From NCBI GenBank assembly GCA_038045985.1, contig JBBSXA010000030.1, forward strand, positions 1 to 57,486: DNA of 57,486 nucleotides. The letters run 5' to 3'. This document shows positions 1 through 57,486 of the stretch, in pieces. Position numbers and translations under genes: made by a program. The stretch is from Nanobdellota archaeon (GTDB lineage Archaea > Nanobdellota > Nanobdellia > Pacearchaeales > GW2011-AR1). The notes below the pieces were generated by a model. The model was not told the origin of the DNA. It worked only from the letters and a program-made list of their open reading frames with translations, and searched no databases. Position 1 is the first letter of the stretch, and every line of letters starts with the position of its first letter.

Positions 1-1398
1 AGAAAAGGATTTGTTTATCCTTCTGGAGAGATTTATGGAGGATTAGCAGGATTTTGGGATTTTGGAGAAATAGGAGTTGAACTAAAAAATAATATAAAAA
101 AAGAGTGGTGGAAATATTTTGCCGGAAGAGAGGATGTTGTTGGAATTGATGGGGCTATAATAACTCATCCTCAGATTTGGAAAGCTTCTGGCCATGTTGA
201 CAGCTTTAGCGATGTTTTTGTTATATGCAAAAAATGCAAAAAACCATCTAAGATCGATAAATCTGAGACTGGAAAAGTGAAATGTGACTGTGGGGGAGAA
301 TTTGATTTTGATTCTGCTAAAGATTTCAAGTTGATGTTTGAGACAAATGTTGGAGAATACGGGAAAGCTTATCTCAGACCGGAAACAGCTCAATTAATTT
401 TTTCTAATTTCAAACTTGTTTATGAGAATTCCAGATCAAAACTGCCATTTGGAATTGCCCAGATTGGAAAGGCGTTTAGAAATGAAATTGCACCCCGGGA
501 TTTTCTTTTTAGAAGCAGAGAGTTTGAGCAGATGGAGATGCAGTTTTTTGTTGATCCTGAAAAAGCCAACAATTGCAGCTATTATGACAAAATAAAAGAG
601 GTTAGAATAAAAATTCTTGGCGCTGAAAAGAATGAAGAGGCTTTGAGCTTGGCTGAAATGCTAAAAAAAGGAATTTTTAAGAACCAGTGGCACGCTTATT
701 GGCTTTATTACTCTTATAGCTGGTTTTTGGGCTTAGGAATATCTGAGGATAATTTAAGACTTAGGGAACATGAGAAAAAAGAGTTGGCGCACTACGCCAA
801 GGCTGCCGTTGATATTGAGTACAAATTTCCAAGCGGGTGGAGAGAGATTTTTGGGAGCCACGATAGAGGGCAGTTTGATCTTGGAGAGCATGAGAAGTTT
901 TCCAAAAAAGATTTGAAGGTTTTTGATGAGGAAACAAAAAAAAGAGTTCTTCCGCAGGTTGTAGAATCTTCCTTTGGCGTAGAAAGAGCTTTTCTAGCCT
1001 TTATGTTTGATGCTTACTGTTATGATCCTTCAAGGGAAAATATTGTTTTGAAGCTTGATTCGAAGTTAGCTCCTGTTAAGGTCTCTGTTTTTCCTATTGT
1101 CAAAAAGCCTGAATTTGAGAATTTGGCAAGAAAAATCTATGAAGAGTTAAGGGAAGAATGGAATGTTTCTTATGATATTTCCGGCAGTATTGGCAGAAGA
1201 TATTCTAGAAATGATGAAATAGGAACTCCTTATTGCATAACAATTGATGGCGACTCAATTTTAGGGAAAGATGTTACAATAAGAGACAGAAACACAAAAA
1301 AACAGGTTCGTGCCAAGATATCTGAACTTAAAAATATTGTCAAAAATCTTGTCGACGGTAAAATTGAATTTGAAAAATCCGGAAAATTAATCAATTAA
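1..1398 (+). CDS. glyS: glycyl-tRNA synthetase, archaeal/eukaryotic class II type (5' end outside window)
   Basis: Frame 1 is open from nt 1 (RKGFVYPSGEIYGGLAGFWDFGEIGVELKNNIKKEWW) and continuous with track ORF 277..1398. Motifs seen: FRNEIAPRDFLFRSREFEQME and C-terminal IGRRYSRNDEIGTPYCITID. Confidence 0.9.
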   Translation, partial: RKGFVYPSGEIYGGLAGFWDFGEIGVELKNNIKKEWWKYFAGREDVVGIDGAIITHPQIWKASGHVDSFSDVFVICKKCKKPSKIDKSETGKVKCDCGGEFDFDSAKDFKLMFETNVGEYGKAYLRPETAQLIFSNFKLVYENSRSKLPFGIAQIGKAFRNEIAPRDFLFRSREFEQMEMQFFVDPEKANNCSYYDKIKEVRIKILGAEKNEEALSLAEMLKKGIFKNQWHAYWLYYSYSWFLGLGISEDNLRLREHEKKELAHYAKAAVDIEYKFPSGWREIFGSHDRGQFDLGEHEKFSKKDLKVFDEETKKRVLPQVVESSFGVERAFLAFMFDAYCYDPSRENIVLKLDSKLAPVKVSVFPIVKKPEFENLARKIYEELREEWNVSYDISGSIGRRYSRNDEIGTPYCITIDGDSILGKDVTIRDRNTKKQVRAKISELKNIVKNLVDGKIEFEKSGKLIN

Positions 1399-1600
1399 TT
1401 GATTTTCACAAAATTTTTAAATGAAGTTTTCTTAGTATTATCAATTAAAAGAGGTAAGATAGTATCATTTATGGTATTATCGACTAATAATGGCAAAAAA
1501 GAAAGCAGCTAAGAAGAAAAGAAGGTAATTCAGGTTAATCAATTAATTTTTATTTTTTATTTTTAGAAAGTTTTTTATATTCTTTTTTCTTTTTTTATTT

Positions 1601-1999
1601 ATGACATGTGTTTTTTGTGATATTGCTTTAGGGAGAATTCTCAGCGAGAGAATATATGAGAATAGGAATTTCTTTTCTATTTATGATTATAAGCCAGAAG
1701 TAGAGGGGCATGCGCTGGTTATTTCAAAAAAGCATTTTGAGACTATAATTGATATTCCTAATATTATGGGAAGTGAGTTAATGGATGCAATAAAGAGCAC
1801 AACCCTTCTGCTAATTAAGAAATATAATTTAGAAGGGTTTAATGTTATAAGCAACAACAAAAAGATTGGAGGGCAACTTGTGCCGCATGCTCATTTCCAC
1901 ATAATTCCTAGAAGAAAAGGGGATAGTTTCAGAGCTTGGAATCTTAAGAAGAGGATAAAAAATTTTAAGGAAGATATGATTCTTATTGGGGATAAATGA
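1601..1999 (+). CDS. HIT-family nucleotide hydrolase/transferase
   Basis: Histidine-triad motif HAHFHIIPR near the C-terminus; size (132 aa) typical of the family. Confidence 0.85.
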   Translation: MTCVFCDIALGRILSERIYENRNFFSIYDYKPEVEGHALVISKKHFETIIDIPNIMGSELMDAIKSTTLLLIKKYNLEGFNVISNNKKIGGQLVPHAHFHIIPRRKGDSFRAWNLKKRIKNFKEDMILIGDK

Positions 2000-2006
2000 G
2001 TTTGAA

Positions 2007-2153
2007 TGGCTCTGGGGAGAATTTAACTCCCGACCCCTGCCTGACTCAGCACAATTTGTTGAACGCATAGACTGAAAATTGGAATTTTCTGCCGATTTGC
2101 CGAACTTCATTCTTCTCATGAGAGCAGTGCTCGTAACACTGAGCTACAGAGCC
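2007..2153 (-). tRNA. tRNA with anticodon CAU (Met or Ile2), ~74-nt intron at or next to position 37/38
   Basis: Minus-strand read: GGCTCTG TA GCTC AGTGTTAC GAGC A CTGCT CTCATGA [~74 nt] GGCAG GGGTC GGGAG TTAAATT CTCCC CAGAGCC A. All four stems pair, with one G-U in the anticodon stem. Confidence 0.75.
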
Positions 2154-2196
2154 GAAGCTAAGAGAAATGCATGATTTAAAAAGCTTACATTTAGAA

Positions 2197-2388
2197 TTAT
2201 TGGGGAGCAAGTCTTCTTCTTTCTACCCTTGCTATATATCCTGCAAGCTGGTTTCTTATTTTTTTTGAGGGCATTGTGTTGCTTCCAAGAATTTTTTTGT
2301 TTCTTTCAAAGTCCTTGCTAAATTCAATTCCTCGCTTTTTGAACTCTATTGTTGCCCTTTTTATTGCCTTTGACTTTATTTTTCCCAT
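2197..2388 (-). CDS. rps17e: 30S ribosomal protein S17e
   Basis: MGKIKSKAIKRATIEF...SKKIRNQLAGYIARVERRR; length and motifs fit archaeal S17e. Confidence 0.9.
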   Translation of the reverse strand: MGKIKSKAIKRATIEFKKRGIEFSKDFERNKKILGSNTMPSKKIRNQLAGYIARVERRRLAPQ

Positions 2389-2447
2389 GCTTAATGATTG
2401 ATAATATGACTTTTAAAGCTTTTTCTTTGTAAATTTTAGGATTAATT

Positions 2448-3359
2448 TCATTCAATCCTTTCAATGTTTTCCAGAGATCTTGCAGCTTCGATTAGTCCTG
2501 AGAGTTTCTTCGGCGTTTCGCCAAGACTTAAAACTTTGTAAGCCAGATTAAAGTCAGATGACTTTTTGTATGCTTTCATCAAATCTTCATCAGTGATTCT
2601 CTTTTTTTTGTAGGCGAAGAGCAGCTTTTCTTCCTTCTTTTCTTTTATTTTTAGTATTAACTCTGATTTTCCAACTCCCTCTATTCCGATTATTTCAATG
2701 CCCCTTTTTTCTAAATGCCCTTTTATTTTGTCAAAGAATTTATCATCTTTTTTTTCTGTTTTCTTTTTTGATTGTTTTTTTGGCTTAATGGGTTCTGTTT
2801 TTTCTTTTGGCTTCTTTTTTGGCTTAGGCTCTTCTTGAATAATGGGAGCTAAGATTTCAAGGTTTTCTTCCTTTTCAATTGGCTGCATGATAATTTCTTC
2901 TTTTGGCTTTTCTTCAATTTGCTTTATTTCATCTTTAGGCGCTGTGAATTCACTTGGATCTGTTGTGAAATATCTCCAGTAAAGCTCGCCTGCATTTTCA
3001 AAGGAAATTGAAAAGTCTTTTATTGATCTTAATGCTAGCCTTATTGCAGGATCTTGACTGTGGTCATGGATGAATTTTTTTTCCTTAATCATAATGTATG
3101 CGTCTTTTTCTTTGCTTTTTAGATGCTCTGCAAATTTATCCAGTGATGGCTCTTGACCAGGGATAAAATAAACTGGAGAGCTTCCAACTCTTAAATAGCT
3201 CATTTTTATTTTTTTGTCAGATACTAACTCAGAAAGAAAAGCTGAGGTGAACAACATTGACATATTCGCATTTTTTGCTATATGAACTGGGAGGCTTGGC
3301 CCACTTCTTTTCAGAAAATTCACTATGTGTTCTTTTGTCTGAATTGCGTCTTGGGACAT
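2448..3359 (-). CDS. hypothetical protein: N-terminal winged-helix-like region, Lys/Glu/Pro-rich linker, C-terminal globular domain
   Basis: Long ORF with host-like composition; no family recognised by eye. Confidence 0.55.
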   Translation of the reverse strand: MSQDAIQTKEHIVNFLKRSGPSLPVHIAKNANMSMLFTSAFLSELVSDKKIKMSYLRVGSSPVYFIPGQEPSLDKFAEHLKSKEKDAYIMIKEKKFIHDHSQDPAIRLALRSIKDFSISFENAGELYWRYFTTDPSEFTAPKDEIKQIEEKPKEEIIMQPIEKEENLEILAPIIQEEPKPKKKPKEKTEPIKPKKQSKKKTEKKDDKFFDKIKGHLEKRGIEIIGIEGVGKSELILKIKEKKEEKLLFAYKKKRITDEDLMKAYKKSSDFNLAYKVLSLGETPKKLSGLIEAARSLENIERIE

Positions 3360-3538
3360 GCTTCAGAAAGAAAACAAGGGTATAAATATTTTTATGGCAT
3401 ATTTTGTAATAAATAAATTGATAAAAGCTTGATATTTTGCTTAAATTATTGGATAAATTAATTGATGGATTTTTTTAGTTTTATTTATTATGGAATTGGC
3501 GCTTATGGTTTTAAGAATAAACTAACTTGGTCTTTGGT

Positions 3539-4057
3539 TTATGTGCGTGTCCATGAACATTCGTAATATGAAACATCGCCTTCTTCATCAAGGATTGCAA
3601 GAAGAAGCTTCTTTTTTGTGCTATGAGCCACCCTATTTTTTGCTGCAAATTCCTGCCATGTGAATTTGTTTGATTCTGTGTCTATAAAAACAATCCATTT
3701 TGCATGAGTATCTCCGGGCTTTTTTCCTTTTTCATAAACTCTGAAATCTGCTCCGAATTTTAGCGCTGTTTTGACAATATAGCCTTTATCTCTAAGATCT
3801 TTGAAGACAGTATATTTTGAATAGACTCTTTTATCCAACTTTTGGAGTTTTTTTATTGCCTGCCCTTTATCAAGAATTTTTCCTTTGCTTAAGATTTCCA
3901 GTTTTTCCTTTTCAATTAGGTACAATGCTTCTGTTATCGTGTACTGAATTTTTTCTCCTAGCGGCTCTCCGAAATGGCTTTTTTTGTGAAGAGAGAAAGC
4001 GTCTGCTGAGTTGCTTGTCACAGAGCTTCCTAAAATGTGCGCTTGGATTTTTTCCAT
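3539..4057 (-). CDS. endA: tRNA-splicing endonuclease
   Basis: LRDKGYIVKTALKFGADFRVYEKG...HAKWIVFI...AHSTKKKLLLAI match EndA catalytic-domain motifs. The first ATG is at 4057; the track start at 4078 is a TTG. Confidence 0.85.
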   Translation of the reverse strand: MEKIQAHILGSSVTSNSADAFSLHKKSHFGEPLGEKIQYTITEALYLIEKEKLEILSKGKILDKGQAIKKLQKLDKRVYSKYTVFKDLRDKGYIVKTALKFGADFRVYEKGKKPGDTHAKWIVFIDTESNKFTWQEFAAKNRVAHSTKKKLLLAILDEEGDVSYYECSWTRT

Positions 4058-4109
4058 TGTAAAAAGAATAGAAGGCAATATTTAAAAGTTCCTAGATGAT
4101 TATTGTTTT

Positions 4110-7100
4110 ATGGCATACAACTTCCAATTAATAGAAAAGAAATGGCAGAAGAAGTGGGAAGAAAAGAAGATTTTTCAAGTGAAGGAAAATGAAAAAGGCA
4201 AGAAGAAATTTTATGTCCTTGACATGTTTCCTTACCCCTCTGGAGAAGGTTTGCATATGGGTCATGCTTTTGTTTTTTCCCTAGGAGATATTTATGCCAG
4301 ATACAAGAGGCTTCAAGGATACAATGTTCTTTATCCTATAGGCTATGATTCTCTTGGATTGCCTGCAGAGAATGCTGCAATAAAAAAAGGAATTCATCCG
4401 GAGGTTTATACTGCAAAGTCTATTGCTAACTTTATGAAGCAGCAGAAGGCGATGGGATGGAGTTATGACTGGAACAGAATGTTCAAGACTTCTGATCCTG
4501 AATTTTATGTATGGGATCAGTGGATTTTTCTTAAAATGCTTGAAAAAGGGCTTGCTTGCAGGAAAAAATCTGCTGTTAACTTTTGCAGTAAATGCCAAAC
4601 TGTGCTTGCTAATGAGCAGGTTGTTGGAGGTAAGTGTTGGAGACATGAAGATACTAATGTAGAAATTAAGCATCTTGAGCAATGGTATTACAAAACTACA
4701 AATTATGCTGAAGAGCTGCTTTCAGGTTTAGATAAATTGGAATGGCCTGAAAGAGCTAAAACAATGCAGAGAAATTGGATTGGAAAAAGCTATGGGACAG
4801 AGATTGAGTTTGAAGTTGAGAATCCAGAAAGAAAGATTTCTAATGTTGTTATTGTACATGGAAGTGCTGATGACAAAAATGATAAAGAGTACAATAGACA
4901 TTGGATGATTTGGGCTAGAAAAAGATTGGAAGAAAATGGTATTAAGGTGCTTGCTCCAAATATGCCAGAACCTTGGGGTTCTAGCTATGAATCTTGGAAG
5001 AAAGAATTTGAAAAAATTTCGAACGGTATTAATGAAAATAGTATTTTAATTGGGCATAGCAGAGGTACTGCTTTTTTTGTAAAATGGCTGGGAGAAACTG
5101 GGAAAAAAGTTAAGAAATTAATATTAGTTGCTCCTTGGAAAGTTCCTGATAAGGAATTTAAAAAAAGTTTTTATAATTTTGACATAGACATAACTGTGAA
5201 GAATCAGGTTAATGAAATTGTTTATTTTACTTCTAATAATGAGGAAGCAGATGGAAGAAAAAGTTTGAAGATGTTTTTGGATGTAATTGGTGGCAGGGTT
5301 GTGGAATTAAAGAATCATGGACATTTTACGCGTGAAGAAATGGGGACAGACGAATTCCCTGAAATTTTGGCAGAAATTAATCCAAATGAAAAATGGCCTA
5401 TATTCACAACGAGACCCGATACTGTCTACGGAGTTACTTTTATGGTGATTTCTGCACAACATTCTAGACTTTACGAATTAGTTACAAAAGAACATAAAAA
5501 AAGTGTTGATAATTTTTTGAAGAAACTTGGGAGCGTTTCAGAGAAAGAACTTGAGCTTATGGGAAAAGATGGTGTTTTTACAGGCTCTTATGCAATTAAT
5601 CCAATGACTAAAGAAAGAATTCCTATTTACGCAGGAAATTTTGTTGTTGCAGATTATGGTTCAGGAATGGTTATGGCTGTTCCTGCGCACGACCAGAGAG
5701 ATTATGAATTTGCGAAGAAATATGGTTTGAAAATTAAGCAGGTTATTTCTCCAATGTATACAAATATGACTGGTTCTGATGCTTATAGGCATAATGAAGA
5801 GCCTGTTAAAAGAAAAGCAGTTGTTGCGATTGTTAAAAATCCAAAGAATAACAAATATTTACTTTTGCAGTGGAAGAAAAATGATTGGAGGGGTTTTGTT
5901 ATTGGAGGTCTTGAAAAAGGAGAAGATCTAATAAAAGCTGCTAAAAGAGAGATTGAAGAAGAAACAGGATATAATGATATTAAATTTGTTAGAAAGCTTG
6001 ATGGTGTTGTTCATTCTAGGTTTTACCATGAAGTTAAAAAGCAGAATAGAGAAGCTGAATTTGAAACTATTTACTTTGAGTTAAACAGTGAAAAGAAAAG
6101 CAAAGTAAAGGAAGAAGAAAATAAGATTCATTCTATTGTTTGGATTGATGAAGATAAAGTTGATAGTTTTCTTGTTAGAGATAATGATATTCAAGTTATT
6201 TGGAGAAAGTTTAAAGGCAAGGAGTGTTATGAAGGCTACGGAAAGCTAATTAATTCAGGAGATTTTAATGATCTTGATAATGATGAAGCGAAAGAACATA
6301 TTGTCAAGTGGCTTGAATCTAAAAAACTTGGGGGAAAAAAAGTTCAGTATAGGCTAAAAGATTGGCTTATTTCCAGGCAAAGATATTGGGGAACACCTAT
6401 TCCTATTGTTTATTGCGATAAATGTGGAATTATTCCTTTGCAGGAAAAAGAACTTCCAGTTACACTACCTAAGAATGTAAAGTTTGGAAAAGGAAATCCT
6501 CTTCTTTCCAATGAAAAATGGATTAATACTAATTGTCCTAAATGCAAAGGAAAAGCTAAAAGGGAAACAGACACTATGGACACTTTTGCGAATTCTTCAT
6601 GGTATTATTTAAGATATGCTGATTCAAAAAATAAGAAAAAGATATTTGATTCTAAAATGGCAAACTATTGGTGCCCAATAGATCAGTATATTGGCGGGCC
6701 AGAGCATATAACAATGCATTTAATTTACATAAGATTTTACACAAAATTTTTGAGAGATTTAGGTCTTATTGACTTTGATGAACCTGCTTTGAGATATTTC
6801 ACTCAAGGAGTTGTTAAAGGCAGTGATGGAAGCAGAATGAGCAAGTCTAAAGGAAATGTTGTAGAACCTTTGGATACTATTGAAAAATATGGTGCTGATT
6901 CTTTGAGATTATATTTAATGAGCGCTTCTGCTCCGGATAGTGATTTTGACTGGGATGAGAAAGGCATTCAAAGTAGCTTTAAATTTTTGCATAAAGTTTA
7001 TGATTATTTTTATGATGTTAAATTTAGCAAGGCTGATGAAAGAGTTGAGAGCAAGCTGAACAAGACTGTCAAAGAAGTTGCAAATTTAGTTGAAGATTTT

Positions 7101-7580
7101 AAGCATAATTTGGCAATAATAAAAATTAGGGGATTTTTTGATTATATTTATGAAAAAAAAATTGACAAAAAAACTGTCGAGAGTTTTTTGAAGATTTTGC
7201 ATATTTATTGCCCTTTTATTACTGAGGAAATTTGGGCAAACATTGGCGGAAAAAATTTCATAAGCTTAAGTTCTTGGCCAAAAGTTGATGAAAAAAAGAT
7301 AAATGAAGAGTTTGAAAAAGAAGATAAGATGATTGATGAAGTTGTCAGTGATGTGAATAACATTGTTAAGATAGTTAAAGAGCGCGGAAAAGAAGTTAGC
7401 AAGCTGTATTTGTATGTTATTCCTAAAGATGTCTCAGTTTATTTAGCTAATAAAAGCGAAATAGAGAAGAGAACTACTCTTAAGATGGAAGTTTACGCAG
7501 TCAATGACATAAATAAGAAAGATCCTGAAGGAAAATCTTCAAAGGCAAAGCCAAATCGTCCAGCCATATATTTAGAATAA
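4110..7580 (+). CDS. leuS: leucyl-tRNA synthetase, bacterial-type, with two in-frame domain insertions (1156 aa)
   Basis: FPYPSGEGLHMGHAF (HIGH), GYDSLGLPAENAAIKKG, TTRPDTVYGVTFMV and AVPAHDQRDYEFAKKYGL (CP1 editing), YRLKDWLISRQRYWGTPIP, SKSKGN (KMSKS). Confidence 0.95.
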   Translation: MAYNFQLIEKKWQKKWEEKKIFQVKENEKGKKKFYVLDMFPYPSGEGLHMGHAFVFSLGDIYARYKRLQGYNVLYPIGYDSLGLPAENAAIKKGIHPEVYTAKSIANFMKQQKAMGWSYDWNRMFKTSDPEFYVWDQWIFLKMLEKGLACRKKSAVNFCSKCQTVLANEQVVGGKCWRHEDTNVEIKHLEQWYYKTTNYAEELLSGLDKLEWPERAKTMQRNWIGKSYGTEIEFEVENPERKISNVVIVHGSADDKNDKEYNRHWMIWARKRLEENGIKVLAPNMPEPWGSSYESWKKEFEKISNGINENSILIGHSRGTAFFVKWLGETGKKVKKLILVAPWKVPDKEFKKSFYNFDIDITVKNQVNEIVYFTSNNEEADGRKSLKMFLDVIGGRVVELKNHGHFTREEMGTDEFPEILAEINPNEKWPIFTTRPDTVYGVTFMVISAQHSRLYELVTKEHKKSVDNFLKKLGSVSEKELELMGKDGVFTGSYAINPMTKERIPIYAGNFVVADYGSGMVMAVPAHDQRDYEFAKKYGLKIKQVISPMYTNMTGSDAYRHNEEPVKRKAVVAIVKNPKNNKYLLLQWKKNDWRGFVIGGLEKGEDLIKAAKREIEEETGYNDIKFVRKLDGVVHSRFYHEVKKQNREAEFETIYFELNSEKKSKVKEEENKIHSIVWIDEDKVDSFLVRDNDIQVIWRKFKGKECYEGYGKLINSGDFNDLDNDEAKEHIVKWLESKKLGGKKVQYRLKDWLISRQRYWGTPIPIVYCDKCGIIPLQEKELPVTLPKNVKFGKGNPLLSNEKWINTNCPKCKGKAKRETDTMDTFANSSWYYLRYADSKNKKKIFDSKMANYWCPIDQYIGGPEHITMHLIYIRFYTKFLRDLGLIDFDEPALRYFTQGVVKGSDGSRMSKSKGNVVEPLDTIEKYGADSLRLYLMSASAPDSDFDWDEKGIQSSFKFLHKVYDYFYDVKFSKADERVESKLNKTVKEVANLVEDFKHNLAIIKIRGFFDYIYEKKIDKKTVESFLKILHIYCPFITEEIWANIGGKNFISLSSWPKVDEKKINEEFEKEDKMIDEVVSDVNNIVKIVKERGKEVSKLYLYVIPKDVSVYLANKSEIEKRTTLKMEVYAVNDINKKDPEGKSSKAKPNRPAIYLE
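4842..5385 (+). other. Insertion 1 in LeuRS: YdeN/RBBP9-like alpha/beta serine hydrolase domain
   Basis: VVIVHGS...HWMIWARKRLEENGIKVLAPNMPEP...ILIGHSRGTAF...LILVAPW...NHGHFTREE. This is the family-typical order with a GHSxG nucleophile and a C-terminal HGHF. It lies between the IEFEV segment and TTRPDT. Confidence 0.7.
5754..6235 (+). other. Insertion 2 in LeuRS: NUDIX hydrolase domain
   Basis: Perfect Nudix box GGLEKGEDLIKAAKREIEEETGY (GX5EX7REUXEEXGU) at ~5904..5972. It lies between the CP1 end (KQVISP) and the YGKLINSGDF segment. Confidence 0.8.
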
Positions 7581-7591
7581 GACGATTTGGC
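7550..7591 (+). promoter_or_regulatory. 11-bp perfect hairpin whose 20-nt loop contains the leuS stop codon
   Basis: gccaaatcgtc (7550-7560) pairs with gacgatttggc (7581-7591); the TAA is at 7578-7580. Confidence 0.6.
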
Positions 7592-7610
7592 ATTAATTCG
7601 TCCAAGCTTG

Positions 7611-7652
7611 GCCAAATTAAAGCCAGGAAGGCCTGCAATTTATTTGGAGTGA
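7611..7652 (+). repeat. Ghost copy of the LeuRS C-terminus (AKLKPGRPAIYLE*), in frame with leuS after its TAA
   Basis: Compare the real end SKAKPNRPAIYLE*. The differences are mostly synonymous (cgt/agg, cca/cct, gcc/gca, ata/att, tta/ttg, gaa/gag). Confidence 0.7.
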
Positions 7653-7656
7653 TTTT

Positions 7657-9426
7657 CTACTCAAGCACAGCCTTAATTCTTCTTACCCCTGCAGAAACTG
7701 ATTCTTCCTTGATTATTTTGAATTTTCCAATGTCTTTTGTGTTTTTGGCATGAGGGCCTGAGCAAAATTCCTTTGAGAAATTTCCTATAGAATATATTGA
7801 TACAATTTTACCATACTTTTCTTCAAATGAGCCTATTGCTCCTGATTTTTTAGCCTGCTCTAAATTCATTTCTTCTCTTTTTATTTCCAGAGATTTTTTA
7901 ATTTGTTCATTTACAAGATTTTCAATTTGCTTTAGCTCTGATTCTGTCAATTTTCTTTCAAAGTTAAAGTCTAATCTCAATCTTTCTGGAGTTATGTTTG
8001 AGCCTTTCTGGAATATATTTTTATTTTTCAGCACTTGTCTAAGAGCGGTCAAGAGCAAATGCGTTGCTGTGTGAAGTTTTGTTGTTTGCTCAGAATTATC
8101 TGCCAAGCCACTTTTGAATTTTCCTGCAGAGGCTGTTTGAGAAAGTTTTTGATGCTCCTCTAATTTTTTAAAGAATGATTTTTCATCGATATTAATATTT
8201 TTCTCTTCTGCTAATTCTTTTGTCATTTCAAGCGGAAAGCCATAACTTTGATATAATAAAAAGACATTTTCTCCAGATATTCTTTTTTTCTTTTTTGTTA
8301 TGTTATCAAAAAGGCTTAGGCCCTTTTCAAGGGTTTTTTCAAATTTTTCTTCTTCTCTATTTATCTCATTGTAAATAAATTCTCTTTTTTTGTGTATGTC
8401 TTTGTAGTCTGAATAGGTTTCAAATACTTTTTCTGCAATTGGATTTATTAAATTTTGGTCTGTGAGTCCCAATTTTCTTAGGTTGATTATTGCTCTTCTT
8501 ATTAATCTTCTAAGAACGTATCCTTGCTCTTTGTTGCTTGGTATTATTTCTTCTGCTAATATGAATACTGAGGCTTTAATGTGGTCTGCAATTATTCTCA
8601 TTGTTTTTTTATGATCATTGTATTTCCTTTTTGATAACTCTTCAATCTTTTGTATTATGGGCTTCCAGACTTCTGTTTGATAGTTGTCTGTTGTTCCATT
8701 TAAAATTGCTAAAGTTCTTTCAACACCCATTCCTGTATCAACGTTTTTTTGCTTTGCTGGAAGATATTTTCCATTTTCATCTTTAATATACTCCATGAAG
8801 ACGTCATTCCAGATTTCAACCCATTTGTTCCCACCAGTTGCTAAGGTAGAATCATTTGGATTAAACTCTTCAGGTACTTTATTTGATTTATCTTTCCAGT
8901 AAAACATTTCTGTGTCAGGTCCGCAAGGTCCTGTTGTTCCTGCTGGTCCCCACCAATTGTCTTCTTTTCCTAATGGAGTGATTTTGTTAATCCCTAAAGA
9001 TTTCCAAATTTTTTCAGATTCAGTATCTCTCTTTGTAGTTTTATCACCTGCAAAAATTGTAACTGCTAATTTTTCTTTGGGAATTTTAAGCTCTTTTGTT
9101 AAAAACTGGAAACTGAATTCAATAGCTTCTTTTTTCCAGTAGTTTCCTAAAGACCAATTGCCCAACATCTCAAAAAATGTATGATGCGTTTCATCTCCGA
9201 CTTCATCTATGTCGCCGGTTCTTATGCATTTTTGTAGGCTAACTAGATTTTTCCCAAGAGGATGCTTTTGACCTAAAAGATAGGGAACTAAAGGATGCAT
9301 TCCTGCTGTTGTAAACAAAACTGACGGATCTTCTTTTGGAACTAGTGATGAGTTTTCTATACGTTTATGCCCTTTTGATTCAAAGAATTTTATGTACTTT
9401 TCAATAAGCTGTTTGCGGGTTATCAT
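7657..9426 (-). CDS. alaS: alanyl-tRNA synthetase, short bacterial-type form (589 aa, no C-Ala domain)
   Basis: FTTAGMHPLVPYLLG, FFEMLGNWSLGNYWKKEAI, editing-domain HTATHLL and CSGPH motifs. Confidence 0.9.
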   Translation of the reverse strand: MITRKQLIEKYIKFFESKGHKRIENSSLVPKEDPSVLFTTAGMHPLVPYLLGQKHPLGKNLVSLQKCIRTGDIDEVGDETHHTFFEMLGNWSLGNYWKKEAIEFSFQFLTKELKIPKEKLAVTIFAGDKTTKRDTESEKIWKSLGINKITPLGKEDNWWGPAGTTGPCGPDTEMFYWKDKSNKVPEEFNPNDSTLATGGNKWVEIWNDVFMEYIKDENGKYLPAKQKNVDTGMGVERTLAILNGTTDNYQTEVWKPIIQKIEELSKRKYNDHKKTMRIIADHIKASVFILAEEIIPSNKEQGYVLRRLIRRAIINLRKLGLTDQNLINPIAEKVFETYSDYKDIHKKREFIYNEINREEEKFEKTLEKGLSLFDNITKKKKRISGENVFLLYQSYGFPLEMTKELAEEKNINIDEKSFFKKLEEHQKLSQTASAGKFKSGLADNSEQTTKLHTATHLLLTALRQVLKNKNIFQKGSNITPERLRLDFNFERKLTESELKQIENLVNEQIKKSLEIKREEMNLEQAKKSGAIGSFEEKYGKIVSIYSIGNFSKEFCSGPHAKNTKDIGKFKIIKEESVSAGVRRIKAVLE

Positions 9427-9476
9427 AGATATACAATAACAATAAACGTTTTAAAATTATTTGTTATTCTTGTTTA

Positions 9477-9665
9477 ATGAATTTGGAAGATAAATCTGGT
9501 TATTTAAGTTTTTTAAAAGAATTAAGCCTTTTTGTTATTCCTGGTGCAATGATATACCAAGCTAGAAAAGATGTTAAAAATTTTCAAAAGGATAAAACTG
9601 TCTATTATATTGCAGGAGGAATAGAGATAATTAAAACAGGAGCTTGTATTTATTTTTTATCCTAA
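9477..9665 (+). CDS. small hypothetical membrane protein
   Basis: 62-aa ORF with hydrophobic segments; support is weak. Confidence 0.3.
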   Translation: MNLEDKSGYLSFLKELSLFVIPGAMIYQARKDVKNFQKDKTVYYIAGGIEIIKTGACIYFLS

Positions 9666-10112
9666 ACTATTAAGCTTTTCCTGGATTTCGCGGAGCTGAA
9701 TTTCTAGATTGTCTTTTGGCTTTATTTCTTCTTTTTTAGGTTTCTGCTTTTTTTCTAATTCTTGAATTTTTTGTCTTTTAATTTCAGAAATTTCTTTCAG
9801 TGTTATTGTTTTTTCCGGTATTTCCTCTTCTTCAAGAATCTTCGGAATTTTTAACTTGGGAAGAAGCGCCTTCATTTTTCTTACATCGCTGTTGAAATCT
9901 CTGGCTTTTTTATGCAGAAGCTCTTTTAACTCTATCTCTGCAACTCTTAGTATTTTGTATTTTTTTAGCGCTTGCGCTATTTTAACAGCGTTCATTTGAG
10001 ACTTCAAAATATCTCGTCTGGCCTGAACTCCTTCTTGATATCCAAGCCTTATATAAACTAAATTTTCGCTTCTCATTTGAAAACGCGAGGACACCAAGGG
10101 TTTCCTTCGCAT
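9657..10112 (-). CDS. hypothetical coiled-coil protein
   Basis: ATG start, charged heptad-like sequence; no family recognised. Confidence 0.5.
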   Translation of the reverse strand: MRRKPLVSSRFQMRSENLVYIRLGYQEGVQARRDILKSQMNAVKIAQALKKYKILRVAEIELKELLHKKARDFNSDVRKMKALLPKLKIPKILEEEEIPEKTITLKEISEIKRQKIQELEKKQKPKKEEIKPKDNLEIQLREIQEKLNSLG

Positions 10113-10213
10113 AACCTTCTTTTCATTTGTTTTCTATTTTCCCTTTCAGTTGCAGATGACAACTTCTTAAATTGCCTCCGAATGAAGTTGGAAAAAATTA
10201 TTTAATTTTTTTA

Positions 10214-10936
10214 TCATTCTATTTTAGAAAAAATGTCTTTGTCAATTTTGTCTATCTGCTCTTTTATGCGCATGATCTCATGCTGCCAGCTTTGAAGCTG
10301 TTTTTCTTCCTCTTCTTTTACTTCTCCTATATTCTTGAGGATTTTCTCCATATCTGCAATTTCTTTTTTTGTTTTTTCAAAAGCTTTCAAGCTAGCCTCG
10401 AATTTGTCAATTCTAATAAACACAGGCTCTATTCTTTTTATTCTGCTTGTTTCAAAGTTTTCCTCATGCTGAATCTCCGGCATTTTGAAGTTTTCTTCCT
10501 TGAAATCAGAGAAATCGTCTATCTCTTCTCTAGGGGACGCTTCAAGATCTATAGAATAAGGGGGCCTTATTTCTTTTGTTTTTTGCGGAACAAATTTCCT
10601 TTCTGATATCTCTTGTTTTCTCTCAGGCATTTTTGGTTTGGGCATAGTTAACTGTGGTATCATTTGGCTTTCTTGGGAAAAGTCATCAACCTCAAAATTT
10701 TCATCCTCTTTTTCCTCAGTCATTGGCTTTGGAGAGCCTTTTACAGCTTCTTTTATTGTATTCTGAGAAAATTTATCGCCGAATGAACTGTTTGGGAAAA
10801 TTGGAAGTTTATGTATTTGCTCTCTTTTTTGAGGAGAAGTGAAATCTGGAAGATCTGGGAGTTTTGGCAGTTCAGGAAGGGACATCTCATCGTCAGACTT
10901 TCTTCCTTCACCTTCTTTTTTATTAAACCACCCCAT
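10214..10936 (-). CDS. hypothetical acidic protein with C-terminal coiled coil
   Basis: ATG start. The C-terminus (FIRIDKFEASLKAFEKTKKEIADMEKILK) resembles the neighbouring 9657..10112 product in style. Confidence 0.5.
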   Translation of the reverse strand: MGWFNKKEGEGRKSDDEMSLPELPKLPDLPDFTSPQKREQIHKLPIFPNSSFGDKFSQNTIKEAVKGSPKPMTEEKEDENFEVDDFSQESQMIPQLTMPKPKMPERKQEISERKFVPQKTKEIRPPYSIDLEASPREEIDDFSDFKEENFKMPEIQHEENFETSRIKRIEPVFIRIDKFEASLKAFEKTKKEIADMEKILKNIGEVKEEEEKQLQSWQHEIMRIKEQIDKIDKDIFSKIE

Positions 10937-11024
10937 TTTACAGTATATATCTTTTGATGTATATAAAAGAGAATATAGGTTTAAAAATGTTTATCTTTTT
11001 GAAGGTTTTGGAATAAACCTGCAT

Positions 11025-11047
11025 AACCGAAACTAAAACTTTCGGTT
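11025..11047. promoter_or_regulatory. 8-bp perfect inverted repeat in the divergent intergenic region upstream of tfe
   Basis: AACCGAAA ctaaaac TTTCGGTT; a third ACCGAAA copy lies ~30 nt downstream. Confidence 0.35.
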
Positions 11048-11111
11048 TTGTATCGATTTTTAGCAGGCTAAAAACCGAAAGGTATTTAATGAGATTTTTT
11101 TTATAGTTAAG

Positions 11112-11831
11112 ATGCTGAAAGATCTTCTTAATGAGGTTATAGTTCTCGTCGCTGGCAAACCAGCAGAGCCAATTGCAGATTTGCTGAACAGCGCTAAGCA
11201 TGTTAATGAATTTTTGATAGCAAAAAAATTAGACATAACAATAAACCAGGCAAGAAACATTCTTTACAAGATATCTAATTATGGGCTTGTTTCTTCCATA
11301 AGGAAGAAAGACAAGAAAAAAGGATGGTTCACTTATTTTTGGAAGATTGAAGTCGTTAAGTCTCTGGAATTTTTAAGGGAGAGTTTGATTAAAAGGATGG
11401 ATCAAATAAATAACCAGATAAAAAGCAGAGAAGCCAAGCAATTTTATGTTTGTGAGAAGTGCAATATTGAGCTAAGCGAAGAAAATGCCTTGTTTTATGA
11501 TTTTACATGTCAGGAATGCGGGAAAGTTTTTTCTTTGAAGGATAATTCAGGATTGTTAAAAGAGCTTAAGAAGCAGCAAGCTAGGCTTATTGCAAAAATT
11601 GAAGAAATAGATAAAGAGATAGAAAGCGAGAGAGTCAAGGAAGAAAAGCTCAAGCCTAAGAAAAAACTTGTGTTGGATAAAAAATCTGCTGCAAGAAGAT
11701 TTGTTAAAAAGAAAATTTTAAAGAACGCGCCTGAAAAGAAAGTTAAGAAAATTTTTCATAAATCTAAAAAGGTTTCTGACAAAAAGGCAAAAAATATTTT
11801 AAAGAAAACTAAATCGAAGAAAAAAAGGTAA
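11112..11831 (+). CDS. tfe: transcription factor E (TFIIE-alpha homologue)
   Basis: N-terminal winged helix (FLIAKKLDITINQARNILYKISNYGLV) plus a zinc ribbon (CEKCN...CQECG), followed by a Lys-rich tail. Confidence 0.8.
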   Translation: MLKDLLNEVIVLVAGKPAEPIADLLNSAKHVNEFLIAKKLDITINQARNILYKISNYGLVSSIRKKDKKKGWFTYFWKIEVVKSLEFLRESLIKRMDQINNQIKSREAKQFYVCEKCNIELSEENALFYDFTCQECGKVFSLKDNSGLLKELKKQQARLIAKIEEIDKEIESERVKEEKLKPKKKLVLDKKSAARRFVKKKILKNAPEKKVKKIFHKSKKVSDKKAKNILKKTKSKKKR

Positions 11832-12493
11832 TGGTTGATTATCAAGTTTCAAGCAAAAAAAGTTTTTTATCCAGCCTTAGCGTGAATGTTATTATAATAC
11901 TAATTACTGTTTTATTTTTCTTTATTGCTTCTATTTTGTTAGCCAGTAACGAAAGTTTTATAGATTTTATCGCGATTAAGCCTGCTAATATTCTGGCTGG
12001 AAATTACATATGGACGTTTATTACAAGCATGCTTATGCATGGCGGTTTTTTCCACTTATTTGCAAATATGCTTTCTTTGTTTTTTGTTGGAAGCTTGACA
12101 GAAAAAATTCTTGGCAGAAAAAGATATTTTTGGTTTTATATTGCAGCAGGACTTTTTGCAGGTTTTCTTTTTGTTTTTTCCAGCCTGATTTTCACTTCTG
12201 AAATTAACAGCTATGCAGTTGGAGCTTCCGGGGCTATTTTTGGCCTTATAGGTCTTTTGATGATTTTAACCCCTAACCTTCCCGTTTATCTTATGTTTGT
12301 TCCAATTCCTGTCAAGATGAAGTATGCCGCTCCAGGAATGCTTATAGTCTTATGGCTTATTTCTATTGCTGGAAATGTTCCTATTGGAAACACTGCACAT
12401 CTTGGAGGATTTTTGGCCGGACTTTTTTATGGGTTTTATTTGAAAAAAAAGTACAGCAGAAAAACAAGAATGATTGGCAGATATTTTAGTTAA
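11831..12493 (+). CDS. rhomboid-family intramembrane serine protease
   Basis: HGGFFHLFANM, GASGAIFG (GxSG) and HLGGFLAG motifs in a polytopic protein. Confidence 0.85.
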   Translation: MVDYQVSSKKSFLSSLSVNVIIILITVLFFFIASILLASNESFIDFIAIKPANILAGNYIWTFITSMLMHGGFFHLFANMLSLFFVGSLTEKILGRKRYFWFYIAAGLFAGFLFVFSSLIFTSEINSYAVGASGAIFGLIGLLMILTPNLPVYLMFVPIPVKMKYAAPGMLIVLWLISIAGNVPIGNTAHLGGFLAGLFYGFYLKKKYSRKTRMIGRYFS

Positions 12494-12523
12494 GTTTAAA
12501 TTTGATGTTTGCTTGTTTATGCC

Positions 12524-13150
12524 ATGAAGAAGAGAGCTGATAAGAAACATTTTAGTTTTAAAGGGGAATATCTTAAGACATTTTCTTTTTTGAGAGATTC
12601 CAGGGATTTTATTTATGCAGCTATTTTGGGTTTTTTCATATTTGCTGCTCTAGGATTTTTTTTTAGTGATTTAATTCAAGAGATTTTTCTTAGCTTTGGA
12701 GTTAATATTAATGAGAAAATTTTATATCTCATAGAGAAGCTTATTTCTCAGACAGAAGGAATGAGCCATGGAGAGTTAATAGGCTTTATTTTCTTCAATA
12801 ATCTTCAGAGCAGTTTTCTTTCTTTGGCTTTAGGGATTGCTGCGGGAATTTTCCCGCTTTTTTCTTTGATTTTTAATGGATACCTTCTTGGATTTGTTGC
12901 TTTTTTTAGCGTGAATTCAGCAGGTTATCTTATTTTGTGGAGAATATTGCCTCATGGAATATTTGAGCTCCCTGCAATTTTTATTTCTATAGGGCTTGGG
13001 TTGAAGTTAGGATTTTGCTTGTTATTCAAAGGAAGCAAAGATTTTAAGTCTAATTTTTTTGGCTCTTTAAAAACATTTTTGCTTGTTGTTTTTCCTCTTT
13101 TGCTCATTGCAGCCATTATAGAAGGGAGTTTGATTTTTTTTGGGAGCTAG
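12524..13150 (+). CDS. SpoIIM-like (DUF95) membrane protein
   Basis: LPHGIFELPAIFISIGLG motif and multiple TM segments. The first ATG is at 12524; the track start at 12509 is a TTG. Confidence 0.7.
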   Translation: MKKRADKKHFSFKGEYLKTFSFLRDSRDFIYAAILGFFIFAALGFFFSDLIQEIFLSFGVNINEKILYLIEKLISQTEGMSHGELIGFIFFNNLQSSFLSLALGIAAGIFPLFSLIFNGYLLGFVAFFSVNSAGYLILWRILPHGIFELPAIFISIGLGLKLGFCLLFKGSKDFKSNFFGSLKTFLLVVFPLLLIAAIIEGSLIFFGS

Positions 13151-13910
13151 TTTGATTTTCTAAAAAAGGATTTATTGCTTCAGCAACTTCTTTTGGTCTT
13201 GAGTTAATTATGCTGTGTTTTGCATCTTCAATCATGTGTGTTTGCCAGTTATGTTGTCTTGCAAAGTCTAAATAACCTTGTTCATAAAATATATCATCAT
13301 TTTCCCCATAGATTAACAAAATAGGATGCTCTATTTCTTGATAATGGCCGGGCAGATAATGGCTATCTCTCATTCTTCCAAAGGGGGTAAATCCTGTTCT
13401 TCCATGCCTTAACATTATCGCAAATTCTTCTCCATTATTATCAAGGTCTTTTTTGAGTCTTTGTCTTTTTTCTTCGCTCCAATTAAGAGTTTTCTTCCAT
13501 AAAAAATTACTATTAACTATTTTTTTTGCAATTGTTGGGTTAAACAAACCACTACTCAATGTAAAGGCAAAGCTTCTTTTTATTCTTTTATCTAACCCTG
13601 CAGGGTTTAGAAATATTATTTTTTCAAGGTTATTTTTTATCACAGGATACGATTCTGCTATTCCCAATCCAGACATGGATATTCCAAATAATGAGAAACT
13701 ATTGTCTAAAATTCCATGCTTTTTTGCTTCTGGAATAAGCAGTTCTAGCCAGTCAGTGCAATATCTTGAGCCATATATGTCTTCTTTTTCAAGAAGTTTT
13801 GTTGTTTCTCCAGAACCTATCCAATCAGGAGCAATAAGCCTATAATCTTCTCTAAAATGCCTTGAAAATTCATCAAATGATTCTGCCGCATAGGTTCCTA
13901 TTTCGTGCAA
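13116..13910 (-). CDS. alpha/beta-fold hydrolase (N-terminus uncertain)
   Basis: GISMSG nucleophile elbow and a C-terminal DAKH. The reading frame stays open upstream of the first ATG and encodes LVALHE. Confidence 0.7.
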   Translation of the reverse strand: MHEIGTYAAESFDEFSRHFREDYRLIAPDWIGSGETTKLLEKEDIYGSRYCTDWLELLIPEAKKHGILDNSFSLFGISMSGLGIAESYPVIKNNLEKIIFLNPAGLDKRIKRSFAFTLSSGLFNPTIAKKIVNSNFLWKKTLNWSEEKRQRLKKDLDNNGEEFAIMLRHGRTGFTPFGRMRDSHYLPGHYQEIEHPILLIYGENDDIFYEQGYLDFARQHNWQTHMIEDAKHSIINSRPKEVAEAINPFLENQTSSQKKSNSLL

Positions 13911-14039
13911 TGCAACTAAAGTTTTTTTTGCATTAGGATTGTAAATCCTTACATGCGCTGTTGTCTCTCTCTGAATTCAAAATTTAAGTAGTAATCTTCC
14001 ATTAAATAAAATCTAAAAATTAGTTTTTAAAGATTGTTG

Positions 14040-14378
14040 TTATGGGGTAAACTTCATTTGTGGATAGTCTATAATTTCACCATTAGATACTTTTTGAGCA
14101 TATAATTCTGATTCTCTTAGATTTCCAGATACACTTACACATTCTTTATATAAATCCAAAAACTCCAAATAACCTATACAGATATCATTAGAGTCTCTAA
14201 CAACTCTTTTTCTGGTGCCATTTTCAATTGATTCAAAACTCCAAGTATATTTTTCAGGCAGTATTTCTTTATTAATAATATAATCAGTAGTTTCTTGAAT
14301 TCTTGGAATTTCTTTACCACATCCTGTTAAAATCGTTCCTGCTGTGATAAATGTTAACAATGTTTTTCCAAATTTCAT
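14040..14378 (-). CDS. putative lipoprotein
   Basis: Signal peptide with a lipobox-like ILTGC. Confidence 0.5.
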   Translation of the reverse strand: MKFGKTLLTFITAGTILTGCGKEIPRIQETTDYIINKEILPEKYTWSFESIENGTRKRVVRDSNDICIGYLEFLDLYKECVSVSGNLRESELYAQKVSNGEIIDYPQMKFTP

Positions 14379-14410
14379 TTGATTCTTATCTAAGGTCTAC
14401 TTATAAACCT

Positions 14411-14626
14411 TTAGTTTCTCAAATCAGATATTCCTAGAATTATCAAGAAAAGTCCTGCCATGAAGACAAGCCAGAATAATCCGCCTTTAAGGAAGATCCA
14501 GGCTGCATAAAGAAAGTCAAAAGATTTTCCGAATAGCACCCAGTTGTATTCTGAAGAAAGCCATGCAATAAGTATTGCTCCAAGCAAGAGTATCAACCCT
14601 GTGAAGAGCTCTGTCCATTTATTCAT
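14411..14626 (-). CDS. small two-TM membrane protein
   Basis: 71 aa with two hydrophobic helices. Confidence 0.45.
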   Translation of the reverse strand: MNKWTELFTGLILLLGAILIAWLSSEYNWVLFGKSFDFLYAAWIFLKGGLFWLVFMAGLFLIILGISDLRN

Positions 14627-14705
14627 GTATGAGTAGGTTTTTCTTGATTTAAAAAGATTTTTGTTGTGGAAGATAGGTTTTTAAGTTGGGGGTTTTAGTC
14701 TTATA

Positions 14706-15617
14706 ATGAAAAAAGTCAAACACATTAAAGTATCTAAGGGCATGAAGGCTTTTGAGCTTGTAGAAGAGATGAGAGGTGCGGGGTTTGGGGCAGGCAAAAT
14801 AGCTAGAGCTTCAGAGATAATGTCAATCATGTTTCATGATAAAGAATGCAAGGTTTTTTTTGGAGTTGCAGGCGCCATGGTGCCGGCAGGAATGAAAGAG
14901 GTAATTCTTGATGTTTTGGATAATGTGGATGTTTTTGTTACAACTGGAGCCACGTTGACTCATGATTTAGCTGAATCTTTAGGAGAAAGTCATTATATTG
15001 GAGATGAGCTTGAAGATGACAAAAAGCTGCACGAAAAAGGCTTTGACAGAATGTATAATATTCTTATGAGCAATAAGGCTTATGAAAGGCTTGAAGATTT
15101 TTTTGAGAGGAATTTTGACAAGCTTAGTGAATGCAGTAGCATAAAAGATTTTTTATGGAAGATTGGCGAGATTTTGGGTGATGGAAATATTAAGGGCAGT
15201 ATTTTACAAAAATGTTATGAGAAAAAAATCCCTATTTTTTGCCCAGGAATTGCGGATTCTGGAATTGGCTTGATGATTTGGGGGCACTTGGCAAAAGGCA
15301 AGAAAATAAATGTTGGGGCTTTTAATGATCTTAATGACATTATTGACTTTTCATGGACTGCAAAGAAAACAGGGGTTATTTACATTGGTGGAGGTTTGCC
15401 CAAAAATTTTATACAGCAGGCATTGCAATTTTCAAAAGGAGCTGATTATGGGATTCAGATTACTACAGATAGGGCTGAGCCTGGGGGAAGTTCCGGAGCG
15501 CCATTAAGAGAAGGAATTTCTTGGGGAAAAATGAAGCCTGGAGCTGAATTTGTTGATGTTTTTTGCGATGCCACAATTGCTCTGCCATTAATTTTTTCAT
15601 ACGAAATTTCGACATAA
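14706..15617 (+). CDS. dys: deoxyhypusine synthase
   Basis: FGVAGAMVPAGMKEV, TTGATLTHD, IGGGLPKNFIQQ, GAPLREGISWGK. Confidence 0.9.
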   Translation: MKKVKHIKVSKGMKAFELVEEMRGAGFGAGKIARASEIMSIMFHDKECKVFFGVAGAMVPAGMKEVILDVLDNVDVFVTTGATLTHDLAESLGESHYIGDELEDDKKLHEKGFDRMYNILMSNKAYERLEDFFERNFDKLSECSSIKDFLWKIGEILGDGNIKGSILQKCYEKKIPIFCPGIADSGIGLMIWGHLAKGKKINVGAFNDLNDIIDFSWTAKKTGVIYIGGGLPKNFIQQALQFSKGADYGIQITTDRAEPGGSSGAPLREGISWGKMKPGAEFVDVFCDATIALPLIFSYEIST

Positions 15618-15648
15618 AGCTTATATAAGACTGCTATTTATTTTCTGC

Positions 15649-16827
15649 ATGGTTTTTGAAAAAGAGCGGACGAAAGACATTCAGATTTTTCCTTTAAGCG
15701 AAGAAAAAATTATTGAAAAAAATCAAATCAAGGATATTCAAGTTTTTCGCTCGAAGGAAGGAAAAAGAAATGAAAGAGAAAAGGGCGGTGAAGAGAGCAG
15801 GGAAAATTCAATGCTCGAGGCCCTCAAGATTTTTTCTCCAGGCACAGCAATGAGAAATGCTATTGATGATATCCTTAGAGCTAATCTGGGGGCTTTGATT
15901 GTTATATACAAGGAAGGAATGTCAAAAATTCTTGAAGGCGGCTTTAGAGTTAATTGCAAGTTCAGCCCGCAGAGGCTTGTCGAACTTGCTAAAATGGATG
16001 GAGCAATAGTTCTTTCTAAGGATTTAAGGGAGATTCTTTTTGCAAATGTTCTTCTTGTTCCAAAAGCCAGTTTCAAATCTTCTGAAACCGGGACAAGACA
16101 TCAGGCGGCAGAAAGAACTGCAAAGCAGTTTAATTCTCTTGTTGTTGCTGTTTCTGAGAGAAAGAATAAGGTTACTATTTATCTTGGGGAAGACAAGTAT
16201 GTTTTGGAAAGCACGTCTGAAATACTGAGGAGAGCCACAGAAACACTCCAGATTCTTGAAAAACAGAAAGATCTTTTTGATGATTCTTTAATTCATCTCA
16301 ACATACTTGAAGTCACAAATCTGACGTCAACAAGTGATGTTTGCAGCGTTTTGCAAAGAATGGAAATAATAAAAAGAGTCTCGGATAACATAAGAAGGTA
16401 TCTTGTGGAATTGGGAAAAGAGGGGATCATTGTCAGCATGAGGCTTAGAGAGCTTACAAGGAATTTAAATTCTGAAAGAGAGCTAATTCTTAAGGATTAT
16501 TTTGGGTCTGATGCTGAGAGAATTGAAGATGTGCTAAGCAATATGAATTTTGATTTCCTGCTTGAGACTTCAAACATACTCCGGCTTATTTTTGAAGAGC
16601 TTAGGGATAAAATTATATTTCCAAAGGGCTATAGAATTTTGAGCAAAGCCAGTTTTCTTGAGAAGGACCTTGATGCCTTGATTGCTAATTTTGAAAATTT
16701 AGGAGATATATTTGATGCGGATGAAAATACTTTGAGCCAGGTTTTGGGAGGAAACTCTTTTATTTCTCCTGTAAAGAAAAATTTGGATTCTCTTAAGGAG
16801 AAAATTCTAGAAGGAAAGAAGATTTAA
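15649..16827 (+). CDS. disA: DisA-like diadenylate cyclase (DAC domain, helical linker, C-terminal HhH-like region)
   Basis: DAC motifs GALIVI, DGAIVLSKD, GTRHQAAERTAKQ. The N-terminal ~55 aa is a charged extension with the repeat KDIQIFP/KDIQVFR. Confidence 0.8.
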   Translation: MVFEKERTKDIQIFPLSEEKIIEKNQIKDIQVFRSKEGKRNEREKGGEESRENSMLEALKIFSPGTAMRNAIDDILRANLGALIVIYKEGMSKILEGGFRVNCKFSPQRLVELAKMDGAIVLSKDLREILFANVLLVPKASFKSSETGTRHQAAERTAKQFNSLVVAVSERKNKVTIYLGEDKYVLESTSEILRRATETLQILEKQKDLFDDSLIHLNILEVTNLTSTSDVCSVLQRMEIIKRVSDNIRRYLVELGKEGIIVSMRLRELTRNLNSERELILKDYFGSDAERIEDVLSNMNFDFLLETSNILRLIFEELRDKIIFPKGYRILSKASFLEKDLDALIANFENLGDIFDADENTLSQVLGGNSFISPVKKNLDSLKEKILEGKKI

Positions 16828-16828
16828 A

Positions 16829-17881
16829 ATGCTAAGCAAGAAAAAGCTGTCTGAGATAAAGTCTCATTTGGAGAAGGCCCAAAATCCGATTTTCTTTTTT
16901 GACAATGATCAGGACGGGCTTTGCAGTTTTTTGCTTTTACAGAGAGCTTTTGGCAGAGGAAAAGGCGTTGCCATAAAATCTTTTCCAGATCTTAATGAAA
17001 GTTATTTCAGAAAAGTTGAAGAGCTTAATGCGGACTATATTTTTGTTTTGGACAAGCCAGTTATATCTGATAGTTTTTTGGAGAGAGTTAAAGAAAAGAA
17101 TATTCCTTTTGTTTGGATAGATCATCATGATGTTGAAGTTCAGAAGCTTGATTTTATTAATTATTATAATCCTTTTTTTGATGATGAAAATACTAATGAG
17201 CCGGTTACAGCAATTTGCTATGAAATCTCCAAGAGGAAGGAGGATATTTGGCTAGGGGTAGTGGGATGCATTGCTGATGGATTTCTCCCTTATTTTTACA
17301 GAGATTTTGCCAGAGAATATCCCGAATTGTCTTTTGAAAGCGATAAAGCTTTTGATGTTCTTTATAAGGCTAGGATTGGAGAGGTAGCAAGGATTTTTGG
17401 AGCTGGACTTAAGGATACAACAAGCAATGTTGTTGCCATGATTAAATTTTTGATTAAATCCAGAGGTCCTTATGATGCTCTTGAAGAAAATTCTCAAAAC
17501 CATAGTTTTCATAAAAGATATAAACAGGTTAGGGAGAGATACGGGCGAATTTTGGAAAAAGCAGTGCCTCTGGCCAAGTCTTCAGAGGATCTTGTCTTTT
17601 TCAAGTATTCAGGAGATATTAGCATTAGCGGAGAGCTATCTAATGAGCTTTGCTACCTTTTTCCAAAGAAAAAAATTGCTGTTGCTTATATTAAAGGAGG
17701 CAAGGTTAATCTTTCTTTAAGAGGAAAAGGAATTAGGAATATTTTTGTTGATGCTATAAACGGCTTTGATGGCGCTTCAGGCGGAGGGCATAGAGATGCT
17801 GTTGGCGGTCAGCTGCAGGAAAAAGATCTTGAGGATTTCAGGAAGAAGCTGGAATTCTTTGTTTCCAATGAATATAAATAG
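16829..17881 (+). CDS. DHH/DHHA1-family phosphoesterase (RecJ/NrnA/GdpP-like)
   Basis: DNDQDGLCS, WIDHHD (DHH), GGGHRDAVGG (DHHA1). The start is 2 nt after the disA stop. Confidence 0.8.
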   Translation: MLSKKKLSEIKSHLEKAQNPIFFFDNDQDGLCSFLLLQRAFGRGKGVAIKSFPDLNESYFRKVEELNADYIFVLDKPVISDSFLERVKEKNIPFVWIDHHDVEVQKLDFINYYNPFFDDENTNEPVTAICYEISKRKEDIWLGVVGCIADGFLPYFYRDFAREYPELSFESDKAFDVLYKARIGEVARIFGAGLKDTTSNVVAMIKFLIKSRGPYDALEENSQNHSFHKRYKQVRERYGRILEKAVPLAKSSEDLVFFKYSGDISISGELSNELCYLFPKKKIAVAYIKGGKVNLSLRGKGIRNIFVDAINGFDGASGGGHRDAVGGQLQEKDLEDFRKKLEFFVSNEYK

Positions 17882-18198
17882 TTCTGATGCCTTCATCTGC
17901 TATGGATTTATGGCTAGATTCAAGAATTTGCAAGTTTAATCTAGTTATTAAATCAATCATAAAATTTAAAACAATTTAATTCAGACTGCCTGAGTTAAGT
18001 TGAATGTTTCTTGATTACTCGGGTAGAGCCTGGATTTGCCCTAAAATGAAATTTGATGAAGAACAAGATAGAGAATACCTTGAAAGGGAATTAAGTTTGC
18101 TAATAGAAAGATCTTTGGATTTGGAAGCTGAAATTGACTTTATAATTGAGGATGGAGAGTGACTCAATCTATTTTAATTTCTATTTTTTTATAATAAA

Positions 18199-19650
18199 TC
18201 AATAGCTCTTGGCTACATAAACAACTTCTTCTGCTTTTTTATTGCAAATGATGCAATTTCCTGACGGCTTTTCTTTTTTGTCCGCTAGAATTCCGCGGAC
18301 ATAAGCGCCGATATCTTTTTCAATAATTTCGGCGCATTTTTCCCCCTGCTTTTCAATTGAGCAGAAATTTATTTTTGCTATTTTCTTGTCATCTATTGTT
18401 TTTTGGATTTCAGATTTTGTTTTGCAGTTTACTGTTTTTCCGTTCATGAATTTATCTGCTTTTTCCTTCAACCTTTTGTCATATTCTTCTCCAAGCTTCA
18501 CTAAATCTTTTAGTTTTGCAGTGGAAATTTTTTCTTTTCTTTCAGTATCTCTTGTAAAAAGAGTTAATTTTTTTTCTTTCAGCTCTTTGCCCCCTATTTC
18601 AAGCCTGAGTGGAACTCCTTTTAGCTCCCATCCATAGAATTTTTCCCCTGGGCGCTTTTCAGAGTTGTCTATTTCAACTTTAAGATTTAACTCCTCTAGT
18701 TCTTTCTTTATCTTTTCTGACTCATTTATGACTTTTGATTTGTTTTCTGAATCACAAATAGGAATTATTATAATCTGAATAGGAGAGATGCAGAAAGGCA
18801 GAACAAGGCCTTTGTTGTCTCCATGCATTGAAATTACTGAAGCTAAAATTCTTGATATTGCAGGTCCGTAGCAGGTTTGCCAGACATAATCCTCTTTTTC
18901 ATCTTTTGTTTTGAATTTTATGCCAAAAGCTTTTGAAAAATTCTGGCTTAGTAAATGAGTTGATGGCTGCTGTATTACTCTTCCGTCTGGCATTAGTGAA
19001 TCAGATCCTATTGTGTATTCTGCTCCTGGAAATTTATCCCATGAGGGTCTCTTTAATGCCAAAAATGGAATTCCATATTTTTGGTGCATTATTTCTTCCG
19101 TTGTTTGAATGTCTTCCTGGACTTGAGCTTCTGCTTCTTTTTTTGACGCAAAACAATCATGCGCTTCAATCCAGTAAAATTCTCTTCCTCTTATTAAAGG
19201 TCTTGTGGCTTTTGTTTCAAGCCTGAACACATTTGCTCTTTGATAAATTTTTAGAGGCAAATCTCTCCAAGATCTTATCCATAAAGAATACATTTGATAC
19301 ATTGATGTTTCACTTGTAGGTCTTAATGCTAATTTTTCTTCTCCTTGAACGTGCTCAAGCCAGAAGACATTTGGGCTAAATCCCTTGACATGAGACGCTT
19401 CTTTCTTGAAGTTTTTTTCAGGGATAACTATTGGGAAGAATGAAGGCTTATGATTTTTTTTTTGGAGAGCTTTTTCATATAATTCGTACATATTTTCTAT
19501 TGTCATTGCTCCCCATGGTCTTATGACAACAAAACCTTTAACATCAAACCTTATGTCAGTTATTTCTGCTTTTTCAAGAATTTGGGAATACCACTCTGAG
19601 AAGTTTTCCTCTTTCTTGACAGTGAGGCCTTCTTGAGATTTTTGCGCCAT
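18199..19650 (-). CDS. proS: prolyl-tRNA synthetase, archaeal/eukaryotic type
   Basis: FSEWYSQILEKAEITDIRFDVKG, LRPTSETSMY, C-terminal zinc-binding-type domain ending in Y. Confidence 0.93.
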   Translation of the reverse strand: MAQKSQEGLTVKKEENFSEWYSQILEKAEITDIRFDVKGFVVIRPWGAMTIENMYELYEKALQKKNHKPSFFPIVIPEKNFKKEASHVKGFSPNVFWLEHVQGEEKLALRPTSETSMYQMYSLWIRSWRDLPLKIYQRANVFRLETKATRPLIRGREFYWIEAHDCFASKKEAEAQVQEDIQTTEEIMHQKYGIPFLALKRPSWDKFPGAEYTIGSDSLMPDGRVIQQPSTHLLSQNFSKAFGIKFKTKDEKEDYVWQTCYGPAISRILASVISMHGDNKGLVLPFCISPIQIIIIPICDSENKSKVINESEKIKKELEELNLKVEIDNSEKRPGEKFYGWELKGVPLRLEIGGKELKEKKLTLFTRDTERKEKISTAKLKDLVKLGEEYDKRLKEKADKFMNGKTVNCKTKSEIQKTIDDKKIAKINFCSIEKQGEKCAEIIEKDIGAYVRGILADKKEKPSGNCIICNKKAEEVVYVAKSY

Positions 19651-19760
19651 ATACTCTAGAAATAATTGGGGTTTATTAAATTAAGGTTTGGCGATTTTCC
19701 AGAGAAGGTTAAAGTGTTTTCTTTGAGATTCAGATAATGATTTACTTTTTATTTTATTAA

Positions 19761-20660
19761 TCAAACTAAAGTCTGATTCAAGAATTGTGTAGAGATATCA
19801 TTCACAGCCTCTTTTATGTAGTTGCTTTCAAGAGCAAATCCCAGACTTTCTCCTGATCCTATTTTAAAATTATTTATTCCTATTACTTTGCCTTCTTTGT
19901 TTATTAAAGGGCCTCCTGAATTTCCTGGATTCAAGGCAGCATCTGTCTGAATATATGCCTCTATTCCATTTATCCCCTCCCTGTGAACGCCTGAAACTAT
20001 TCCTTGAGAGACAGAGAATTGGAGCCCTAAAGGGTTTCCTATTGCAATTACTTTTTCACCTATCTGGGCTTCATCAGAATCTCCAAGCTTTAATTTTTTA
20101 TATGTTCCGGGTATTTTTAACAATGCTACATCAAGCTGCGCGTTATATCCTACTAACTCTGCAGGGATTATCTCCTGTGCATAGCTTATTGCATAGACTT
20201 CTTTTCCACCTGACAAAACATGGGCATTTGTCACCAAATAACCGTTGTCAGTCAGTATAAATCCTGTTCCTTGCCCGACATCTGTCCTTATTGTAACAAC
20301 AGCGGGAATTGTTGATTCAATTATTCCTGAAAAATCCTCTCCTGCAGAAGCTTTCAATAAATCTATTTCTGATTTTACTGATTCATTTATAGAGCTTATC
20401 GAGCTTTGTATTTGAAGCACACTTGTTGCCAAGTCATTCATCTTTCTCTGAGTGTCTGATTGAAGCTGATTTATTTTGCCATTTACTTCATCATTATTCA
20501 GCGTTTGCTTAACAATTATTCCATTGAGAAATATTGCTGTTACTATCATGTATATCACTATAATTGAGGTAAAGCTTCCTATGAATATTTTATGGTGTTT
20601 TTTTAAAGCAATGTGCTGAACAGGCTGTGATGGAATAATCTCTCTTTTGTATGCTGGCAT
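19761..20660 (-). CDS. membrane-anchored trypsin-like (S1C/HtrA-type) serine protease without a PDZ domain
   Basis: TNAHV (His), DVALLK (Asp), GNSGGPLIN (Ser). There is an N-terminal TM and a coiled coil. The first ATG is at 20660. Confidence 0.8.
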   Translation of the reverse strand: MPAYKREIIPSQPVQHIALKKHHKIFIGSFTSIIVIYMIVTAIFLNGIIVKQTLNNDEVNGKINQLQSDTQRKMNDLATSVLQIQSSISSINESVKSEIDLLKASAGEDFSGIIESTIPAVVTIRTDVGQGTGFILTDNGYLVTNAHVLSGGKEVYAISYAQEIIPAELVGYNAQLDVALLKIPGTYKKLKLGDSDEAQIGEKVIAIGNPLGLQFSVSQGIVSGVHREGINGIEAYIQTDAALNPGNSGGPLINKEGKVIGINNFKIGSGESLGFALESNYIKEAVNDISTQFLNQTLV

Positions 20661-20795
20661 TGAAAACAACCTACGGTTTTTTTCGATTTTCCTCAATTTG
20701 CAATTTATGTCGATTTCTAATTGCCTCAGAGGAAATCGCGTAGACTCTCCTTTTTGCTTATTAGATAAAAGAGTATTTAAAATTTGGGAATTTTA

Positions 20796-20867
20796 TGAGC
20801 CTGCCAGGATTCGAACCTAGATCAACGGGGCCGAAACCCGTCATTCTATCCATTGAACTACAGGCCC
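20796..20867 (-). tRNA. tRNA-Arg (anticodon UCG)
   Basis: Minus strand: GGGCCTG TA GTTC AATGGATA GAAT G ACGGG TTTCGGC CCCGT TGAT CTAGG TTCGAAT CCTGG CAGGCTC A. Confidence 0.85.
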
Positions 20868-20962
20868 TTAATAATTTAATAATGATTAGGTTTTTATACT
20901 TTAGGAAAAATCAACGCCGTTTTATAGAGAAGATTTTTATACTTTCGTCTTTTCTTTTTAAC

Positions 20963-22228
20963 ATGAAAATCTCAAAAGGAGCTAAATCAGGAGATTATGT
21001 AGAAGTGCATCTTGGAAAGCTGATTTATGAGGGTGTTTTGCTTGAGAGTTCTGAAGATGAAAAGGATGTTGTTTTGCTGAAGCTTGACAATGGCTATAAT
21101 CTAGGATTTAATAAAAAAGATGTTCTTGAAGTAAAATTGATTAAGAAAGGTGAAGAAAAAAAAGGAAAAATTGAATTAAGGAAAGATTCTGAAAAGCCGA
21201 TTGTTGCCTTGATTATGACTGGAGGAACTATTGTCAACAGGCTTGACCCTAAAAGGGGAGGCGTCAGCCCTTTAACTTCTCCTGAAGATTTTTTTACTTT
21301 TTACCCTGAGATTTTTGAAATCATAAGTCCTAGAATTGAAATGCCTTTTATGAAAGCTTCAGAAGATATGGACTTCAAGGATTGGCAGAAAATTGCAAAA
21401 GTTGTTGAGAAGCATCTTAATGATCCTCATGTCAAAGGAATAATGATTACTCACGGGACAGATACTTTACATTACACTTCTTCTGCTTTGAGCTTTTTTC
21501 TTGGAAAAGTGAATAAGCCTGTGGTTTTGACTTATAGCCAGAAAAGTTCCGACAGGGCTTCAAGCGATGCCAACATGAATTTAAATTGCGCTGCTCTGGC
21601 TGCTATTTCAGACATTGCTGAAGTGATGCTTGTTGGGCATGCTTCTATGAGCGATGATTTTTGCTACGCAATGCCTGGAGCAAAAGTCAGGAAGCTTCAT
21701 ACTTCAAGAAGAGATGCCTTTAAAGTTGTGAATGGAAAGCCTTTTGCAAAAATAAAAGATGAGGTTGAGATTCTTAGAAGTTTTAACAGAAGAAGCAGTA
21801 ATAAGATTAAGGCTGATACAAATTTTGAAGAAAAGGTCGCTTTGATTAAATTTTATCCCGGGCAGGATACTGAGATTCTTGACTATTATACAAAGAAAGG
21901 ATATAAAGGGATTGTTGTTGAGGCTCTTGGATTAGGGCATGTTTCTGTTAATGGAAGAAAATCTTGGATTAAAAAATTGAAAGAAGTTCAGAAAAAAATG
22001 ATTGTTTGCTTTGCCGCCCAGACAATTTATGGAAGATTAGATTCTTATGTTTACAGTAATTTAAGAGATATAGCTAAGACAGGAGTTATTTATCTTGAAG
22101 ACATGCTTGCTGAAACCGCTTTTGTGAAGCTGGGATTTGTATTAGCAAAAACAACGAATAAAGAAGAAGTAAAAAGATTAATGCTTACAAATATGGTTGG
22201 GGAATTGAATGAGAGATTGGAGGAATAA
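20963..22228 (+). CDS. gatD: Glu-tRNA(Gln) amidotransferase subunit D
   Basis: Asparaginase-like motifs MTGGTIV and THGTDTLHYTSSALSF. The start is moved to the ATG at 20963 because the track ORF start overlaps tRNA-Arg. Confidence 0.9.
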   Translation: MKISKGAKSGDYVEVHLGKLIYEGVLLESSEDEKDVVLLKLDNGYNLGFNKKDVLEVKLIKKGEEKKGKIELRKDSEKPIVALIMTGGTIVNRLDPKRGGVSPLTSPEDFFTFYPEIFEIISPRIEMPFMKASEDMDFKDWQKIAKVVEKHLNDPHVKGIMITHGTDTLHYTSSALSFFLGKVNKPVVLTYSQKSSDRASSDANMNLNCAALAAISDIAEVMLVGHASMSDDFCYAMPGAKVRKLHTSRRDAFKVVNGKPFAKIKDEVEILRSFNRRSSNKIKADTNFEEKVALIKFYPGQDTEILDYYTKKGYKGIVVEALGLGHVSVNGRKSWIKKLKEVQKKMIVCFAAQTIYGRLDSYVYSNLRDIAKTGVIYLEDMLAETAFVKLGFVLAKTTNKEEVKRLMLTNMVGELNERLEE

Positions 22229-22260
22229 AGATATAAAAACTTTAAGAGTTCTATATTTTT

Positions 22261-22860
22261 ATGGAATACGATTCTGAGAAGAGAGAAATAAAGCTTGATA
22301 GAGAATTAAGTAACTTAGACAAATTCGCAATTGAATTTACAGAAACACTTGGAAAGCACGTTGATTATGTCATTGTTGCAGGCTATATTTCTATTTTGCT
22401 TGGAAGGGTTAGAATTACTGAAGATATTGATGTGTTTATAAGAAGATTTAATTTTGAAGAGTTCTTGAAACTTTATGAAGATCTGAGAAAAAATGGATTT
22501 TGGTGCATTAATGCTGAAAAAGATAGAGATATTTTTAATTATTTAAAAGATGGTTTGGCTGTAAGATTTTCTTATGAAGGAACTTCTCTCCCTAATTTTG
22601 AAGTAAAATTTCCCAAAGATGAGCTTGATGAACAGGTTTTTGGCGATTTTATTACAGTAGTTATTCATGGTAAAAAATTAATTATTTCTTCGCTTGAGAG
22701 AAATATTGCCTTTAAGAGATACTTCTTGGGGTCTGATAAAGATATTGAGGATGCTATTCACCTTGAAAAAATGTTTAAAGGACAGATTAACAATGAAAAA
22801 ATTAATAAAGTAAAAGCACTTATTGAAGCAAGAAGAAAATGGAAAATAAAAAAAGTATAA
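22261..22860 (+). CDS. hypothetical protein, possibly a nucleotidyltransferase fold (AbiEii/DUF6036-like)
   Basis: VIVAGYISILLGRVRITEDIDVFI resembles the GG..R.T.D.D signature; recognition is weak. Confidence 0.4.
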   Translation: MEYDSEKREIKLDRELSNLDKFAIEFTETLGKHVDYVIVAGYISILLGRVRITEDIDVFIRRFNFEEFLKLYEDLRKNGFWCINAEKDRDIFNYLKDGLAVRFSYEGTSLPNFEVKFPKDELDEQVFGDFITVVIHGKKLIISSLERNIAFKRYFLGSDKDIEDAIHLEKMFKGQINNEKINKVKALIEARRKWKIKKV

Positions 22861-23057
22861 AAAGTAAAAGGCTGTTTATGAAGCCAGGAAAAACAAATAA
22901 AGAGGATAGAATAAATTTCGTTAAATTTTGGGTTAAAAATATGAAACAGATGTCAGATAAAGAATGGAGTAGGCAACAGAATATGTTGATTGATTCTGTA
23001 ATTAAAATTAATAAAGGCAAACAGAATGTTCTTATTGATTCTCAGATTAGAGATTAA
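22839..23057 (+). CDS. small hypothetical protein
   Basis: ATG ORF overlapping the previous gene by 22 nt. Confidence 0.3.
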   Translation: MENKKSIKSKRLFMKPGKTNKEDRINFVKFWVKNMKQMSDKEWSRQQNMLIDSVIKINKGKQNVLIDSQIRD

Positions 23058-23084
23058 AAAAGAATGAAAAAAATTTATTAGATT

Positions 23085-23411
23085 TTGGTTGGCACAATTG
23101 TTGTATTGTTAATTTTAGGGGTTATTTTGATGAAAGGTATTTTTACTCCCTCGAATGAAGGTCCTTCTCCTGTTGAGTTAATTAAGGCTAAAGATCTTTA
23201 CAATCAAAAAAAGCCTGAGGGAATGCAGTTTGACAGCCAATGCTTGGGTGTAATTGAAGTTATTAATGGGGTATATGCTGTTGATATTGTTCATGTTCCG
23301 AGAAGTTCTGTTGATAATCTTCCTGAAAATCAATGTGAATTATATAGAAATGGGAGTGTTGGTCGTTTTATTGAACTAGACAAAGATGGGAATGTTGTTA
23401 GAGGAGGCTAA
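23085..23411 (+). CDS. hypothetical N-terminally anchored or secreted protein
   Basis: TTG start and an N-terminal hydrophobic helix. Confidence 0.4.
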   Translation: MVGTIVVLLILGVILMKGIFTPSNEGPSPVELIKAKDLYNQKKPEGMQFDSQCLGVIEVINGVYAVDIVHVPRSSVDNLPENQCELYRNGSVGRFIELDKDGNVVRGG

Positions 23412-23789
23412 TCACTTCAGCTTCTTCTCAATCCTGTCAAGCTGTTTTTTCATTTCTTCAATTTCCCTTTCTGCTTTTCTGTTGACAGCATAATCATACT
23501 CTGATTTTAATCGGTCTGTATGAGCTTGCCTATTTTGAGACATTAAGATGATTGGCGCTTGAAGCGCTGCAATGCATGAAAGAACAAGGTTTAAAAGAAT
23601 AAATGGATAAGGGTCCCATTTTTCAATCCAAGCATAAACATTTACTAAAATCCAAAAAGTTAAAAATATTAGGAAAGTTATTATGAATATCCAGCTTCCA
23701 ACCCCTTTTGTTAATTTATCAGCCGCTCTCTGGCCGTATGTTCTCTGCTTGTGAATAATTGAATGTATTGGAGACTCTTCCTTTTGCAT
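23412..23789 (-). CDS. DUF1003-family membrane protein
   Basis: WDPYPFILLNLVLSCIAALQAPIILMSQNRQ is a family-typical motif. Confidence 0.7.
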   Translation of the reverse strand: MQKEESPIHSIIHKQRTYGQRAADKLTKGVGSWIFIITFLIFLTFWILVNVYAWIEKWDPYPFILLNLVLSCIAALQAPIILMSQNRQAHTDRLKSEYDYAVNRKAEREIEEMKKQLDRIEKKLK

Positions 23790-23897
23790 ATTGATAAATG
23801 ACTGAATAAGATTATAAAGTTTAGCCCTATTTTTGATTGTTCTATTGTAACTTATAAGGGGTTACAAAATGGAAAGATTTATAAACTCGTTATCTCA

Positions 23898-24341
23898 ATG
23901 TTTTGTATGGAATTTGAAAATATAAATGAAGAGGCTTTTTCCGATTTGGAAAAGCCCAGAAAAACCAGAAATACCCCTGAAAGCGACGTAATTCAGAAGA
24001 TAGGCAAAGAAAGAGTGACTTCTCTTAAAAATTTTATTTTAGAGCTTAATATTCTTATTGAAGAAAGGGAAAAGCTGAGCAGGATGATTACTTCTGAAGT
24101 TGAAAAAATAAAGATGGAAGTGGATAATTTTCTTAAGAATAACACTTCTTTTGATGCTGACGGCTTTAGGGAAAGAAATGGCTTGAGGCTGAAGCAGATA
24201 GAAGTTTCTGAACTGGAATTAAATGAAAAGGTCAATTGCTGGAGAGATGTTGCTTTGCTCAAAAAGGAATTAAGAGAAAGGCAGAAAGAGCTTAGCGAGA
24301 AACAGGAAAGAGTTTCTATGTTTGACCAGATTTTGAAATAA
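23898..24341 (+). CDS. hypothetical coiled-coil protein
   Basis: Charged heptad-like sequence. Its stop is 1 nt before the ATPase start, suggesting translational coupling. Confidence 0.55.
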   Translation: MFCMEFENINEEAFSDLEKPRKTRNTPESDVIQKIGKERVTSLKNFILELNILIEEREKLSRMITSEVEKIKMEVDNFLKNNTSFDADGFRERNGLRLKQIEVSELELNEKVNCWRDVALLKKELRERQKELSEKQERVSMFDQILK

Positions 24342-24342
24342 A

Positions 24343-26658
24343 ATGCTGCAGCAGAGATTAACAATTGAAGATCTTTGCAGGAAGCTGAGGCCCGTATTTG
24401 GAAAAAAGATAGATGATATTTATCTTAGATATGCCATGGCAGAGTCTAGAGAAGAAAAGGAAGATATTATGCATATGATCAGCGCGCTTTACAGTAAAAA
24501 CCTGAATAAACTTCTTGATAACCAGATACTTTTGGAGCCGCCTAATGAGGATGCTCTGGATGGAGACTATCATTTGGCCGATGTTAGCTATGCTGGAAAA
24601 AAGATATTCTCATTCAATCTTAGAGAAAAAGACTGGTCTAGGCATGTTTGCATAAGCGGAATGAGTGGAAGCGGAAAAACTACCTTGGCTTTTAACATTC
24701 TTCAGACTTTTATTGATCATGATAAGCCTTTTTTAGTTTTTGACTGGAAAAAAAGCTTTAGACCTTTGCTTTTAGCAAGCCAGGAAGTTGTTTGTTTTAC
24801 AATAGGAGATGAATCTGCAAGCAATATGTTTAAAACAAATATAAACAGGCCTCCTAAAGGGATTGACCCTAAAGAATGGATAAATGTTTTGTGTGATCTT
24901 ATTATTGAAAGTTTTTCAGCTTCTTTTGGTGTTCATAAAGTCTTGCTTGAGACTCTTGATGAGGCTTTTGAGCATTTTGGAGTTTATAATGGGTCTGACA
25001 ACTACCCTACATGGAACAATATTAAATGGTATCTTGATCAGAAAATAGAGAAGACAAAAGGAAGAGAAGCAGGATGGCTTGAAAGCGCCCTCAGAATAGT
25101 GAGCGTTTTGACTTTTGGAAACTTTGGAAAAGTCTGCAACAGCAAAGAGAAAGGAGTGCTTTCCGTTGAAGATCTTCTTAACAAGAAAGTTGTTTTTGAG
25201 CTGAATGCCCTTAGCAATATAGAGAAAAAGTTTTTCTGCGAGTTTGTCCTTACATACATTTACAAGCTTAAGAAAGCAAGACAAAAAAATTCTGAGAGCA
25301 AGTTCGTCCATGCAATTGTTGTGGATGAAGCGCATAATATTTTTCTCAAAGGAAATCCTCATTTTACAAAAGAATCTGTAACAGACATGATATACAGAGA
25401 AATGAGAGAATACGGAACAAGCCTTATCTGTTTGGACCAGCACATCTCAAAATTAAGCGATACTGTTAAGGGAAACAGCGCTTGCAACATTGCCTTCCAG
25501 CAGCAGCTTTCCCAGGATATTTATGATATAAGCGGACTGACACAATTGAGAGATCAGCAGCAGTTTTTTTCCATGCTTCCAGTCGGGTCTGCGATAGTCA
25601 AGCTTTCTGAAAGATACACTTCGCCGTTTTTGATTGAAGTTCATAATGCTGAGCTTAGGGGAAAAACAGTCACAGATGAAGAGGTTAAGAGCAGAGCAGA
25701 GTTTCATATTATGGGAATTAGCGTTGAGAAGGAAGCCGATAAAGAGTTCAACGATGCTTTAATTGGCAGGAAAACCATGGAAAATCCCGTTAAAAGAAAA
25801 GAAGTTAGCATCGAAGATATTAAGCACGATAGAACTGTTTTCAAAGCTGAGGATATTCTTCCTTTAGATGATGGAGGAATTGTTTATGAAGTTATCAATG
25901 AACCTCTTGGAGGAAGTTTCCCAAAAAGAGCGAACAACGAGTTCCTTGCCAATGAACCTTCTGGAGGAGTGTTTCCAAGAGCAGATTCTGAAATTCTTGC
26001 TGATGAATATTTTGGGAAAATGTTTCCAAAAACTAACGAAGTTCCAAAACCAGTATTTGCAATAAATCAAAATTTTGAAAGTGTTCCAAGAGCAGAAATA
26101 ATTGTTAATAAAATTTTTGAAAATAAAGAAGATGATGTTTTTTATGAACTTAAAAAGATGGCTTACGGTATTTCTTTGACTCCTAGACAAGAGGTTTTAT
26201 TTGATTATATAAAAGGAAGAGTTAAGCTAGGCGACAGTTTAAAGGAACTTGAAAATACTCTTTTGTTCTACAAACAGGAAGGCAATTATAAAGCTGAAGA
26301 TGTTTTTGTTGCTGTAAATCATTATCTGTCGAGCAAGCTTGCTAATCTTTTTCCAAGCAATAAAAAGGAAGAGAAAGCATATTCTCAAATTGTTACCCCT
26401 ATAAAGAGTCGAAAGATTTATAAAGAAAATCATTCTAGAATAACTGGCAGTTCAGCGTCTGACGAGGAAAGAGTAATCTCTTTTCTGAGCGCTAATCCTG
26501 GAAAGGATTTTGGCACGGTTGAGCTGTACAAAGAGCTTGGATTGTCTTCAAGGAAAGGAAACAAGATTAAGAATGAATTGCTTGAGAGAAAGATTATAAT
26601 CATAGAAGAAAAGAAAAATGACAAAGGCTGGAAAAAAATTATTGCATTGGCAAAGTAG
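24343..26658 (+). CDS. HerA/DUF87-type (VirB4/CedB-like) P-loop ATPase with a C-terminal winged-helix domain
   Basis: RHVCISGMSGSGKTTLAFNIL (Walker A), PFLVFDWKKSF, AIVVDEAHNIF (Walker B), ICLDQHISKLS. The C-terminal tail is wHTH-like (SFLSANPGKDFGTVELYKELGLSSRKGNKIKNELLERKII). Confidence 0.75.
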   Translation: MLQQRLTIEDLCRKLRPVFGKKIDDIYLRYAMAESREEKEDIMHMISALYSKNLNKLLDNQILLEPPNEDALDGDYHLADVSYAGKKIFSFNLREKDWSRHVCISGMSGSGKTTLAFNILQTFIDHDKPFLVFDWKKSFRPLLLASQEVVCFTIGDESASNMFKTNINRPPKGIDPKEWINVLCDLIIESFSASFGVHKVLLETLDEAFEHFGVYNGSDNYPTWNNIKWYLDQKIEKTKGREAGWLESALRIVSVLTFGNFGKVCNSKEKGVLSVEDLLNKKVVFELNALSNIEKKFFCEFVLTYIYKLKKARQKNSESKFVHAIVVDEAHNIFLKGNPHFTKESVTDMIYREMREYGTSLICLDQHISKLSDTVKGNSACNIAFQQQLSQDIYDISGLTQLRDQQQFFSMLPVGSAIVKLSERYTSPFLIEVHNAELRGKTVTDEEVKSRAEFHIMGISVEKEADKEFNDALIGRKTMENPVKRKEVSIEDIKHDRTVFKAEDILPLDDGGIVYEVINEPLGGSFPKRANNEFLANEPSGGVFPRADSEILADEYFGKMFPKTNEVPKPVFAINQNFESVPRAEIIVNKIFENKEDDVFYELKKMAYGISLTPRQEVLFDYIKGRVKLGDSLKELENTLLFYKQEGNYKAEDVFVAVNHYLSSKLANLFPSNKKEEKAYSQIVTPIKSRKIYKENHSRITGSSASDEERVISFLSANPGKDFGTVELYKELGLSSRKGNKIKNELLERKIIIIEEKKNDKGWKKIIALAK

Positions 26659-27193
26659 ATTAAGTTTCATATTCACACAAATCAACAATCACTAAAAACA
26701 AAAACCCTGGCATACCCTCCACGAGGATATTTCGTTAGCACTTTTTTCTTGAATTATCAACTATGCTAAAATTTCTTTAAATTTTGGCTGTAAAACCCCG
26801 GAAAACCCTGAAATTACTGTTTAATTTCATACATATATAAACAGACAACAAACACTATTCATTGGAGGACCCTTGAATAAACAACAATAAATAAACAACA
26901 ATTTGTGAATCTATCTATTACTAGTAGAACACAAAACACACATACAAACCTCTTTCAGAAAGGAGAATTAAACAAAGCGAAGTTGTAACCTTATAACCTT
27001 ATTGTAAGGGCTGCGTTTTACTTTAACTTTTTCACTTGGCCAATGTTGCAAGCAGTAGATGTGCAGCCCTTTTTTCTCTGCGTTTTGAGAAAATCAAAAA
27101 ACACAAAACGAGCATTAGACTTTGTCTTTTGCTTTGAAAATCACAAATCAACAATCTTAACAACAATCTTAAAACACCAAACTTGGAGGTTTT

Positions 27194-27706
27194 ATGAAGA
27201 CATTTTTCTTTTTAGGTTTTGGCACTATGCTATTTATTTTAGCAGGTGTACTGACAATTTCTTTCTGGTACGACTTCACTAATAATTGTGAGGACTACCT
27301 TAAGTTGGCCGGAGATGCGCCGACTGTCGAGAAGGCAAACGAGTTTCTTGGGAAAGCATTGGGATTCCTGGAAAACAATGGCCTTACCTCTGGAAATTCA
27401 GCCTTCTTTTTTAAAAAGCCAGATGCTGATATCGGCATTTGGTACAATCAAATTAAAGGGGCTTATTCAACAACGCAGGACATTCTTGAGAGAATGAGAA
27501 ACAGCGCTTCTCCAGTTTCTCAGCTTGAAAAGGACAATGCTCTGATGAAAATCAGGGAAGTTGTTCTTGATGCGGGGAAAAATGGAGTCGAGGTTACTGT
27601 GCCAGCCCACATTAGCTGGTTTCCTCACCAACTTCTCATGCTTTTTCTCTGGACTCTCTCTGTTGGTTTCATTATTTTCGGGTTCGCTATTCTGATAGAG
27701 TGGTGA
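27194..27706 (+). CDS. island membrane protein: N- and C-terminal TM helices flanking a helical ectodomain
   Basis: GGAGG lies 4 nt before the ATG; both ends are hydrophobic. Confidence 0.6.
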   Translation: MKTFFFLGFGTMLFILAGVLTISFWYDFTNNCEDYLKLAGDAPTVEKANEFLGKALGFLENNGLTSGNSAFFFKKPDADIGIWYNQIKGAYSTTQDILERMRNSASPVSQLEKDNALMKIREVVLDAGKNGVEVTVPAHISWFPHQLLMLFLWTLSVGFIIFGFAILIEW

Positions 27707-27748
27707 TCACATAACAAGGACAAGCCGAATTTTTCAGTGAGGTGAAAC

Positions 27749-28316
27749 ATGAATCTTTTTTTTCAAATTTGGGGCGGAGTTTTCTATCTTCTGAACAAGA
27801 TTTTTTTCTCCATTTCTGAAAGAAAAGGAAATGAAGAGAGAAAAAGGAAGTGGAAGATAGCAGCATGGTCAGTCTATCTTATAGGACTTCCTGGCTGGCT
27901 TTACATATTGACTTCCAGCAAAGCTTGGATAGTTGCTTCTGTTGAGCTGTGTGGTGCTCCCTCAATGATTGTGGGACTTGCTGCAGCTATAAAGGGAAAT
28001 GAACAAAATTTCCCAGTGGTTTTATTATGTTGCAATGATAGGCTCTGTTTTTGGCATTGCTCTCAGCATCTATGATTTCGGAGGCATTACTAAATGGAGC
28101 CAGGTGGTTGAGCTGGGAGTTGTTGCAGGGTTTCTTTTTGGCTCTTATCTATTGGCTAAAGAGCACGCCTCCGGATATCTCTGGTTCATGCTTATGAATT
28201 CCTCGAATTGCATTCTTATGTATATTCAGGGGAATTTCTACATGGCGTTGCAACAGGCTTTGTCTTTACTTTTTGTTGTTTATTCTTTCTATCTAAGGAA
28301 GAAGCACATCACTTAA
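27749..28316 (+). pseudogene. multi-pass membrane protein split by a frameshift near 27995-28015
   Basis: ORFs 27749..28075 and 27999..28316 overlap in different frames, and both are TM-rich. The join lies in aaagggaaatgaacaaaatttccc. Confidence 0.5.
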
Positions 28317-28330
28317 CTCATGGAGGAGTT

Positions 28331-28567
28331 ATGATCTTTTTGAGATTTTGGATTGCTTCAGCTTGTGAGGCAGTTCTGAGATTTGTCTACACGTTTGTGG
28401 CTTTGGAATTTGTTTCCAGACACATTCCTGTAGTTGTGAGAAGGCATTTGTTCTGCTTTTGGACAAGTGCTAAGTTAAACCTAATAAGGGAGGAGGTGAA
28501 GCTTAAGATTTCTATCTTGATTTTCGTGATGGTCTCCATACTCTGGTTTGCTGGAGACAAGTGTTAA
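28331..28567 (+). CDS. small island protein (78 aa, hydrophobic)
   Basis: GGAGG lies 4 nt before the ATG at 28331. Confidence 0.5.
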   Translation: MIFLRFWIASACEAVLRFVYTFVALEFVSRHIPVVVRRHLFCFWTSAKLNLIREEVKLKISILIFVMVSILWFAGDKC

Positions 28568-28597
28568 CCTTTAGCTTAATTTTGTCTTGGAGGAAAC

Positions 28598-28768
28598 ATG
28601 TCAAAAAATTTATCCAAGGACTTTCTTATTCAAGAAGGTCTTAGTGAGATTGAAGAGCCAAAATCTGGGGCGGGAGCTTTATCTTTTGCTCAGTTCTATG
28701 GAACCGATAACCCTTTTTGGCTTCTTGTTGAGCCACAGCTTGATGTCTTTGAAGGAGATGATTTTTAA
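28598..28768 (+). CDS. small acidic island protein (56 aa; not in the ORF track because it is <60 aa)
   Basis: ttGGAGGaaacATG; product MSKNLSKDFLIQEGLSEIEEPKSGAGALSFAQFYGTDNPFWLLVEPQLDVFEGDDF. Preferred over the TTG-started track ORF 28587..28811. Confidence 0.5.
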   Translation: MSKNLSKDFLIQEGLSEIEEPKSGAGALSFAQFYGTDNPFWLLVEPQLDVFEGDDF

Positions 28769-28833
28769 CGCGTTTCATCCTGTCGAACACAACAACAATT
28801 TTCACAATTGAATTTGAACTTTTTTTCAGGAGA

Positions 28834-29121
28834 ATGGAGTTTCTGAATATGAAGAATGGAAAAAACGGAAATTCAAAAAGGGAGAAGAAAGGAAAGTCTT
28901 TCAATGGATACATCCTCAAGGAGCTCGTAGAGAAGATTAATTCTCGAATGAAAGATTACGAGCTCAAGGCTATTCTTATTGGGAGAGGAGTTCATATCGA
29001 TACACGGAAGTTCTACCCGGTTATAACAGCCTTGAGAATCAAAAGAGGGAGGCTTTGCAAACAGATAATGTCAATGGCTCCTGAGAAATCAGAGGCTAAA
29101 GACAAGAGAAAAAGAAAGTAA
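28834..29121 (+). CDS. small basic island protein (possible nucleic-acid binder)
   Basis: cAGGAGaATG; Lys/Arg-rich at both termini. Confidence 0.55.
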   Translation: MEFLNMKNGKNGNSKREKKGKSFNGYILKELVEKINSRMKDYELKAILIGRGVHIDTRKFYPVITALRIKRGRLCKQIMSMAPEKSEAKDKRKRK

Positions 29122-29183
29122 CAAACAACAGTTTCGAGCTAAACTCGAAAAATCAAACACAAACCATTTCTCAAGGAGATTTT

Positions 29184-29354
29184 ATGAAAAATTCTCATGT
29201 TTTGGCAATTTTATTTGCCGCCATCCTTTTTCTTTTAGGTGCACTTTTTGCTCCACCTATCTTTCTCAGAGTGTCTATTGCTCTGATTGCCCTGAGTTTG
29301 ATTTTTTCCTTACTTCACAAAAAGCACAGAAAAGATCCTAACAGTCACGAATAG
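29184..29354 (+). CDS. small two-TM island protein (56 aa; not in the ORF track)
   Basis: AAGGAGattttATG; product MKNSHVLAILFAAILFLLGALFAPPIFLRVSIALIALSLIFSLLHKKHRKDPNSHE. Confidence 0.5.
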   Translation: MKNSHVLAILFAAILFLLGALFAPPIFLRVSIALIALSLIFSLLHKKHRKDPNSHE

Positions 29355-29435
29355 CGGTTGCTCAGATGGTTTCTCAGACATTGGATGTCGGCATTTCTTC
29401 GGCTTTGGATTGGTGAAATCTTTCAAGGAGAATTT

Positions 29436-29759
29436 ATGTCGACGATGAAAGAAAAGAAAGGCTTGTCATTTAATATATGGATTGGCCTTTTAAGCCTTGC
29501 AGGATTGGCTTTGTATGTTTATGCCAACAGAGAGATTGTTTCTACCGTCTTTCTCGCGGAAGACTTCACAGCTTATCTTGGCAGAGGACTGATTTGCGGG
29601 ACTACAGGTTTTTTTTGGAGCCCTCTTATTGGTTTTCTTAAAGCACTTTTCACGGTTCTTGCCTTTGTTGTTGCTTTGGCGATTGTTGCATTTTTCTTCG
29701 CGTACATTATCTTTGGCTTCACATTTCAAGATGCTCTCAAAGCTGTGAGCGCATTGTAG
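29436..29759 (+). CDS. island membrane protein (~3 TM)
   Basis: AAGGAGaatttATG at 29436, in frame with track ORF 29358..29759. Confidence 0.55.
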   Translation: MSTMKEKKGLSFNIWIGLLSLAGLALYVYANREIVSTVFLAEDFTAYLGRGLICGTTGFFWSPLIGFLKALFTVLAFVVALAIVAFFFAYIIFGFTFQDALKAVSAL

Positions 29760-29767
29760 GGGGATTT

Positions 29768-30166
29768 ATGGAAATCAGAGACATAGTGTTTGCGATTATT
29801 GCAGTAGGATTAGTGGTGATTGTTTTTATAACAAAGCTTTCATCATACCAATCTGCAAAGGCACAGAAAACTTCGAGTTATGCAATGATCGCAATTGCAG
29901 CTGTTTTTATACTGATTGTTTTTGGATGGCTTGCCACTCAATACGATTATGATAAAATGTCTGCAGATTTTAAAGGGGGAAAGCTGGAACTTTCTTTGCA
30001 GCAATCAAAGAGAAATTCTGCCGGGGATTCTGTTTCTGTTCAAGATTCTATTAATTTTGAAGTTCCTGCCGAGAAGATAAATCAGGGATGGAAGATGATA
30101 GGAAAGATTGCCGGGAGCTTGGATGAATTGTTTAACAAACCTAAAGACAAACCTGACAGCTTGTGA
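29768..30166 (+). CDS. island membrane protein (2 TM plus a soluble tail)
   Basis: GGGGGatttATG; two hydrophobic helices. Confidence 0.55.
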   Translation: MEIRDIVFAIIAVGLVVIVFITKLSSYQSAKAQKTSSYAMIAIAAVFILIVFGWLATQYDYDKMSADFKGGKLELSLQQSKRNSAGDSVSVQDSINFEVPAEKINQGWKMIGKIAGSLDELFNKPKDKPDSL

Positions 30167-30228
30167 GGAGGAATATGGAAAGTGATGAACTTTTAATTAT
30201 TAACAATAAACTTTGAAGGAGGTTCTAT

Positions 30229-30525
30229 GTGAGTGAGCATGTTTCAAAAGAGGTTTTCGCTATTGTTCGCGCTCCTAAAAATATTGGAGATCATAGCAAC
30301 TATATTGTTACTTCTCCTTATTACAATCAGGGGCAGTTCAAGAGAGATGATTCAATAACTGTAGATCGAAAGAAATGGCTGGAAAATTTTCAACCTGAGG
30401 AAGGCGTATTTGTCATTCTTTTGGGTGTCTTTGGGAAACCTAAAGGTTTGCGTGCAAGCTCTGCTAGGTTCGCTACTCCTTATGAAATACAGTTTCATAC
30501 AGCAAAAAGCAAAGAGCAAGATTAA
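30229..30525 (+). CDS. small soluble island protein
   Basis: AAGGAGG precedes a GTG start. Confidence 0.5.
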   Translation: MSEHVSKEVFAIVRAPKNIGDHSNYIVTSPYYNQGQFKRDDSITVDRKKWLENFQPEEGVFVILLGVFGKPKGLRASSARFATPYEIQFHTAKSKEQD

Positions 30526-30538
30526 CGAAAGGATTTTT

Positions 30539-30790
30539 ATGAGTTTCATTCAGATTTTAGAATTTATTGTTGTGATGCTACTCATTTTGGTAGCTTTCAC
30601 TCAAGTGATTATTCCTCTTTTGAAGGGCACTCTTGTTTTTCCTTTTTTTCGCAAGGCTAGGAAGAAGGAGCATGAGATTGTTTCCATTGAGGAAGAGAGA
30701 GATGAGGTTCGGCTTGATCAAGAAATTGCTCGAAAAAGAGACAAGCTTGATCAGGAGAAGAAAAAGGGAGGTTTGTCAAAGGACAATTAA
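30539..30790 (+). CDS. small island protein: one TM plus a charged coiled-coil tail
   Basis: ATG at 30539, in frame with track ORF 30410..30790; hydrophobic N-terminus. Confidence 0.5.
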   Translation: MSFIQILEFIVVMLLILVAFTQVIIPLLKGTLVFPFFRKARKKEHEIVSIEEERDEVRLDQEIARKRDKLDQEKKKGGLSKDN

Positions 30791-30853
30791 TCCTTTTTAC
30801 ACGTTCGTTTTTTAAAACTTTAAACTGTTAACATTAAACTTTTGGAGAATTAT

Positions 30854-32047
30854 ATGTCAATCCAAAGCAGTTCTAGCATGAGGCAATTGTCGAAGATTCT
30901 TGGTATTGGTATTGCCGTCCTTGTTTTTTTGTTCTTGATAGTCGGAGCAGGAAAACTTTGGCAGAATGTCGATGCTAACGAGATCGTCGTGATTCAAGCC
31001 CCCGTGTCTGGAGAGTTGAACTGGCACGTCACACCTGGGCTTAAGTGGCAGGGATGGGGTTCAGTTACTACCTATCCAAAGAGAGCGATTTACCAGTTTG
31101 AGATTTCTGTGCGCTTCAATGATGGCGGCCATGGCACCATGTTTGGCAGTGTCCAATATGATATGCCAAATGATGTTGATAATCTTAAAAAACTACACAC
31201 GAAGTACGGATCAAAGGAAGCGATTCAGAGTCAGCTTGTTAAGACTGTTACTGACAAGTCGGTATACATGACCGGGCCTTTGATGACTTCAAAAGAAAGT
31301 TATGCTGAAAAGCGTAATTATCTTCTAAGCTATGTTGAAGATCAGATTGTGCATGGAGTCTACAAGACTCTCTCGAGAGAAGCAAAAATGATTGATCAGA
31401 TGACTGGGGCAGAGAAGACTATCACTGTTGTCGAGATCGTTTTGAAAGAGGGTATTCCTGAAAGGCAAGAGGAGGCTGTTCTAGCTAGTTTTGGCATCAG
31501 ACCGTTTAACTTTGCCATCGAAAAACTTCCATATGATGAGGCTGTTGAAACTCAAATAAAGATGCAGCAGCAAATCACTATGGATGTCCAGACAGCAATT
31601 GCCGATGCGAAGAAGGCTGAACAGAGGACAATCACTGTTGTTGAACAAGGCAAGGCTGATGCTGCCAAGGCGAAGTGGGATCAAGAAGTCATAAAGGCCC
31701 AGCAGGTTACTGAAGCTGAGCAGAAGTTGGAAGTTGCTCGACTTGGGGCTCTTGCTGCCGAACAATACAAAAAGGAGCAGATTCTTAGAGCAGATGGTGA
31801 TTCCGAATACAAGCGCAGAGTCATGGAAGCTGATGGCGCTCTTACTCAGAAGCTCGCGACTTACAAAGACGTCAATATCCGGTATGCTGAGGCTATTGAG
31901 AAGTACACAGGAGCTTGGGTACCTTCTATTGTTATGGGAGGTGATGGGAAATCCGGAACTTCAAACGGTGCTCAGGATTTGATCAGTCTCCTTTTAGCAA
32001 GGACTGCAAAAGACCTTTCCCTAGATCTTAGCGTCAAGGGCAAGTAA
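30854..32047 (+). CDS. SPFH/Band-7 (flotillin/YqiK-like) membrane-scaffold protein
   Basis: N-terminal TM, an SPFH-like core (EIVVIQAPVSGELNWHVTPGLKW...), and a long Ala/Glu/Lys/Gln coiled coil (AKKAEQRTITVVEQGKADAAKAKWDQEVIKAQQ...). Confidence 0.65.
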   Translation: MSIQSSSSMRQLSKILGIGIAVLVFLFLIVGAGKLWQNVDANEIVVIQAPVSGELNWHVTPGLKWQGWGSVTTYPKRAIYQFEISVRFNDGGHGTMFGSVQYDMPNDVDNLKKLHTKYGSKEAIQSQLVKTVTDKSVYMTGPLMTSKESYAEKRNYLLSYVEDQIVHGVYKTLSREAKMIDQMTGAEKTITVVEIVLKEGIPERQEEAVLASFGIRPFNFAIEKLPYDEAVETQIKMQQQITMDVQTAIADAKKAEQRTITVVEQGKADAAKAKWDQEVIKAQQVTEAEQKLEVARLGALAAEQYKKEQILRADGDSEYKRRVMEADGALTQKLATYKDVNIRYAEAIEKYTGAWVPSIVMGGDGKSGTSNGAQDLISLLLARTAKDLSLDLSVKGK

Positions 32048-32126
32048 GTCTTCTTTCAGACACACTCTGGCCAAGAGTGTTATGCACCTTCCTCTCTTGT
32101 ACTGAGAGTTACGCTCTTTCTGCCAT

Positions 32127-32158
32127 GAAGGCCTTTGATGTAAAAGTTAGAGGCCTTC
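32127..32158 (+). terminator. 8-bp GC-rich hairpin after the SPFH gene, with a T8 run ~17 nt downstream
   Basis: GAAGGCCT ...16 nt... AGGCCTTC; a second hairpin ACACTCT ggcca AGAGTGT lies at ~32061-32079. Confidence 0.35.
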
Positions 32159-32249
32159 GATTTGATTTAGTCTTCTTTTTTTTCTGATTGTTTTCTATGT
32201 GGAATTCTAAATTTTTTCTTCCGGAATTTCAGAAATCTATCTTTCTTAC

Positions 32250-32603
32250 CATATTTTTTTTGCAAAATTTCAGGTTAATATGCATGCAAGTTATGCGATT
32301 TACAAAAATATTACCTGTCTTTTTATTATTAACAATTATATTTTAGAATCTTACATTAAATCTTTGGTTTTTTACTTAACTGGTAATTTAGCAGACACTT
32401 TTTTATTTAATTTTCCGTTTAAACATATTTTTTTGCAAAATTTATGATAAGAAAGCTAAATTTATTTGATTAATTTGGACAATTTTCTGTAATTTCTACT
32501 TTATTTTATTATTAATATTATTCTATTTTGATTAAAGGTTATATTTAGACATTATTTTACATTTTAATTTTTTTCTTAAAAACATATTTTTTTTGCAAAA
32601 TTT
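32250..32603 (+). repeat. Three copies of a ~21-nt box CATATTTTTTT(T)GCAAAATTT spaced ~160-175 nt apart in an AT-rich intergenic region
   Basis: Boxes at 32250-32270, 32424-32443 and 32583-32603. The spacers share degenerate similarity (ttttattattaa...). Confidence 0.7.
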
Positions 32604-32662
32604 TAAATAAGGTTTATTTATTCTTGAGCAAATTTAATAAACTCTTATTTCTTTTTGCTTTT

Positions 32663-34102
32663 ATGAATATTAATTATGGAGACATGGGTTTTAAGGCTGG
32701 ACTGGAAATTCATCAGCAGCTTGACTCTAAAAAATTGTTCTGCAACTGCCCGAGCATTTTAAGAGGAGACACCCCCAGCTTTGAGATTAAGAGAAAATTG
32801 CATACTGTTGCGGGCGAATCTGGAGAAATTGATGTTGCAGCAGAGCACGAAGCTGCTCTTGACAGGGAGTTTGTTTATCAGGCTTACGATACTACATGCC
32901 TGGTTGAGCTGGATGAAGAGCCTCCCCATGAAATAAATAAAGATGCGTTAATGACTGCTTTGCATATTTCTCTTTTGATGAATGCCAAGATAATTCCAAT
33001 TTCACAGATAATGAGGAAGACGGTTATTGATGGAAGCAATACTGGAGGTTTTCAGAGAACTGTGATGATTGCCAGGGATGGTTTTATTGAGACTTCTTAT
33101 GGAAATGTTCGAATTTTAGGAATTTTTCTTGAAGAAGATTCTGCCAGACTTGTTTTGAAAGATGAAAAAAGCGCTGTTTACAGGCTTGACAGGCTTGGAA
33201 TTCCTTTAATTGAAATTGCCACAGAGCCTGATTTGAAAAATGCAGAACACGCAAAAGAAACTGCTTTGAAAATTGGAGAGATACTTAGAGCGTGCAAAGT
33301 AAAAAGAGGAATTGGAACTATTAGACAGGACATTAATATTTCTATAAAAGGAAGCAATAGAGTTGAGCTTAAAGGCTTTCAAGATCCTAAAATAATGTTG
33401 AAGAGTATTGAAGAAGAAGTAAGAAGGCAGCTGGCTTATGTTGGCGCTGGAAAAAAAAATTCTTCTGAAGTCAGAAATGTTTTGCCTAATGGAAGTTCTG
33501 AGTTTATGAGGCCGATGCCTGGTGCAGACAGAATGTATCCTGAAACTGATCTTCCTTTGCTGAAAATTCCATTGGATTTTATTAATAGCGCTAAGAAAAA
33601 CTTGCCTAGGCTAAGAGAAGAAATTGAAGAAGAATTAAGAAATCAGGGGCTTAGCCAGGAATATATTTCTATTCTTTTGAAATCTAATGAGATTGAAAAG
33701 TACAAAGAACTTTATTATATTGTTCCAAAGCCAAATTTTGTTGCAAAGGCTGTTTTGGTTTTTCCAAAAGAGATTGCCGCGAAAAAAGGGATTGCATTTG
33801 AAAGGGTTTTAGAAATACTCGATGAGCATTATTTTGAAGTTTTTAATAAAGTTGCCCAGGGAAAACTCAAAGAAGAAGATGTGAAGCATATTTTTGAGAG
33901 GCTTGTTGATGGAAAGAGTTTTTCCGAAGCTGCGAAACTTGACAAGCTTAGCGTGAATGATTTGGAAGAAGCTGTCCTTAAAATTATGAAAAGCAAGCCA
34001 GGACTTTCAGAGAATGCTTATATGGGGTTGGTTATGAGGGAGCTTAGAGGAAAAATTAGTGGAAAAGAAGCGAGCGAAATAATAAAGAAACTTATGCACT
34101 AA
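32663..34102 (+). CDS. gatE: Glu-tRNA(Gln) amidotransferase subunit E (short form)
   Basis: GLEIHQQLDSKKLFCNCPS, a GatB/E catalytic core and a C-terminal YqeY-like tail MGLVMRELRGK. The ATG at 32663 is preferred to the TTG at 32624. Confidence 0.88.
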   Translation: MNINYGDMGFKAGLEIHQQLDSKKLFCNCPSILRGDTPSFEIKRKLHTVAGESGEIDVAAEHEAALDREFVYQAYDTTCLVELDEEPPHEINKDALMTALHISLLMNAKIIPISQIMRKTVIDGSNTGGFQRTVMIARDGFIETSYGNVRILGIFLEEDSARLVLKDEKSAVYRLDRLGIPLIEIATEPDLKNAEHAKETALKIGEILRACKVKRGIGTIRQDINISIKGSNRVELKGFQDPKIMLKSIEEEVRRQLAYVGAGKKNSSEVRNVLPNGSSEFMRPMPGADRMYPETDLPLLKIPLDFINSAKKNLPRLREEIEEELRNQGLSQEYISILLKSNEIEKYKELYYIVPKPNFVAKAVLVFPKEIAAKKGIAFERVLEILDEHYFEVFNKVAQGKLKEEDVKHIFERLVDGKSFSEAAKLDKLSVNDLEEAVLKIMKSKPGLSENAYMGLVMRELRGKISGKEASEIIKKLMH

Positions 34103-34136
34103 TTTTTCTGCAGCTTCGTCCAAGCGTGGCCAAATC

Positions 34137-34193
34137 AGAGGAAAGATTTCAGGGAGCGAGGCTGTTGAAATAATCAGGAAGCTGATGAAGTGA
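34137..34193 (+). repeat. Ghost copy of the GatE C-terminus (RGKISGSEAVEIIRKLMK*), +1 frame relative to gatE
   Basis: Compare the real end RGKISGKEASEIIKKLMH*. Many differences are synonymous. It is preceded by tcgtccaagcgtggccaaat (34116-34135). Confidence 0.7.
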
Positions 34194-34330
34194 GAAGATT
34201 TAATCTTTAATGCCAAATAATTTAAATATTTTGGCATATTACTTTTTGCTGTGCAAAAAGTGTTGCATAAAACCCCCAATTTTTTTGGCTCCAAAAGATT
34301 TATATAGTTTTATTTTATAACATATGTTAT

Positions 34331-34924
34331 ATGAAGAAACCGATTGTTCATAAAAAATACCTTAGGTTATATGAAGAAACTGCTAGGCAGAAGGTTTTAG
34401 AAGTTTTGTTTAGATTTCCTGATAAAGAATTTAGCCTTTCTGATTTAGCAAAAGAGGCTAGTGTTGCAAAAGCTAATATAGGAAAAATATTGTTGGAATT
34501 GGAGAAGTGGGAGTTTATTTCAGTAACCAGGCTTAGTAAGATTTGGAGAATTATGGCTAATAGGGACAATTGGGATTTTAAGAAAAGTAAAATAATATAC
34601 AATTTAAATTTTGTTTATAAGAGTGGTTTAGTTGAATTCCTAATAGATTATTTCAAAAATCCAAAATGTATTGTTCTTTTTGGGAGTTTTGGGAAGGGCG
34701 AAGACATTGCCAGTTCAGATATAGATATAGCTATAGAAAATGAAAATTCTGAAGGTTATAAAGTTACTGGCTTGAGAGAACTTTTAGAGTTTGAAAAAAT
34801 AATCAGAAGAAATATACAACTCCACCTGTTTAATCAAAGTAATGTCGATGAAGGCGTTTTTAACAATATAATCAATGGTGTTGTTTTATTTGGATTTTTG
34901 GAGGTTAATCATGGAAAAAAATAA
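34331..34924 (+). CDS. minimal nucleotidyltransferase (MNT) with an N-terminal wHTH; antitoxin-type partner of HEPN
   Basis: LFGSFGKGEDIASSDIDIAI (GSx10-DxD). Confidence 0.75.
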   Translation: MKKPIVHKKYLRLYEETARQKVLEVLFRFPDKEFSLSDLAKEASVAKANIGKILLELEKWEFISVTRLSKIWRIMANRDNWDFKKSKIIYNLNFVYKSGLVEFLIDYFKNPKCIVLFGSFGKGEDIASSDIDIAIENENSEGYKVTGLRELLEFEKIIRRNIQLHLFNQSNVDEGVFNNIINGVVLFGFLEVNHGKK

Positions 34925-35354
34925 AATCGAAGAATTAATCAGCAAGAATTCTTTAAGAAGGAGAGAAATTGACTTTGAGAGAGTTAAATCTCTCTTAAAA
35001 TCTGCAGAAGTTACAGTAAAGGTAGTAAAAAATATTTCTTTGAATGATGAAACCGCAACAACAATTTTTAGAGAGCTTTATGAGGCAATAAGGCAATTAG
35101 GAGAAGCAAAATGGTGGCTTAATGGTTACGAGCCCTACGGATTAGGCAGTCATGGCCTGGCTTTAGACATTCTAAAAGAATTTAATGTTAAAAATAAAGT
35201 AAAACTTAATTATCTTGATAGATTTAAAAAAATACGCCACGATGCTAATTATAGAGGAATGTTTGTATCTTTTTCTCAAGCTAAAGAACTTATTGAATTT
35301 TGGGATTCTTGCGGAAAAGAGATTTTAGAGTCGATTAAGAAGCTGATGAAATAA
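34911..35354 (+). CDS. HEPN-domain protein (toxin-type partner of MNT)
   Basis: Overlaps the MNT stop by 14 nt. All-helical, with KKIRHDANYRG resembling the HEPN (PF05168-like) signature. Confidence 0.6.
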   Translation: MEKNKIEELISKNSLRRREIDFERVKSLLKSAEVTVKVVKNISLNDETATTIFRELYEAIRQLGEAKWWLNGYEPYGLGSHGLALDILKEFNVKNKVKLNYLDRFKKIRHDANYRGMFVSFSQAKELIEFWDSCGKEILESIKKLMK

Positions 35355-35649
35355 GTTTGGCTCGTTCTTCTAGTCTATTCAATTCTTCGTATAAACCAAA
35401 GACAGTAGTCTTTTCTAACTTGAGGTCTTCTAAACCTAAAGCCCTCATATTTCTCACAGCTTTTGCAGCAATGTAATCTACATCATTATGAAATGCATAA
35501 GCAAAAAATCTTTTTACAAAACTTTTTGATTCATACTGATTGATTATTTCCTCTAAGTCATTTTTTGATAGATCTTCATATTTTTTTATTCTTTCTAGAA
35601 TGTGGCTACAATACAAAATTCTTTCAATTCTAGCTAGTCCTCCGATCAT
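35335..35649 (-). CDS. hypothetical small helical protein
   Basis: ATG ORF; no family recognised. Confidence 0.4.
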   Translation of the reverse strand: MIGGLARIERILYCSHILERIKKYEDLSKNDLEEIINQYESKSFVKRFFAYAFHNDVDYIAAKAVRNMRALGLEDLKLEKTTVFGLYEELNRLEERAKLISSAS

Positions 35650-35691
35650 CTTAGTTTTTCTTCTTCATAAAATTTAACTGCTTTTTCTAAT

Positions 35692-36363
35692 TCATATTCT
35701 ATGTTGTTTATTTTTTTCTATAAATTCGATTATATGCTTTGCATTTTTTGTAAATGAATTTCTATTATTTTTTATACGTTTCCTTAATTTTGGCATTTGT
35801 AAGTATGTAAGAGTTCCACAGACGATGCCAAAACCAAGTGTCCATGGTAAAAAAGATACATTAGGATTTTGGTTTGTTACGAATATCATGTCAAGAGCTT
35901 TTCCAATGAAATACCCTCCTGAAAACTCATATATTGGCCAAGCCTCTGGTTCGTTTAATGAGAGAATAGAATTTATTTTTAACCAATAAGATGATGTAAT
36001 TTCCTCTAATTTTTCAACTTCATTGTTGTACTTTTTTCTTTCTTCTTTATTCCATGGAAATTTAAGTTTAAATTTTGCTTTACTTGTCACTTCATCAAAT
36101 ATCTTTTCTGGGTTTTCTCCTCCAAGAATTCTTCTTAAATAGATATTATTTTCATACTCACTTGTTATCTTTTTGATTTCTTCTTTGGTAGAAGTTATTC
36201 TTGTTTCAATCTTGTAACTTCTTGAATTAAGTCTTTGCATTTGCTCATTATCTATGTTTAATCTTTCTTCAAGATCTTTAAATTCAGAATACAATGTTTT
36301 CATGTGATTGTGGTTGTCATAGATTTTATAAAACTTATCACCCTTGTACAGGGTGTATAACAA
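35692..36363 (-). CDS. hypothetical protein: N-terminal coiled coil, C-terminal 2 TM
   Basis: The ORF has a TTG start at 36363 or an ATG at 36303. Hydrophobic segments FLPWTLGFGIVCGTLTYL. Confidence 0.45.
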   Translation of the reverse strand: MLYTLYKGDKFYKIYDNHNHMKTLYSEFKDLEERLNIDNEQMQRLNSRSYKIETRITSTKEEIKKITSEYENNIYLRRILGGENPEKIFDEVTSKAKFKLKFPWNKEERKKYNNEVEKLEEITSSYWLKINSILSLNEPEAWPIYEFSGGYFIGKALDMIFVTNQNPNVSFLPWTLGFGIVCGTLTYLQMPKLRKRIKNNRNSFTKNAKHIIEFIEKNKQHRI

Positions 36364-36396
36364 TAGGTTTTTATATTATGGATTTCTGTTGTTTTT

Positions 36397-37146
36397 ATGG
36401 ATAAAAATTATCATGAATTGGTTAAAGTAGGATTAACTGATGGAGAAACAAAAGTTTATCTTGCGTTGATTGAATTAGGAAGCTCTACAGTTGGACCTAT
36501 TGTAAAAAGATCTAAGGTTGCTTACTCGAATATTTATGAAATTCTTAATAGATTAATTGAGAAAGGTTTGGTTAGCTTTATTATTAAGGAAAAAACCAAG
36601 CACTTTCAAGCAGCTTCTACATCAAATATTTTGGAATATTTGGATATGAAGGAAAAAGAAATTTTTGAGCATAGAGCGTCTTTAAAGAGGATTTTGCCTG
36701 ATTTGGAAAGATTAAGAGAAAAAGGTGATAAACAAGAAGCAGAGGTTTTTGTGGGGTTAAAAGGATTAAGAAGCGCTTATGAAAAAATGCTTAAAGGATT
36801 AACAAGAAAAGACGAAGCTTTATTTTTTTATCTGCATGATAATGCTTATGCTGATCAATCAGATAATTTTTATAGAAGCATCTGGAATATTACAAGAAAA
36901 GTTAATATGAATGGCATTGCGAATAAATATTATGAAAAGTCTTGGTTTGCAAAGAAATCGAAGAATGTTAATTTTGTTAAGATAAAGTTTGTAAATTATC
37001 CTATTCCTGGAAATATTGATATTGTAAAAGATATGGTTTTTATTGTTTCATGGAAGCCTTCTGTTGTGGGAATTCTTATACATTCCCAAAGTATTGCAGA
37101 TGGAATGAGAAAATATTTTAACGAAGTTTGGAATTCTGTGAAGTAA
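36397..37146 (+). CDS. TrmB-family transcriptional regulator
   Basis: LTDGETKVYLALIELGSSTVGPIVKRSKVAYSNIYEILNRLIEKGLVSFI. Confidence 0.8.
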   Translation: MDKNYHELVKVGLTDGETKVYLALIELGSSTVGPIVKRSKVAYSNIYEILNRLIEKGLVSFIIKEKTKHFQAASTSNILEYLDMKEKEIFEHRASLKRILPDLERLREKGDKQEAEVFVGLKGLRSAYEKMLKGLTRKDEALFFYLHDNAYADQSDNFYRSIWNITRKVNMNGIANKYYEKSWFAKKSKNVNFVKIKFVNYPIPGNIDIVKDMVFIVSWKPSVVGILIHSQSIADGMRKYFNEVWNSVK

Positions 37147-37197
37147 CAAACTTTAAAAACTCTTTTTCAATAAGTTATTCATTATTTGTTTTTTGAG

Positions 37198-37752
37198 ATG
37201 GTTCCGAAAAAAATATTTTTTGTCAAGGGGGTAGGAAGGCATAGAGAGAGGCTTGCAAGTTTTGAAGCTGCCCTGAGAGATGCTGGAATTGAAAAGTACA
37301 ATCTTGTTTATGTTTCTTCTATTTATCCTGCAGGATGCAAAAATATTTCAAAGGAAGAGGGACTGAAGCTTGTACAACCTGGTGAGATTGTTTTCTGCGT
37401 TATGGCAAGGTCTGAAACAAACGAACACAATAGATTGATAGTTTCTTCTATAGGAGTTGCCATTCCAAAAGAAGGAGAACAATATGGATATCTTTCTGAG
37501 CATCATGGCTATGGTGAAACAGAAAAAATAGCAGGAGATTATGCAGAAGACTTGGCTGCAAGCATGTTGGCTACAACTCTAGGTCTTGAGTTTGATCCTG
37601 AAAAAAGCTGGGATGAAAGAGAGCAAGAATACAAAGCGTCAGGAAAAATTTTCAAAACAAAAAATGTTACTCAGTCTGCAGAAGGAAAATCTGGGGTTTG
37701 GACAACTGTTCTTTCAGCTGCTGTTTTGATTGATGATAGTAATGGCAGTTAG
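37198..37752 (+). CDS. pdaD: pyruvoyl-dependent arginine decarboxylase
   Basis: [13 protein letters not shown]...[25 protein letters not shown] (VSS self-cleavage site). Confidence 0.88.
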
Positions 37753-37786
37753 ATAATTTAATAAATGTTATTTTTCTATCTCTATT

Positions 37787-37846
37787 ATGCAACGCTCATA
37801 CGTTTCAGAAATAAAGGCAGGGAATGATGTTTTACTTAAGGGATGA
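37787..37846 (+). pseudogene. Orphan copy of the aspS 5' end (MQRSYVSEIKAGNDVLLKG*)
   Basis: 55/60 nt identical to 39185-39244 (47/48 over the first 48 nt). The repeat starts exactly at the ATG. Confidence 0.85.
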
Positions 37847-39184
37847 TTAACTATACTATATCATCTTAAAGAAATAGGTTAAACTATACGATATGATAGT
37901 AAAGTTTATAAACTCTGAAATTATGTAATATTCATGGATGTTGAGTCTGAGTTTTACAAGCAAAATCCCTGGTGGGAAGGAAAATTTGAAGAAAAAAGCA
38001 TATCTAGGGATATTTATTTGAATGAGATATTCAGGAATATGAAAAGTAAAGAGATTATATTTTTAACAGGATTAAGAAGAATTGGAAAAACTACTATTTT
38101 AATGCAAATAATAAGGCGACTATTAACCAACACAAAACCTGAAGATGTTCTCTTTATAAGGCTAGACTCTTTTAATTTATTAGAGTATTCAATTCATCAA
38201 TTAGTTGAAGAATACAGGAAAATTCATAAGAAGTCTGTTTTAGATTTTTTTTATTTGTTTTTAGATGAAGTCACCTCTAGGGGTAATTTTGAACAAGAAT
38301 TAAAGAGTTTATATGACAACGAAAATATAAAGGTTATCTGTTCTTCATCAATTGCTACCTTCATGAGGGACAAAAAAGCCAGTCTTACCGGCAGAACAAA
38401 AACAATCGAGGTAATGCCCTTGACTTTCCAGGAATTTTTAAAATTTAAGGGGGCAAAGATAGGCAAAGCAGATAAATCAAAACTAGAAAGCTATTTCAAA
38501 GATTATTTGAAAATTGGTGGAATTCCCCATTATGTCTTGACAGAAGATAGGGCTTATTTAAACGAATTAGTTGAGAGCATTGTCTACAAAGATATAATTG
38601 CATATCATAAAATATCTGGAGAAAAAGCTGTAAAAGAATTATTTGTGCTGTTATGCCAAAGAGTTGGAAAGCCAATGAGCTATAATAAACTTGCAGAATT
38701 ATTAAAGATTTCAGTAGATAGTGTTAAGAGATATGTTGGTTATTTTGAAAAAGCATATTTATTTTATGTGGTTGATAGATATTCTAAATCTGCAAATGAG
38801 AAAGTAACATCCCCCAAAAAAATCTATATTGGTGACGTTGGTATAAAAAATATTATAACTGAATTTAAGGATTTGGGAGCAAGTTATGAAAACCTCGTAT
38901 TCTTAAAAATTAAAAGTAAAAATCCAAATTATTATCTGGAAAATTCAATAGAGATAGATTTTATTACAAAAGATAGCTTAATTGAGGCAAAATATAACCA
39001 AGAGCTTAATGAAAAGCAATTGGAAGCTTTTAACGCTATAAAATCAAAGAATAAGATTATAGCTAATGGATATAAGTTTTTTTTAGACTGATTTTACTTG
39101 ATTAATTTTTTTGCTTTATTTTCTTTCTTTTCCTAGTTTTTCCTAAGCAAATATATTTAAAAAATGTTGTTCTTTAGTGTTTTC
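37847..39184 (+). mobile_element. 1.34 kb insertion carrying only a DUF4143 AAA+ ATPase gene, bounded by the duplicated aspS 5' end
   Basis: Direct repeats at 37787-37846 and 39185-39244; no integrase or transposase lies inside. Confidence 0.6.
37934..39091 (+). CDS. AAA+ ATPase with a C-terminal DUF4143 (PD-(D/E)xK-like) domain, COG1373 type
   Basis: NPWW, LTGLRRIGKTT (Walker A), LFLDEV (Walker B), LTGRT, GGIPHY, and C-terminal EIDFI...LIEAKY. Confidence 0.8.
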   Translation: MDVESEFYKQNPWWEGKFEEKSISRDIYLNEIFRNMKSKEIIFLTGLRRIGKTTILMQIIRRLLTNTKPEDVLFIRLDSFNLLEYSIHQLVEEYRKIHKKSVLDFFYLFLDEVTSRGNFEQELKSLYDNENIKVICSSSIATFMRDKKASLTGRTKTIEVMPLTFQEFLKFKGAKIGKADKSKLESYFKDYLKIGGIPHYVLTEDRAYLNELVESIVYKDIIAYHKISGEKAVKELFVLLCQRVGKPMSYNKLAELLKISVDSVKRYVGYFEKAYLFYVVDRYSKSANEKVTSPKKIYIGDVGIKNIITEFKDLGASYENLVFLKIKSKNPNYYLENSIEIDFITKDSLIEAKYNQELNEKQLEAFNAIKSKNKIIANGYKFFLD

Positions 39185-40477
39185 ATGCAACGCTCATATG
39201 TTTCAGAAATAAAGGCAGGGAATGATGTTTTAATCAAAGGATGGGTTCATGAATTAAGAGTTCTTAGTAAGATGGCTTTTATTCTGCTGAGAGACAGTTC
39301 TGGGATTGTTCAGTGTGTTGTTAAGGATAAAGATGTTTCTAATACGACTTTGGAAAGTGTTGTTGAAATAAGGGGAAAAGCAAAACCTGCCAAAGTTAAG
39401 GCTGAAGGTGTTATAGATGATGTTGAGATTGATGTTTCTGAAATTAATATTTTGAGCAAGGCAGATAAACTGCCTATTCAGGTTAATGAAAAAGCTGTCA
39501 GCTCTGAGTTGTCTAATAGATTGGATTGGAGATCTTTAAGCTTGAGAATACCTCGGTCAAGAGCTATATTCAAAGTTCAGGCTAAAATAGTTGAAGGTAT
39601 GCAAGAATATCTTAATCATAATGGATTTTTGCAGGTTTTTACGCCATGCCTGATGGGGGTTGCTTCAGAATCAGGCAGTGAAGCATTTGAAGTAAAATAT
39701 TTCAATACTAAAGCTTATTTGAGACAGGATCCTCAGCTTCACAGGCAGCTGACTATCTTAGGAGGCATAGAAAAGATTTATGATATTGGGCCTAGCTGGA
39801 GGGCTGAGAATAGCAATACAATAAAGCATTTATGCGAGCATAGGACTTGCGCTGTTGAAATGGCTTTTATAGAATCTGAAAGAGATGTTATGAGAGTTGA
39901 AGAGCAGGTTATTATTTCTGCTTTTGAAAAGGTAAATAAAGAGTGTAGGAAAGAATTGGAGATTTTTGGAATTGAGTTGAAAACTCCTAAAGCACCATTT
40001 CTTGAATTTAATTTCCCAGAAATTTATGATATTTTGAAAAAGTTAGGAAAGAAAATTAAAGAAGGAGAAGATTTAGACTCAGAAGCTGAAAAATTGTTTT
40101 GGGGATATGTGCAAAAAAAGCATCCTGGAACAGAGTTCTATTTTGTAAATAAGTTCCCGTTTAAGGAAAAACCATTTTATGTTTATTGTGATGAAAAAAG
40201 CGAATATGCAAGAAGCACTGATCTTTATTATAAAGGAATGGAGATGTCTTCTGGTGGACAGAGGGAAAATCGCTACGCTAAACTCATTAAAAATGTTGAA
40301 GAGAAAAAAGTGCCTTTAAAGTCTGTTGAGTGGTTCACTAAATTCTTTAAGTACGGAGCTCCAACTCACGGAGGATTTGCTTTGGGAGTAGAAAGAATAA
40401 CAATGATGCTTCTTGGAGTGGAAAACATAAGAGAGGCTGTTTTGTTTCCGAGAGATCCTGGGAGATTGACGCCTTAA
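39185..40477 (+). CDS. aspS: aspartyl-tRNA synthetase, archaeal type
   Basis: Class IIb motifs and C-terminal GGFALGVERITMMLLGVENIREAVLFPRDPGRLTP. The ATG at 39185 matches the duplicated native start. Confidence 0.9.
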   Translation: MQRSYVSEIKAGNDVLIKGWVHELRVLSKMAFILLRDSSGIVQCVVKDKDVSNTTLESVVEIRGKAKPAKVKAEGVIDDVEIDVSEINILSKADKLPIQVNEKAVSSELSNRLDWRSLSLRIPRSRAIFKVQAKIVEGMQEYLNHNGFLQVFTPCLMGVASESGSEAFEVKYFNTKAYLRQDPQLHRQLTILGGIEKIYDIGPSWRAENSNTIKHLCEHRTCAVEMAFIESERDVMRVEEQVIISAFEKVNKECRKELEIFGIELKTPKAPFLEFNFPEIYDILKKLGKKIKEGEDLDSEAEKLFWGYVQKKHPGTEFYFVNKFPFKEKPFYVYCDEKSEYARSTDLYYKGMEMSSGGQRENRYAKLIKNVEEKKVPLKSVEWFTKFFKYGAPTHGGFALGVERITMMLLGVENIREAVLFPRDPGRLTP

Positions 40478-40505
40478 AGAAATTTAGTGGTTGGTTTAGT
40501 ATTGT

Positions 40506-40646
40506 TTAAATATTATTCCATATTTCGTCTTCTTCGTTATCCCATAGTTTTTTTAGAGATATCTCGCTTAATTTTAATATATCTTTGAAATCATCTCTTA
40601 TTTTTTTGGATATTTTCTTATCAGAACTAGTTATCCTTTTTTTCAT
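40506..40646 (-). CDS. tiny ORF (46 aa) between aspS and asnS, antitoxin-like in flavour
   Basis: MKKRITSSDKKISKKIRDDFKDILKLSEISLKKLWDNEEDEIWNNI; below the track cutoff. Support is weak. Confidence 0.25.
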   Translation of the reverse strand: MKKRITSSDKKISKKIRDDFKDILKLSEISLKKLWDNEEDEIWNNI

Positions 40647-40741
40647 TCCCTTTTATTATTTTTAGTTATTTAAGAATTTATGTTAACTTGGGAATTTAGA
40701 CTAACCACTAATTTAATAAATCCCTTTTCTTTTCTCTAGTC

Positions 40742-42037
40742 ATGACAACAAAATTTATATCAATTTCAGAAGCCATGCATAAAAAAAGCGGGAAAGTAGC
40801 TGTGCGGGGATGGGTGTACAGGGAAAGAGGTTCGAACGCTTTGAAGTTCATTGTTCTCAGGGATTCTTCAGATATAATTCAGTGTGTTTTGAAAAAAGAG
40901 AATTTTGAAAAGCAATGGCAGGAGATAGACAAATTGCAGGTTGAAGCTTCTCTTGAAATTGAAGGGACTATAAAAGAAGACAAAAGAGCTCCAACTGGCT
41001 ATGAAATTTCTGTTGAGAAGATAAATATTGTTGGATTAAGTGATTCATTTCCCATAAACAAAGATTTGAATGAAGAGCTTTTGGGAGACAGAAGGCATTT
41101 GTGGATAAGAAGCAGGAAGATGACTGCAATTCTTAAAATAAGAAGCACTGTTATGCAGTCTTTCAGGGATTATTTTAGAGAAAAAGGTTTTTATGAGTTT
41201 CAAAGCCCTATAATAATTCCAGGAGGAGCTGAAGACGGACCTACAATGTTTGAATTGAATTATTTTGGAAAGAAAATGCATCTTTGCCAGACATGGCAGT
41301 TATATGCTGAAGCTGCAATTTATGGTCTTGAAAAAATATATGGAATAGGTCCAACATTCAGAGCTGAAAAATCAAAAACTTCTAGGCATTTGACAGAGTT
41401 CTGGATGGCTGAAATGGAAGTCGCCTGGGCAAATCTTGATGATATAATGGATTATGCTGAAAATATGACTAAGTATATTATAAAAAAAGTTATGGAAAAA
41501 AATAAGAAAGAGTTGGAAATTTTAGAGAGAGATATTAAAAAGCTTGAACCTAGTTTGAAAAAGAAATTTCCTAGAATAACTTATGATGAGGCTTTGAAAG
41601 AATTAAAGAAAAAGAAAATTAGTGTTCCTTGGGGGAAAGATTTGAGAACTATTGAGGAAGAAAAGCTTATGGAAGAGCGCGATACGCCGATTTTTGTCAC
41701 ACACTACCCTAAAGAAGCAATGGCTTTTTACAAACCCAAGGATCCTAAAAATCCAAAAGTGGCTTTATGCTTTGATATGTTGGGACCTGAAGGAAATGGT
41801 GAGTTAATTGGTGGAAGTCAGAGAGATACTGATATTGAAGAATTGAAGAAAGCCTTGAAAGCTAAAGGAGAAAAATTGGAAGATTATAGCTATTATTTTG
41901 ATATTCATTCTTATGGTGTTGTTCCTCATGCTGGTTTTGGCTTAGGTCCAGAGAGGCTGATAAAATGGATTTGCGGTTTAGACACAGTTAAAGATGCTAT
42001 TGCATTTCCCAGGACGATGACACGAATGAAGCCGTAA
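40742..42037 (+). CDS. asnS: asparaginyl-tRNA synthetase
   Basis: GPTFRAEKSKTSRHLTEFWMAEME, GGSQRDTD, HAGFGLGPERLIKWICGL...AIAFPRTMTRMKP. Confidence 0.88.
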   Translation: MTTKFISISEAMHKKSGKVAVRGWVYRERGSNALKFIVLRDSSDIIQCVLKKENFEKQWQEIDKLQVEASLEIEGTIKEDKRAPTGYEISVEKINIVGLSDSFPINKDLNEELLGDRRHLWIRSRKMTAILKIRSTVMQSFRDYFREKGFYEFQSPIIIPGGAEDGPTMFELNYFGKKMHLCQTWQLYAEAAIYGLEKIYGIGPTFRAEKSKTSRHLTEFWMAEMEVAWANLDDIMDYAENMTKYIIKKVMEKNKKELEILERDIKKLEPSLKKKFPRITYDEALKELKKKKISVPWGKDLRTIEEEKLMEERDTPIFVTHYPKEAMAFYKPKDPKNPKVALCFDMLGPEGNGELIGGSQRDTDIEELKKALKAKGEKLEDYSYYFDIHSYGVVPHAGFGLGPERLIKWICGLDTVKDAIAFPRTMTRMKP

Positions 42038-42039
42038 AG

Positions 42040-42801
42040 TTATATTTCTAAGGCTATTTTTATTGCTCTGATGCAATTTTTATTGAATATATTTTTGTGA
42101 GGGGTAAATTTTCCATGTCTCATCATATGTTTTTTTACATGAACTAAGTCTGAAGTCATAAGCATTATTCCTAAAGGAAATTTATGCCCAAGTATTTTTA
42201 CAATAGGATATGTTTCCATTTCAACTACCTCAGTATGGTCTCTCAGTATCTGTGCTAATTTAATTATGATTTCTTCATCTTTGTTTACTGCATTATCTGG
42301 AGTTAGAGCCATGTTTGAAGTTACAACCCTTGATTTTTTTGCTTTTATTTTGCTAAGCAAGAAGTTTTGCAATTTAATTTTTGTTTTGGGGTTTATTTTG
42401 AAATCTTTTTTATGAGATATTCTTGTTTTTTTAAATAATAATTCATTGAATTCTTCAGGAGTATGAATATCTCCTTTTTTGCCGTGAAATCCTCCACAGA
42501 GTCCTAAAAATAAAACTGCATCTGTGTTTTTTATTCTTGTTGCTACCTCATCTGCTGGTGGAGGAATGAGCTCTTTCCATCTTGTAGCAAGATATTTTTT
42601 ATTTAGATAGTAATTTTTGCCTTTTGTTGGCATGTCTGAAAATAAAAATTCCACTTTTGTGTTATTTATTTTTGTTATAAATTTAAAATAAGACACTCTT
42701 TTTATAATGCAACCCAAACTTTTTTCTATTTCATTAAAAACTCTAAAGTATCCTTGGTATAAACCCACACTTCCTCCATAAATTATTGTGAGCTTCTTCA
42801 T
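42040..42801 (-). CDS. hypothetical protein, possibly a nucleoside-phosphorylase (PNP_UDP_1-like) fold
   Basis: LFLGLCGGFHG and VVEMETYPIV resemble family motifs; recognition is weak. Confidence 0.4.
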   Translation of the reverse strand: MKKLTIIYGGSVGLYQGYFRVFNEIEKSLGCIIKRVSYFKFITKINNTKVEFLFSDMPTKGKNYYLNKKYLATRWKELIPPPADEVATRIKNTDAVLFLGLCGGFHGKKGDIHTPEEFNELLFKKTRISHKKDFKINPKTKIKLQNFLLSKIKAKKSRVVTSNMALTPDNAVNKDEEIIIKLAQILRDHTEVVEMETYPIVKILGHKFPLGIMLMTSDLVHVKKHMMRHGKFTPHKNIFNKNCIRAIKIALEI

Positions 42802-42849
42802 AATTCTGCTAAGAGATATCTTTTTATATTCTTTTTGGATTAGATTTTT

Positions 42850-43653
42850 ATGAAAATTCTAGTCATTGGCGATCCACATGGGGCAATTGAAAATGTTAGA
42901 AAAGCTCCTGTGAAAGGTGTTGATTTAATTCTATTAACTGGGGATATTGGAAAAGCTGATTTGGCAAGAAAAAGATATTTTGAAAATATTGAAAGAAAAC
43001 AAAAAGGATTAGATGAATTAGAATATGATGGAAAATTTGCAAAACAGGTTCATCAACAAATTCATAATTCTACGATTGAGATATTAAAATATTTATCAAG
43101 ATACGCACCAGTTTATTCTTTACAGGGAAATGTTGGAATTCCTACACTTTCAGATGTTAAAAAAGATTATAAAAAATATGGAATAAAACTTGCTTCAACA
43201 AGGGAAAAAGTTGATTCTATGAAAAATGTTAATCTGGTAAAAAATAGGGTGAGAATAATTGATGGATTAAGGATTGGGTTTTTAGAATATTTTGTTGATA
43301 CAAATTGGGTTCAGGATTTTAAGCCATCTGATTATAAAAAGAGATTGAAGAAGGCTAAAATGGCTACAGATAAAGCAAGGGACGTTCTGAAAAGATTTGG
43401 CAATCTTGATATTTTAGTTTGTCATCAGCCTCCTTATGGTTATTTAGATAAGGTTAGCGGAAAATTTGGCGCTCCAAAAAGCTGGCAAGGAAAACATGCA
43501 GGCAGTAAGGTAATTTTAGAATATATAAAAAAATATCAACCAAAATATGTTTTTTGCGGTCATATACATGAAGGCAGAGGAAGAGTGAAAATCGGAAAAA
43601 CACAGGTTTACAATATGGGATTTAACGGAGAGCATATAGTTGTAAATATCTGA
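42850..43653 (+). CDS. calcineurin-like metallophosphoesterase
   Basis: VIGDPHG, LTGDIGK, GNVG, VCHQPPYG, GHIHEG. Confidence 0.8.
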   Translation: MKILVIGDPHGAIENVRKAPVKGVDLILLTGDIGKADLARKRYFENIERKQKGLDELEYDGKFAKQVHQQIHNSTIEILKYLSRYAPVYSLQGNVGIPTLSDVKKDYKKYGIKLASTREKVDSMKNVNLVKNRVRIIDGLRIGFLEYFVDTNWVQDFKPSDYKKRLKKAKMATDKARDVLKRFGNLDILVCHQPPYGYLDKVSGKFGAPKSWQGKHAGSKVILEYIKKYQPKYVFCGHIHEGRGRVKIGKTQVYNMGFNGEHIVVNI

Positions 43654-43661
43654 TTAAAAAA

Positions 43662-43685
43662 ATCATCTATGCTTTATCTGATTAG
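43662..43685. repeat. Left direct repeat of the vapBC cassette; on the minus strand it is a ghost of the Zn-ribbon gene end (QIKHR*)
   Basis: atcatctatgctttatctgattag versus 44322-44345 atcacctatgctttatctgaatag (22/24). Confidence 0.75.
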
Positions 43686-43725
43686 AACAGAAACATTTAT
43701 ATATAAATTATAAATTATAATTTAT

Positions 43726-43941
43726 ATGAAGACAATAGCATTAAAGGAAAGAACTTTTGAGATGATTAGGGAGCTTAAAGAGAAAGAAAAAGCAGAGTCT
43801 TTTGACAAATTGATAGCAGAGCTAATCATGCACAAAGAAAAGATTCCTAAATCTATGTTTGGAGCTTTGAAGGGAAAAACAAAAAGCTTTACTAGAAAAG
43901 AGAGGGAAGAAATTATGGGGGATGACAAAAGGTGGCGATAG
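43726..43941 (+). CDS. vapB: VapB-type antitoxin
   Basis: 71-aa charged protein whose ORF overlaps the downstream PIN gene by 10 nt. Confidence 0.6.
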   Translation: MKTIALKERTFEMIRELKEKEKAESFDKLIAELIMHKEKIPKSMFGALKGKTKSFTRKEREEIMGDDKRWR

Positions 43942-44309
43942 TTTTTGACACTTATGCATGGATAGAATATTTTAACGCCACAAAAAAAGGGAATACTGTT
44001 AAAACATATCTTGAAGAAGAAAAAATTATTACCCCTACAATTGTTCTTTTAGAATTAAGCTATAAATCAAGCAAAGAGGGATGGGATTTTAGCAAATATT
44101 TAAGTTTTATAAAAGCTAATTCTACTATTGTTGGGTTTAATGAAAAATTCATTTTTACATTCGGGAAATCTTACAATGATATTAAACAACAAGTTAAAGG
44201 CATTGGAATTACAGACATTATAATAATCCATACTGCAATAATGAATGATGCCAAAATTTTGACGGGGGATGAACATTTCAAGAATGTAGATAGTGCTGTT
44301 ATGCTTTAG
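43932..44309 (+). CDS. vapC: PIN-domain toxin
   Basis: IVFDTYAWIEY, ITDIIIIHTA, ILTGDEHF (acidic PIN residues); GTG start. Confidence 0.8.
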   Translation: MAIVFDTYAWIEYFNATKKGNTVKTYLEEEKIITPTIVLLELSYKSSKEGWDFSKYLSFIKANSTIVGFNEKFIFTFGKSYNDIKQQVKGIGITDIIIIHTAIMNDAKILTGDEHFKNVDSAVML

Positions 44310-44321
44310 CCCTTTGCCTTA

Positions 44322-44345
44322 ATCACCTATGCTTTATCTGAATAG
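44322..44345. repeat. Right direct repeat of the vapBC cassette, overlapping the real 3' end of the Zn-ribbon gene
   Basis: See 43662-43685. Confidence 0.75.
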
Positions 44346-44556
44346 TGCAGTCAGCACAGACAACTTCGACCTTTTTTGTTGCGGGGTTTGCCACAAAATT
44401 GTACAAGTAAGGCTTCAGAACCTTGTTGCACTTTATGCATTTGTTCTTTTGGTCAAGGACTGCCTGCCTGTTGTTTGAAACTTTCATTTCCACAGGCTTC
44501 AAATTCCTGTCTTTCAATGCTCTAAGGTAATTAGAGTTGCCCATTTCTTCTGCCAT
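44323..44556 (-). CDS. small zinc-ribbon protein
   Basis: CIKC...CADC cysteine pairs. Confidence 0.5.
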   Translation of the reverse strand: MAEEMGNSNYLRALKDRNLKPVEMKVSNNRQAVLDQKNKCIKCNKVLKPYLYNFVANPATKKVEVVCADCTIQIKHR

Positions 44557-44666
44557 GATATTTTGATGGCATTCATCTATTTATAACCTTTGTTGTGAAA
44601 TATGGAGTGTTTTGCGTATATCCAAATCACAATATTCCTTAAAAAGCTGGGATTTCTGGATTTTTT

Positions 44667-45113
44667 ATGAGATTCAAGACAATAAAGAATCTTGTGAAAC
44701 TTGTTGAGGAGTCTGATATTAAAAGATTATCCGTTAGCACAAGGATTTCTGGTTTTGAAATTGTTGGAAGACAAGGGATTAAATTTCCTGAACAAATGGA
44801 GAATTTAAACCCTGTTTTTATTGAAAAAAAGCCAAAGCTTGAAAATTATTATTTTGTTGAATCATCATTTGTTGGACTATTTTATTGGGACAAACCTGAG
44901 GCAGGTAAACCAGTTATGGAAGGCAGGTCATTAGTTAGAAAAAAAACACGTTATGATAAAGGACAGATTTTGGGCTATATCTACTGTTTAAAGCAATATA
45001 ATGAGGTGAAAATTGACAAGCCAGGGATTATAAGAAAGGTTCGTGTTAAAAATGGCCACCCTGTTGAGTACGGGACGAAATTGTTTGAAATTGAGCTTTG
45101 TGAAAAGCCTTAA
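44667..45113 (+). CDS. biotinyl/lipoyl-domain-like protein
   Basis: The C-terminal GQILGYIYCLKQYNEVKIDKPGIIRKVRVKNGHPVEYGTKLFEIE resembles a BCCP-type hammerhead, but there is no canonical MKM. Confidence 0.45.
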   Translation: MRFKTIKNLVKLVEESDIKRLSVSTRISGFEIVGRQGIKFPEQMENLNPVFIEKKPKLENYYFVESSFVGLFYWDKPEAGKPVMEGRSLVRKKTRYDKGQILGYIYCLKQYNEVKIDKPGIIRKVRVKNGHPVEYGTKLFEIELCEKP

Positions 45114-45137
45114 AAACAGATTTTGATTTCTTTTTTT

Positions 45138-45803
45138 ATGGATATTGATGAAATTGAGATAAAATGGCTTGGACATTCTGGTTTTCTTGTTAAGAACTCT
45201 AAAACGATTTATATTGACCCTTATAATATCAAGGAGCAGGAAAATAAGGCAGATATAATACTGATAACTCACGGACATTATGACCATTGCAGCTATGCAG
45301 ACATTCAGAAAATTGTTAAGGAAGGAACCAAAATTTTTGTGACGGCTGACGCACAGAGCAAAGTTGCAAGATTTACCATTCCTATTCAAATTGAAGTTGT
45401 GGAGCCTGGCCAGGAAATTGATATTGGCGACATAAAGATTGAGACTTTTTCTTCATATAATATTGACAAGAGTTTTCATCCAAAAGAGGAATCTTGGGTT
45501 GGCTATTTGATTAAAATGAATGGTGTTGTTATTTATCATTCTGGAGACTGTGATTTTATTCCTGAAATGCAGAAGCTTACAGGATATAAACAGCATGGAA
45601 AGAAATTTATTGCTTTGCTCCCTGTTGGAGGAAGATATACTATGAACGCTGAAGAAGCCTTTGAAGCTGCTAAGGTGATTAAGCCTAGCCTGGCAATTCC
45701 AATGCACTGGGGCTCTATAGTTGGAAGCGAAGAAGACGCAAAAGAGTTTGTTGAGCTCTGTAAGGAGGAGGGAATTGATGCTGTTATTTTGGAGAAGGAA
45801 TAA
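45138..45803 (+). CDS. MBL-fold metallo-hydrolase (UPF0173-like)
   Basis: ITHGHYDH (HxHxDH); ATG at 45138. Confidence 0.8.
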   Translation: MDIDEIEIKWLGHSGFLVKNSKTIYIDPYNIKEQENKADIILITHGHYDHCSYADIQKIVKEGTKIFVTADAQSKVARFTIPIQIEVVEPGQEIDIGDIKIETFSSYNIDKSFHPKEESWVGYLIKMNGVVIYHSGDCDFIPEMQKLTGYKQHGKKFIALLPVGGRYTMNAEEAFEAAKVIKPSLAIPMHWGSIVGSEEDAKEFVELCKEEGIDAVILEKE

Positions 45804-45804
45804 G

Positions 45805-46842
45805 ATGAAATACGTTATCGGAAACGAAAAAATATTTTATGATTTTGTGAAATCTATTAAAAAAGACGACAAAGTTGCAATTATAAGCCATAATGATGTT
45901 GATGGGGTTATATCTCCAATTGTCCTGGAAGAAATTTTGAAAAGAATGAATCTTTCTGTTGATTATTTTAATTTTATTAATTATTCTAAAGGAATGTTTG
46001 ACTCGGAAATTGATAAAATGAAGGAGGAGGGAATTACTAAAGTATTTTTGACAGATATGAATGCAGACGAGTCTGATATAGACGGTTTTGAAAGGCTTAG
46101 AGAAGATTTTGATGTTTTTCTTATAGATCATCATCCAGTTTCTTACGAATTGAAGAACAAAGATAACATTATTAAGACTGGTTCTTCCGATTGCTCTGCA
46201 TTTACTATTTATATTCTGGGGAGGGAATTTTTTGATTTATCAGAATTAGACTGGCTTGTTTGTTCTGCTATGATTGCAGACTGGTCTTTTAACTCAGAAG
46301 AGAATTTGAAATTCATTTTGGAAAGATATCTTGATTTTGACAAAGATAATATTGAAAGTTCCGAAATAGGAAGATTAATGATTAAAATATCCAATGCGAT
46401 AGTTTATTTTAAATCTAATTTGAAAAAAGTTTATGATTTTATTAAAGAAAAAAATTTTAATGAACTTACTAAAGGAGCAGAGATGGTTCAAAGAGAGTTG
46501 GAAAGATGCATTGAAAAATATAAAGAAGAAGCAGAATTTAATGAAGAGAAAGGAGTTTATTTTGCTTATTTTAATTCTAGTTTTGGTTTGACTTCTATTA
46601 TTGTGACCCTTATGTCTAAAGAAGATTACGACAAAGTTTATTTTTTAGCTTCAGATGATAGAAAAAATATAAAAGTTAGTGCTAGATGCCAATCAGGCAG
46701 AGTTGATTTGAATTATGTTCTTAGAAAATCTATTGAAGGATTTAATGAGGCGACTGCAGGGGGTCATAAGAAAGCTTCAGCGGCTTTAATTATGAAAAAA
46801 GATCTTGGGAAATTCAAGGAAAGACTGCTGGAATTCATATAA
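45805..46842 (+). CDS. DHH/DHHA1-family phosphoesterase (second paralogue)
   Basis: ISHNDVDGVIS, LIDHHP, AGGHKKASAA. The ATG at 45805 is 2 nt after the MBL gene stop. Confidence 0.75.
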   Translation: MKYVIGNEKIFYDFVKSIKKDDKVAIISHNDVDGVISPIVLEEILKRMNLSVDYFNFINYSKGMFDSEIDKMKEEGITKVFLTDMNADESDIDGFERLREDFDVFLIDHHPVSYELKNKDNIIKTGSSDCSAFTIYILGREFFDLSELDWLVCSAMIADWSFNSEENLKFILERYLDFDKDNIESSEIGRLMIKISNAIVYFKSNLKKVYDFIKEKNFNELTKGAEMVQRELERCIEKYKEEAEFNEEKGVYFAYFNSSFGLTSIIVTLMSKEDYDKVYFLASDDRKNIKVSARCQSGRVDLNYVLRKSIEGFNEATAGGHKKASAALIMKKDLGKFKERLLEFI

Positions 46843-46874
46843 ATTTTTATAAATTGTATTAATTATTAAATTAT

Positions 46875-47159
46875 ATGGGAAAAGAATACAGACTTATTTA
46901 TGATGCTATAGAGGATTACAATGCCAATGTCTTACAAAAACCAAATTCTTATTTTTTAATCAAGGTTAATTCTCAGAGTGCAACTTTTGAATTATACTCT
47001 GATGACAGAGTTAAATGGTCAAAGTCTACTTTGGTGGGAAAAGTTAGTTGTTCAGAGAGGATAGTTCTCATTTATGGCAAGGGAAAGCAATCTTTTTTTG
47101 ATTATTTGTTTCCCAGACTTACAAAAGAAGGGTTAAAAGTGAGACTATTGTTAAATTGA
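46875..47159 (+). CDS. hypothetical protein
   Basis: ATG ORF; no family recognised. Confidence 0.4.
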   Translation: MGKEYRLIYDAIEDYNANVLQKPNSYFLIKVNSQSATFELYSDDRVKWSKSTLVGKVSCSERIVLIYGKGKQSFFDYLFPRLTKEGLKVRLLLN

Positions 47160-47248
47160 AAGCAATTTAGTGATTTTAAGTCAACTCAGAAGCATCTTTT
47201 GAAGAATAAAAAAGTTTAAATAGAATAAGATAATAATTTTCTCATTAT

Positions 47249-47272
47249 ATTAATTGATGACCGTCAATTAAT
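47249..47272. promoter_or_regulatory. 9-bp perfect inverted repeat upstream of ftsZ
   Basis: ATTAATTGA tgaccg TCAATTAAT. A TATA-like ctatataaac and taAGGAGGtt lie downstream, before the ATG. Confidence 0.4.
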
Positions 47273-47393
47273 ATCCTTTGCATGCACAGGATTTTTCCTT
47301 GTTCTTAATTAGTTGGAAGTGTTTCAACTATATAAACTTTTCTCACGAAAAGTTTGACCAATACAAATGTAAGGAGGTTAAAGAAAACAAAAG

Positions 47394-48473
47394 ATGGTAT
47401 TAGATTTTGCAAAAGAAGCAGTCGAAAAGTCGAGCACACATAGCATCAATTTTGATGAATTGAGAGCTGGAAAAGCTAACATAAAAGTTATTGGTGTTGG
47501 AGGAATGGGCTGCAATGCAGTTACATGGCTTTTTAACAAAGGCATTAACGGAGCTAACATTTTTGCCACAAATACTGACGCTTTGCACCTTTCTGTCACA
47601 AAAGCTGACGAAAAGATCCTTATTGGTAAAGAGCTTACCAGAGGACTTGGATGCGGAGGCTTGCCTCAAAGAGGAAGAGAAGCTGCAAAAGAGGCAATTG
47701 TTGATATAAAGAGAGCTGTTTCAGGCGCAGACATGGTTTTTGTCATTTGTGGTGAAGGCGGAGGAACAGGCACAGGAGCTGCCCCTGTTATTGCACAACT
47801 TGCTAAGGAGAACGGCGCTATTGTTATTGGTGTTGTTACAATGCCTTTTGAGGCTGAAAAAGCAAGAGTTGACAAAGCTGAATTTGGGCTTCAAGAGCTA
47901 AGAGAAGTAACCAACACATGCATCGTGCTTGACAACAACAGACTTGTAGACATTGCTGGACAATTGCCAATTGAGCAGGCTTTTGCTGTAGCAAACGAAC
48001 TTGTTTCTACAATGGTTAAGGGTATTGTTGAAACCATTACCTTGCCAAGTTTGATTAACTTGGACTATGCTGATGTTTCCTCTATTATGAAGGACGGAGG
48101 AGTAGCTGTTATAGGCATTGGAGAGGCAGATACGCAAGACAGAGTTAACGAAGCTGTAAAGCAAGCACTTACACATCCTCTACTTGACGTGGATTATCAA
48201 GGTGCTACTGGAGCTTTGATACACATTACTTGCGGTCCTGACTTGAAACTGGAAGAGTTCGATACTATAGGAAGAACTGTTTCAGACAATTTGAGCCCTG
48301 ATGCACAGGTTATTATTGGAGCTAGAATCAGCAAAGACTTTGTAGGAAAAGTCAGAGTTATAACAATAATGACTGGAGTTAAGTCTCCATATGTTCTTGG
48401 AAGAAGCAATGACGATCACAGAATTCCCGCTTCAAGAGAAATGTCTGATTTGGGAATAGAAGTCTGGAGATAA
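47394..48473 (+). CDS. ftsZ: cell division GTPase FtsZ
   Basis: GVGGMGCNAV, GEGGGTGTGAAPVIA (tubulin signature), NRL. Confidence 0.95.
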   Translation: MVLDFAKEAVEKSSTHSINFDELRAGKANIKVIGVGGMGCNAVTWLFNKGINGANIFATNTDALHLSVTKADEKILIGKELTRGLGCGGLPQRGREAAKEAIVDIKRAVSGADMVFVICGEGGGTGTGAAPVIAQLAKENGAIVIGVVTMPFEAEKARVDKAEFGLQELREVTNTCIVLDNNRLVDIAGQLPIEQAFAVANELVSTMVKGIVETITLPSLINLDYADVSSIMKDGGVAVIGIGEADTQDRVNEAVKQALTHPLLDVDYQGATGALIHITCGPDLKLEEFDTIGRTVSDNLSPDAQVIIGARISKDFVGKVRVITIMTGVKSPYVLGRSNDDHRIPASREMSDLGIEVWR

Positions 48474-48486
48474 TTTCAAATTTAAT

Positions 48487-48510
48487 CCGGAGATTTTCTC
48501 CGGTTTTTTT
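48487..48510 (+). terminator. intrinsic-terminator-like hairpin plus T7 after ftsZ
   Basis: CCGGAGA tttt CTCCGG TTTTTTT. Confidence 0.55.
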
Positions 48511-48539
48511 CTTTTTTTTATTACAATAATCTTTATTAA

Positions 48540-48791
48540 TTGATAATTGTTGCTCTTGTTATGGTAGATTTTACAAAAGTTTCTCGGGAAGATTTGCAGA
48601 CAAAGAATTTAGGGGAGTTAATTGGTGATATGATCTCTTTAGTTATTCAAGAGCCAAGAGTTGTTGATCATAATTTTCTTCAACCATTAAGAGGGACTTA
48701 TTTGTTATACAATCAAGAAATTAGCAGAAGGGAAATAGAAATTTATAGTAAAGGAGGATATTCTGACACTCTTTTGAGACCAAGATTTTAA
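48540..48791 (+). CDS. hypothetical protein (non-ATG start)
   Basis: Track ORF only. Confidence 0.25.
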   Translation: MIIVALVMVDFTKVSREDLQTKNLGELIGDMISLVIQEPRVVDHNFLQPLRGTYLLYNQEISRREIEIYSKGGYSDTLLRPRF

Positions 48792-48846
48792 TCTTGGGAG
48801 ATGTAACCTTCGATTCTTTACATAGTTGTGATTAATATTTTTTCAC

Positions 48847-49488
48847 CTACTTCCCAATCAACGTTAGAATTATCTGTGCGAGAACCGCTAAAATGATTAT
48901 TATCAAAACTGCCCATGGACCTTTCTTTGGTTTTTCCTCTTCATCTTTGATTATTCTGTTTATTTCATACTGAATGTACAAGAATCCAAACAAGAATGTG
49001 AATAAGGCTGAAACGTTTGCCTTGCTGTATTTCTCGCTTAAAGCCTGGTTCATGATTACTCTTGATATAAATGCAAGGATTAGGCCAACTATTTTTGCTG
49101 CAGCCAGGATTCCTATAAATCCTATTATAATTGTTGTCTGTATTGGAGATATTCCAGTGTAAAAATTACTGAGGTCTGCGCCTGAAATTGTGAATGGAAA
49201 AAATATTGCCAAGACAATTAAAAGAATGGCTAATGTCAAATAAATTGTCGGAAGTGTTTTGGATAACTTTGTCTGCGTGCCAAGATTATGAAATTCTGGA
49301 GCTCTCTTTATGTACCATATAGCTGGATATATCCCAATTGTTATTATTGACAGCAAAATAAGGATAAATATATTTTTTTGATTTGGAAGGACATTTGTAT
49401 CTTCTACTGGTTTTCTTTCTGCAATTTGCGGCTGAGGAAGCTTCTTTGCTTCAAAGTCTTCTTTTCTAAAACTGAATTCTTCTTCCAT
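48847..49488 (-). CDS. DUF4234-like multi-pass membrane protein
   Basis: GIYPAIWYIKR motif plus 4-5 TM helices. Confidence 0.6.
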   Translation of the reverse strand: MEEEFSFRKEDFEAKKLPQPQIAERKPVEDTNVLPNQKNIFILILLSIITIGIYPAIWYIKRAPEFHNLGTQTKLSKTLPTIYLTLAILLIVLAIFFPFTISGADLSNFYTGISPIQTTIIIGFIGILAAAKIVGLILAFISRVIMNQALSEKYSKANVSALFTFLFGFLYIQYEINRIIKDEEEKPKKGPWAVLIIIILAVLAQIILTLIGK

Positions 49489-49489
49489 T

Positions 49490-50041
49490 TTATGCGTTTA
49501 ATTTTTCCGGCTTTATCATTTTTTTATTTCCATACACGTCAAAGTAGAGAATATTATCTAAAAGTATTTTTTCCTTTTTTTCTGGTTTTTTTACTTCATA
49601 CCCAATCGGAAAAATTGCCTCCACTTCGAGATCTTCTGGAATCTTTAATGCTCTTTTTATCTGGCTTTCTACAAAATATCCTATCCAGCATGTTGAAAGG
49701 CCTTTTTCAGTCAAGCTTAACCAGAAGTTTTGCATTGCTGCTCCTGTCTGTTGTTTCACATATTTCTCGCCGTCTTTGTAAGTTTTTTTTGTTCTTTCTG
49801 GCTTTGAGCAGAACACAACAATGCACTTTACTTGGCCTACAAAATTCTGCTGGGTTGCTCTTGAGATTATCTCTATTTTTTCAGGATCTCTGACAATTAT
49901 TGCTTTTAATGTGAAAATATTTCCAGCCATTGGAGAAAATCTTGCAGAATCAACAGCTTCTATGATGTCTCGCCAGTCTGGTTCTGTGCTTTTGAACTTT
50001 CTGACAGAATGCCTCTCTTTAAGAACTTTTTGAAAATCCAT
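49490..50041 (-). CDS. nitroreductase-family protein
   Basis: LKERHSVRKFKS... N-terminal signature; size typical of the family. Confidence 0.75.
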   Translation of the reverse strand: MDFQKVLKERHSVRKFKSTEPDWRDIIEAVDSARFSPMAGNIFTLKAIIVRDPEKIEIISRATQQNFVGQVKCIVVFCSKPERTKKTYKDGEKYVKQQTGAAMQNFWLSLTEKGLSTCWIGYFVESQIKRALKIPEDLEVEAIFPIGYEVKKPEKKEKILLDNILYFDVYGNKKMIKPEKLNA

Positions 50042-50125
50042 GAATTATTGAAGAAATAGGATTATAAAAAGGTTATTGATTTTCTGGCATACAAGTTTTT
50101 TTAAACAATCAGTCTTGATACTTTT

Positions 50126-50386
50126 ATGGTAAAATCTTTGAATGGTAGTTTTGTTTTTTCTACTAATGTCCATGAAAGAAAGATTTATGATATTGTTGTA
50201 AATACCTCAAGAGATCAGAATGATAGAATTGTTGCTAACTACCATTTTAGGATAAGAGTTGATATGTCATCTGGAAATGGAATTTATGAAATAGGATATG
50301 TTTTTGCAGATGGATTGGGCCGCAGCAAGATTAAGAATAAAATAAGGAAACATATTGCTTCTAATATTAAGTACAATAGATTTTAG
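50126..50386 (+). CDS. hypothetical protein
   Basis: ATG ORF. Confidence 0.35.
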   Translation: MVKSLNGSFVFSTNVHERKIYDIVVNTSRDQNDRIVANYHFRIRVDMSSGNGIYEIGYVFADGLGRSKIKNKIRKHIASNIKYNRF

Positions 50387-51714
50387 CCAAATGCTATAAT
50401 TCCGCCGCCTAGACATTTTTTATCTTGGTAAAGAACAATTGCCTGACCTTCAGAAACCCCTGTAATTGGTTTTTTTAGAGTTACTTTTAATTTTTTGTTT
50501 TTTAGTTCGAGTATTGATGGAAGAAGCTCTCCGACTTGGCGGATTCTTGATAGGACCTTGGTGGATTTCTTTCTCCCACCACCAACTCCCCGACCGCCCA
50601 CCCTAAAATTAGGTTCGCTATCGCTCACATATTTACTATTAATTGTTAATGCATTATCATTCTTTGAATTTTTATTATTCCCATTATTTTTTGAAATACT
50701 ATCTAAAGGATTGTTGTTTATCCAATGGACATTTTTTATGAAGACATCTTTTCTGAAGTTTAGATTATGGCCTTCCGGAGCAGCAATTATTGTGTTTGTT
50801 TTAAGAATTTTTCTTGCAACATACCATTTTTTTTGAGCTCCAAAACCTCTTTTCACCTCGATTTCGTATCTTGGGCCAATTCTCTGGCCGATTGTGTAGT
50901 AATAGATTCCATCATGCTCTCCAATCTGTTTTCCTTCTGGATCGAGGATTTTCCCTTTTTTTGGCTTTATCTTTTTCTGGAGGAATCTTTTCAAATTGAC
51001 TTTTCCAATAAAGCAGATTCCTACAGTTGATTTTTTGTCATAATTTGGAAATTTGTTTTTGTGCGCTATTTCTCTCACTTGGGATTTTGTTAAATTTCCT
51101 ATTGGGAACAAAACTTTTGATAATTCTTTTTGTTTTAACCTATAAAGAAAATAAGATTGGTCTTTTGATTCGTCTTTTGCACGAAGGAGTTCATAATGAT
51201 AGTCCATCCCGTCACCATCTCCCCGACCACCCTCCCTTACTTTATTATTAATCAAACTATCTTTTTTCAAATTAACATACTTATTTTTTAATATTAATCT
51301 TTTTGGGCTAATTTTTTTAGAAATTTCATTTATCCTTGCGTAGTGCCCTGTTGCTATAAAATCGCATTTTAGCTTCTTTGCTTCTTTCAATAACAATGGG
51401 AACTTTACTTTTTCATTGCAGTCTATGTCTGGATTAGGAGTTATTCCTTTTTTGTAAAGCTTATACATCTTATCTACAACAAGTTTTCTGTATTGTTTTT
51501 CGAAATCTAGAGTTATCAAAGGAATGTTTAATATTGTTGCGATTTTTTGCGCCATTCTTCTTTCTCCTCTCCATGTACATTCTCCAATATCATTTTTTGT
51601 GTCGCTCCAATTTTTCATGAATGCTCCAATTACTTCATGACCTTGTTTTTTTAGAAGAAGCGCCGCTATACTTGAATCAACTCCGCCAGACATTGCGAGA
51701 AGAATTTTTGGCAT
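50383..51714 (-). CDS. mnmA: tRNA 2-thiouridine(34) synthase MnmA, with two low-complexity insertions
   Basis: LLAMSGGVDSSIAALLLKKQGHEVIGAFM (PP-loop), ATGHYAR, KDQSYFL. Confidence 0.88.
   Translation of the reverse strand: MPKILLAMSGGVDSSIAALLLKKQGHEVIGAFMKNWSDTKNDIGECTWRGERRMAQKIATILNIPLITLDFEKQYRKLVVDKMYKLYKKGITPNPDIDCNEKVKFPLLLKEAKKLKCDFIATGHYARINEISKKISPKRLILKNKYVNLKKDSLINNKVREGGRGDGDGMDYHYELLRAKDESKDQSYFLYRLKQKELSKVLFPIGNLTKSQVREIAHKNKFPNYDKKSTVGICFIGKVNLKRFLQKKIKPKKGKILDPEGKQIGEHDGIYYYTIGQRIGPRYEIEVKRGFGAQKKWYVARKILKTNTIIAAPEGHNLNFRKDVFIKNVHWINNNPLDSISKNNGNNKNSKNDNALTINSKYVSDSEPNFRVGGRGVGGGRKKSTKVLSRIRQVGELLPSILELKNKKLKVTLKKPITGVSEGQAIVLYQDKKCLGGGIIAFG
50573..50604 (-). repeat. GC-rich in-frame mini-insertion, copy A (encodes RVGGRGVGGG)
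   Basis: tcccaccaccaactccccgaccgcccacccta; 26/32 identical to copy B. Confidence 0.7.
51207..51238 (-). repeat. GC-rich in-frame mini-insertion, copy B (encodes REGGRGDGDG)
   Basis: tcccgtcaccatctccccgaccaccctccctt. Confidence 0.7.
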
Positions 51715-51716
51715 GC

Positions 51717-52331
51717 TTATTTTTCTAACAATTTTTTTAGTTCTTCAAAAGAAATAGACTCTGCCCAATTTATTAATGGGTAATGATTAAGAATAATTTC
51801 CTTTTCTTTTAAACTTCCAGTATAAGTGTCTACTCCTTCTTTGAGTATTTTAATTTTATACCCTCTCCATGTTAACTCCTGTGCTGTAGAAAAAACACAA
51901 CAATCTAAAGTTAGGCCAATTAAAATGACTAAATCAATTTCTTCTGGTTTCCCAACAACTTTGTTAAGCCAATCTGTAAATTCTTTAGGACCTTGATAAG
52001 GAAGACCTGGTTTTTTATTTGCTTCTCCTATGTTTTTTCTTATCCAAATTGGAGAGTTCATACATTTAATCCATATTGGTTTTATTTTAATCTCATTTGG
52101 AATTTCTGATTCATATTGTTGTGTTCCAGGATAACAGCAGTCATCTAAATCTCCCGGTCTTGGTTGCCTATAGTCTGAGATAATTTCTGTGATTTTTATT
52201 TTGTTTTCTTTCAAAAAAGGAACCAAGGTTTTTTTAATAAAATTAACACAAGGTCTTTTTTTATAGTGTTTTCCAATAGGGTTGCTAAATTCTTTCTGAA
52301 AATCTATAGATATAATTTTTATATTTTTCAT
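51717..52331 (-). CDS. isochorismatase/cysteine-hydrolase-family protein
   Basis: IISIDFQKEF and LVILIGLTLDCCVFSTAQEL. The ATG at 52331 avoids overlap with relE; the longer track form runs to 52358. Confidence 0.6.
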   Translation of the reverse strand: MKNIKIISIDFQKEFSNPIGKHYKKRPCVNFIKKTLVPFLKENKIKITEIISDYRQPRPGDLDDCCYPGTQQYESEIPNEIKIKPIWIKCMNSPIWIRKNIGEANKKPGLPYQGPKEFTDWLNKVVGKPEEIDLVILIGLTLDCCVFSTAQELTWRGYKIKILKEGVDTYTGSLKEKEIILNHYPLINWAESISFEELKKLLEK

Positions 52332-52335
52332 GTTC

Positions 52336-52617
52336 TCAATCATCTCTAAAGTTTTCATAGATGATTTTTCTGTGATCTATTGCTGATAAATAAACTTTTC
52401 TTTCTTGTTCTATTATTTTGAAAATCAGCCTAAACTTTTTTACTATTCTTGTTGATTTATATTCATGCAACTTTCCAGATAAGAAACCGCCAACATGATT
52501 AGGATCTTCTTTCAATCTTTGCACTTTTTTATCTAAAGCCTCAATGAATTCTTTATCCTTTTTGTGTTTTTTGAATTCCTTAGAAAAGGTATTTGTAGCT
52601 ATAATCTCATAGCTCAT
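52336..52617 (-). CDS. relE: RelE/ParE-superfamily toxin
   Basis: 93 aa, FSKEFKKHKKDKEF...LKEDPNHVG...YKSTRIVKKFRLIFKI...VYLSAIDHRK; overlaps its upstream partner by 4 nt. Confidence 0.6.
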   Translation of the reverse strand: MSYEIIATNTFSKEFKKHKKDKEFIEALDKKVQRLKEDPNHVGGFLSGKLHEYKSTRIVKKFRLIFKIIEQERKVYLSAIDHRKIIYENFRDD

Positions 52618-52820
52618 TCTATGTCCTTTATAGAATTAATCTTTTTTGTTTTTCCACTTTTAATATCTTTTTCACTTTCTTCGATTTGTCTCATAGTATC
52701 TTCATTTGAATAAATCATGATGCTTTTTAAAGCAGAGTCGAGTTCTTTTTTTGTCACCATGGATTGTTCTATTATTTTTAGTTTTCTAGACAACTCTTCT
52801 ATATTAATTGTTTTTTCCAT
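52614..52820 (-). CDS. antitoxin partner of RelE-like toxin
   Basis: 68-aa acidic ORF, translationally coupled to the toxin. Confidence 0.5.
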   Translation of the reverse strand: MEKTINIEELSRKLKIIEQSMVTKKELDSALKSIMIYSNEDTMRQIEESEKDIKSGKTKKINSIKDIE

Positions 52821-52872
52821 GTTTACATTATTTTGTAGAACTTAATAAAACTTATGTTTTGTTCTTCTAAAA

Positions 52873-53439
52873 CTAGGCAGCTAGGTAATGCTTGAAGTTT
52901 TCTCTGTATTGGTAAGTATTTCTTAAAATTGCTAGAGTTAAATCTCTTAGTTCTTCTTGTTTTTCTATTTGGAATTGCGCGAAGTTCTTTAAATCATTCC
53001 CGACTTTGTGTATTGTTGGAATTAAGTCTTCTGTAAAATTATCACCAATGATTCTGGATACTCTAATAGCTATTTTTCCATAATATCCTAAATTGCTCCC
53101 CCTTTCTTTTAGCTGGTCTTCACATTCCTTCAGCTTAGAGTAAATTTTATCACTTAATATGTAAGTTGGATTTCTTCCTTTACTGATTATTTTTTCTTTA
53201 TGCTTTTTTAAAACTTCTAAAAGGAACCAATCTGCTGGATACGCGTCAATTTCTCTTTTTCCCTCCAAATAGTCTCTGGAATTTAAAGTTCCTAAGATTA
53301 ATTCTGAAAGCTTCACAAAATTATTAGAATGAACTTCCTTTTTTCCAATATATCTGTCTATATCTAGTGCTGCTACCATAGAAATATTTGCTAAAGTTTC
53401 ATTTCTCAAAGAGTCCTCTAGATTATTTCTTCTTACCAT
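52873..53439 (-). CDS. hypothetical helical protein
   Basis: ATG ORF; no family recognised. Confidence 0.4.
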   Translation of the reverse strand: MVRRNNLEDSLRNETLANISMVAALDIDRYIGKKEVHSNNFVKLSELILGTLNSRDYLEGKREIDAYPADWFLLEVLKKHKEKIISKGRNPTYILSDKIYSKLKECEDQLKERGSNLGYYGKIAIRVSRIIGDNFTEDLIPTIHKVGNDLKNFAQFQIEKQEELRDLTLAILRNTYQYRENFKHYLAA

Positions 53440-53494
53440 AATTTTTTATAGTGATTTATTTTTAAGTATTTATATACTAAAGGTTTCCTAAAAA

Positions 53495-53977
53495 ATGAAA
53501 CAAAAAGCTGTTTTTGGTGCAGGATGCTTTTGGCATGTCCAGCATGTGTTTGATTCTTTGGAAGTTGATACTCAAGTCGGTTACATGGGAGGAGATGAAA
53601 AGAAATTTCCAAATCCAAGTTACAAAGATGTTTGCTCTGGCAAAACAGGATATGCTGAAGCTGTTTACATAGAATACGATAAAAAGGTTTCTTATGAAAA
53701 ACTTCTTGATTTATTCTGGAAAAGCCATGACCCCACTCAGTATCACAGGCAAGGGTCAGATGTTGGTTCGCAATATAGGAGTGTTATTTTTTATTTTAAT
53801 GACAAGCAAAAGAATTTGGCAAAAAAGACTAAAAAAGAAGTTGAAAAGAAATTAGGCAAAAAGGTTTACACTGAAATTGTTAAAGCTGGAAAATTTGTAA
53901 GAGCTGAAGAATATCACCAGAAATATTATAAAAAACATCCTGTTTATTGCAAGGTTATTAATCTGTTTGGGAAATAA
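53495..53977 (+). CDS. msrA: peptide-methionine (S)-S-oxide reductase
   Basis: AVFGAGCFWHVQHVF (GCFW), GYAEAVYIEYD, HDPTQ. Confidence 0.9.
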   Translation: MKQKAVFGAGCFWHVQHVFDSLEVDTQVGYMGGDEKKFPNPSYKDVCSGKTGYAEAVYIEYDKKVSYEKLLDLFWKSHDPTQYHRQGSDVGSQYRSVIFYFNDKQKNLAKKTKKEVEKKLGKKVYTEIVKAGKFVRAEEYHQKYYKKHPVYCKVINLFGK

Positions 53978-54051
53978 GTCTTTTGGAAAGGTTTATAAAT
54001 GTGTTAATTTTTAATATTATATAAATTTAGTTAATTAAAAAAGTTAATAAA

Positions 54052-54267
54052 ATGGAAGTACTGGTTAAAGCAAAGAAGATTGGAGGCTCTTTGGGAGTTA
54101 TAATTCCCAGAGAGGTAGTTGAGAAAGAAAGGATTTTTCCAGAAGATTCATTGAATGTGACTATAGAAAAAAAGAATGATTTGGATTTTTTGTGGGCTGT
54201 AAATAAGGATATAAAAAAATCTACGAAAGAAATAATGAAAGAAATTGATGAAGGAGAAAATGAATAA
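54052..54267 (+). CDS. AbrB/SpoVT-type antitoxin
   Basis: KKIGGSLGVIIPREVVEKERI. Confidence 0.65.
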   Translation: MEVLVKAKKIGGSLGVIIPREVVEKERIFPEDSLNVTIEKKNDLDFLWAVNKDIKKSTKEIMKEIDEGENE

Positions 54268-54631
54268 AGCTTTTTTCTTTGATACTTATGCCATTATTGA
54301 AATCAATAAGGGGAACCCTGCTTATAAAAAATATGCTTTTGGAGTTAAAATAATTCTGAGTAAATTAAACATCTTAGAGTATATTTATTTTCTGATAAGA
54401 GAAAAAAAAGAGAGCCAGATTGAGGAAGCTTTTAGCAAATTATCTAAGTTTAATGTTGATTATGATGATAAAATTTTGCTGGATGCGGCCAAAATGAAAT
54501 TTAAATTTGTGAAAGAGAAATTGTCTTTTGTAGATTGTATAGGTTACTACATTGCAAAAAAGTACAATTGCAAATTTTTAACTGGCGATGAAAAATTCAA
54601 AAATAAAGAGAACGTGGAGTTTGTGAAGTAG
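54245..54631 (+). CDS. vapC: PIN-domain toxin (start may be the ATG at 54260)
   Basis: FFFDTYAIIEI, FVDCIGYYIA, FLTGDEKF. Confidence 0.75.
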   Translation: MMKEKMNKAFFFDTYAIIEINKGNPAYKKYAFGVKIILSKLNILEYIYFLIREKKESQIEEAFSKLSKFNVDYDDKILLDAAKMKFKFVKEKLSFVDCIGYYIAKKYNCKFLTGDEKFKNKENVEFVK

Positions 54632-54656
54632 AGTAGAAAAACTATGCTGAACAAAG

Positions 54657-55031
54657 ATGAAAAGGGAATACGCGAAAAATCTGACATCAGAGCAGGCGAG
54701 AGTCTTGCTTTACAAGGAAACTGAAAGATCTGGAACTGGAAAATTTTTGCATAACAAGAAAAAAGGGGATTACAGATGTGCTGCCTGTGGAAATATTTTG
54801 TTTAAGAGTGATGTGAAATTTGATTCTGGGACTGGATGGCCGAGCTTTTCAGATGCTGTCAAAGGCTCTATAAAACTGGAGAAAGATTATTCTTTGCTTA
54901 TTCCAAGGACAGAAGTCATTTGCGCAAAGTGTGGAGGGCATTTAGGGCATGTTTTTAATGACGGGCCAAGTCCAACAAAAAAAAGATACTGCATTAATTC
55001 TTGCGCTTTGGGGTTTGATGAGAAGAAGTAA
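54657..55031 (+). CDS. msrB: peptide-methionine (R)-S-oxide reductase
   Basis: CAACGNILF, GTGWPSF, CAKCGGHLGHVF, RYCINS. Confidence 0.9.
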   Translation: MKREYAKNLTSEQARVLLYKETERSGTGKFLHNKKKGDYRCAACGNILFKSDVKFDSGTGWPSFSDAVKGSIKLEKDYSLLIPRTEVICAKCGGHLGHVFNDGPSPTKKRYCINSCALGFDEKK

Positions 55032-55041
55032 CTTTTAAAAG

Positions 55042-55344
55042 TTGTCTGCATTTTTTGGATTTATGATGGATCTTTTTGAATATTATAGGCTGTTGAAAAT
55101 GCCATGGGAGATTCAGGATTTTAAATTTATTTTTGACAAAGAAGATATTGGCTTGATTGAACTGGTTAATAATTACTGCCTTGTTAAATTTAATTCTGAA
55201 TCTTATACTGATAAGGACAAATATTATGAAAAAGTTTCAAAAGGATTAAGTTATTTGAGCTCTATAAAATTTGAGATTGATAAGAAAAATCCTCTTAAGA
55301 GTTATTCTAAGTTATGCAAGCTGCTTGATGGTTTTGAGTTTTGA
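55042..55344 (+). CDS. hypothetical protein
   Basis: Track ORF with a non-ATG start. Confidence 0.3.
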   Translation: MSAFFGFMMDLFEYYRLLKMPWEIQDFKFIFDKEDIGLIELVNNYCLVKFNSESYTDKDKYYEKVSKGLSYLSSIKFEIDKKNPLKSYSKLCKLLDGFEF

Positions 55345-55411
55345 TTAATGGAAGTAAAATGCCCAAACTGAAAATCATAGATTTTCGTAAGGCCGTTTAA
55401 TTAAGGTTAAA

Positions 55412-55504
55412 CGCCCAGGGTAGGACTCGAACCTACGACCCCACGGTCACTGTGTTTTATCAAACGTAACAGCCGTGTGCTCTAACCGACTGAGCTACCC
55501 GGGC
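55412..55504 (-). tRNA. tRNA-Asn (anticodon GUU) with a ~19-nt intron at 37/38
   Basis: Minus strand: GCCCGGG TA GCTC AGTCGGTT AGAGC A CACGG CTGTTA [cgtttgataaaacacagtg] A CCGTG GGGTC GTAGG TTCGAGT CCTAC CCTGGGC G. Confidence 0.85.
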
Positions 55505-55540
55505 TTATTAGTTTAAAGAGAATTATGCTTTTAAAAGGTT

Positions 55541-56059
55541 TTACTTCTTTTTCTTCTTAACTTCTTTTAGACCAAGGTCAAGGATGGGCTGGGGCTGGCG
55601 CTTCTCAAGGAAGGCATAAACATTTCCTTGTTTTGACCCTCTTATCAACGAGATTATTGCTTCTTGGGCGTTTTCTATGAATTCAGCTTCGCCAATTATT
55701 CCAACAAAATTGTCTTTTATCTCAAAGTCACATTTTGTCAGCTCTGAAAGTGTTTTAAGGGTTTTTCCGCCTTTGCCAATAAGTCTTGCTCTTATTCTTG
55801 CATAATCTTTTTTTGGAGTATGATTTTTTATATTAATTATCTCAAGAACATTTTCATGATGCTTGAGAAGAAGTGCCGTGGCAAATGGAAACCCAAAGTT
55901 TAATGCTTCAATTACTCTTTCAGAAAGATATTCATCTTCAGCTTCACCATAAATGTAAACTTCTCTGCCTCTATTGGAAATTTTTATATGGAGCTCTTCT
56001 TCAAGCTTTGTTTTGTTTTGAGTTATTCTTGGAAGCTTGTCGATGATTAATTTTTTCAT
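55541..56059 (-). CDS. KH-domain RNA-binding protein (aDim2/Pno1-like, COG1094 type)
   Basis: IGKGGKTLKTLSELT GxxG motif; two KH-like halves. Confidence 0.7.
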   Translation of the reverse strand: MKKLIIDKLPRITQNKTKLEEELHIKISNRGREVYIYGEAEDEYLSERVIEALNFGFPFATALLLKHHENVLEIINIKNHTPKKDYARIRARLIGKGGKTLKTLSELTKCDFEIKDNFVGIIGEAEFIENAQEAIISLIRGSKQGNVYAFLEKRQPQPILDLGLKEVKKKKK

Positions 56060-56104
56060 GATTTATAGAGATAAGAAGACATTATAAGTTTTTTTATTTT
56101 AACT

Positions 56105-56452
56105 TTAAAACTCGCTGGTCTCTGTTTTTAGGTGGCCGTGTCTTTTAAGCCATTCAACTTGGTTTGGCCTATATTTGAAAATAACGTCTCCTTTATTTTT
56201 ATCAAATTCCCAAGGCTCTATTATGACAACATCGCCCGGACGAAGCCAGAGCGCTCTCTTTAATCTTCCAGGAACTCTGCAGTTTCTTGATTTTCCATCC
56301 AGGCAAGAAACCATCATCTTGTTGCCTCCATGTCTCTGCTCAATTATTCCAATTACTTCCTCGCCTCTCGGCAGCCTGACTCTGATTGGCTTGTTTGGAT
56401 CTTGATTCTCCAGGTCCTCACTTTGATTTATATCTTTGAATTCTGCTGACAT
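56105..56452 (-). CDS. eif1a: translation initiation factor aIF-1A
   Basis: RVRLPRGEEVIGIIEQRHGGNKMMVSCLDGKSRNCRVPGRLKRALWLRPGDVVIIEPWEF. Confidence 0.92.
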   Translation of the reverse strand: MSAEFKDINQSEDLENQDPNKPIRVRLPRGEEVIGIIEQRHGGNKMMVSCLDGKSRNCRVPGRLKRALWLRPGDVVIIEPWEFDKNKGDVIFKYRPNQVEWLKRHGHLKTETSEF

Positions 56453-56481
56453 ATTAAATTAAAAAGAAGCGGTTTTATAAA

Positions 56482-56748
56482 TTATACTCTTGACGTAATT
56501 CCTTTAATTATTTCATCCCTAGGATCTATTTCTTCATGTAGATTGAATTTCTCTTTGAAGTAATCTTTTATAGAATAATAAGCTTTTCTTAGTAGGCTTC
56601 TATTATCTTTGTTTGGATTGTAATTGCTGTGGAATTTTATCCATAATTCTCTGACTGTCTGCCCAGGCTCGTTATCTTCCATTATTGCTTCGGGAATTTT
56701 TCCTCTTTCTATTTTTTCTTCTAGAGAGTATATCTTTATCTCAACCAC
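56482..56748 (-). CDS. hypothetical protein
   Basis: GTG-start ORF. Confidence 0.35.
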   Translation of the reverse strand: MVEIKIYSLEEKIERGKIPEAIMEDNEPGQTVRELWIKFHSNYNPNKDNRSLLRKAYYSIKDYFKEKFNLHEEIDPRDEIIKGITSRV

Positions 56749-56792
56749 GTTAAAACCTATACAACTAAGTTAATAAATATTATTGCAATTTC

Positions 56793-57089
56793 TCACAAAA
56801 GCACAAACGCAAAAGGAATTCCTGCAATCGTTCCGGCAGAATTTTTCTCAATTAACCCAGATTCGACTGCAGCTTTTATTGATTTCTCTCCGACAATGTT
56901 GAATGTCGCGTCTTCTCTCTGCAGATCCTGAATTATTTCTATGACTTCCTGCTCTGTTTTTTCATCGCCGCCATAAAAAGATTCTTTCAAATCAAGTTGG
57001 AAATCACCTTCCTCAAAATACTTTCCAAGAATTTCAGTATCACAAATGGCAACTACGTCTCTATACGTTTTTATTATCTTAACTAGCAT
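56793..57089 (-). CDS. DUF424-family protein (COG2412 type)
   Basis: DVVAICDTEILGKYFEEGDFQLDLKESFYGG. Confidence 0.7.
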   Translation of the reverse strand: MLVKIIKTYRDVVAICDTEILGKYFEEGDFQLDLKESFYGGDEKTEQEVIEIIQDLQREDATFNIVGEKSIKAAVESGLIEKNSAGTIAGIPFAFVLL

Positions 57090-57108
57090 ATTTTCTTATG
57101 AAGATAAA

Positions 57109-57303
57109 CTAAAAACCCTTTTTTGCTTCACCGACTTTGATTGCTTTTTCAGCATTGTCTTTCGACATCATGGCACACATTACAGTCCCGCATGCCGGGC
57201 ATTTTCCTTTTGCCATGTAGCCGCCTTTAGATGTCTGACCGATGACGGCGTCTTTCATCTTTTGACCTTTCTTTTTACACTTTACACAATAAGCGCTAAC
57301 CAT
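57109..57303 (-). CDS. small zinc-ribbon protein (DUF5679-like)
   Basis: MVSAYCVKCKKKG...GKCPACGTVM. AAGGAGG precedes the ATG at 57303; the longer track form is unlikely. Confidence 0.5.
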   Translation of the reverse strand: MVSAYCVKCKKKGQKMKDAVIGQTSKGGYMAKGKCPACGTVMCAMMSKDNAEKAIKVGEAKKGF

Positions 57304-57486
57304 TTTTCCTCCTTGTTTTACTTCTCTAAGAAAATGTGTTTTATAAAGATTTGGTTGTTCCCCTTGGAATAATTTTTCCTGAATATAAAAGCTTATAAGT
57401 TGGATTTTCTTGTTTGTCAAATGGATAATCTTGAAGATGGGTTAGGTTTTCCAGTTAATATATGCTCATTTGATAGCGTTCTTAAT

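Follow-up and report, generated by a model that had tools for sequence, protein, structure and literature searches.

The 8.4-kb block at positions 23830-32200 of the window (the whole 57,486-nucleotide stretch of DNA that we analyzed) probably consists of a native archaeal coiled-coil/ATPase operon and, 3' of it, a foreign genomic island. The gene pair at 23898-26658 is old and has been inherited vertically in Nanoarchaeia. It is followed by a conserved non-coding region with an array of GAAATACC-like 8-mers, and then by approximately 5 kb (~27.19-32.2 kb) of bacterial DNA from a Patescibacteria/CPR-type source, which retains bacterial expression signals, namely a Shine-Dalgarno (SD) motif before nearly every gene and an intrinsic terminator. 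Ultra-small bacteria (Patescibacteria) are the source of the island genes, and the slot that these genes occupy, between the ATPase gene and gatE, carries different cargo in every related genome.

A preliminary description had treated the 8.4 kb as a single foreign block. Because the coiled-coil and ATPase genes are syntenic and vertically conserved, a property by which that description had itself proposed to judge the block, the left third does not qualify as foreign. Both composition and phylogeny mark the right two thirds as foreign, and the term "foreign block" therefore applies to ~27.2-32.2 kb only. Every open reading frame in the description is present on the plus strand, with its coordinates unchanged.

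A conserved coiled-coil/ATPase gene pair

23898..24341, plus strand: soluble coiled-coil protein, 147 aa; native, conserved partner upstream of the ATPase gene
24343..26658, plus strand: soluble HerA/VirB4-superfamily (DUF87) ATPase, 771 aa; native

The first unit does encode a coiled-coil protein and an ATPase, as had been described; the latter has a Walker A motif (GMSGSGKT), a Walker B motif (VVDEAH) and a Pfam DUF87 match (E 1.1e-8). Its N-terminal helical region is followed by a RecA-like core (residues ~95-475), a disordered, variable linker (477-609), a small helical domain (610-670) and a conserved C-terminal domain (705-771). The AF2 model, with pLDDT >90 for residues 1-475, matches the C-domains of DndH and VirB4 as well as HerA (Foldseek E 1e-13 to 1e-11, TM-target up to 0.76). 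Because residues 705-771 fold into three helices and a beta-hairpin, they represent the winged helix (wHTH) that had been proposed; in an alignment of 50 sequences both the core and the wHTH residues are invariant. The best named NCBIfam matches of the ATPase are CedD (56 bits against a cut-off of 600), VirB4 and HerA, all far under cut-off. A housekeeping HerA linked to NurA/Mre11/Rad50 was ruled out. For the coiled-coil protein, Pfam and NCBIfam searches returned no match. Neither protein has a predicted transmembrane (TM) segment, and neither gene start has an SD motif.

The ATPase is found at 63 species loci (Nanoarchaeota/Pace-/Woesearchaeota; 46-73% identity), and in 58 of these 63 species-level DPANN loci a coiled-coil homologue lies upstream of it. 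The order gatD-DUF1003-coiled coil-ATPase...gatE is conserved synteny, and the neighborhood from gatD to the ATPase gene is common to ~8 closer relatives and to locus L094. The unit has a GC content of 0.36 (0.342 for the coiled-coil gene), which falls within the range of host genes (0.338±0.035), so that the G+C rise reported for the entire block does not extend to it.

These data bear on the possibility that all 8.4 kb, with the ATPase gene, represent an integrated capsid-less mobile element derived from a plasmid or virus. Many archaeal plasmids and viruses carry FtsK/HerA-type ATPases as hallmark genes, residues 96-156 of the ATPase match PHROG 2666 ("terminase large subunit"), distant DUF87 homologues lie on actinobacterial and archaeal plasmids, and the SPFH family, to which the last gene of the block belongs, is present in crAss-like and jumbo phages. 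However, the ATPase pair is host-like in composition, was found in one place of conserved chromosomal synteny in each of the 63 species genomes, and was not found in IMG/VR.

The non-coding region 3' of the ATPase gene

23959..23975, plus strand: GAAAAACC-a-GAAATACC, two 8-mer copies at the operon 5' end, within the first codons of the coiled-coil gene
26667..26676, plus strand: conserved box TCATATTCAC, directly 3' of the ATPase stop codon
26699..26817, plus strand: degenerate array of the lineage 8-mer GAAATACC
26830..27193, plus strand: A/C-rich leader with short tandem repeats (CAACAAT motifs), GC 0.32

The core positions of the box are (nearly) invariant in 12 of 12 aligned relatives. The array that follows comprises an inverted pair, GGCATACC...GATATTTC (26709-26733), and a second part, GTAAAACC-cc-GGAAAACC-ct-GAAATTAC (26790-26817). 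When sites with at most two mismatches are counted in 150-nt stretches, it is the richest stretch of the 57-kb window (8 sites against a mean of 1.87±1.29; top 0.07%), and its orthologues in L017, L094, L018 and L024 are arrays that contain exact GAAATACC/GGAATACC. Across the lineage, 8-mer density at the array position is 5.3/kb versus ~1/kb, and at 39 of 60 loci an array lies next to the ATPase gene on its 3' side. A secondary lineage-wide peak lies 2.5-3 kb upstream of the ATPase stop; in the window, the 150 nt at 23856-24005 hold 7 such sites, which makes them joint second-richest. Alignment with relatives breaks down past ~26830, and the island begins at some point within 26830-27193.

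Composition and ends of the island

32126..32190, plus strand: 14-bp GC-rich hairpin and T run, a bacterial-style intrinsic terminator at the right end of the island
32233..32603, plus strand: host AT-rich region upstream of gatE, with three copies of ACATATTTTTTT(T)GCAAAATTT

For 27194-32047 the reported G+C rise is real: GC is 0.405, against 0.330 (sd 0.013, max 0.358) in same-size windows elsewhere, and a composition scan, which had been suggested as a check, also gives this segment the largest tetranucleotide distance within the window. Each island gene has a GC content of 0.37-0.45, compared with 0.338±0.035 for host genes. At the right edge, GC falls from 0.40 (32048-32200) to 0.19 (32201-32662); L017 keeps one ACATATTTTTTT(T)GCAAAATTT copy ~60 nt upstream of gatE. 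GGAGG-type SD motifs precede at least 10 of 11 island starts versus ~3 of 60 host genes. Archaea can use SD motifs natively at operon-internal genes, which counts against a foreign island, but the host operon-internal genes within the window have none.

In agreement with the preliminary description, Pfam, PHROGs and NCBIfam searches recognized no integrase, Rep, capsid or transposase in the block. A search of the island ends for recombination scars (att, TSD) found none, and the block has neither flanking direct repeats nor a tRNA target, the nearest tRNA being 3 kb upstream. The 148 island proteins of relatives gave only scattered PADLOC and PHROGs matches, and the genes of the island were not found travelling together in the donor lineage. 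All of this argues against the integrated capsid-less element that had been proposed, as a self-mobile unit, and we regard a mobile element comprising the whole block as very improbable.

A junction between host and bacterial DNA could also be an artifact of assembly or binning, in which a piece of Patescibacteria sequence was wrongly joined to a DPANN contig. Both types of organism co-occur in the same groundwater samples, and the contig of one public assembly ends at 27062, within the spacer. Against this, an independent assembly (ENA Hain_H43, 81 kb) spans both junctions, three more (GCA_964361515 and two Logan runs) span the right one, all four being 99.97-100% identical to the window, and dozens of unrelated MAGs have analogous GC-rich, SD-rich islands at this position. 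The probability of a chimera is close to negligible.

Gene content and phylogeny of the island

27194..27706, plus strand: g03, first island gene, 170 aa, two TM segments around a soluble domain
27749..28316, plus strand: g04, polytopic membrane gene with a 1-nt frameshift in TTTCCC (~28008-28013)
28331..28567, plus strand: g05, ORFan, 78 aa, one TM segment; SD GGAGG, no family match
28598..30166, plus strand: ORFan module g06-g10, with SD motifs
30229..30525, plus strand: g11, soluble ORFan, 98 aa; SD GGAGG, no family match (NCBIfam included)
30539..30790, plus strand: g12, 71-83 aa, one TM segment and a charged helix; conserved partner upstream of the SPFH gene
30854..32047, plus strand: g13, SPFH/Band-7 scaffold, 397 aa (401 aa from the TTG at 30842)

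The small genes are SD-led, as reported, and TM segments are predicted in 7-8 small ORFs where eight had been claimed. The eleven small ORFs exist but amount to ten genes, since 27749-28075 and 27999-28316 are halves of one frameshifted gene, g04. Together these halves are collinear with a single unbroken ORF of 188 aa from L073 (47% identity), and the frameshift recurs in independent assemblies, which suggests that g04 is probably a pseudogene. It shows a weak similarity to PnuC/NMN transporters (Pfam NMN_transporter, E 0.0004-0.006, under cut-off).

The first gene and the last pair (g12, g13) nest within Patescibacteria homologues at 50-74% identity. For g03 (GC 0.421, GGAGG 5 nt ahead of its ATG), which belongs to a Patescibacteria-type family, we found 90 homologues (43-64% identity) named Moranbacteria, Parcubacteria or Patescibacteria. 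In the tree it is nested among the Patescibacteria homologues and is sister to the other Nanoarchaeota copy in 0 of 200 bootstraps, indicating that the two Nanoarchaeota copies were acquired independently.

The g13 protein, with an N-terminal TM segment, an SPFH domain and a ~100-residue coiled-coil helix, is a true SPFH protein, as had been proposed: its top ~45 PDB fold matches are all prohibitin, HflK/C, erlin, flotillin or stomatin. Pfam Band_7 matches 31 of 38 family members, g13 itself being unmatched, while PHROG 11908, which also occurs in crAss001 and jumbo phages, matches it with E 6e-43. It has more than 2100 homologues, the closest (60-74% identity) named Patescibacteria or Minisyncoccia and lying in bacterial housekeeping contexts. 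A neighbor-joining tree places it inside a Patescibacteria clade, apart from the copies that the Nanoarchaeota loci L017 and L032 carry (bootstrap 98-100); identity to the SPFH proteins of other Nanoarchaeota is 41-47% only. Judged from these sequences, g13 is a Patescibacteria-type xenologue. A g12-like small gene lies directly ahead of the SPFH homologue in all bacterial loci examined and in three IMG/VR viral contigs. The two genes appear to form a functionally interpretable module, and would be expected to build a membrane-anchored SPFH cage or microdomain, comparable to HflK/C, QmcA or flotillin assemblies.

The origin of g05-g11 could not be traced by homologue searches, and g05 is the least certain of the island genes to be real. 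The module contains g06 (56 aa, acidic), g07 (90-95 aa, very basic), g08 (56 aa, 2 TM), g09 (107 aa, 2-3 TM) and g10 (132 aa, 2 TM). A second contig of 1.3 kb from the same aquifer carries g06, g09 and g10 in collinear order at 50-65% amino acid identity, along with a g07-like ORF judged by eye; among 1.84 billion representatives, this contig is the only homologue cluster of g10. Because dN/dS for g06, g09 and g10 is 0.28-0.32, indicating purifying selection, these three are real genes.

Alternatively, the island might be native, a fast-evolving, highly expressed surface-protein locus for which Patescibacteria were recipients rather than donors; its higher GC3 and its SD motifs would then mirror expression-linked codon and initiation preferences. 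The direction of transfer is inferred from clade nesting only, and the majority of the island genes, being ORFans, lack a bacterial homologue. Like g13 (GC 0.451, GC3 0.445), the SPFH genes in L017 and L032 are GC-rich relative to their AT-rich hosts, so part of the island's GC signal could stem from protein family or expression level instead of recency. However, the SPFH and g03 homologues are overwhelmingly bacterial, on contigs as long as 1.1 Mb and in housekeeping surroundings, and the window SPFH is far closer to bacterial copies than to those of other Nanoarchaeota. Together with the lack of SD motifs in host operon-internal genes, this leaves a native island with very little credence.

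Variability of the slot across related genomes

Hypervariability of the slot extends to at least 36 related DPANN genomes. The distance from the ATPase gene to gatE is 6.0 kb in the window and ~9 kb each in L019 and L035; between the same flanks, L094 has 2.6 kb with a sulfatase-like gene and L017 has 3.3 kb with an SPFH gene from a different clade. We compared genes downstream and upstream of the ATPase gene in 34-36 loci:

Genes whose family recurs at another locus: 12.6% downstream, 50.6% upstream
Mean GC: 0.401 downstream, 0.343 upstream
Genes with a TM segment: 47% downstream, 22% upstream
Per-locus median protein length (mean): 110 aa downstream, 161 aa upstream

SD motifs precede 43% of downstream genes versus 21.5% of upstream genes (p = 4e-14), and 77% of downstream genes are on the ATPase strand. 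Many are small membrane ORFans; bacterial-type domains in the slots include FliS, TraT, N_methyl pilins and TonB_C. No downstream family occurs in 4 or more of the 60 loci but one, at position +13.

The lineage-wide order of a conserved ATPase-wHTH, an 8-mer array and co-directional small membrane genes raises the possibility that these parts and the coiled-coil protein form one DNA-transfer or cell-contact machine, like Streptomyces TraB/clt/spd or archaeal Ced/Ted, whose membrane components would evolve fast or be exchangeable. TraB recognizes clt repeats of 8 bp and acts together with Spd proteins, which are small membrane proteins (PMC4447253). The ATPase might possibly have such a role, given the array at its 3' end, the invariant recognition region of its wHTH, its best named NCBIfam and fold matches to the DNA translocases CedD, VirB4, HerA and DndH, and the purifying selection on g06, g09 and g10. 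However, those family scores are far under cut-off, the top fold matches include neither FtsK nor TraB, the ATPase and its partner both lack a TM segment, and the window's own array is degenerate. The low recurrence of downstream genes and families also speaks against a single machine, as does cargo that includes a pseudogene, plainly unrelated bacterial genes (FliS, TraT, TonB_C, sulfatase) and housekeeping-type enzymes. We therefore consider it unlikely, if less so than a mobile element. The strict co-localization of the islands with one conserved ATPase nevertheless suggests a functional link, which a mere hotspot leaves unexplained.

Under the foreign-island reading, the slot would be a lineage-wide, recurrent landing pad for foreign or bacterial DNA, and the island would have come by one or several recombination events, not as a self-mobile element. 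No donor contig was found on which several of the island genes occur side by side; in Patescibacteria, g03 and the g12-g13 pair lie in unrelated contexts, so more than one event may have been involved. The cargo would be mostly small membrane proteins, with one gene (g04) already decaying; interdomain transfer of membrane-related proteins between CPR and DPANN has been described (Jaffe et al. 2016, as cited in PMC12455944).

Composition and boundaries of the island

The window is a 57,486-bp contig from a groundwater Nanoarchaeota MAG (locus tags AABW50_). Its segment at 23830-32200 was proposed in the preliminary description as a single compositionally foreign block of about 8.4 kb. All of the ORFs on which that proposal was based are present, and all lie on the + strand. 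The main features are listed here, with g03 to g13 denoting the genes of unit 2 in their order.

23898-26658, + strand: unit 1, the gene for a 147-aa coiled-coil protein followed by the ATPase gene
24343-26658, + strand: 771-aa P-loop ATPase of the HerA/VirB4/FtsK superfamily
26667-26676: conserved box, (A/T)TCATATT(C/T)A(C/A), directly past the ATPase stop and ahead of the 8-mer array
27194-32047, + strand: unit 2, the island genes

We measured GC content separately for the two units. For unit 1 it is 0.36, within the range of 48 host genes (0.338±0.035; GC3 0.285±0.054) in a window whose overall GC is 0.338. For unit 2 it is 0.405, against 0.330 for windows of the same size outside the block (sd 0.013, maximum 0.358), with every gene between 0.37 and 0.45; in tetranucleotide usage, 27-31.5 kb is the stretch most distant from the remaining contig. 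The anomaly is therefore real but confined to approximately 27.2-32.2 kb, and the claim of foreign composition holds for that part and not for unit 1. Translation signals also differ: GGAGG, GGAG or AGGAG lies 5-9 nt ahead of at least 10 of the 11 gene starts in unit 2, while in the rest of the window about 3 of 60 genes have an SD-type motif, the coiled-coil and ATPase genes not among them. At its right end unit 2 closes with a 14-bp GC hairpin and a T run, after which GC falls to 0.19.

As the preliminary description had stated, no integrase, Rep, capsid protein or transposase is recognisable among the block proteins in Pfam, PHROGs or NCBIfam. A search for att or target-site repeats at the island ends returned only short AT-rich pairs at chance level (for example 26738/32395, 17 of 21 positions). 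Integration targeted to a tRNA was rejected, the nearest tRNA gene, tRNA-Arg (20796-20867), being 3 kb upstream of the block. The spacers hold no credible non-coding RNA in Rfam at E ≤1, and a scan for sigma-70 promoters did not rise above shuffled sequence. Judged by the usual features of a horizontally acquired island, unit 2 deviates in composition, contains genes with conflicting phylogenies (g13 and g03) and sits between flanks that carry other cargo elsewhere; mobility genes, a tRNA target and flanking att repeats were not found. The junctions are not an artefact: they are reproduced in four independent assemblies at 99.97-100% identity, and a chimeric assembly is scarcely credible as the source of the compositional break.

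A 27-nt repeat, AACTTTtAAtTaTTAACAaTAAACTTT, occurs at 30188-30214 and 30816-30842, directly before the SD motifs of g11 and of the SPFH gene g13, with a weaker third copy at 32317-32343 in the region upstream of gatE. It could be an internal promoter or leader common to the island genes.

The coiled-coil-ATPase operon is native

The ATPase carries Walker A/B motifs and a RecA-like core of the HerA/VirB4 type, and it matches DUF87 in Pfam (E 1.1e-8). In an AF2 model built from a 50-sequence alignment, pLDDT exceeds 90 over residues 1-475. The best PDB fold matches in Foldseek are the DndH C-domain, Sulfolobus HerA, HerAs of defence systems and the VirB4 C-domain (E 1e-13 to 1e-11; TM-target 0.74-0.76 against isolated ATPase domains), which places the motor in the HerA/VirB4-like and not the FtsK-like fold class. 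The N-terminus is modelled as helices with one hairpin, a HAS-barrel is not evident there, and TM-target against full-length HerA is only 0.43-0.57. Residues 477-609 form a variable, disordered linker, and residues 705-771 are modelled as a winged helix (wHTH) at pLDDT of about 90 (helices 707-717, 725-732 and 736-748; strands 752-759 and 762-769), in which Y729, S735, R737, G739, G762, W763 and K765 are invariant across the 50 sequences. No TM segment is predicted in the ATPase or in the coiled-coil protein.

Sixty-three species-representative genomes, from Nanoarchaeota, Pacearchaeota and Woesearchaeota, encode homologues of the ATPase with 46-75% identity, and the coiled-coil gene lies upstream in 58 of the 63 loci. 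The locus is chromosomal and syntenic, and is found in one place per genome. About eight closer relatives, together with L094, the locus with the closest ATPase, share the order gatD-(small gene)-DUF1003-coiled-coil-ATPase seen in the window, and in several of these gatE follows further downstream. Unit 1 is thus syntenic, vertically conserved and host-like in GC; by the test that the preliminary description itself had set, conservation across relatives, it is therefore not foreign. Nor is the ATPase the housekeeping HerA that the same description had named as a refuting outcome. It scores 23 bits against HerA_Thermprot in NCBIfam (cut-off 800), and the annotated ATPase neighbourhoods contain no Pfam match to NurA, Mre11 or Rad50.

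An integrated virus or plasmid was rejected as an explanation, given the missing integrase, Rep and capsid genes and the absence of the ATPase and g03 families from IMG/VR, where scans with either profile gave no match. The ATPase does have relatives on plasmids and phages, at only about 25% identity, and we regard a mobile element that includes the ATPase as highly improbable.

Origin of the island genes

The last gene of the island, g13, had been described as SPFH/flotillin-like, and the structural comparison bears this out: the top PDB fold matches are all SPFH proteins (prohibitin, HflK/C, erlin, flotillin, stomatin and QmcA; E 2.5e-9 to 1e-4). The AF2 model has a TM helix at residues 6-35, a beta/alpha domain at 36-224 and a helix of about 100 residues at 229-326. 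Against Pfam PF01145 (Band_7) the window protein has no match at E ≤0.1, while 31 of 38 aligned family members do match, the best at 2.6e-10. The number of homologues exceeds 2100; the nearest of them, at 60-74% identity (74% for the protein on contig L014), include proteins named Patescibacteria and Minisyncoccia, and in a neighbor-joining tree the window protein is nested inside a Patescibacteria clade with bootstrap support of 98-100. The nearest homologues have bacterial housekeeping neighbours, lying among ribosomal-protein genes, hrcA-grpE-dnaK operons, F1Fo ATP synthase genes or the gene for DNA polymerase III alpha, and in every bacterial locus examined the SPFH gene is preceded by a homologue of g12, a small one-TM protein (71-90 aa) with no Pfam or NCBIfam match. 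The g13 family corresponds to PHROG 11908, which also occurs in crAss001, in Vibrio jumbo phages and in a 462-kb uncultured phage; from the block, the SPFH pair alone was found on viral contigs (IMG/VR). The SPFH protein and its small partner are a module of a widespread, uncharacterised subfamily of Patescibacteria and phages.

Two other Nanoarchaeota, L017 (4190-5759) and L032 (19731-21053), carry a pair of small-TM and SPFH genes in the slot, the DNA 3' of the ATPase gene towards gatE. Their SPFH proteins are only 41-47% identical to that of the window and belong to a different clade of the family, which groups with low-GC IMG/VR contigs; the copies have a GC of 0.43-0.47, compared with 0.27-0.30 for their hosts.

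The 170-aa product of g03 has no match in Pfam, NCBIfam, PHROG or PDB, but about 90 proteins named Moranbacteria, Parcubacteria or Patescibacteria are homologous to it at 43-64% identity. A second Nanoarchaeota genome (L091) has a homologue about 2 kb downstream of its own coiled-coil-ATPase pair. The two archaeal copies were sisters in 0 of 200 bootstraps, and each is nested among bacterial sequences. This tree topology indicates that the family entered the same slot twice, independently. In the Patescibacteria contigs examined, homologues of g03 and of the SPFH gene were never neighbours.

ORFs 27749-28075 and 27999-28316 together make up a single polytopic gene, g04, interrupted by a 1-nt frameshift in TTTCCC and intact in the relative L073. 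Against Pfam PF04973 (PnuC/NMN transporter) g04 reaches 17-21 bits, under the gathering cut-off of 27.3, and the intact L073 orthologue gives no match. In L073 (5440-7074) the last 23 or so codons of the intact PnuC-like gene (ending in LFWQQMVSLVFIVDACRVAR) are repeated about 1 kb downstream, and the repeats flank two minus-strand ORFs of 136 and 81 aa. The arrangement suggests that DNA was inserted into the 3' end of the gene, with target duplication, inside the post-ATPase slot of that genome.

Genes g06 to g10 are ORFans, and so are g05 and g11. An exhaustive HMMER search of 1.84 billion representatives with g10 recovered one relative, a single cluster, on a contig of 1.3 kb (L093 = L095, 1341 bp) from Hainich groundwater well H43, the same well as the window. 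It carries genes like g06, g09 and g10, collinear with the window at 50-65% identity and with dN/dS of 0.28-0.32. Because order is kept and dN/dS is low, these are real genes that travel as a module. The contig represents a second, divergent copy (71% nucleotide identity) of g06-g07-g09-g10, lacking g08, in another organism of the same aquifer. A metagenome scan for the module found only this contig again. Weak matches of g10 to PrgI, SLATT and holin families (E 0.002-0.01) were dismissed as TM-segment noise. A native locus that simply evolves fast might be expected to look like a run of ORFans; set beside the bacterial affinities of g03 and g13, we consider it very unlikely.

A variable slot between conserved flanks

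The interval between the ATPase gene and gatE differs in length and content from locus to locus.

Interval between the ATPase gene and gatE in the window and in four relatives
Locus; length; content
Window; 6.0 kb; the island
L094 (closest ATPase, 75% identity); 2.6 kb; two very small ORFs and a gene resembling phosphodiesterases/sulfatases
L017; 3.3 kb; a g12-SPFH pair of a different clade
L019 and L035; ~9 kb each; unrelated genes

The slot genes of L094 are also GC-richer and SD-led. Across the lineage, genes on the two sides of the ATPase differ.

Genes downstream and upstream of the ATPase, counted over 34-36 loci with at least 8 kb on either side
Property; downstream; upstream
Share of genes whose family recurs in another locus; 12.6%; 50.6%
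Median protein length per locus, averaged; 110 aa; 161 aa
Share of genes predicted to encode a TM segment; 47%; 22%
Genes on the ATPase strand; 77%; 61%
Mean GC; 0.401; 0.343

In several loci GC jumps by 0.10-0.15 across the ATPase, and SD-like motifs precede 43% of genes downstream of it but 21.5% upstream (Fisher p = 4e-14). No downstream family recurs near the ATPase in as many as 4 of 60 loci, and 148 downstream proteins of relatives share no common family in Pfam. Bacterial-type Pfam domains do appear downstream of the ATPase (FliS, TraT and N-terminal methylation pilin motifs; TonB_C in L091), and PHROG matches among the 148 proteins are scattered. A defence island was rejected as an account of the slot, PADLOC giving just five scattered matches among the same 148 proteins.

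Taken together, a native coiled-coil-ATPase operon probably borders a landing pad for foreign DNA, mostly bacterial, that is common to the whole lineage and is occupied here by an island of about 5 kb and of Patescibacteria type. The proposed foreign element thus survives as an island in unit 2, but not as one element of 8.4 kb. The interpretable function of the cargo would be an SPFH membrane scaffold with its small partner, and one cargo gene, g04, would already be decaying. The landing-pad reading fits the known exchange of mostly membrane-related proteins between CPR (Patescibacteria) and DPANN, as Jaffe et al. (2016, Environ Microbiol 18:5072) are cited for it in PMC12455944, which also reports Patescibacteria-to-Nanoarchaeota transfers in groundwater. 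Donor and recipient lineages, the groundwater setting and a cargo mainly of small membrane proteins of unknown function are alike. What differs is that the genes here form one compact, SD-led, co-directional island of 5 kb at a defined chromosomal slot, and that this slot is hypervariable across the lineage, always beside the same conserved ATPase operon. DPANN and CPR are already known to have membrane-protein genes in common despite belonging to different domains. This locus offers a concrete, testable candidate for the place of entry: one slot directly 3' of a lineage-conserved, translocase-type ATPase and its 8-mer array, where GC-richer membrane genes led by SD motifs, of bacterial type or ORFans, turn up again and again in dozens of species.

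Three copies of ACATATTTTTTT(T)GCAAAATTT lie in the AT-rich DNA that separates the island terminator from gatE, at 32250-32270, 32422-32443 and 32583-32603; the two 21-nt copies are identical, and the first lies at the right edge of the island. Since the same core is found about 60 nt upstream of gatE in L017 (6745-6761), it looks like a native gatE 5' element, perhaps a promoter, that is triplicated in the window.

A conserved box and 8-mer array follow the ATPase gene

Within the first 500 nt or so past the ATPase stop lie the conserved box (TCATATTCAC) and, after it, an array made up of copies of the 8-mer (t)GAAATACC(t/c), sometimes in inverted pairs. The box core is invariant or nearly so in 12 of 12 aligned relatives. 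It lies in the first 70 nt past the stop in L017, L018, L022, L024, L025, L028, L032, L035, L059, L076 and L094. Exact copies of GAAATACC occur at 1.00 per kb in the first kb downstream of the ATPase, compared with 0.036 per kb elsewhere; with up to one mismatch the densities are 5.3 and approximately 1 per kb. At least two sites are present in 39 of 60 loci, and the 5' end of the coiled-coil-ATPase operon shows a lesser peak. Among the loci that diverge most or are richest in GC, the motif does not stand out. The window has a degenerate array, yet 26664-26813 is the richest 150-nt stretch of the 57 kb for 8-mer sites (top 0.07%), and a cluster at 23856-24005 ties for second. A KOPS-like, genome-wide polarity was rejected because the background density of GAAATACC is only about twice the compositional expectation.

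Comparison with known ATPase and membrane systems

The closest functional analogy is the TraB/clt/spd conjugation module of Streptomyces, whose translocase TraB recognises clt repeats of 8 bp and works together with small Spd membrane proteins (PMC4447253; Vogelmann et al. 2011, EMBO J 30:2246). Both have a hexameric-type DNA-translocase ATPase with a C-terminal DNA-recognition domain (here a predicted wHTH), direct 8-bp repeats beside the ATPase gene, and several small, poorly conserved membrane-protein genes in the same orientation. TraB, however, is FtsK-like and membrane-anchored, whereas this ATPase is HerA/VirB4-like by fold and soluble. The module here is chromosomal and vertically inherited, with no Rep or Int gene and no plasmid or AICE context, and its downstream genes are demonstrably foreign cargo, at least in part.

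More distant are the Ced/Ted DNA import systems, in which CedB/CedD ATPases act with CedA, CedA1 and CedA2 (PMC9905601, PMC11868833). The HerA-clade core and the small TM proteins nearby are similar, and CedD is the best functionally named NCBIfam match of the ATPase (E 2.5e-15), but at 56 bits against a cut-off of 600; VirB4_CagE scores 23 bits (cut-off 643). The ATPase also lacks a TM segment and an N-terminal domain like that of VirB4, neither a VirB6-like (CedA) partner nor a VirB2-like pilin is conserved beside it, and its conserved partner is instead a soluble coiled-coil protein.

HerA-NurA, Sir2-HerA, DUF4297-HerA, TdpAB and DndFGH resemble unit 1 in ATPase fold (Foldseek E of about 1e-13 to 1e-10) and in two-gene organisation. 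Unlike those repair and defence systems, unit 1 has no NurA, Mre11, Rad50, Sir2, DUF4297 or nuclease partner, has no evident HAS-barrel and does have a C-terminal wHTH; and the ATPase is kept across the lineage, once per genome, where defence genes are patchy.

In the ess/T7SSb loci of Firmicutes, a conserved FtsK/HerA-superfamily ATPase gene is followed by strain-variable genes for small membrane, effector and immunity proteins. A conserved ATPase gene of the superfamily, then a variable small-gene array, is what we see here; WXG100 and LXG proteins and the EssA/B/C membrane core are missing, the ATPase is soluble with a wHTH predicted to be of the DNA-binding type, and the host is an archaeon.

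Among SPFH operons (HflK/C, QmcA-YbbJ, flotillin-NfeD), g13 shares the fold, the N-terminal TM anchor and the long coiled-coil helix that builds the cage in solved homologues, as well as a constant pairing with a small membrane protein gene upstream. The partner (71-90 aa, one TM segment and a charged helix) is not NfeD, and the subfamily is centred on Patescibacteria and also present in crAss-like and jumbo phages.

A landing pad considered only as a hotspot leaves unexplained the strict tie to a translocase-type ATPase, the conserved wHTH and the adjacent 8-mer array. Membership in each of the families compared fails on features that were examined here, namely family scores, TM segments and N-terminal domains, the presence of conserved membrane partners, and a plasmid setting, so that we rate a dedicated role of the ATPase in DNA transfer as unlikely. 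In its fullest form, and by analogy with TraB/clt or FtsK/KOPS, the coiled-coil protein, the ATPase with its wHTH and the flanking GAAATACC arrays would constitute a DPANN-specific, chromosomally fixed system for translocating dsDNA, an improbable proposal. In this scheme the 8-mer array would be where the wHTH loads the motor, and DNA beside the array would be preferentially exported, imported or recombined. Such a system would explain why bacterial (CPR) genes enter Nanoarchaeia genomes mainly through the slot and why the slot is filled with exchangeable small membrane proteins. For gene flow between these two radiations of ultra-small cells, no earlier candidate mechanism would exist.

The island itself is a fresh instance of a known phenomenon. 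The architecture of ATPase-wHTH, 8-mer array and hypervariable island of bacterial type appears to be undescribed across Nanoarchaeia, a literature search having found no description of it, and is the part worth pursuing. A mechanistic tie between the ATPase and the slot would make the ATPase a novel type of device for gene acquisition or DNA transfer in archaea. Even with no such tie, the slot can serve as a marker when searching DPANN genomes for host-interaction genes that were acquired recently.

Other observations in the window

Outside the island, only the genes at 45778-46842 and 47394-48473 have GGAGG before their start, and local GC reaches 0.377 at 47-48 kb; these may be further acquired genes, or the motif may be there by chance. 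The 477-aa gatD ORF of the mechanical ORF list starts inside the tRNA-Arg(TCG) gene on the opposite strand; its N-terminal extension (20795-20960) is an artefact, and the real gatD start lies near 20960. Rfam places a 147-nt tRNA, missed by ARAGORN, at 2007-2153 (- strand), and a tRNA-Thr of 93 nt lies at 55412-55504 (- strand); both are presumably intron-containing archaeal tRNAs.

Follow-up and report, generated by a model that had tools for sequence, protein, structure and literature searches.

Introduction

In several fungal mitochondrial genes (Glomus atp6, atp9, cox2 and nad3; Allomyces atp6) a mobile endonuclease ORF has brought in a C-terminal gene end and the native C*-terminal end stays downstream; the two copies share 64–81% nucleotide identity and encode near-identical protein, and a recombinational or horizontal origin has been inferred (PMC3630166). 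These hybrids appear to be the closest functional parallel to the modules described here, which share with them the order of in-frame gene end, insert and displaced copy of the same end (PMC3630166), low nucleotide identity between copies with similar protein (67% at gatE, compared with 64–81%) and, in the case of leuS, a native relic that is closer to relatives than the inserted copy. The inserts differ, however: an ORF of ~1 kb encoding a LAGLIDADG or GIY-YIG endonuclease separates the termini in the fungal hybrids, while the modules contain only 34–40 nt (34 nt at gatE, 39 nt at leuS) and no ORF. Young duplicates can here come from local sequence, and the hosts are archaeal chromosomes, not organelles.

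REP/REPIN sequences, i.e. GTAG- or CGTC-tagged palindromic repeats, are 20–40-nt imperfect palindromes described as bacterial in a paper whose text does not contain the word ‘duplication’ (PMC3733652). The element reported here resembles them in its conserved mismatches, an adjacent conserved tetranucleotide and a location mostly just 3′ of ORFs in sense orientation, and resembles the CGTC type in that no dedicated transposase lies beside the copies (PMC3733652). Its 24-nt unit is likewise a short repeated stem-loop palindrome, and some copies are inside genes and translated in frame. It differs from REPs in a shorter stem, a long target duplication of variable length, an archaeal host and a tag (ARAG) that follows the hairpin on its 3′ side and is copied along with the target. 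In structure it also resembles the Rickettsia palindromic elements, which occur in frame within genes. To our knowledge hardly any mobile DNA of DPANN archaea has been described, and full-text literature searches found no description of such an element in this group.

Two duplicated gene ends in one contig

The window, i.e. the whole stretch of DNA analysed, comprises positions 1–57,486 of contig JBBSXA010000030.1 of assembly GCA_038045985.1 (+ strand) and has the content of an ordinary core chromosome, including genes for several aminoacyl-tRNA synthetases, EndA, GatD, FtsZ, TFE and DisA, among others. Comparison of the tail of every window ORF with the 170 nt downstream gave scores of 70 for gatE and 53 for leuS against a background of ≤33. 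Second, out-of-path gene ends (‘ghosts’) at gatE (34,137–34,193) and leuS (7,620–7,653) are the sole ORF-tail echoes in the window, each located 3′ of a copy of a 20-mer, TCGTCCAAGC[T/G]TGGCCAAAT (34,116–34,135 and 7,598–7,617, both + strand). The window contains no further copy, including any with up to 3 mismatches (0.01 expected). The original prediction, made from the letters of the window, had placed the same 20-mer between live stop and ghost terminus in both genes and had asked that an assembly artefact be excluded; the arrangement was found as described, and in Logan contigs from two groundwater samples (four runs) both loci recur without a single difference or alternative joint. Misassembly specific to this MAG is therefore excluded, at the level of contigs rather than raw reads, where rare variants could escape the comparison.

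The gatE locus

gatE, encoding Glu-tRNA(Gln) amidotransferase subunit E (32,624–34,102, + strand; Pfam GatB_N, 9.6e-51, and GatB_Yqey, 2.5e-08; 61 orthologous loci), ends in the live terminal copy X, RGKISGKEASEIIKKLMH* (34,046–34,102). In MFE folds a 13-bp stem (stem 1) with an 8-bp perfect core joins a 5′ arm within the coding sequence (GGAAAAATTAGTG; 34,049–34,061) to a 3′ arm (CACTAATTTTTCT; 34,097–34,109) that gives His-stop instead of the consensus Lys-stop. The 24-nt hairpin element follows (gCT-TCGTCCAAGCGTGGCCAAAT-c; 34,113–34,136; closing pair G:C, centre base G), then the ghost terminus X′, RGKISGSEAVEIIRKLMK* (34,137–34,193), all on the + strand. The ghost starts 34 nt after the live stop, with an X-to-X′ period of 91 nt, and begins with the AGAG motif that trails most elements. 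Since stem 1 holds the last codon (CAC) and the stop (TAA), the terminal His of live GatE derives from the stem arm; the ghost and 28/43 orthologues have Lys at this position.

The ghost lies in the +1 frame, and its synonymous differences and higher G+C content, all part of the original prediction, were confirmed: live and ghost ends are identical at 38/57 nt and 14/18 aa and have G+C contents of 0.31 and 0.45, respectively. Differences affect 11/19 third codon positions and 8/38 first and second positions, and one Ser codon is AGT in the live copy versus TCA in the ghost. Codon usage of the live terminus is typical of the host (51st percentile); the GC3 of the ghost (0.56) is equalled in only 2.3% of host 18-codon windows. 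The divergence fits two long-functional, separately evolved copies better than a drifted local duplication, because of the atypical ghost GC3, the change of only 4/18 aa against 11/19 third positions and the AGT/TCA switch. The two copies match orthologues equally well at the amino acid level, with the live copy closer in nucleotides. Databases contain no empty-site relative of this gatE closer than 55–60% identity, and no relative of any kind closer than 55–69%.

The leuS locus

leuS, encoding leucyl-tRNA synthetase (4,110–7,580, + strand; Pfam tRNA-synt_1, tRNA-synt_1_2 and Anticodon_1; 54 orthologous loci), has the same organisation on the same strand. The live terminal copy X, KPNRPAIYLE* (7,548–7,580), carries a derived PNRP variant common to the module-bearing leuS loci L117 and L144. 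A 5′ arm within the coding sequence (GCCAAATCGTC; 7,550–7,560) forms a perfect 11-bp stem with a 3′ arm starting straight after the live stop codon (GACGATTTGGC; 7,581–7,591), followed by the hairpin element (aAT-TCGTCCAAGCTTGGCCAAAT-t; 7,595–7,618; closing pair A:T, centre base T) and the ghost X′, KPGRPAIYLE* (7,619–7,653, codons 7,620–7,653), which has the consensus native form and adjoins the stop of the convergent alaS at 7,657. Live stop and ghost are separated by 39 nt and the period is 72 nt. The fold of the module is unusually stable (z = −4.19; 0/200 shuffles equally stable), and in L144 a synonymous CGT-to-CGC change in the stem-1 5′ arm is compensated by A-to-G in the 3′ arm (one case).

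The third residue of the 10-aa terminus is Gly in the ghost and in 38/49 orthologues, Asn in the live copy; the ghost is nearer in nucleotides than the live copy to 40/49 orthologue ends, and 32/35 positions match the native leuS ends of co-occurring organisms. The leuS ghost is thereby supported as the ancestral-type end. All four module-bearing leuS loci (window, L117, L144 and L179) have a PN-type live end; the module is present in 0/38 PG-type orthologues.

Between the window and L117 the gene body is 60–70% identical, with third-position identity at identical amino acids of 0.53 (n = 231), compared with 15/16 in the last 19 codons; these codons plus the module are ~90% identical. Conservation extends to stem arm, linker and hairpin, beyond which the downstream flanks are unrelated. 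With this difference in third-position identity and the conserved module segments, the terminal block plus module would either be of more recent origin than the gene, having arrived by recombination or transfer, or be under constraint in its nucleotide sequence. That live end and module are common to three lineages with almost no synonymous divergence implies that the PNRP end and module were probably spread or homogenised by recombination. The live leuS terminus is atypical of the host in codon usage (5th percentile), so that codon usage as a test for the foreign copy gives opposite answers at gatE and leuS.

The proposal that old gene ends had been left behind thus stands for leuS, where alignment with orthologues points to the ghost as the ancestral-type copy; at gatE the same alignment favours neither copy at the amino acid level.

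A dispersed hairpin family

The 20-mer is the core of an imperfect-palindrome hairpin, N-AT-TCGTCCAAGCKTGGCCAAAT-N′, with stems of 4 + 1 + 3 bp, two mismatches and a 4-nt loop. The closing pair, formed by the base three positions 5′ of TCG and the base directly 3′ of AAAT, is Watson-Crick in 62/65 distinct copies (A:T 33, C:G 20, G:C 9; 26 ± 3.7 expected), and covariation under the hairpin model, calculated for 73 members including variants, exceeds that of 500/500 shuffles. As closing pair and covariation extend the 20-mer core, the unit is 24 nt long. One internal position has a non-Watson-Crick pair in 73/73 members, and the centre base of the palindrome is G in 45 copies and T in 20. The hairpin is followed by ARAG in most of the 65 copies (A 54/65, purine 65/65, A 50/65, G 56/65) and is in sense orientation relative to protein genes in nearly all cases. 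CGTC occupies bases 2–5 of the 20-mer, within the stem/internal loop, while the flank that is conserved is the 3′ ARAG; the stem and loop geometry does not fit that of the CGTC-tagged REPs. Pairing is not significant past u4–d2 family-wide, ruling out a general in-register extension of the palindrome beyond 24–26 nt; such an extension could be read by eye at some loci only (gatE, leuS and L121).

Searches for further copies, as the original prediction had suggested, identified ~80 further loci, nearly all in Woesearchaeota, Pacearchaeota or Nanoarchaeota MAGs. An exact scan of genomes for the 20-mer returned 19 contigs, 16 of them from MAGs or single-cell genomes of these three groups and three bacterial, in line with the ~4 chance matches estimated; in metagenomes, 62/63 matching contigs are AT-rich and DPANN-like and one is GC-rich. 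IMG/VR viral contigs gave 0 matches. Copy number is 2 per 57 kb in the window and up to 3 per MAG. Unselected DPANN DNA around gatE/leuS orthologues contains only two family members in 590 kb, indicating that the element is abundant only in some lineages, this one included. No Rfam family matched the hairpin, at the gathering threshold or at E≤5, so that a known RNA family is not supported. The two or three genuine tRNAs were all that ARAGORN and Rfam identified in the window, and a tRNA-fragment origin of the 20-mer was rejected by eye.

Tandem duplications at the hairpin

The hairpin usually marks the point where two tandem copies of local sequence, variable in length (~9 to 67+ nt), meet. 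Flanking repeats are present at most genome loci and alignable at 9/18 copies, and in clear cases the downstream copy X′ begins 1–3 nt past the hairpin. Measured X-to-X′ distances are 33, 42, 54, 60, 65, 66, 72, 84, 91 and 107 nt; with this range the repeats cannot be a fixed target-site duplication. Only 34–70 nt of DNA lie between the duplicated copies at every locus. Identical or near-identical duplicates (L109, 23/23; L121, 17/17; L141, 18/18; tRNA 3′ ends, 17–18/18; L093, 24/28) indicate that the duplication can arise from local DNA. No systematic G+C difference between live and ghost copies was seen across loci.

In modules at 3′ ends the upstream copy is in frame and keeps the ORF, the downstream copy is out of the reading path, and the live stop is 2–23 nt 5′ of the 20-mer in 25/26 cases. 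gatE and leuS stay intact because the element falls in the last codons, between two copies of each gene’s end. Perfect stems of ≥8 bp were found within 60 nt 5′ of the hairpin at 17/60 copies versus 3–7/60 in control segments, with the 3′ arm ending 3–9 nt before the hairpin and beginning at or beside the stop codon. These second stems differ from locus to locus, and the live stop often falls within or beside them.

The original prediction had proposed that a common recombination event or element replaced the 3′ ends of gatE and leuS. The two window copies are instead of different subtypes (G:C with centre G at gatE, A:T with centre T at leuS) within a dispersed family of ~80 loci in many genes, which argues against a single event. 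Nor were the 3′ ends simply replaced: the element sits within a tandem duplication of local sequence, whose two halves are identical where the copy is young.

Other genes carrying the element

Modules at 3′ ends were identified in genes for PolD DP2, FEN1, GyrB, enolase, phosphoglycerate mutase, ribosomal protein S7, a P-type ATPase, ThrRS, agmatinase, a pilus or archaellum ATPase and membrane proteins. Copies translated in frame as the 8-codon segment (N)SSK(R/L)GQ(I/M/V) are found in Kae1, the inter-domain linker of ThrRS, an FmrO-type methyltransferase, the N-terminus of Tag, the C-terminal tail of PEP synthase and N-termini ahead of transmembrane helices. In L121 an antisense module at a 5′ end duplicates the opening 16 nt of a gene that is mre11-like, as judged from its translation. 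Three independent tRNA genes are followed, after the complete tRNA, by the element in opposite orientation and then by a ghost extending from T-loop to 3′ end, and in L095/L128 the hairpin lies within a canonical tRNA-Ser(UGA) intron.

The FEN1 gene has independent insertions in L009 and L143, six nucleotides apart and of different hairpin subtypes. L009 has a single module (X-H-X′), L143 three nested copies (X0-hairpinB-X1-hairpinA-X2), of which only the first is in frame. The most-downstream copies of both encode an identical PIP-box end, KQKSLGGWV*, with 5 synonymous/stop-preserving differences, while in-frame or intermediate copies differ far more. By this comparison the FEN1 ghost is a recently displaced native end.

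Searches for a mobilising enzyme

A Pfam scan of the 46 window ORFs identified no transposase, integrase, reverse transcriptase or nuclease candidate and no RAYT (Y1 HUH transposase) gene. In 1.1 Mb of DPANN DNA no larger parent element bounded by half-sites was seen, including any with half-sites as terminal inverted repeats. IS200/IS605 single-strand transposons do not duplicate their target, and they require a different hairpin at each end. The hairpin with its one-sided short target motif, strong strand/orientation bias and possible trans mobilisation resembles these elements and their miniature derivatives, from which it differs in its duplications and in that no TnpA or TnpB gene was seen; a link may serve as a lead. 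Mutagenic homing of the DGR type was rejected because repeat differences are not adenine-specific and the window has no reverse transcriptase. By hand count, 2/19 gatE differences fall at adenines with the ghost as template and 11/19 with the live copy as template.

Origin of the modules

The combined features are best explained by a REP/MITE-like miniature, non-autonomous mobile hairpin of Woesearchaeota/Pacearchaeota-type DPANN, the insertion of which duplicates the target; we assign this reading a probability of roughly 60%. It departs from typical MITEs in its X-to-X′ period of 33–107 nt, in place of a target-site duplication of fixed length, and in having no separated half-sites in the 1.1 Mb of DPANN DNA that could represent terminal inverted repeats shared with an autonomous IS. 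The element would be mobilised in trans and insert 5′ of ARAG, and the target would be duplicated by the insertion itself or by ensuing repair or replication. In gene-dense genomes, selection would retain only events in which the duplication restores a complete gene end by extending as far as the stop codon or, where the hit is at a 5′ end or gene junction, as far as the start or RBS. The live copy may later be reshaped by multi-nucleotide, hairpin-templated patches, giving rise to stem 1 and to lower identity with the ghost, for which GCGCTTGGA in L009 and AATCGTCCA in leuS are candidate contiguous patches; the lowered identity would stabilise the module against deletion between copies. At leuS at least, module and live terminus may have moved, or been homogenised, between lineages by recombination, with the host’s native end left as the ghost. 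The insertion chemistry and the origin of the stem-1 arm in this scheme are conjecture.

Several observations were counted against the mobile hairpin: duplications of variable length up to ~67 nt are unlike the products of classical transposases, the window has no mobiliser candidate and the 1.1 Mb of DPANN DNA no parent element, the GC3 of the gatE ghost is atypical, and gatE has no empty-site relative.

In a bolder version, possible though doubtful, the modules would be selfish cassettes of a self-rescuing kind, the counterpart in nature of ‘home-and-rescue’ drives. An enzyme acting in trans and specific for hairpins or for structure (e.g. a Y1 HUH transposase or other nuclease) would insert or home the 24-nt hairpin 5′ of ARAG, and the host would survive because the cassette carries a sequence-diverged copy of the essential gene’s end; hairpin-templated divergence would guard against deletion, and recombination would spread the cassette between DPANN lineages.

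Alternative explanations

Horizontal homing would be the primary mode, rather than a later addition, if a cassette of alternative gene end, stop, stem 1 and hairpin spread between alleles or lineages via double-strand-break repair or gene conversion, the live copy always being cassette-borne and the ghost the host’s displaced end; a trans-acting nuclease or HUH enzyme recognising the hairpin or the empty site may be the trigger. This explanation overlaps with the mobile hairpin and draws on the architecture of the fungal hybrids (PMC3630166) and on leuS, with a ~90% identical terminal block between window and L117 in a gene body of 60–70% identity with unrelated flanks, a PN-type live end in 4/4 module-bearing genes set against a PG-type ghost and 0/38 PG-type genes with module, and atypical codon usage of the live copy. 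We consider it unlikely: young modules have mutually identical duplicates and so were made from local DNA, identity does not change sharply at the module in other orthologous pairs, the foreign-looking copy in composition at gatE is the ghost and not the live end, and no nuclease gene was identified.

It is less likely still that the double hairpin after the stop is a host cis-regulatory module, selected as an mRNA 3′-end, stability or termination signal, with the duplication a by-product and conservation due to function, not mobility. Sense-strand bias, the fixed spacing of stop, stem 1 and hairpin, compensatory changes in stems and conservation of leuS module segments above the level of synonymous sites speak in its favour. 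The element is, however, also inside ORFs, at N-termini and in a tRNA intron, and copies at the mre11 5′ end and beside tRNA genes are antisense; it is patchily distributed, with 2 copies in 57 kb here but only 2 in 590 kb of unselected DPANN DNA, and most orthologues are without it.

Removal at the RNA level, with the stretch from live copy through hairpin an archaeal bulge-helix-bulge (BHB) intron or translational bypass element and the ‘ghost’ the true 3′ exon, is very improbable. The family member inside a genuine tRNA-Ser intron with a textbook BHB (L095/L128), the intron-containing tRNAs of this genome, the EndA gene adjoining leuS, and ghosts that keep open frames and homologous stops across lineages (tga, tag and taa at leuS; 5 synonymous changes at FEN1) are the points in its favour. 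A search for RNA runs containing the locus returned none. A BHB scanner for the hBHBh′ motif (two 3-nt bulges, 4 bp apart), validated on the L095 intron (score 9), was negative at gatE, leuS and 11 other loci for any BHB whose intron would be one period long, so that a canonical BHB intron at protein-gene modules was rejected. Splicing is not required for the gene, because the upstream copy continues the frame to a stop of its own; tRNA genes adjoining the element are complete without it, and in L143 only the first of three nested copies is in frame. EndA here, encoded by 3,539–4,078, is of the 179-aa single-unit type, and this type needs canonical BHB motifs.

We give equally little credence to the scar of a larger element, in which a tyrosine-recombinase element carrying a replacement gene end integrated at the 3′ end and lost its interior, so that attL came to adjoin attR and the 20-mer would be an arm site. 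Known elements of this kind include e14 and phage 21, which integrate in the 3′ end of icd, and the tRNA-gene integrating elements of archaea and bacteria. The modules share with these a replacement 3′ end and a displaced partial copy beyond the insert; the insert is flanked by direct repeats of gene or tRNA 3′ ends, the tRNA repeats span T-loop to 3′ end, and the palindrome centre is variable (G 45, T 20), a property expected of the spacer in a recombinase site. All ~80 loci are nevertheless ‘solo’ forms with inserts <70 nt and no element body, recombinase or integrase between the duplicates, copies also occur at 5′ ends, in linkers and in frame within genes, the length and position of the duplication vary even within one gene (FEN1, ThrRS), and viral contigs contain no copies.

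Chance similarity or a chimeric assembly of two strains, for which the only point in favour is that the source is a metagenome assembly, has negligible probability given 20-mer copies expected 0.01 times in the window, outlying ghost scores, identical contigs in two samples (four runs) and the same architecture in MAGs, a single-cell genome and metagenomes of many studies.

Implications for gene calling and gene exchange

If the mobile-hairpin reading is true, the family would show how an insertion into an essential gene can be survived in a very compact genome, namely through duplication of whichever gene end is hit. leuS suggests short gene-end exchange between lineages only 60–70% identical in the gene, which bears on homologous exchange in episymbionts, and the conserved hairpin plus ARAG is a concrete substrate for finding the mobilising enzyme. 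Ghosts, 8-codon SSK[R/L]GQ inserts and altered C-terminal residues have consequences for gene calling as well as for protein alignments and phylogenies, and the genes concerned include markers, among them aminoacyl-tRNA synthetases, GatE (final residue), FEN1 (PIP-box region), PolD and GyrB. By reading, the 20-mer is free of stop codons in all six frames, and a length of 24 nt keeps the reading frame.

Further ghost termini and hairpins

Ghost gene ends, the second, untranslated copies of a C-terminus, also occur behind another kind of element. In two gatE orthologues (L032, 4,470–4,560; L037, 3,523–3,610) the stop codon is followed by a different element of ~53 nt (AATTATTTTCATGGGGTTTAATCCCTACGTTCATTTTGATTTCAAAATGCCGG), and a ghost gatE end (MEIIKKFVK*) comes after it. 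The beginning of the ghost base-pairs with the first 12 nt of this element, and two small hairpins lie within the stretch so enclosed. Ghost termini thus occur outside the 20-mer family as well. In a leuS orthologue (L148, ~2,350–2,400), the final 23–27 nt of the gene occur twice in tandem, as GGACGGCCTGGGATTTTTGTTGAGTAA followed by GACGGGGGATTTTTGTTGAGTGA, and no hairpin separates the two; this arrangement may be a module of live end, hairpin and ghost that has lost its palindrome.

Four loci (L087, L126, L142 and L143) carry another hairpin subtype, A(A/C)CTCG(T/C)CC(T/A)AGCG..G..CGAGTT, 9–55 nt upstream of the main hairpin, with the inner A-T pair changed to T-A (CCA..TGG to CCT..AGG). An extra nested duplication of the FEN1 end in L143 is marked by this subtype. 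In L044 (7,040–7,300), a 128-nt stretch upstream of an ORF is duplicated in tandem, and each unit contains a variant hairpin (TCGCCCAAGCGTGGTCGA); Tandem Repeats Finder left this duplication unreported.

The gatE region

An imperfect 10-bp hairpin (ATGCCAAATA ... TATTTTGGCAT; 34,210–34,237) lies 17 nt past the stop of the ghost gatE and includes GCCAAAT, the heptamer with which the 24-nt hairpin element also finishes on its 3′ side; this structure may represent the native 3′-UTR hairpin of gatE. Further downstream is a nucleotidyltransferase (MNT-like) gene (34,331–34,924), whose promoter and start are covered by a multi-copy segment (34,291–34,385) with matches of 85–95% identity in many separate contigs, from the source metagenomes and from a second study, and with depth up to ~5× that of its flanks. 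The next ORF (34,875–35,354) gave no match in a Pfam search, and together with the MNT-like gene may constitute a mobile toxin-antitoxin-like pair.

On the other side of gatE, between this gene and gatD (20,795–22,228), G+C content rises to 0.39–0.41 across 27,700–32,100, compared with ~0.33 elsewhere. Three ORFs associated with this segment (27,194–27,706, 29,358–30,166 and 30,842–32,047) have no Pfam match, and the segment may be foreign DNA parting the two amidotransferase subunit genes. In gatE orthologues L057–L059 and L065–L075, tblastn matches extend over ~1,830–1,900 nt rather than ~1,460 nt, implying that gatE of many Woesearchaeota would contain an insertion of ~370–440 nt, possibly an intein or an inserted domain.

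The leuS region and tRNA genes

The LeuRS encoded by leuS (4,110–7,580; 1156 aa) has Pfam matches to two domains embedded within the synthetase: a serine hydrolase domain (aa 247–420; 4,848–5,369) and a NUDIX domain (aa 567–684; 5,808–6,161), an architecture that is unusual for LeuRS. The divergent neighbour of leuS, on the reverse strand, is a gene for a tRNA-intron endonuclease of 179 aa (3,539–4,078), and two tRNA genes with long inserts are found on the same strand at 2,007–2,153 (147 nt) and 55,412–55,504 (93 nt).

Follow-up and report, generated by a model that had tools for sequence, protein, structure and literature searches.

A single-gene cassette at the start of aspS

We analyzed a 57,486-nt stretch of DNA from a Nanobdellota archaeon (hereafter, the window), in which a gene for a predicted ATPase-nuclease lies between two copies of the start of aspS, the gene of aspartyl-tRNA synthetase (AspRS). 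The locus is organized as follows:

37198–37752, + strand: pdaD, pyruvoyl-dependent arginine decarboxylase (Pfam PvlArgDC, 8e-62), the ancestral upstream neighbour of aspS
37753–37786, + strand: native pdaD-aspS spacer, holding the native aspS promoter box TTTAATAAAT (37757–37766)
37787–37846, + strand: upstream repeat copy, a truncated aspS' of 19 codons and a TGA, joined to the insert after GGATG
37849–37912, + strand: left end of the cassette, conserved, with a pair of 23-nt palindromes and then a TATA-like box
37934–39091, + strand: ATPase-nuclease gene, 385 aa, with an AAA_14 P-loop domain, a winged helix and a DUF4143 PD-(D/E)xK domain
39092–39184, + strand: right tail of the insert, in which lies the promoter now driving aspS, TTTAAAAAAT (39156–39165)
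39185–39243, + strand: downstream repeat copy, comprising nt 1–59 of the intact aspS
39185–40477, + strand: aspS, intact non-discriminating aspartyl-tRNA synthetase (NCBIfam NF003483)
40742–42037, + strand: asnS, context (NCBIfam NF003037; 92.5% amino acid identity to the diverged relative L175)

The two copies form a direct repeat with 55 identical positions out of 59 (37787–37845 and 39185–39243; 55/60 with the next base), including 47 of the first 48, in agreement with the counts of the original prediction. BLAST recovered this repeat from the 500-nt flanks of the ATPase ORF with E = 1.7e-24, and this ORF was the only one of 48 in the window to be bracketed by a flanking repeat. The insert between the copies (37846–39184; ~1.34 kb) contains the ATPase gene as its sole ORF. 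The upstream copy translates as MQRSYVSEIKAGNDVLLKG and ends at a TGA (37844–37846) after the 19 codons initially described; the aspS' fragment and its joint with the insert occupy the identical position in L175. The upstream copy was also noted to retain its native upstream region, and the spacer indeed matches that of relatives with a single aspS: its first 14 nt (ATAATTTAATAAAT) are identical in these relatives at the matching position, and 21–26 of its 34 nt are shared with their spacers and with the upstream copy of L175. The intact gene encodes an AspRS of 430 aa (NF003483, 458 bits) and is preceded, as first noted, by insert-borne sequence with a TATA-like box. This promoter region matches L175 at 31/34 positions versus 16–18/34 for native aspS promoters, and the right tail is not common to the other cassettes of the 90% group.

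In the window, gapped BLAST extends a weaker similarity (24/35) for ~31 nt upstream of the ATG. The equivalent comparison in L175 gives 15/34, and the region upstream of the downstream copy matches the native aspS promoters of relatives at chance level (the 16–18/34 above). For these two reasons we place the secure start of the repeat at the aspS ATG, where it had been placed originally. A longer, 90-nt repeat including the promoter (37756–37845 and 39155–39243) was considered and dropped, since comparison with L175 shows the downstream promoter to be of another sequence type.

Both domains of the protein were recovered by Pfam (AAA_14: 8e-27, 94.2 bits, gathering cut-off 27; DUF4143: 1e-18, 67.9 bits, gathering cut-off 28.1). 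The Walker A motif (T45-G-x-R-R-x-G-K-T53), the Walker B motif (F109-x-D-E112) and the nuclease residues E319, D342 and E351-x-K353 show conservation of at least 95% across 70 homologues of 31–100% identity. The Walker motifs and C-terminal D...ExK noticed at the outset are those of a predicted ATPase with a conserved PD-(D/E)xK motif, and DUF4143 is listed in the PD-(D/E)XK superfamily (PMC3424549). The protein also matches the PADLOC profile PDLC04787 of the candidate defence family PDC-S01 (2.2e-74 over residues 19–349), which makes it a candidate defence protein; the one line of support for virus protection is the co-location with toxin-antitoxin, HEPN/MNT and AbiE genes in arrays. The top PDB matches of its AF2 model (pLDDT 79) in Foldseek were CED-4, Apaf-1, Dark and Avs5 (probability ~1.0, E ~1e-5, TM-scores of only ~0.4), with Orc1/Cdc6 also among the matches. 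The modelled fold appears STAND/Orc-like rather than recombinase-like, and the overall make-up of the protein suggests a compact ATPase of STAND-like type carrying a conserved PD-(D/E)xK nuclease; no C-terminal repeat or sensor domain is present, the C-terminus of the 385-aa protein being the nuclease domain itself. Searches with the ATPase gave no match in PDB sequences, no meaningful match in PHROGs, no NCBIfam model and only distant relatives (25–37% identity) in phage and plasmid collections. In the literature naming DUF4143 or COG1373, we found no description of mobility.

The left end of the cassette holds two palindromes (37849–37871 and 37882–37904) and the TATA-like box TTTATAAA (37905–37912). 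The palindrome pair is conserved in 22 loci with a fixed 33-nt spacing and symmetric co-variation, which suggests that the left end is probably an operator pair with the putative promoter of the ATPase gene. Homology between cassettes begins at positions −85 to −90; the repeat abuts the conserved left end in the window and in two other loci (L003 and L019), and variable filler lies between the cassette core and the repeat. We found no conserved right end among cassettes and no inverted repeats pairing the two ends. Pfam searches, with a sister contig used for the flanks, detected no integrase, transposase or recombinase inside the cassette or in the 10 kb flanking it on each side. No attC-like hairpin was found on either strand (folding z-scores of −0.8 to +1.1).

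Empty sites and a mosaic aspS

The insertion into the 5' end of aspS was borne out when the aspS loci of relatives were compared: four of them (L079, L080, L082 and L149) lack the cassette and present pdaD directly followed by a single aspS, so that each of the four holds in one copy the host segment that is duplicated here. An assembly artefact, which would have undermined the observation, is ruled out. Three independent assemblies from the same population (L001, L158 and L160) show the identical structure, making four with the window, and L175 carries the equivalent insertion at 84% nucleotide identity. An empty site in the same species was sought by an exact look-up of PdaD, which returned five contigs; the three distinct places shown all carry the cassette. 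Insertions recur in the neighbourhood of the conserved aspS-asnS pair.

The ATPase gene is linked to aspS in the window, in L175 and in L020. In the latter, the cassette lies directly upstream of aspS and no duplication is detectable, an arrangement that would be of the donor type. A donor like L020 was considered for the window and rejected, as L020 is too distant and the N-terminus of the window's AspRS is nearer to those of L079 and L080. No donor sequence for the insert was found among the related loci. The cassette presents a low GC-content (28–29%; ATPase gene, 29%) relative to the flanking genes (36–39%), and the ATPase shows 86–90% identity between genomes that are 30–56% identical in the other genes they share.

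Within aspS, the identity between the window and L175 is 75–88% over roughly the first 340 nt of the gene and drops to 45–64% beyond this point, which places a recombination breakpoint relative to L175 at ~39520–39540. The whole tract from the pdaD stop codon to nt 340 of aspS shows 75–96% identity, and identity returns to 79–88% in asnS. The catalytic part of the L175 AspRS is ~44% identical to every AspRS compared. From these alignments, aspS appears mosaic between lineages, with recombination inside the anchor gene directly visible. The repeat copies differ at 4 and 9 positions within genomes, as opposed to 12–14 positions between genomes, a visible sign of concerted evolution.

Flanking repeats across related loci

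We extended the comparison to about 180 related loci. Other copies of the DUF4143 family proved to be bracketed very often by duplicated host gene ends, a check that the original prediction had proposed for this genome: locus-specific flanking repeats of 30–217 nt were found around 14 of 29 close ATPase homologues and around 2 of 190 ordinary ORFs (Fisher P ~2e-12), and one of these two control ORFs is itself another DUF4143 ATPase. One locus (L059) was left out of the statistics because its repeat includes a CRISPR leader and repeat. Across loci, the paired copies are 77–100% identical. Repeats from different loci do not match and only orthologous insertions match each other; no common att sequence was found. 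Bracketing was also observed for divergent paralogues, in Nanohaloarchaeota and for a few bacterial homologues (L025, L052, L056 and L058). The window itself contains only one copy of the ATPase gene. Recent jumping was considered and rejected, since two exact proteins found on 13 contigs each (P0009 and P0055) are each confined to a single context.

Cargo unrelated to the close ATPase homologues is bracketed in the same manner: HEPN/MNT, AbiEii, ParE, PIN, Fic, GNAT and WYL genes, toxin-antitoxin modules among them, as well as other DUF4143 ATPases. Locus L085 contains such cargo on a contig without any ATPase, a PIN cassette bracketed by the duplicated start of asnS. The cassettes often form arrays, in which cassettes alternate with copies of the same repeat next to one conserved host gene end. 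In three arrays (L017, L024 and L026), no other cassette lies as far from the intact gene as that of the ATPase, a position that may indicate the first arrival.

Five independent cases show the similarity of paired copies ending 0–4 nt from a start or stop codon: aspS, asnS in L085, lysS in L030, cysS in L017 and an exosortase gene in L021. Fragments of 3' ends retain their own in-frame stop codon at the equal position, and in L017 the codon itself differs between the copies (TAA versus TGA). Pooling 342 codons from 12 cases, truncated and intact copies differ with pS = 0.29 and pN = 0.05. The resulting pN/pS of 0.17 (bootstrap 95% confidence interval: 0.11–0.26) is well below the value of at least 0.5 predicted for a fresh duplication followed by neutral decay, and pN/pS is 0.08 in the subset of aminoacyl-tRNA synthetase genes. 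Boundaries at the ends of coding sequences together with mostly synonymous differences fit recombination between diverged alleles and not a cut-and-fill duplication. Taken alone, the four differences of the window (three synonymous and one Leu/Ile) are not significant (P ~0.14). A Poisson test restricted to the window, with the non-coding stretch as neutral yardstick, was discarded as invalid for the reason that also led us to drop the 90-nt repeat, namely the distinct type of the downstream promoter sequence. Four of the 12 cases (L021, L024, L025 and L026) present stop codons, indels and pN close to pS, as expected from simple decay.

Origin of the cassettes and comparison with known systems

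The comparison of these loci suggests that cassettes enter small archaeal genomes through conserved gene ends and not by cutting their own way in. We propose that conserved gene ends serve as the anchor for homologous recombination through which cargo cassettes spread, the opposite side being closed by an illegitimate joint, and we consider the chances that this account is correct to be about even. The insert would then be a cargo cassette made up of a self-contained transcription unit, with an operator pair, a promoter and one ATPase-nuclease gene (a candidate defence or addiction gene), and of a short tail with a foreign aspS promoter. It would most likely have entered on DNA of a related archaeon that already carried it immediately upstream of its aspS. 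At one end, this DNA would have recombined homologously inside the conserved aspS coding sequence; at the other, it would have been fused illegitimately to the resident aspS behind codon 19, by homology-facilitated illegitimate recombination (HFIR) or, equivalently, through single-crossover integration of a circularised fragment. The outcome would read, in order, resident promoter, 19-codon aspS remnant, cassette, imported promoter and intact aspS, and the repeat would start at the ATG because donor and recipient sequences become alike there. The structure is stable, and L175 shows that it is handed down or transferred as one unit; gene conversion exchanges sequence between the two copies.

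Several observations support anchored recombination. The remnant keeps the native pdaD-aspS junction, which relatives hold in single copy, and the promoter type upstream of the intact gene travels with the insert. The boundaries at coding sequence ends are expected if the duplication stops where the homology between donor and recipient stops, and the pooled pN/pS indicates that the copies differ like two functional alleles. The equal bracketing of unrelated cargo, often in arrays, the switch of identity inside aspS, the donor-type arrangement of L020, the low GC-content of the cassette and the high identity of the ATPase between otherwise divergent genomes all point in the same direction. On the other side stand the lack of a donor sequence, the non-significant differences of the window and the four cases resembling decay. 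The low pN/pS could alternatively have arisen if a foreign allele replaced the intact gene end after a de novo duplication. Anchored recombination does not explain the first linkage of a cassette to a new gene, and the sharp left-end conservation at the first palindrome could mark a specific step of end recognition, which also counts against it. We know of no demonstration of HFIR in DPANN archaea.

A duplication made de novo by the host, for example by replication template switching or by microhomology-mediated repair copying foreign DNA at a broken fork, and followed by allelic replacement and gene conversion of the intact gene, would account for the variable repeat lengths, the undefined ends and the independence from cargo. 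It would draw on the allelic replacement documented within aspS, the concerted evolution of the copies and the cases that resemble plain decay. This scenario predicts neither the start- and stop-codon boundaries of the five cases and the retained stop codons nor a different promoter correctly placed before the ATG, and it needs two steps where anchored recombination needs one; we judge it unlikely. That the gene order is ancestral and the repeat due to chance or artefact is barely conceivable: the ATPase-aspS linkage in three loci is in its favour, but the four empty-site relatives and the remnant preserving the pdaD-aspS junction refute it, and a repeat of such significance was reproduced in independent assemblies.

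The original prediction had related the repeat to the att core of site-specific integration and suggested that the ATPase-nuclease may insert itself; our results support neither reading. An integrative-element remnant or satellite, with a recombinase acting in trans and the repeat as an att site carrying a replacement gene end, would fit the attL/attR-like geometry with an element-borne start and promoter. The arrays beside a single gene end recall integrations in tandem, and a perfectly identical 33-nt core offers a possible crossover region. Nevertheless, every locus has a different repeat, so that every cassette would need its own att mimic, and repeats of up to 217 nt with 77–100% identity, no integrase or transposase within 10 kb and no attC-like hairpin make this origin very improbable. 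A self-mobilising single-gene element would bind its own left-end palindromes through the ATPase-nuclease and make widely staggered cuts at a target, whose fill-in leaves long variable duplications. IS1634-family elements generate direct repeats of their target whose length varies between tens and hundreds of base pairs, which shows such duplications to be mechanistically possible. The strong and family-specific enrichment of flanking repeats, including one of the two controls, speaks for such an element, as do the bracketing of divergent, nanohaloarchaeal and bacterial homologues, the conserved nuclease and ATPase residues, the co-varying palindromes of a left end that can abut the repeat, and the outermost, possibly first-arrived ATPase cassettes of three arrays. 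In contrast, other cargo is equally bracketed even on an ATPase-free contig, inverted termini and a conserved right end are absent, variable filler separates core and repeat, and the boundaries fall on start and stop codons with mostly synonymous differences. The single contexts of the two widespread proteins, the STAND/Orc-like fold and the single copy in the window also weigh against self-mobilisation, which we consider distinctly unlikely. Slightly less probable still is the broader idea that DUF4143 cassettes are autonomous single-gene selfish elements of a new kind, which would bind their own palindromes, cut beside conserved gene ends and provoke the recombination that installs the cassette and later addiction genes while the host gene is regenerated. 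If true, the DUF4143 family would drive the arrays rather than being merely their commonest cargo.

DPANN archaea have tiny genomes with few known mobile-element enzymes, yet present patchy defence and addiction genes. Under anchored recombination, our results suggest a recombinase-free route of acquisition in which the ends of housekeeping genes, notably aminoacyl-tRNA synthetase genes, serve as homology arms, a truncated copy of the gene end is left as a scar and integron-like arrays are built. Searching sequences for such scars is a simple computational way to detect recent gene acquisition in uncultured archaea, and the process predicts chimeric housekeeping genes such as the aspS of L175. 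The uncharacterised DUF4143 ATPase-nuclease family is the most frequent passenger and carries a conserved putative operator pair.

The cassettes share several traits with known elements without belonging to them. Like IS1634-family elements, they show long variable direct duplications, but those elements have a DDE transposase, inverted ends and duplications that are identical when made, none of which is found here. A transposon or insertion sequence was rejected more generally: no transposase or terminal inverted repeats were found, the right end is not conserved, the repeats range from 30 to 217 nt, their copies differ in an allele-like manner and each of the two exact proteins has one context. 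A free-standing homing endonuclease gene cuts the cassette-free allele and is copied in by repair without target duplication; the nuclease residues are conserved here, but homing alone would not explain the repeat pair. STAND NTPase defence proteins (Avs) combine a P-loop NTPase with helical and winged-helix modules and a nuclease effector, a layout that the present protein may share. It differs in having only 385 aa, no repeat-type sensor, a C-terminal nuclease and a candidate defence role. Integron arrays, which have also been reported in Archaea (PMC9668308), similarly line up cassettes of one gene each, with repeats between them that resemble one another within a given genome and with cargo rich in toxin-antitoxin, defence and acetyltransferase genes. 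Here, however, the repeats are pieces of host genes instead of attC hairpins, IntI is absent and cassette orientations are mixed; an integron gene cassette was rejected for the window because its repeat is aspS coding sequence with no hairpin and no integrase.

Parallels are also found in bacteria. HFIR and single-crossover integration are experimentally established in E. coli, with 109–950-bp duplications of the homologous segment (PMC3240628), and have been shown in Acinetobacter, S. pneumoniae and P. stutzeri according to references given in PMC5361080. In both situations there is one homologous anchor and one non-homologous end, the foreign DNA lies inside a direct duplication and no element-encoded recombinase is needed. 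The bacterial evidence is experimental, whereas ours comes from natural DPANN genomes, in which the anchors are very short (~30–217 nt of housekeeping gene ends) and the products are long-lived and arranged in arrays. HFIR has also been proposed as the mechanism behind arrays of displaced modules, namely the orphan-module arrays of T6SS effector-immunity and Rhs/CDI systems (PMC5361080), where new modules likewise settle beside a conserved gene part and older modules and remnants are displaced. The anchor of those arrays is the conserved part of a toxin gene and their cargo is a variable tip with its immunity gene, whereas here the anchors are housekeeping genes (aminoacyl-tRNA synthetase genes and a GTPase gene) and the cargo consists of free-standing defence and addiction genes.

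The aspS 5′ end is duplicated around an ATPase cassette

In this complete contig (57.5 kb, GC 33.8%) from the MAG of a member of the Nanoarchaeota (DPANN), a single-gene cassette lies between two copies of the 5′ end of aspS, the AspRS gene:

37787-37845, upstream copy of the aspS 5′ end
37934-39091, ATPase ORF (385 aa) with AAA_14 and DUF4143 matches
39185-39243, downstream copy of the aspS 5′ end

The two copies, spaced 1398 nt apart, are identical at 55/59 positions (47/48 within the first 48 nt). BLAST between the two 500-nt flanks of the ATPase ORF gave E = 1.7e-24, and the same procedure found no bracketing direct repeats around the other 47 window ORFs of at least 120 aa. The upstream copy begins 34 nt past the stop codon of the pyruvoyl arginine decarboxylase gene pdaD and translates as MQRSYVSEIKAGNDVLLKG followed by a stop; the downstream copy forms the beginning of a complete gene for a non-discriminating AspRS, and the AsnRS gene (asnS) comes next. 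Because L001, L158 and L160, three further assemblies from this population, reproduce the identical structure, the repeat is real and not an assembly artefact.

We scanned metagenome contigs for AspRS and obtained 80 loci. In the closest loci covering the upstream side (L079, L080, L082 and L149; AspRS 73-78% identical), pdaD is followed after 36-45 nt by a single aspS, with no ATPase gene. The truncated copy of the window keeps this native pdaD-aspS junction exactly, including the conserved box ATAATTTAATAAAT. The cassette has a GC-content of 28-29%, against 36-39% for the flanking genes. The closest relative of the ATPase (P0003; 91% amino acid identity) is located on contig L175, from a diverged relative, at the same site and in the same architecture: a promoter box of the native type precedes a 19-codon aspS remnant (MQRTYVSEVKAGNEVTLNG*), after which come the cassette, intact aspS and asnS. 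L175 lacks pdaD, of which only the last ~9 nt remain, adjoining unrelated DNA.

Gapped BLAST in the window extended a weaker similarity (24/35) to 31 nt 5′ of the ATG; a duplicated promoter as part of the repeat was considered and rejected after a four-way comparison with L175. The regions 5′ of intact aspS match at 31/34 positions between the window and L175, whereas those upstream of the downstream copies match native aspS promoters at only 16-18/34, which is chance level, and within L175 the two promoter regions agree at 15/34. The secure part of the repeat thus begins at the ATG, and intact aspS is driven by a promoter brought in by the insert. The original prediction of an insertion into the aspS 5′ end, flanked by direct repeats starting at the ATG, is borne out by these comparisons and by the cassette-free relatives. 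In the coding part, the copies differ at 4 and 9 positions inside each genome and at 12-14 positions between orthologous copies of the window and L175. Being closer within than between genomes, the copies exchange sequence by gene conversion.

The cassette and its protein

DNA homology between cassettes of different genomes extends from 85 to 90 nt before the ATPase ATG to a few nucleotides past the stop codon (~1.25 kb), and 0-90 nt of variable filler separate this core from the repeats. We observed neither terminal inverted repeats nor a conserved right end, either at the ends of this insert or in the cross-cassette comparison. The left end carries a 23-nt palindromic motif twice, 33 nt apart (consensus ACTATACGAT-N3-CATCGTAAAG), and the second palindrome adjoins a TATA-like TTTAWAAA ~25 nt 5′ of the ATG. 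When window positions 37849-37904 were aligned with 21 related loci, the palindrome copies co-varied within each cassette, symmetrically across the palindrome (TACGAT..ATCGTA vs TGCTAT..ATAGCA). This is expected of an operator co-evolving with its binding protein and suggests that the pair is an operator bound by a dimeric protein, for which the winged helix encoded by the cassette itself is a plausible candidate.

The protein indeed presents the predicted ATPase with a nuclease-like C-terminus: Walker A, Walker B and the complete PD-(D/E)xK set (E319, D342, E351-x-K353) show ≥95% conservation across 70 homologues. DUF4143 is an entry of unknown function in the PD-(D/E)XK superfamily (PMC3424549). 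The top fold matches of the AlphaFold2 model (pLDDT 79, pTM 0.80) are STAND/initiator-type NTPases (CED-4, Apaf-1, Dark, Avs5 and Orc1/Cdc6) with TM-scores of only ~0.4, and its middle domain matches MarR-type winged helices. No likeness to known recombinases was found in the protein. PADLOC assigned it to PDC-S01, a single-gene candidate defence family (2e-74). Distant relatives (25-37% identity) are carried by 265 plasmids, and COG1373 is among the HGT-shared genes of gut bacteria (PMC10782964).

Window positions 38662-38676 contain five SNPs in 15 nt relative to L001 (four synonymous, one Met-to-Thr), the sole differences over 21 kb. The same five are found against L158 and L160, for which shorter stretches were compared, and the Thr variant occurs in L005 and L008. 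Judged from sequence, this cluster resembles a micro gene-conversion tract donated by another ATPase allele.

Host gene ends around related ATPases and other cargo

The ATPase is represented in DPANN archaea by >120 protein clusters (74-92% identity). We fetched 76 genomic loci of homologues and compared the upstream with the downstream DNA of each gene. Most close homologues are surrounded by direct repeats (30-217 nt, 77-100% identity). Under a uniform criterion (600-nt flanks, E < 1e-4), 14/29 close homologues (≥60% identity) were bracketed, against 2/190 ordinary ORFs on the same contigs (Fisher p ~2e-12); among distant homologues the count was 3/28. The two control ORFs are another DUF4143 ATPase and a Fic gene. 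The repeat sequence differs between loci, and the coding repeats are host gene ends (5′ of AspRS, a GTPase and M14 peptidase; 3′ of LysRS, CysRS, exosortase and HsdS). Several loci contain at least three copies of one host-derived repeat, forming arrays of the type X-ATPase-X-other genes-X. The exact proteins P0009 and P0055 always occur in a single context (13 contigs each, many samples). In the literature searched, we found no account of such an arrangement for DUF4143 genes or DPANN archaea.

An unbiased self-comparison over 1.15 Mb revealed further bracketed segments, whose cargo includes HEPN/MNT pairs, AbiEii, ParE, PIN, Fic, WYL, GNAT and two more divergent DUF4143 ATPases. At L085:1940-2686, a PIN cassette lies between duplicated asnS starts on a contig without the ATPase. 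Since unrelated cargo is bracketed too, the bracket is a property of accessory-gene entry into these genomes and is not specific to the ATPase.

Several additional arrangements were observed. In one array (L025:1641-11749), the promoter plus 5′ end of an M14 peptidase gene recurs between three HEPN/MNT modules and three AAA_14/DUF4143 ATPases that differ from one another. A ~45-nt repeat common to two related genomes (L019:1447-1554 and 2844-2954; L021:8406-8467 and 10042-10098) flanks an ATPase in one genome; in the other it surrounds a Fic gene. On a deltaproteobacterial contig (L059:5785-8789), the ATPase and a VapBC-like pair, called from N-terminal sequences, lie between the copies of a 97-nt duplication, apparently the CRISPR leader end and first repeat of a 37-nt-repeat array. 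At the P0055 locus (L165:5001-8629), the ATPase gene is followed by Bro-N and then by another ATPase gene, of the related ATPase_2/AAA_14/DUF234 type; the ten contigs listed, which come from several samples, share this arrangement. Insertions recur in the aspS-asnS neighbourhood (L020:3519-7987; L085:1940-2686; window 40478-40741); a 115-aa ORF, MazF-like by eye, separates the two genes in L020, and a 46-aa ORF (40506-40646, minus strand) lies in the window spacer. Near the cassette, by annotation from L001, the window also contains an MNT-like nucleotidyltransferase gene and its partner ORF (34331-35354), as well as a PIN-domain gene with a 71-aa ORF in front of it (~43726-44309); neither has bracketing repeats, and both are candidate addiction-type genes. 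A 147-nt tRNA match (2007-2153, minus strand; 46 bits, Rfam), not reported by ARAGORN, is probably an intron-containing tRNA.

Origin of the bracket

L175 and the window share 81-96% nucleotide identity in the cassette, 75-88% in roughly the first 340 nt of aspS, 45-64% in the remainder of that gene and 79-88% in asnS. Residues 1-113 of the L175 AspRS (L175:5217-6479) are 85% identical to the window, whereas its catalytic part is only ~44% identical to every AspRS compared; that of the window is 80-84% identical to its relatives. Because identity drops within the gene and the catalytic parts differ, aspS is a mosaic produced by recombination, its breakpoint lying at ~39520-39540, and the chimera breakpoint of the L175 AspRS coincides with the boundary between the OB and catalytic domains.

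A duplication created by the insertion itself, with neutral drift of the truncated copy afterwards, predicts a pN/pS of at least (1+omega)/2, or ~0.5. Across 12 curated cases (342 codons), truncated and intact copies gave pS 0.29, pN 0.05 and pN/pS 0.17 (bootstrap 95% CI 0.11-0.26; no replicate reached 0.5), and pN/pS was 0.08 in the tRNA-synthetase cases alone. Stops, indels and pN close to pS were present in 4 of the 12. In five independent cases, copy similarity ends 0-4 nt from a start or stop codon, and 3′-end fragments retain an in-frame stop codon of their own at the matching position (TAA vs TGA in L017, where the codons differ). Such boundaries are the pattern that two diverged orthologues would give when aligned; a staggered cut would have no reason to fall there.

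The original prediction held that the ATPase-nuclease mobilizes itself, with the repeat as att core. The bracket enrichment in the ATPase family, the sharp left end of the cassette and the conserved nuclease residues favor this view, but unrelated cargo has the same bracket, defined ends are absent, and both the low pN/pS and the repeat boundaries on start and stop codons contradict it. We therefore consider self-insertion unlikely. The main rival is that a host process duplicates de novo and the intact gene end then undergoes allelic replacement, which accounts for the codon result but fails on the boundaries at CDS ends. Homology-anchored insertion of a cargo cassette is the best-supported account, to which we give about an even chance. 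One end of the incoming DNA would recombine homologously in the conserved aspS coding sequence, the other would be joined illegitimately after codon 19 of aspS, and the resulting structure would be stable, being inherited or transferred en bloc. Recombination within this anchor gene is directly visible in L175, and L020 (ATPase 77%, AspRS 74%), where the cassette lies directly 5′ of aspS with no detectable duplication, presents the arrangement that would be needed in a donor. In E. coli, one-segment single-crossover integration yields 109-950-bp duplications of the homologous segment (PMC3240628), and homology-facilitated illegitimate recombination is established in transformable bacteria and has been put forward as the way in which displaced modules accumulate into arrays at T6SS and Rhs loci (PMC5361080).

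Follow-up and report, generated by a model that had tools for sequence, protein, structure and literature searches.

A metallophosphoesterase gene (MPE) and a small gene for a Zn-ribbon protein (ZnR) were found on either side of a predicted vapBC toxin-antitoxin (TA) pair in the 0.89-Mb genome (33.6% GC) of a Woese/Pacearchaeota-like DPANN archaeon from groundwater, designated G000 in the comparison with its relatives. The last codons of the ZnR gene occur twice at this locus, once as the live end of the gene and once as an orphan copy on the opposite side of the vapBC pair. The contig of 57,486 nt, analysed over its whole length, is referred to as the window; the comparison set comprised 401 genomes of the family. 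Positions of the individual features are listed in Table 1.

Table 1. Genes and sequence features at the vapBC locus (positions within the window).
Feature	Position	Strand	Remarks
Metallophosphoesterase gene (MPE), left neighbour	42850..43653	+	ORF; Pfam Metallophos, E = 1.4e-14; stop 8 nt before the orphan
Orphan copy of the Zn-ribbon 3' end	43661..43690	-	Abuts the left border of the cassette; 26/30 identical to the live copy; unique in the genome
Putative cassette promoter region, AGAAAC ATTTATATATAAATTATAAATTATAATTTAT, BRE/TATA-like	43688..43725	+	Conserved in L038, L096, L098, L113 and L018
vapB-like antitoxin gene, 71 aa	43726..43941	+	10-nt overlap with vapC
vapC PIN-domain toxin gene, 125 aa	43932..44309	+	GTG start; Pfam PIN
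Spacer between vapC stop and live repeat copy, 11 nt	44310..44320	.	
Live repeat copy	44321..44350	-	Last Zn-ribbon codons (C T I Q I K H R), stop and 2 nt past the stop
Zn-ribbon gene (ZnR), 77 aa, CxxC...CxxC	44323..44556	-	ORF; convergent with vapC

The vapC product matched the PIN family PF01850 with E = 5.1e-12 and 46.9 bits (cut-off 23.6), and the acidic quartet D6, E41, D95 and D113 was read from its translation. The match to the NCBIfam VapC equivalog (E = 2e-9, 37.6 bits) remained below the cut-off of 80. Family assignment of the antitoxin was weak, with DUF7557 (21.7 bits) and VAPB_antitox (17.1 bits) both below the Pfam cut-off; the protein was 58–85% identical to the partners of PIN toxins in 39 of the 401 family genomes, and vapB and vapC co-occurred at all sibling loci. 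With a PIN toxin bearing the quartet and a small overlapping antitoxin gene, the locus fits a type II VapBC module and is predicted to encode a toxin-antitoxin system. Mobile modules of this type have a small antitoxin gene overlapping the PIN toxin gene and a promoter of their own, and are patchy among close relatives. The overlap, a putative promoter and patchy occurrence (39/401 genomes) characterize the present cassette as well.

Windowed identity among 12 lineages showed cassette DNA homology extending from about position −45 relative to the vapB ATG to the vapC stop, with background levels outside. In relatives, the cassette occupied at least six different junctions of a single AsnRS-paralogue/AsnRS/MPE/BLP/MBL cluster. 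The sharp borders and the many junctions support the first-pass annotation, which had described vapBC as a discrete cassette; as judged from the sequence, it forms a self-contained unit of about 630 nt with a probable promoter of its own, an antitoxin gene and a PIN toxin gene. To our knowledge, neither confinement to one housekeeping cluster at shifting positions nor duplication of a neighbour's coding end at the flanks is standard for vapBC loci.

Within or beside the cassette, no integrase, transposase, terminal inverted repeat or attC was found. No inverted repeat paired the two cassette ends, and the only end motif common to the sibling cassettes was the promoter. Matches to PF00589 in the genome were confined to contigs C32 and C38, and no viral carrier of the cassette was found in IMG/VR.

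Orthologues of the MPE protein in relatives shared 53–79% identity with it. The ZnR gene was detected in 24 of the 401 family genomes by a profile built from three homologues, usually next to AsnRS, MPE, MBL or DHH genes, and can be regarded as a patchy member of a conserved AsnRS/phosphoesterase/MBL gene cluster. Its product matched no Pfam or NCBIfam family, exact-sequence look-up gave no record of closer relatives, and a word-based search of 5.8 billion proteins returned the query alone. The frame and length of the ZnR protein are intact, as expected from the earlier proposal that the reading frame had been preserved.

The two repeat copies, at 43662-43685 (ATCATCTATGCTTTATCTGATTAG) and 44322-44345 (ATCACCTATGCTTTATCTGAATAG), share 22 of 24 positions. 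A repeat search extended this direct pair to 30 nt each at a spacing of 660 (Table 1), including an exact core of 15 nt (CTATGCTTTATCTGA). Read on the minus strand, the right copy encodes C T I Q I K H R stop, the 3' end of ORF 44323-44556, and the left copy C S N Q I K H R stop; they differ by two synonymous changes (AGA/AGG and TGT/TGC) and two replacements. Sequence comparison, ORFs and translation thus bore out the basic description given in the first-pass annotation, namely a 22/24 match, QIKHR-stop in both copies with a synonymous aga/agg difference, a live right copy, and a left copy orphaned 8 nt past the phosphoesterase stop (43651-43653). Its statement that vapB and vapC are the sole genes in the 636 nt between the 24-mers was confirmed by ORFs and Pfam; apart from these genes, the interval contains only the promoter-like stretch.

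When up to three mismatches were allowed, the 24-mer matched only the two copies in the window (expected 0, from 100 shuffles), and the same two were the only matches in the whole 889-kb genome. Smith-Waterman alignment of one cassette flank against the other gave z = 9.4–9.6 relative to shuffles. Neither copy contained a terminator-like site or a significant fold or hairpin (fold z-scores −0.2 to 1.1), and the repeat is thus not the common terminator-like word that had been considered as an objection. The MPE stop (43647-43656) and the interior of the orphan (43675-43684) share a 10-nt word, TATCTGATTA. A link to the gatE 'ghost' insert motif was rejected, since the 26-mer of that motif lies solely at 34106-34131, away from the vapBC locus.

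Empty sites of the predicted kind, with a phosphoesterase convergent with ZnR, exist among the relatives. In G187, the MPE orthologue converges on ZnR with 17 nt between the stops and without vapBC; equivalent tight junctions without vapBC were found in G153, G164 and G259, the converging gene at such sites being either a phosphoesterase or AsnRS. The geometry in G187 resembles that of the locus (17 nt compared to 8 nt), at a divergence too great for base-by-base alignment. No empty site was found in a close relative or population variant. Three other Hainich-well contigs of the same population, with an identical phosphoesterase, were 99.98–100% identical and all occupied. The closest MPE relatives (L027–L030, 76–79% identity) were rejected as empty sites, as they have neither vapBC nor ZnR.

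Occupied sites without repeats were also observed. G020 carries the order MPE-vapBC-ZnR at the same site, and no orphan was found in its flanks either by eye or by Smith-Waterman alignment; the 97 nt between its vapC and ZnR contain a resemblance (TTTAGG..TATT) that was dismissed as not significant. In G358, vapBC adjoins a convergent ZnR after AsnRS, again without repeats. In L102 and L122, vapBC follows the AsnRS paralogue and is itself followed by AsnRS, and in L106 a mazEF-like pair lies between the paralogue and vapBC. The adjacency expected of a donor at the live-gene side is therefore present in other lineages (G020 and G358; L102, L122 and L106).

The histories of host and cassette were compared using AsnRS and VapBC trees. 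The AsnRS tree placed G000 with G200 and G020, while the VapBC tree placed it with G156. On the VapBC tree, the AU test rejected G000 and G020 as sisters (p = 0.046) as well as the host clade (p = 0.008). The trees indicate a non-vertical history of the cassette, and given these rejections the G020 locus looks like a separate acquisition. By AsnRS identity, the closest relatives of G000 are G153 (85%) and G200 (81%), neither of which has the MPE-vapBC-ZnR arrangement. The first-pass annotation had regarded vapBC without repeats at this site in relatives as evidence against its proposal; G020 formally presents such a case, but according to the trees its cassette is not a vertical orthologue of the one studied here.

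Scars of the same kind were found at sibling cassettes. In L038 and L106, about 87 nt of the AsnRS 5' end is duplicated and the orphan abuts the promoter. In G200 (L098), 54–60 nt of the 3' end of the AsnRS paralogue is duplicated and the orphan starts at the vapC stop, giving the order vapBC, orphan, second TA pair; a decayed orphan is located at the same place in G156 (L096). The three vapBC scars consist of three unrelated sequences (ZnR 3' end, AsnRS 5' end and AsnRS-paralogue 3' end), and the orientation of the cassette relative to the live gene end varies among them. At the present locus, the end of the orphan coincides with the start of cassette homology.

For L038, an empty site is provided by L043, whose mazEF-AsnRS junction is colinear with the mazEF-orphan junction of L038. 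By this comparison, the L038 orphan sits in the ancestral (recipient) context. The L043 sequence, the L038 live copy and the L038 orphan were equidistant, with 12, 12 and 13 differences in 57 nt. Because a three-taxon comparison of this kind cannot root the tree, relative branch lengths were used alone, and from the equidistance it follows that the branch of the L038 orphan is no longer than that of the live copy.

In the genome studied here, the same signature accompanies two AAA_14/DUF4143 ATPases, a PBECR2/DUF2283-like pair and a ParE pair. The proposed survey of other TA loci therefore yielded the same terminal duplications at two TA pairs, in addition to the two ATPases. At sibling cassettes and the other cargo of the genome, the duplicated gene or leader ends ranged from 28 to 95 nt, and the length is not fixed: 26–30 nt at the present locus, about 87 nt in L038, 54–60 nt in G200 and 28–95 nt at other cargo. 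In some of the other pairs in the genome, the core is fully identical (28/28 and 41/41) and the differences gather at one end.

Codon differences between live and orphan copies were evaluated for the whole class, which yielded 33 synonymous and 19 replacement codons. Under a null model of in-situ copying followed by neutral decay, 44 replacements were expected as opposed to the 19 seen (P < 0.001). The G200 pair differed by 8 synonymous and 2 replacement codons with the stop kept; although 14 of 54 nt differ, the frame of its orphan remains open over 18 codons up to the stop. In the C17 pair, all three differences (3/3) were synonymous, stop-to-stop included. The present pair alone, with 2 synonymous and 2 replacement codons (P = 0.30), has no power to discriminate between models.

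On balance, and with moderate confidence, we consider that the scar probably arose by homology-anchored insertion of donor DNA, either HFIR-like or by a single crossover; the class-level evidence favours this over classical target-site duplication. Before insertion, MPE and the small ZnR gene would have faced each other with hardly a gap between their stops. The source would most likely be a related archaeon's DNA, a fragment on which vapBC was already the neighbour of a ZnR gene. Homologous pairing inside the recipient's ZnR gene would serve as the anchor, and the promoter-side end would be joined without homology, about 27–30 nt inside the 3' end of the recipient's ZnR. Such a process would correspond to homology-facilitated illegitimate recombination (HFIR) or, equivalently, to a single crossover of a circularised fragment bearing the gene end. 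The complete gene end supplied by the donor would become the live right copy, and the recipient's displaced end would persist as the untranslated orphan beside the phosphoesterase stop.

Certain observations do not fit homology-anchored insertion so readily. The 2:2 split at this locus does not discriminate between models, and no empty site was found in a close relative or population variant. Orphan and live end are of the same 'QIKHR' type, so donor and recipient would be close relatives, and an in-situ copy explains the locus equally well. Shared bases at the presumed illegitimate joint amount to only 2–3 nt (CAG/AG) at this locus; in L038 they are TAyAGArAG. Sharp and identical cassette borders in many contexts are not obvious from random illegitimate joins, and the mosaic of perfect cores and end-clustered differences is not predicted by the simple model. 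HFIR and natural DNA uptake are not known from DPANN archaea.

The first-pass interpretation was thus partly supported. Its 'target duplication', taken in the transposon sense, is probably wrong in view of the synonymous bias of the class (P < 0.001) and of lengths from 26 to 95 nt. Such a classical target-site duplication, which we consider unlikely, would have pasted the cassette into a staggered double-strand cut of about 26–30 nt in the last ZnR codons by means of an element-encoded or trans-acting transposase or integrase, or by end-joining at offset nicks; gap filling would copy the target in situ, and the orphan would drift afterwards. It accounts well for repeats that abut the cassette borders exactly, for borders that are equally sharp in many contexts, for the perfect cores at other pairs (28/28 and 41/41), for a 2:2 split consistent with neutral drift at this pair, and for a single allele type in orphan and live end. 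However, sibling events ranging from 26 to about 95 nt are unlike a fixed stagger, and transposase, terminal inverted repeat and conserved end motif are all lacking. The class-wide synonymous bias, an L038 orphan branch not longer than that of the live copy, and the G200 orphan with its 18-codon frame and stop intact at 14/54 nt differing also speak against it.

A novel, dedicated gene-end 'docking' process of DPANN archaea, which would be directed at the outermost ends of genes and copy 25–95 nt of them, appears rather improbable. If true, it would be integron-like without attC, loading cargo of the defence type (TA pairs and DUF4143 ATPases) into ultra-compact genomes while leaving genes unbroken.

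It is doubtful that vapBC is an old vertical resident, as in G020, with the orphan originating from a later unrelated local event (slippage, template switching, or partial tandem duplication followed by deletion) and thus uninformative on arrival. The MPE-vapBC-ZnR order without repeats in G020 agrees with such residence, and the word TATCTGATTA, present at the MPE stop and in the orphan, could mediate local rearrangement. Against this stand the rejection of both G000+G020 sisterhood and the host clade by the VapBC tree, the lack of the arrangement in G153 and G200, which are closest by AsnRS, and an orphan that stops exactly where cassette homology starts. A chance local event is also inadequate for a border-hugging duplication that recurs at independent cassettes and cargo.

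Site-specific integration is very unlikely. According to this explanation, the repeats would be attL and attR of a circular vapBC mini-element whose attP mimicked the gene 3' end. Its integration would be the work of a trans-acting tyrosine recombinase, as for an integron or a miniature integrative element. A gene 3' end restored by the element is the geometry of many integrative elements, the pair shares the 15-nt exact core CTATGCTTTATCTGA, and two recombinase genes of the PF00589 type are present elsewhere in the genome. Integrons have also been described from Archaea (PMC9668308). Opposed to this, the three vapBC scars are unrelated in sequence and differ in orientation, so that they have no att in common. 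The 11 nt from the vapC stop to the repeat leave no room for an attC and contain no inverted repeat or hairpin, no recombinase gene is located near the locus on the 57-kb contig, and the repeated word is found nowhere else in the genome.

That the repeat is a product of chance, or a functional word common to both places (a terminator or a regulatory site, for example), is effectively refuted: short AT-rich matches are common in an AT-rich genome, but none of the 100 shuffles gave two matches, the word is genome-unique, neither a terminator-like site nor a significant fold is present, and the two copies align in frame, stop codon included.

Homology-anchored insertion can be compared with several known systems. 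HFIR (de Vries & Wackernagel 2002; Prudhomme et al. 2002; Meier & Wackernagel 2003, cited via PMC5361080) likewise combines one-sided homology in a conserved neighbour gene with a non-homologous join at the other end, traps foreign cargo beside the anchor, uses no element-encoded enzyme and has variable junction positions. Its demonstration is limited to bacteria with natural transformation and to conjugation in E. coli (PMC3240628), whereas here it is inferred from scars in uncultured DPANN archaea. The illegitimate joint would also differ in lying inside the terminus of the anchor gene itself, so that a short orphan end is left instead of a deletion.

A comparable model exists in the literature on Rhs orphans and T6SS effector-immunity arrays (Kirchberger et al. 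2017, PMC5361080), and orphan modules are also attributed to Jackson et al. 2009 as cited in that paper. In Rhs/CDI/T6SS arrays too, the conserved gene end of the incoming module displaces the resident end, which becomes an untranslated downstream orphan, and arrays grow by repeated events, comparable to the order vapBC, orphan, second TA pair in G200. In those arrays, the toxin gene itself provides the anchor through its conserved body, and its variable tip forms the cargo together with an immunity gene. Here, in contrast, the anchor would be an unrelated neighbour (ZnR, AsnRS or AsnRS paralogue), whole TA operons or ATPase genes make up the cargo, and the orphans measure only 26–95 nt. Integrative elements and integron cassettes share with the present locus the flanking direct repeats, the restored gene end and a TA pair as typical integron cargo, but differ in that the locus has no integrase, attC or shared att core, and repeat length is variable.

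The genomes of DPANN archaea are very small and densely packed; genes are separated by a few bases, and mobile elements can seldom be recognised. Accessory gene content nevertheless varies widely. The scars offer a concrete, testable account of how modules such as TA pairs and ATPases may enter these genomes without destroying their neighbours: incoming DNA would carry the end of the neighbour along, and the old end would stay behind. They also furnish evidence, at the level of sequence, that related groundwater DPANN lineages exchange DNA and recombine. Orphan gene ends that border on cargo can serve as a simple bioinformatic marker by which acquisitions can be dated and oriented. Should the process be directed by an enzyme, it would constitute a new class of gene-capture system.

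The first-pass annotation described a vapBC cassette flanked by direct repeats of 24-26 nt that copy the end of a convergent Zn-ribbon gene (ZnR), and attributed the repeats to target duplication. The repeat pair was confirmed: ATCATCTATGCTTTATCTGATTAG (43662-43685) and ATCACCTATGCTTTATCTGAATAG (44322-44345) are identical at 22 of 24 positions, and the match extends to 26 of 30 (43661-43690 and 44321-44350), the two starts lying 660 nt from each other. Searched with a tolerance of three mismatches, the 24-nt word occurred twice in the window, in none of 100 shuffles, and twice in the entire genome (889,329 bp, 45 contigs). Neither copy showed terminator-like character or significant structure when both were tested. 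Reading of the minus strand agreed that ZnR itself ends in the right copy, which is live, and that the left is an orphan, that is, an untranslated duplicate, behind the metallophosphoesterase gene (MPE); according to ORF and Pfam analysis, vapB and vapC are the sole genes in the 636 nt between the repeats.

Positions of the genes, repeat copies and scar flanks (C-numbers denote other contigs of the same genome)
Feature	Position	Strand	Details
AsnRS paralogue	39164-40477		1st in neighbour order
AsnRS	40742-42037		2nd in neighbour order
253-aa gene	between AsnRS and MPE	minus	
MPE	42850-43653		after the 253-aa gene
Left (orphan) copy	43661-43690	minus	C S N Q I K H R stop; starts 8 nt past MPE stop
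Promoter-like stretch	between repeats, 5' of vapB		AT-rich, BRE/TATA-like
Antitoxin-like gene	43726-43941		71 aa
PIN toxin gene	43932-44309		125 aa; Pfam PIN E = 5e-12; acidic residues D6, E41, D95, D113
Right (live) copy	44321-44350	minus	3' end of ZnR ORF 44323-44556 (77 aa), ...C T I Q I K H R stop
Biotin-lipoyl-like, MBL-fold, DHH genes	after ZnR		in that order
AAA_14/DUF4143 ATPase flanks	window 37787-37845 / 39185-39243		55/59; BLAST 95 nt at 85%
PBECR2-nuclease / DUF2283-like pair flanks	C11 27396-27449 / 28063-28122		28/28 core, in-frame indel
Second AAA_14/DUF4143 ATPase flanks	C17 49959-50006 / 51380-51427		3' end, last 16 codons of 311-aa gene
ParE toxin/antitoxin pair flanks	C21 1521-1555 / 2063-2097		33/35; promoter region repeated
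Flanks of two small unknown genes	C38 7934-7961 / 8898-8925		27/28; 5' leader, ending just before each start codon

A 10-mer, TATCTGATTA, occurs at the MPE stop (43647-43656) and again 28 nt away inside the orphan (43675-43684), at which point the live copy reads TATCTGAATA; the recurrence may be due to chance or be the trace of a local rearrangement.

The genome, a MAG of about 0.9 Mb and 33.6% GC from a Hainich groundwater population, has relatives that carry the labels Woese-, Pace- or Nanoarchaeota. The vapBC pair was found by VapB search in 39 of 401 same-family genomes (33 of 191 genera), and a scan of species-representative genomes turned up more MAGs with Woese-, Pace- and Nanoarchaeota labels. 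With its promoter-like stretch, vapB and vapC, the cassette forms a discrete and mobile unit of about 630 nt. In a DNA alignment of 12 lineages, the stretch that opens about -45 relative to the vapB ATG and closes with the vapC stop was 60-93% identical to the window, and identity fell to 20-40% just outside on both sides. The many junctions of the cassette lie in one conserved cluster (AsnRS paralogue/AsnRS, AsnRS/MPE, MPE-like/MBL, AsnRS/ZnR and MPE/ZnR), and some cassettes sit at unrelated places. Between the AsnRS paralogue and AsnRS, the window also carries a lone 46-aa ORF (40506-40646, minus strand), whose C-terminus (LWDNEEDEIWNNI) is similar to that of the mazE-like antitoxin that locus record L038 has at this junction (ELWDNKEDVEWENA); the ORF may be left over from a further TA cassette.

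ZnR was detected with a three-sequence profile in 24 of the 401 genomes, almost always within the same cluster. The empty site that the first-pass annotation had pictured, MPE convergent with ZnR, exists in genome G187 (MPE orthologue at 62% identity, 17 nt between the stops). Other empty sites were observed in G153, where no cassette was detected and AsnRS, the closest to that of the window's genome G000 (85% identity), converges on ZnR with overlapping stop codons; in G164, with 44 nt between AsnRS and ZnR; and in G259, where an MPE-like gene abuts ZnR. Besides the window (G000), the site is occupied in G020 (MPE-vapBC-ZnR) and in G358 (AsnRS-vapBC-ZnR, the stops of vapC and ZnR abutting), the latter of one genus with G164 and G259. 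In the closest MPE relatives (76-79% identity), vapBC and ZnR are both absent at the corresponding position, and a search of population variants and ZnR relatives found no same-species empty site. The empty spacer of G164 (L142, 1443-1486) contains TAGAAACACTT, which resembles the first bases of the G358 cassette promoter, TAGAAACATTT, and could represent a remnant of a lost cassette or microhomology. A very acidic small ORF (D/E runs) follows ZnR in G020 (L018, 4341-4416) and in G358 (L113, about 3930-4100, partly masked as N), and is missing from the window.

The G020 cassette occupies the same junction as that of G000, and comparison of its two flanks detected no repeat. Formally, G020 is the relative with vapBC but without repeats that the first-pass annotation had named as a refutation; the trees argue against counting it as such. 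In the AsnRS tree, G000 groups with G200 and G020 (bootstrap 94 and 87), whereas in the VapB+VapC tree it adjoins G156 and G020 is distant. AU tests on the VapBC alignment rejected sisterhood of G000 and G020 (p = 0.046) and the host clade (p = 0.008). Identities to G000 for AsnRS and for VapB/VapC were 81% and 77/69% in G200, 77% and 68/54% in G020, and 68% and 85/79% in G156. Because host and cassette histories disagree in trees, tests and identities, the two cassettes are most simply read as separate acquisitions beside ZnR. The ZnR orphan ends in QIKHR, as does the live end, while ZnR of G156, the genome with the closest cassette, ends in IRHR and those of G153 and G020 in PKKRx.

When both flanks of each cassette locus were compared with each other against shuffled controls, three loci stood out: the window, L038/L106 and G200 (L098). 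In L038/L106, which belongs to a Hainich MAG, a mazEF-like pair and AsnRS enclose the cassette; an orphan of the first ~29 AsnRS codons (MTEEKFISISEAIKQGSGKVSVRV-stop) abuts the cassette promoter, and the live AsnRS start forms an ATGA overlap with the vapC stop. Locus L043 provides the corresponding empty site: AsnRS directly follows the mazEF-like pair there, at a junction with which the orphan of L038 is colinear. In G200, the AsnRS paralogue has its live 3' end (NIREATLFPRDRRRLTP-stop) upstream of the cassette, and the orphan (SIREVTLFPRDRRRLTP-stop) begins at the vapC stop; G156 has a decayed orphan in the same position. After the G200 orphan come a second promoter-like stretch and a two-gene TA-like pair (81 and 91 aa; L098, 2264-2931), giving a cassette array separated by copies of the AsnRS-paralogue end.

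The first-pass annotation had also proposed surveying other TA loci for terminal duplications, and scanning the whole genome for direct repeats spaced by 200-4000 nt revealed them, also around other cargo. In the window, the 5' end of the AsnRS paralogue contains an inserted 385-aa ATPase gene (37934-39091); the flanks of this insert, in full 37753-37845 and 39151-39243, comprise the first 19 codons and a more diverged upstream leader, and the orphan reads MQRSYVSEIKAGNDVLLKG-stop. On C11, a PBECR2-family nuclease gene forms a minus-strand TA-like pair with its DUF2283-like partner; the repeat around this cargo duplicates the 3' end of a dockerin-like gene of 310 aa, and both copies read YLIGKQKEA..NVNAE-stop. 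The C17 copies share 41 of 41 bases followed by GCG TTT TAG in one and GCC TTC TAA in the other, three differences that are all synonymous.

Two further duplications were noted. A ghost of the gatE C-terminus (IRGKISGSEAVEIIRKLMK-stop; window 34043-34193) lies 30 nt past the live stop (LRGKISGKEASEIIKKLMH-stop), with 9 synonymous and 5 replacement codons and its stop kept; TTCTGCAGCTTCGTCCAAGCGTGGCC, the insert motif of 26 nt, has a single occurrence in the window and is absent near the vapBC/ZnR locus. On C5, a near-identical leader of ~59 nt (52644-52702 and 54937-54996, minus strand) precedes genes for L37Ae-like ribosomal and Spt5/NusG-like proteins; its terminal ATG would add MVSSRFQM, and instead of an insertion scar, the stretch may represent a regulatory leader common to both genes.

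Codon differences between live copy and orphan were counted for seven pairs and compared with simulated copying in situ, in which 80% of changes fell randomly in the orphan and 20% were synonymous in the live gene. The pairs held 33 synonymous and 19 replacement codons against 44 replacements expected (P < 0.001), and the synonymous excess also held under a 50:50 split. It was seen in G200 alone (8 synonymous, 2 replacement; P < 0.001) and in the four G000 cassettes pooled (8 and 3; P = 0.002). Over the first 57 nt at the L038 locus, the branches of live copy, orphan and L043 were roughly equal. Because of this bias and these equal branches, the two copies in the scar class behave like alleles whose divergence took place with both in use as functional gene ends. 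At ZnR itself, duplication in situ may have occurred: that pair has only four differences, 2 synonymous and 2 replacement (P = 0.30).

If target duplication were of the transposon type, one would expect duplications of fixed length, an enzyme, motifs at the ends and a randomly decaying orphan. Duplication lengths ranged from 26 to 95 nt across the scars, the cassette contained no enzyme gene or terminal inverted repeats, and tyrosine-recombinase matches were found only on other contigs of the genome. A shared att site is argued against by the three vapBC scars, which duplicate unrelated sequences and differ in cassette orientation relative to the live gene end.

Divergence as working ends would be expected if DNA from a related lineage entered with the cassette and part of a neighbouring gene. 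The fragment would recombine homologously within that gene, and its other end would then be joined inside the recipient's terminus (homology-facilitated illegitimate recombination); alternatively, a circular fragment would integrate through a single crossover. With intergenic gaps of 0-20 nt, surviving joints would fall in the gap, clean as in G020 and G358, or in a replaced gene end, giving orphans. Such a model accounts for the live-side junctions, which always match an adjacency known from other lineages, for confinement of the cassette to one conserved cluster with shifting position, and for its appearance beside ZnR in differing contexts. In its simple form, it explains neither why cassette borders are sharp and identical across many contexts nor why the C11 and C17 pairs have their differences clustered on one side. 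An analogous model has been published for T6SS effector-immunity arrays and Rhs orphans (PMC5361080).

The earlier view that a TA cassette arrived as a discrete unit at the terminus of a gene was supported. As to mechanism, a recombination scar that includes a displaced gene end is a better description than target-site duplication. The repeat flanking the cassette is very probably an insertion scar marking its arrival at the ZnR terminus, and homology-anchored recombination is the slightly favoured mechanism.
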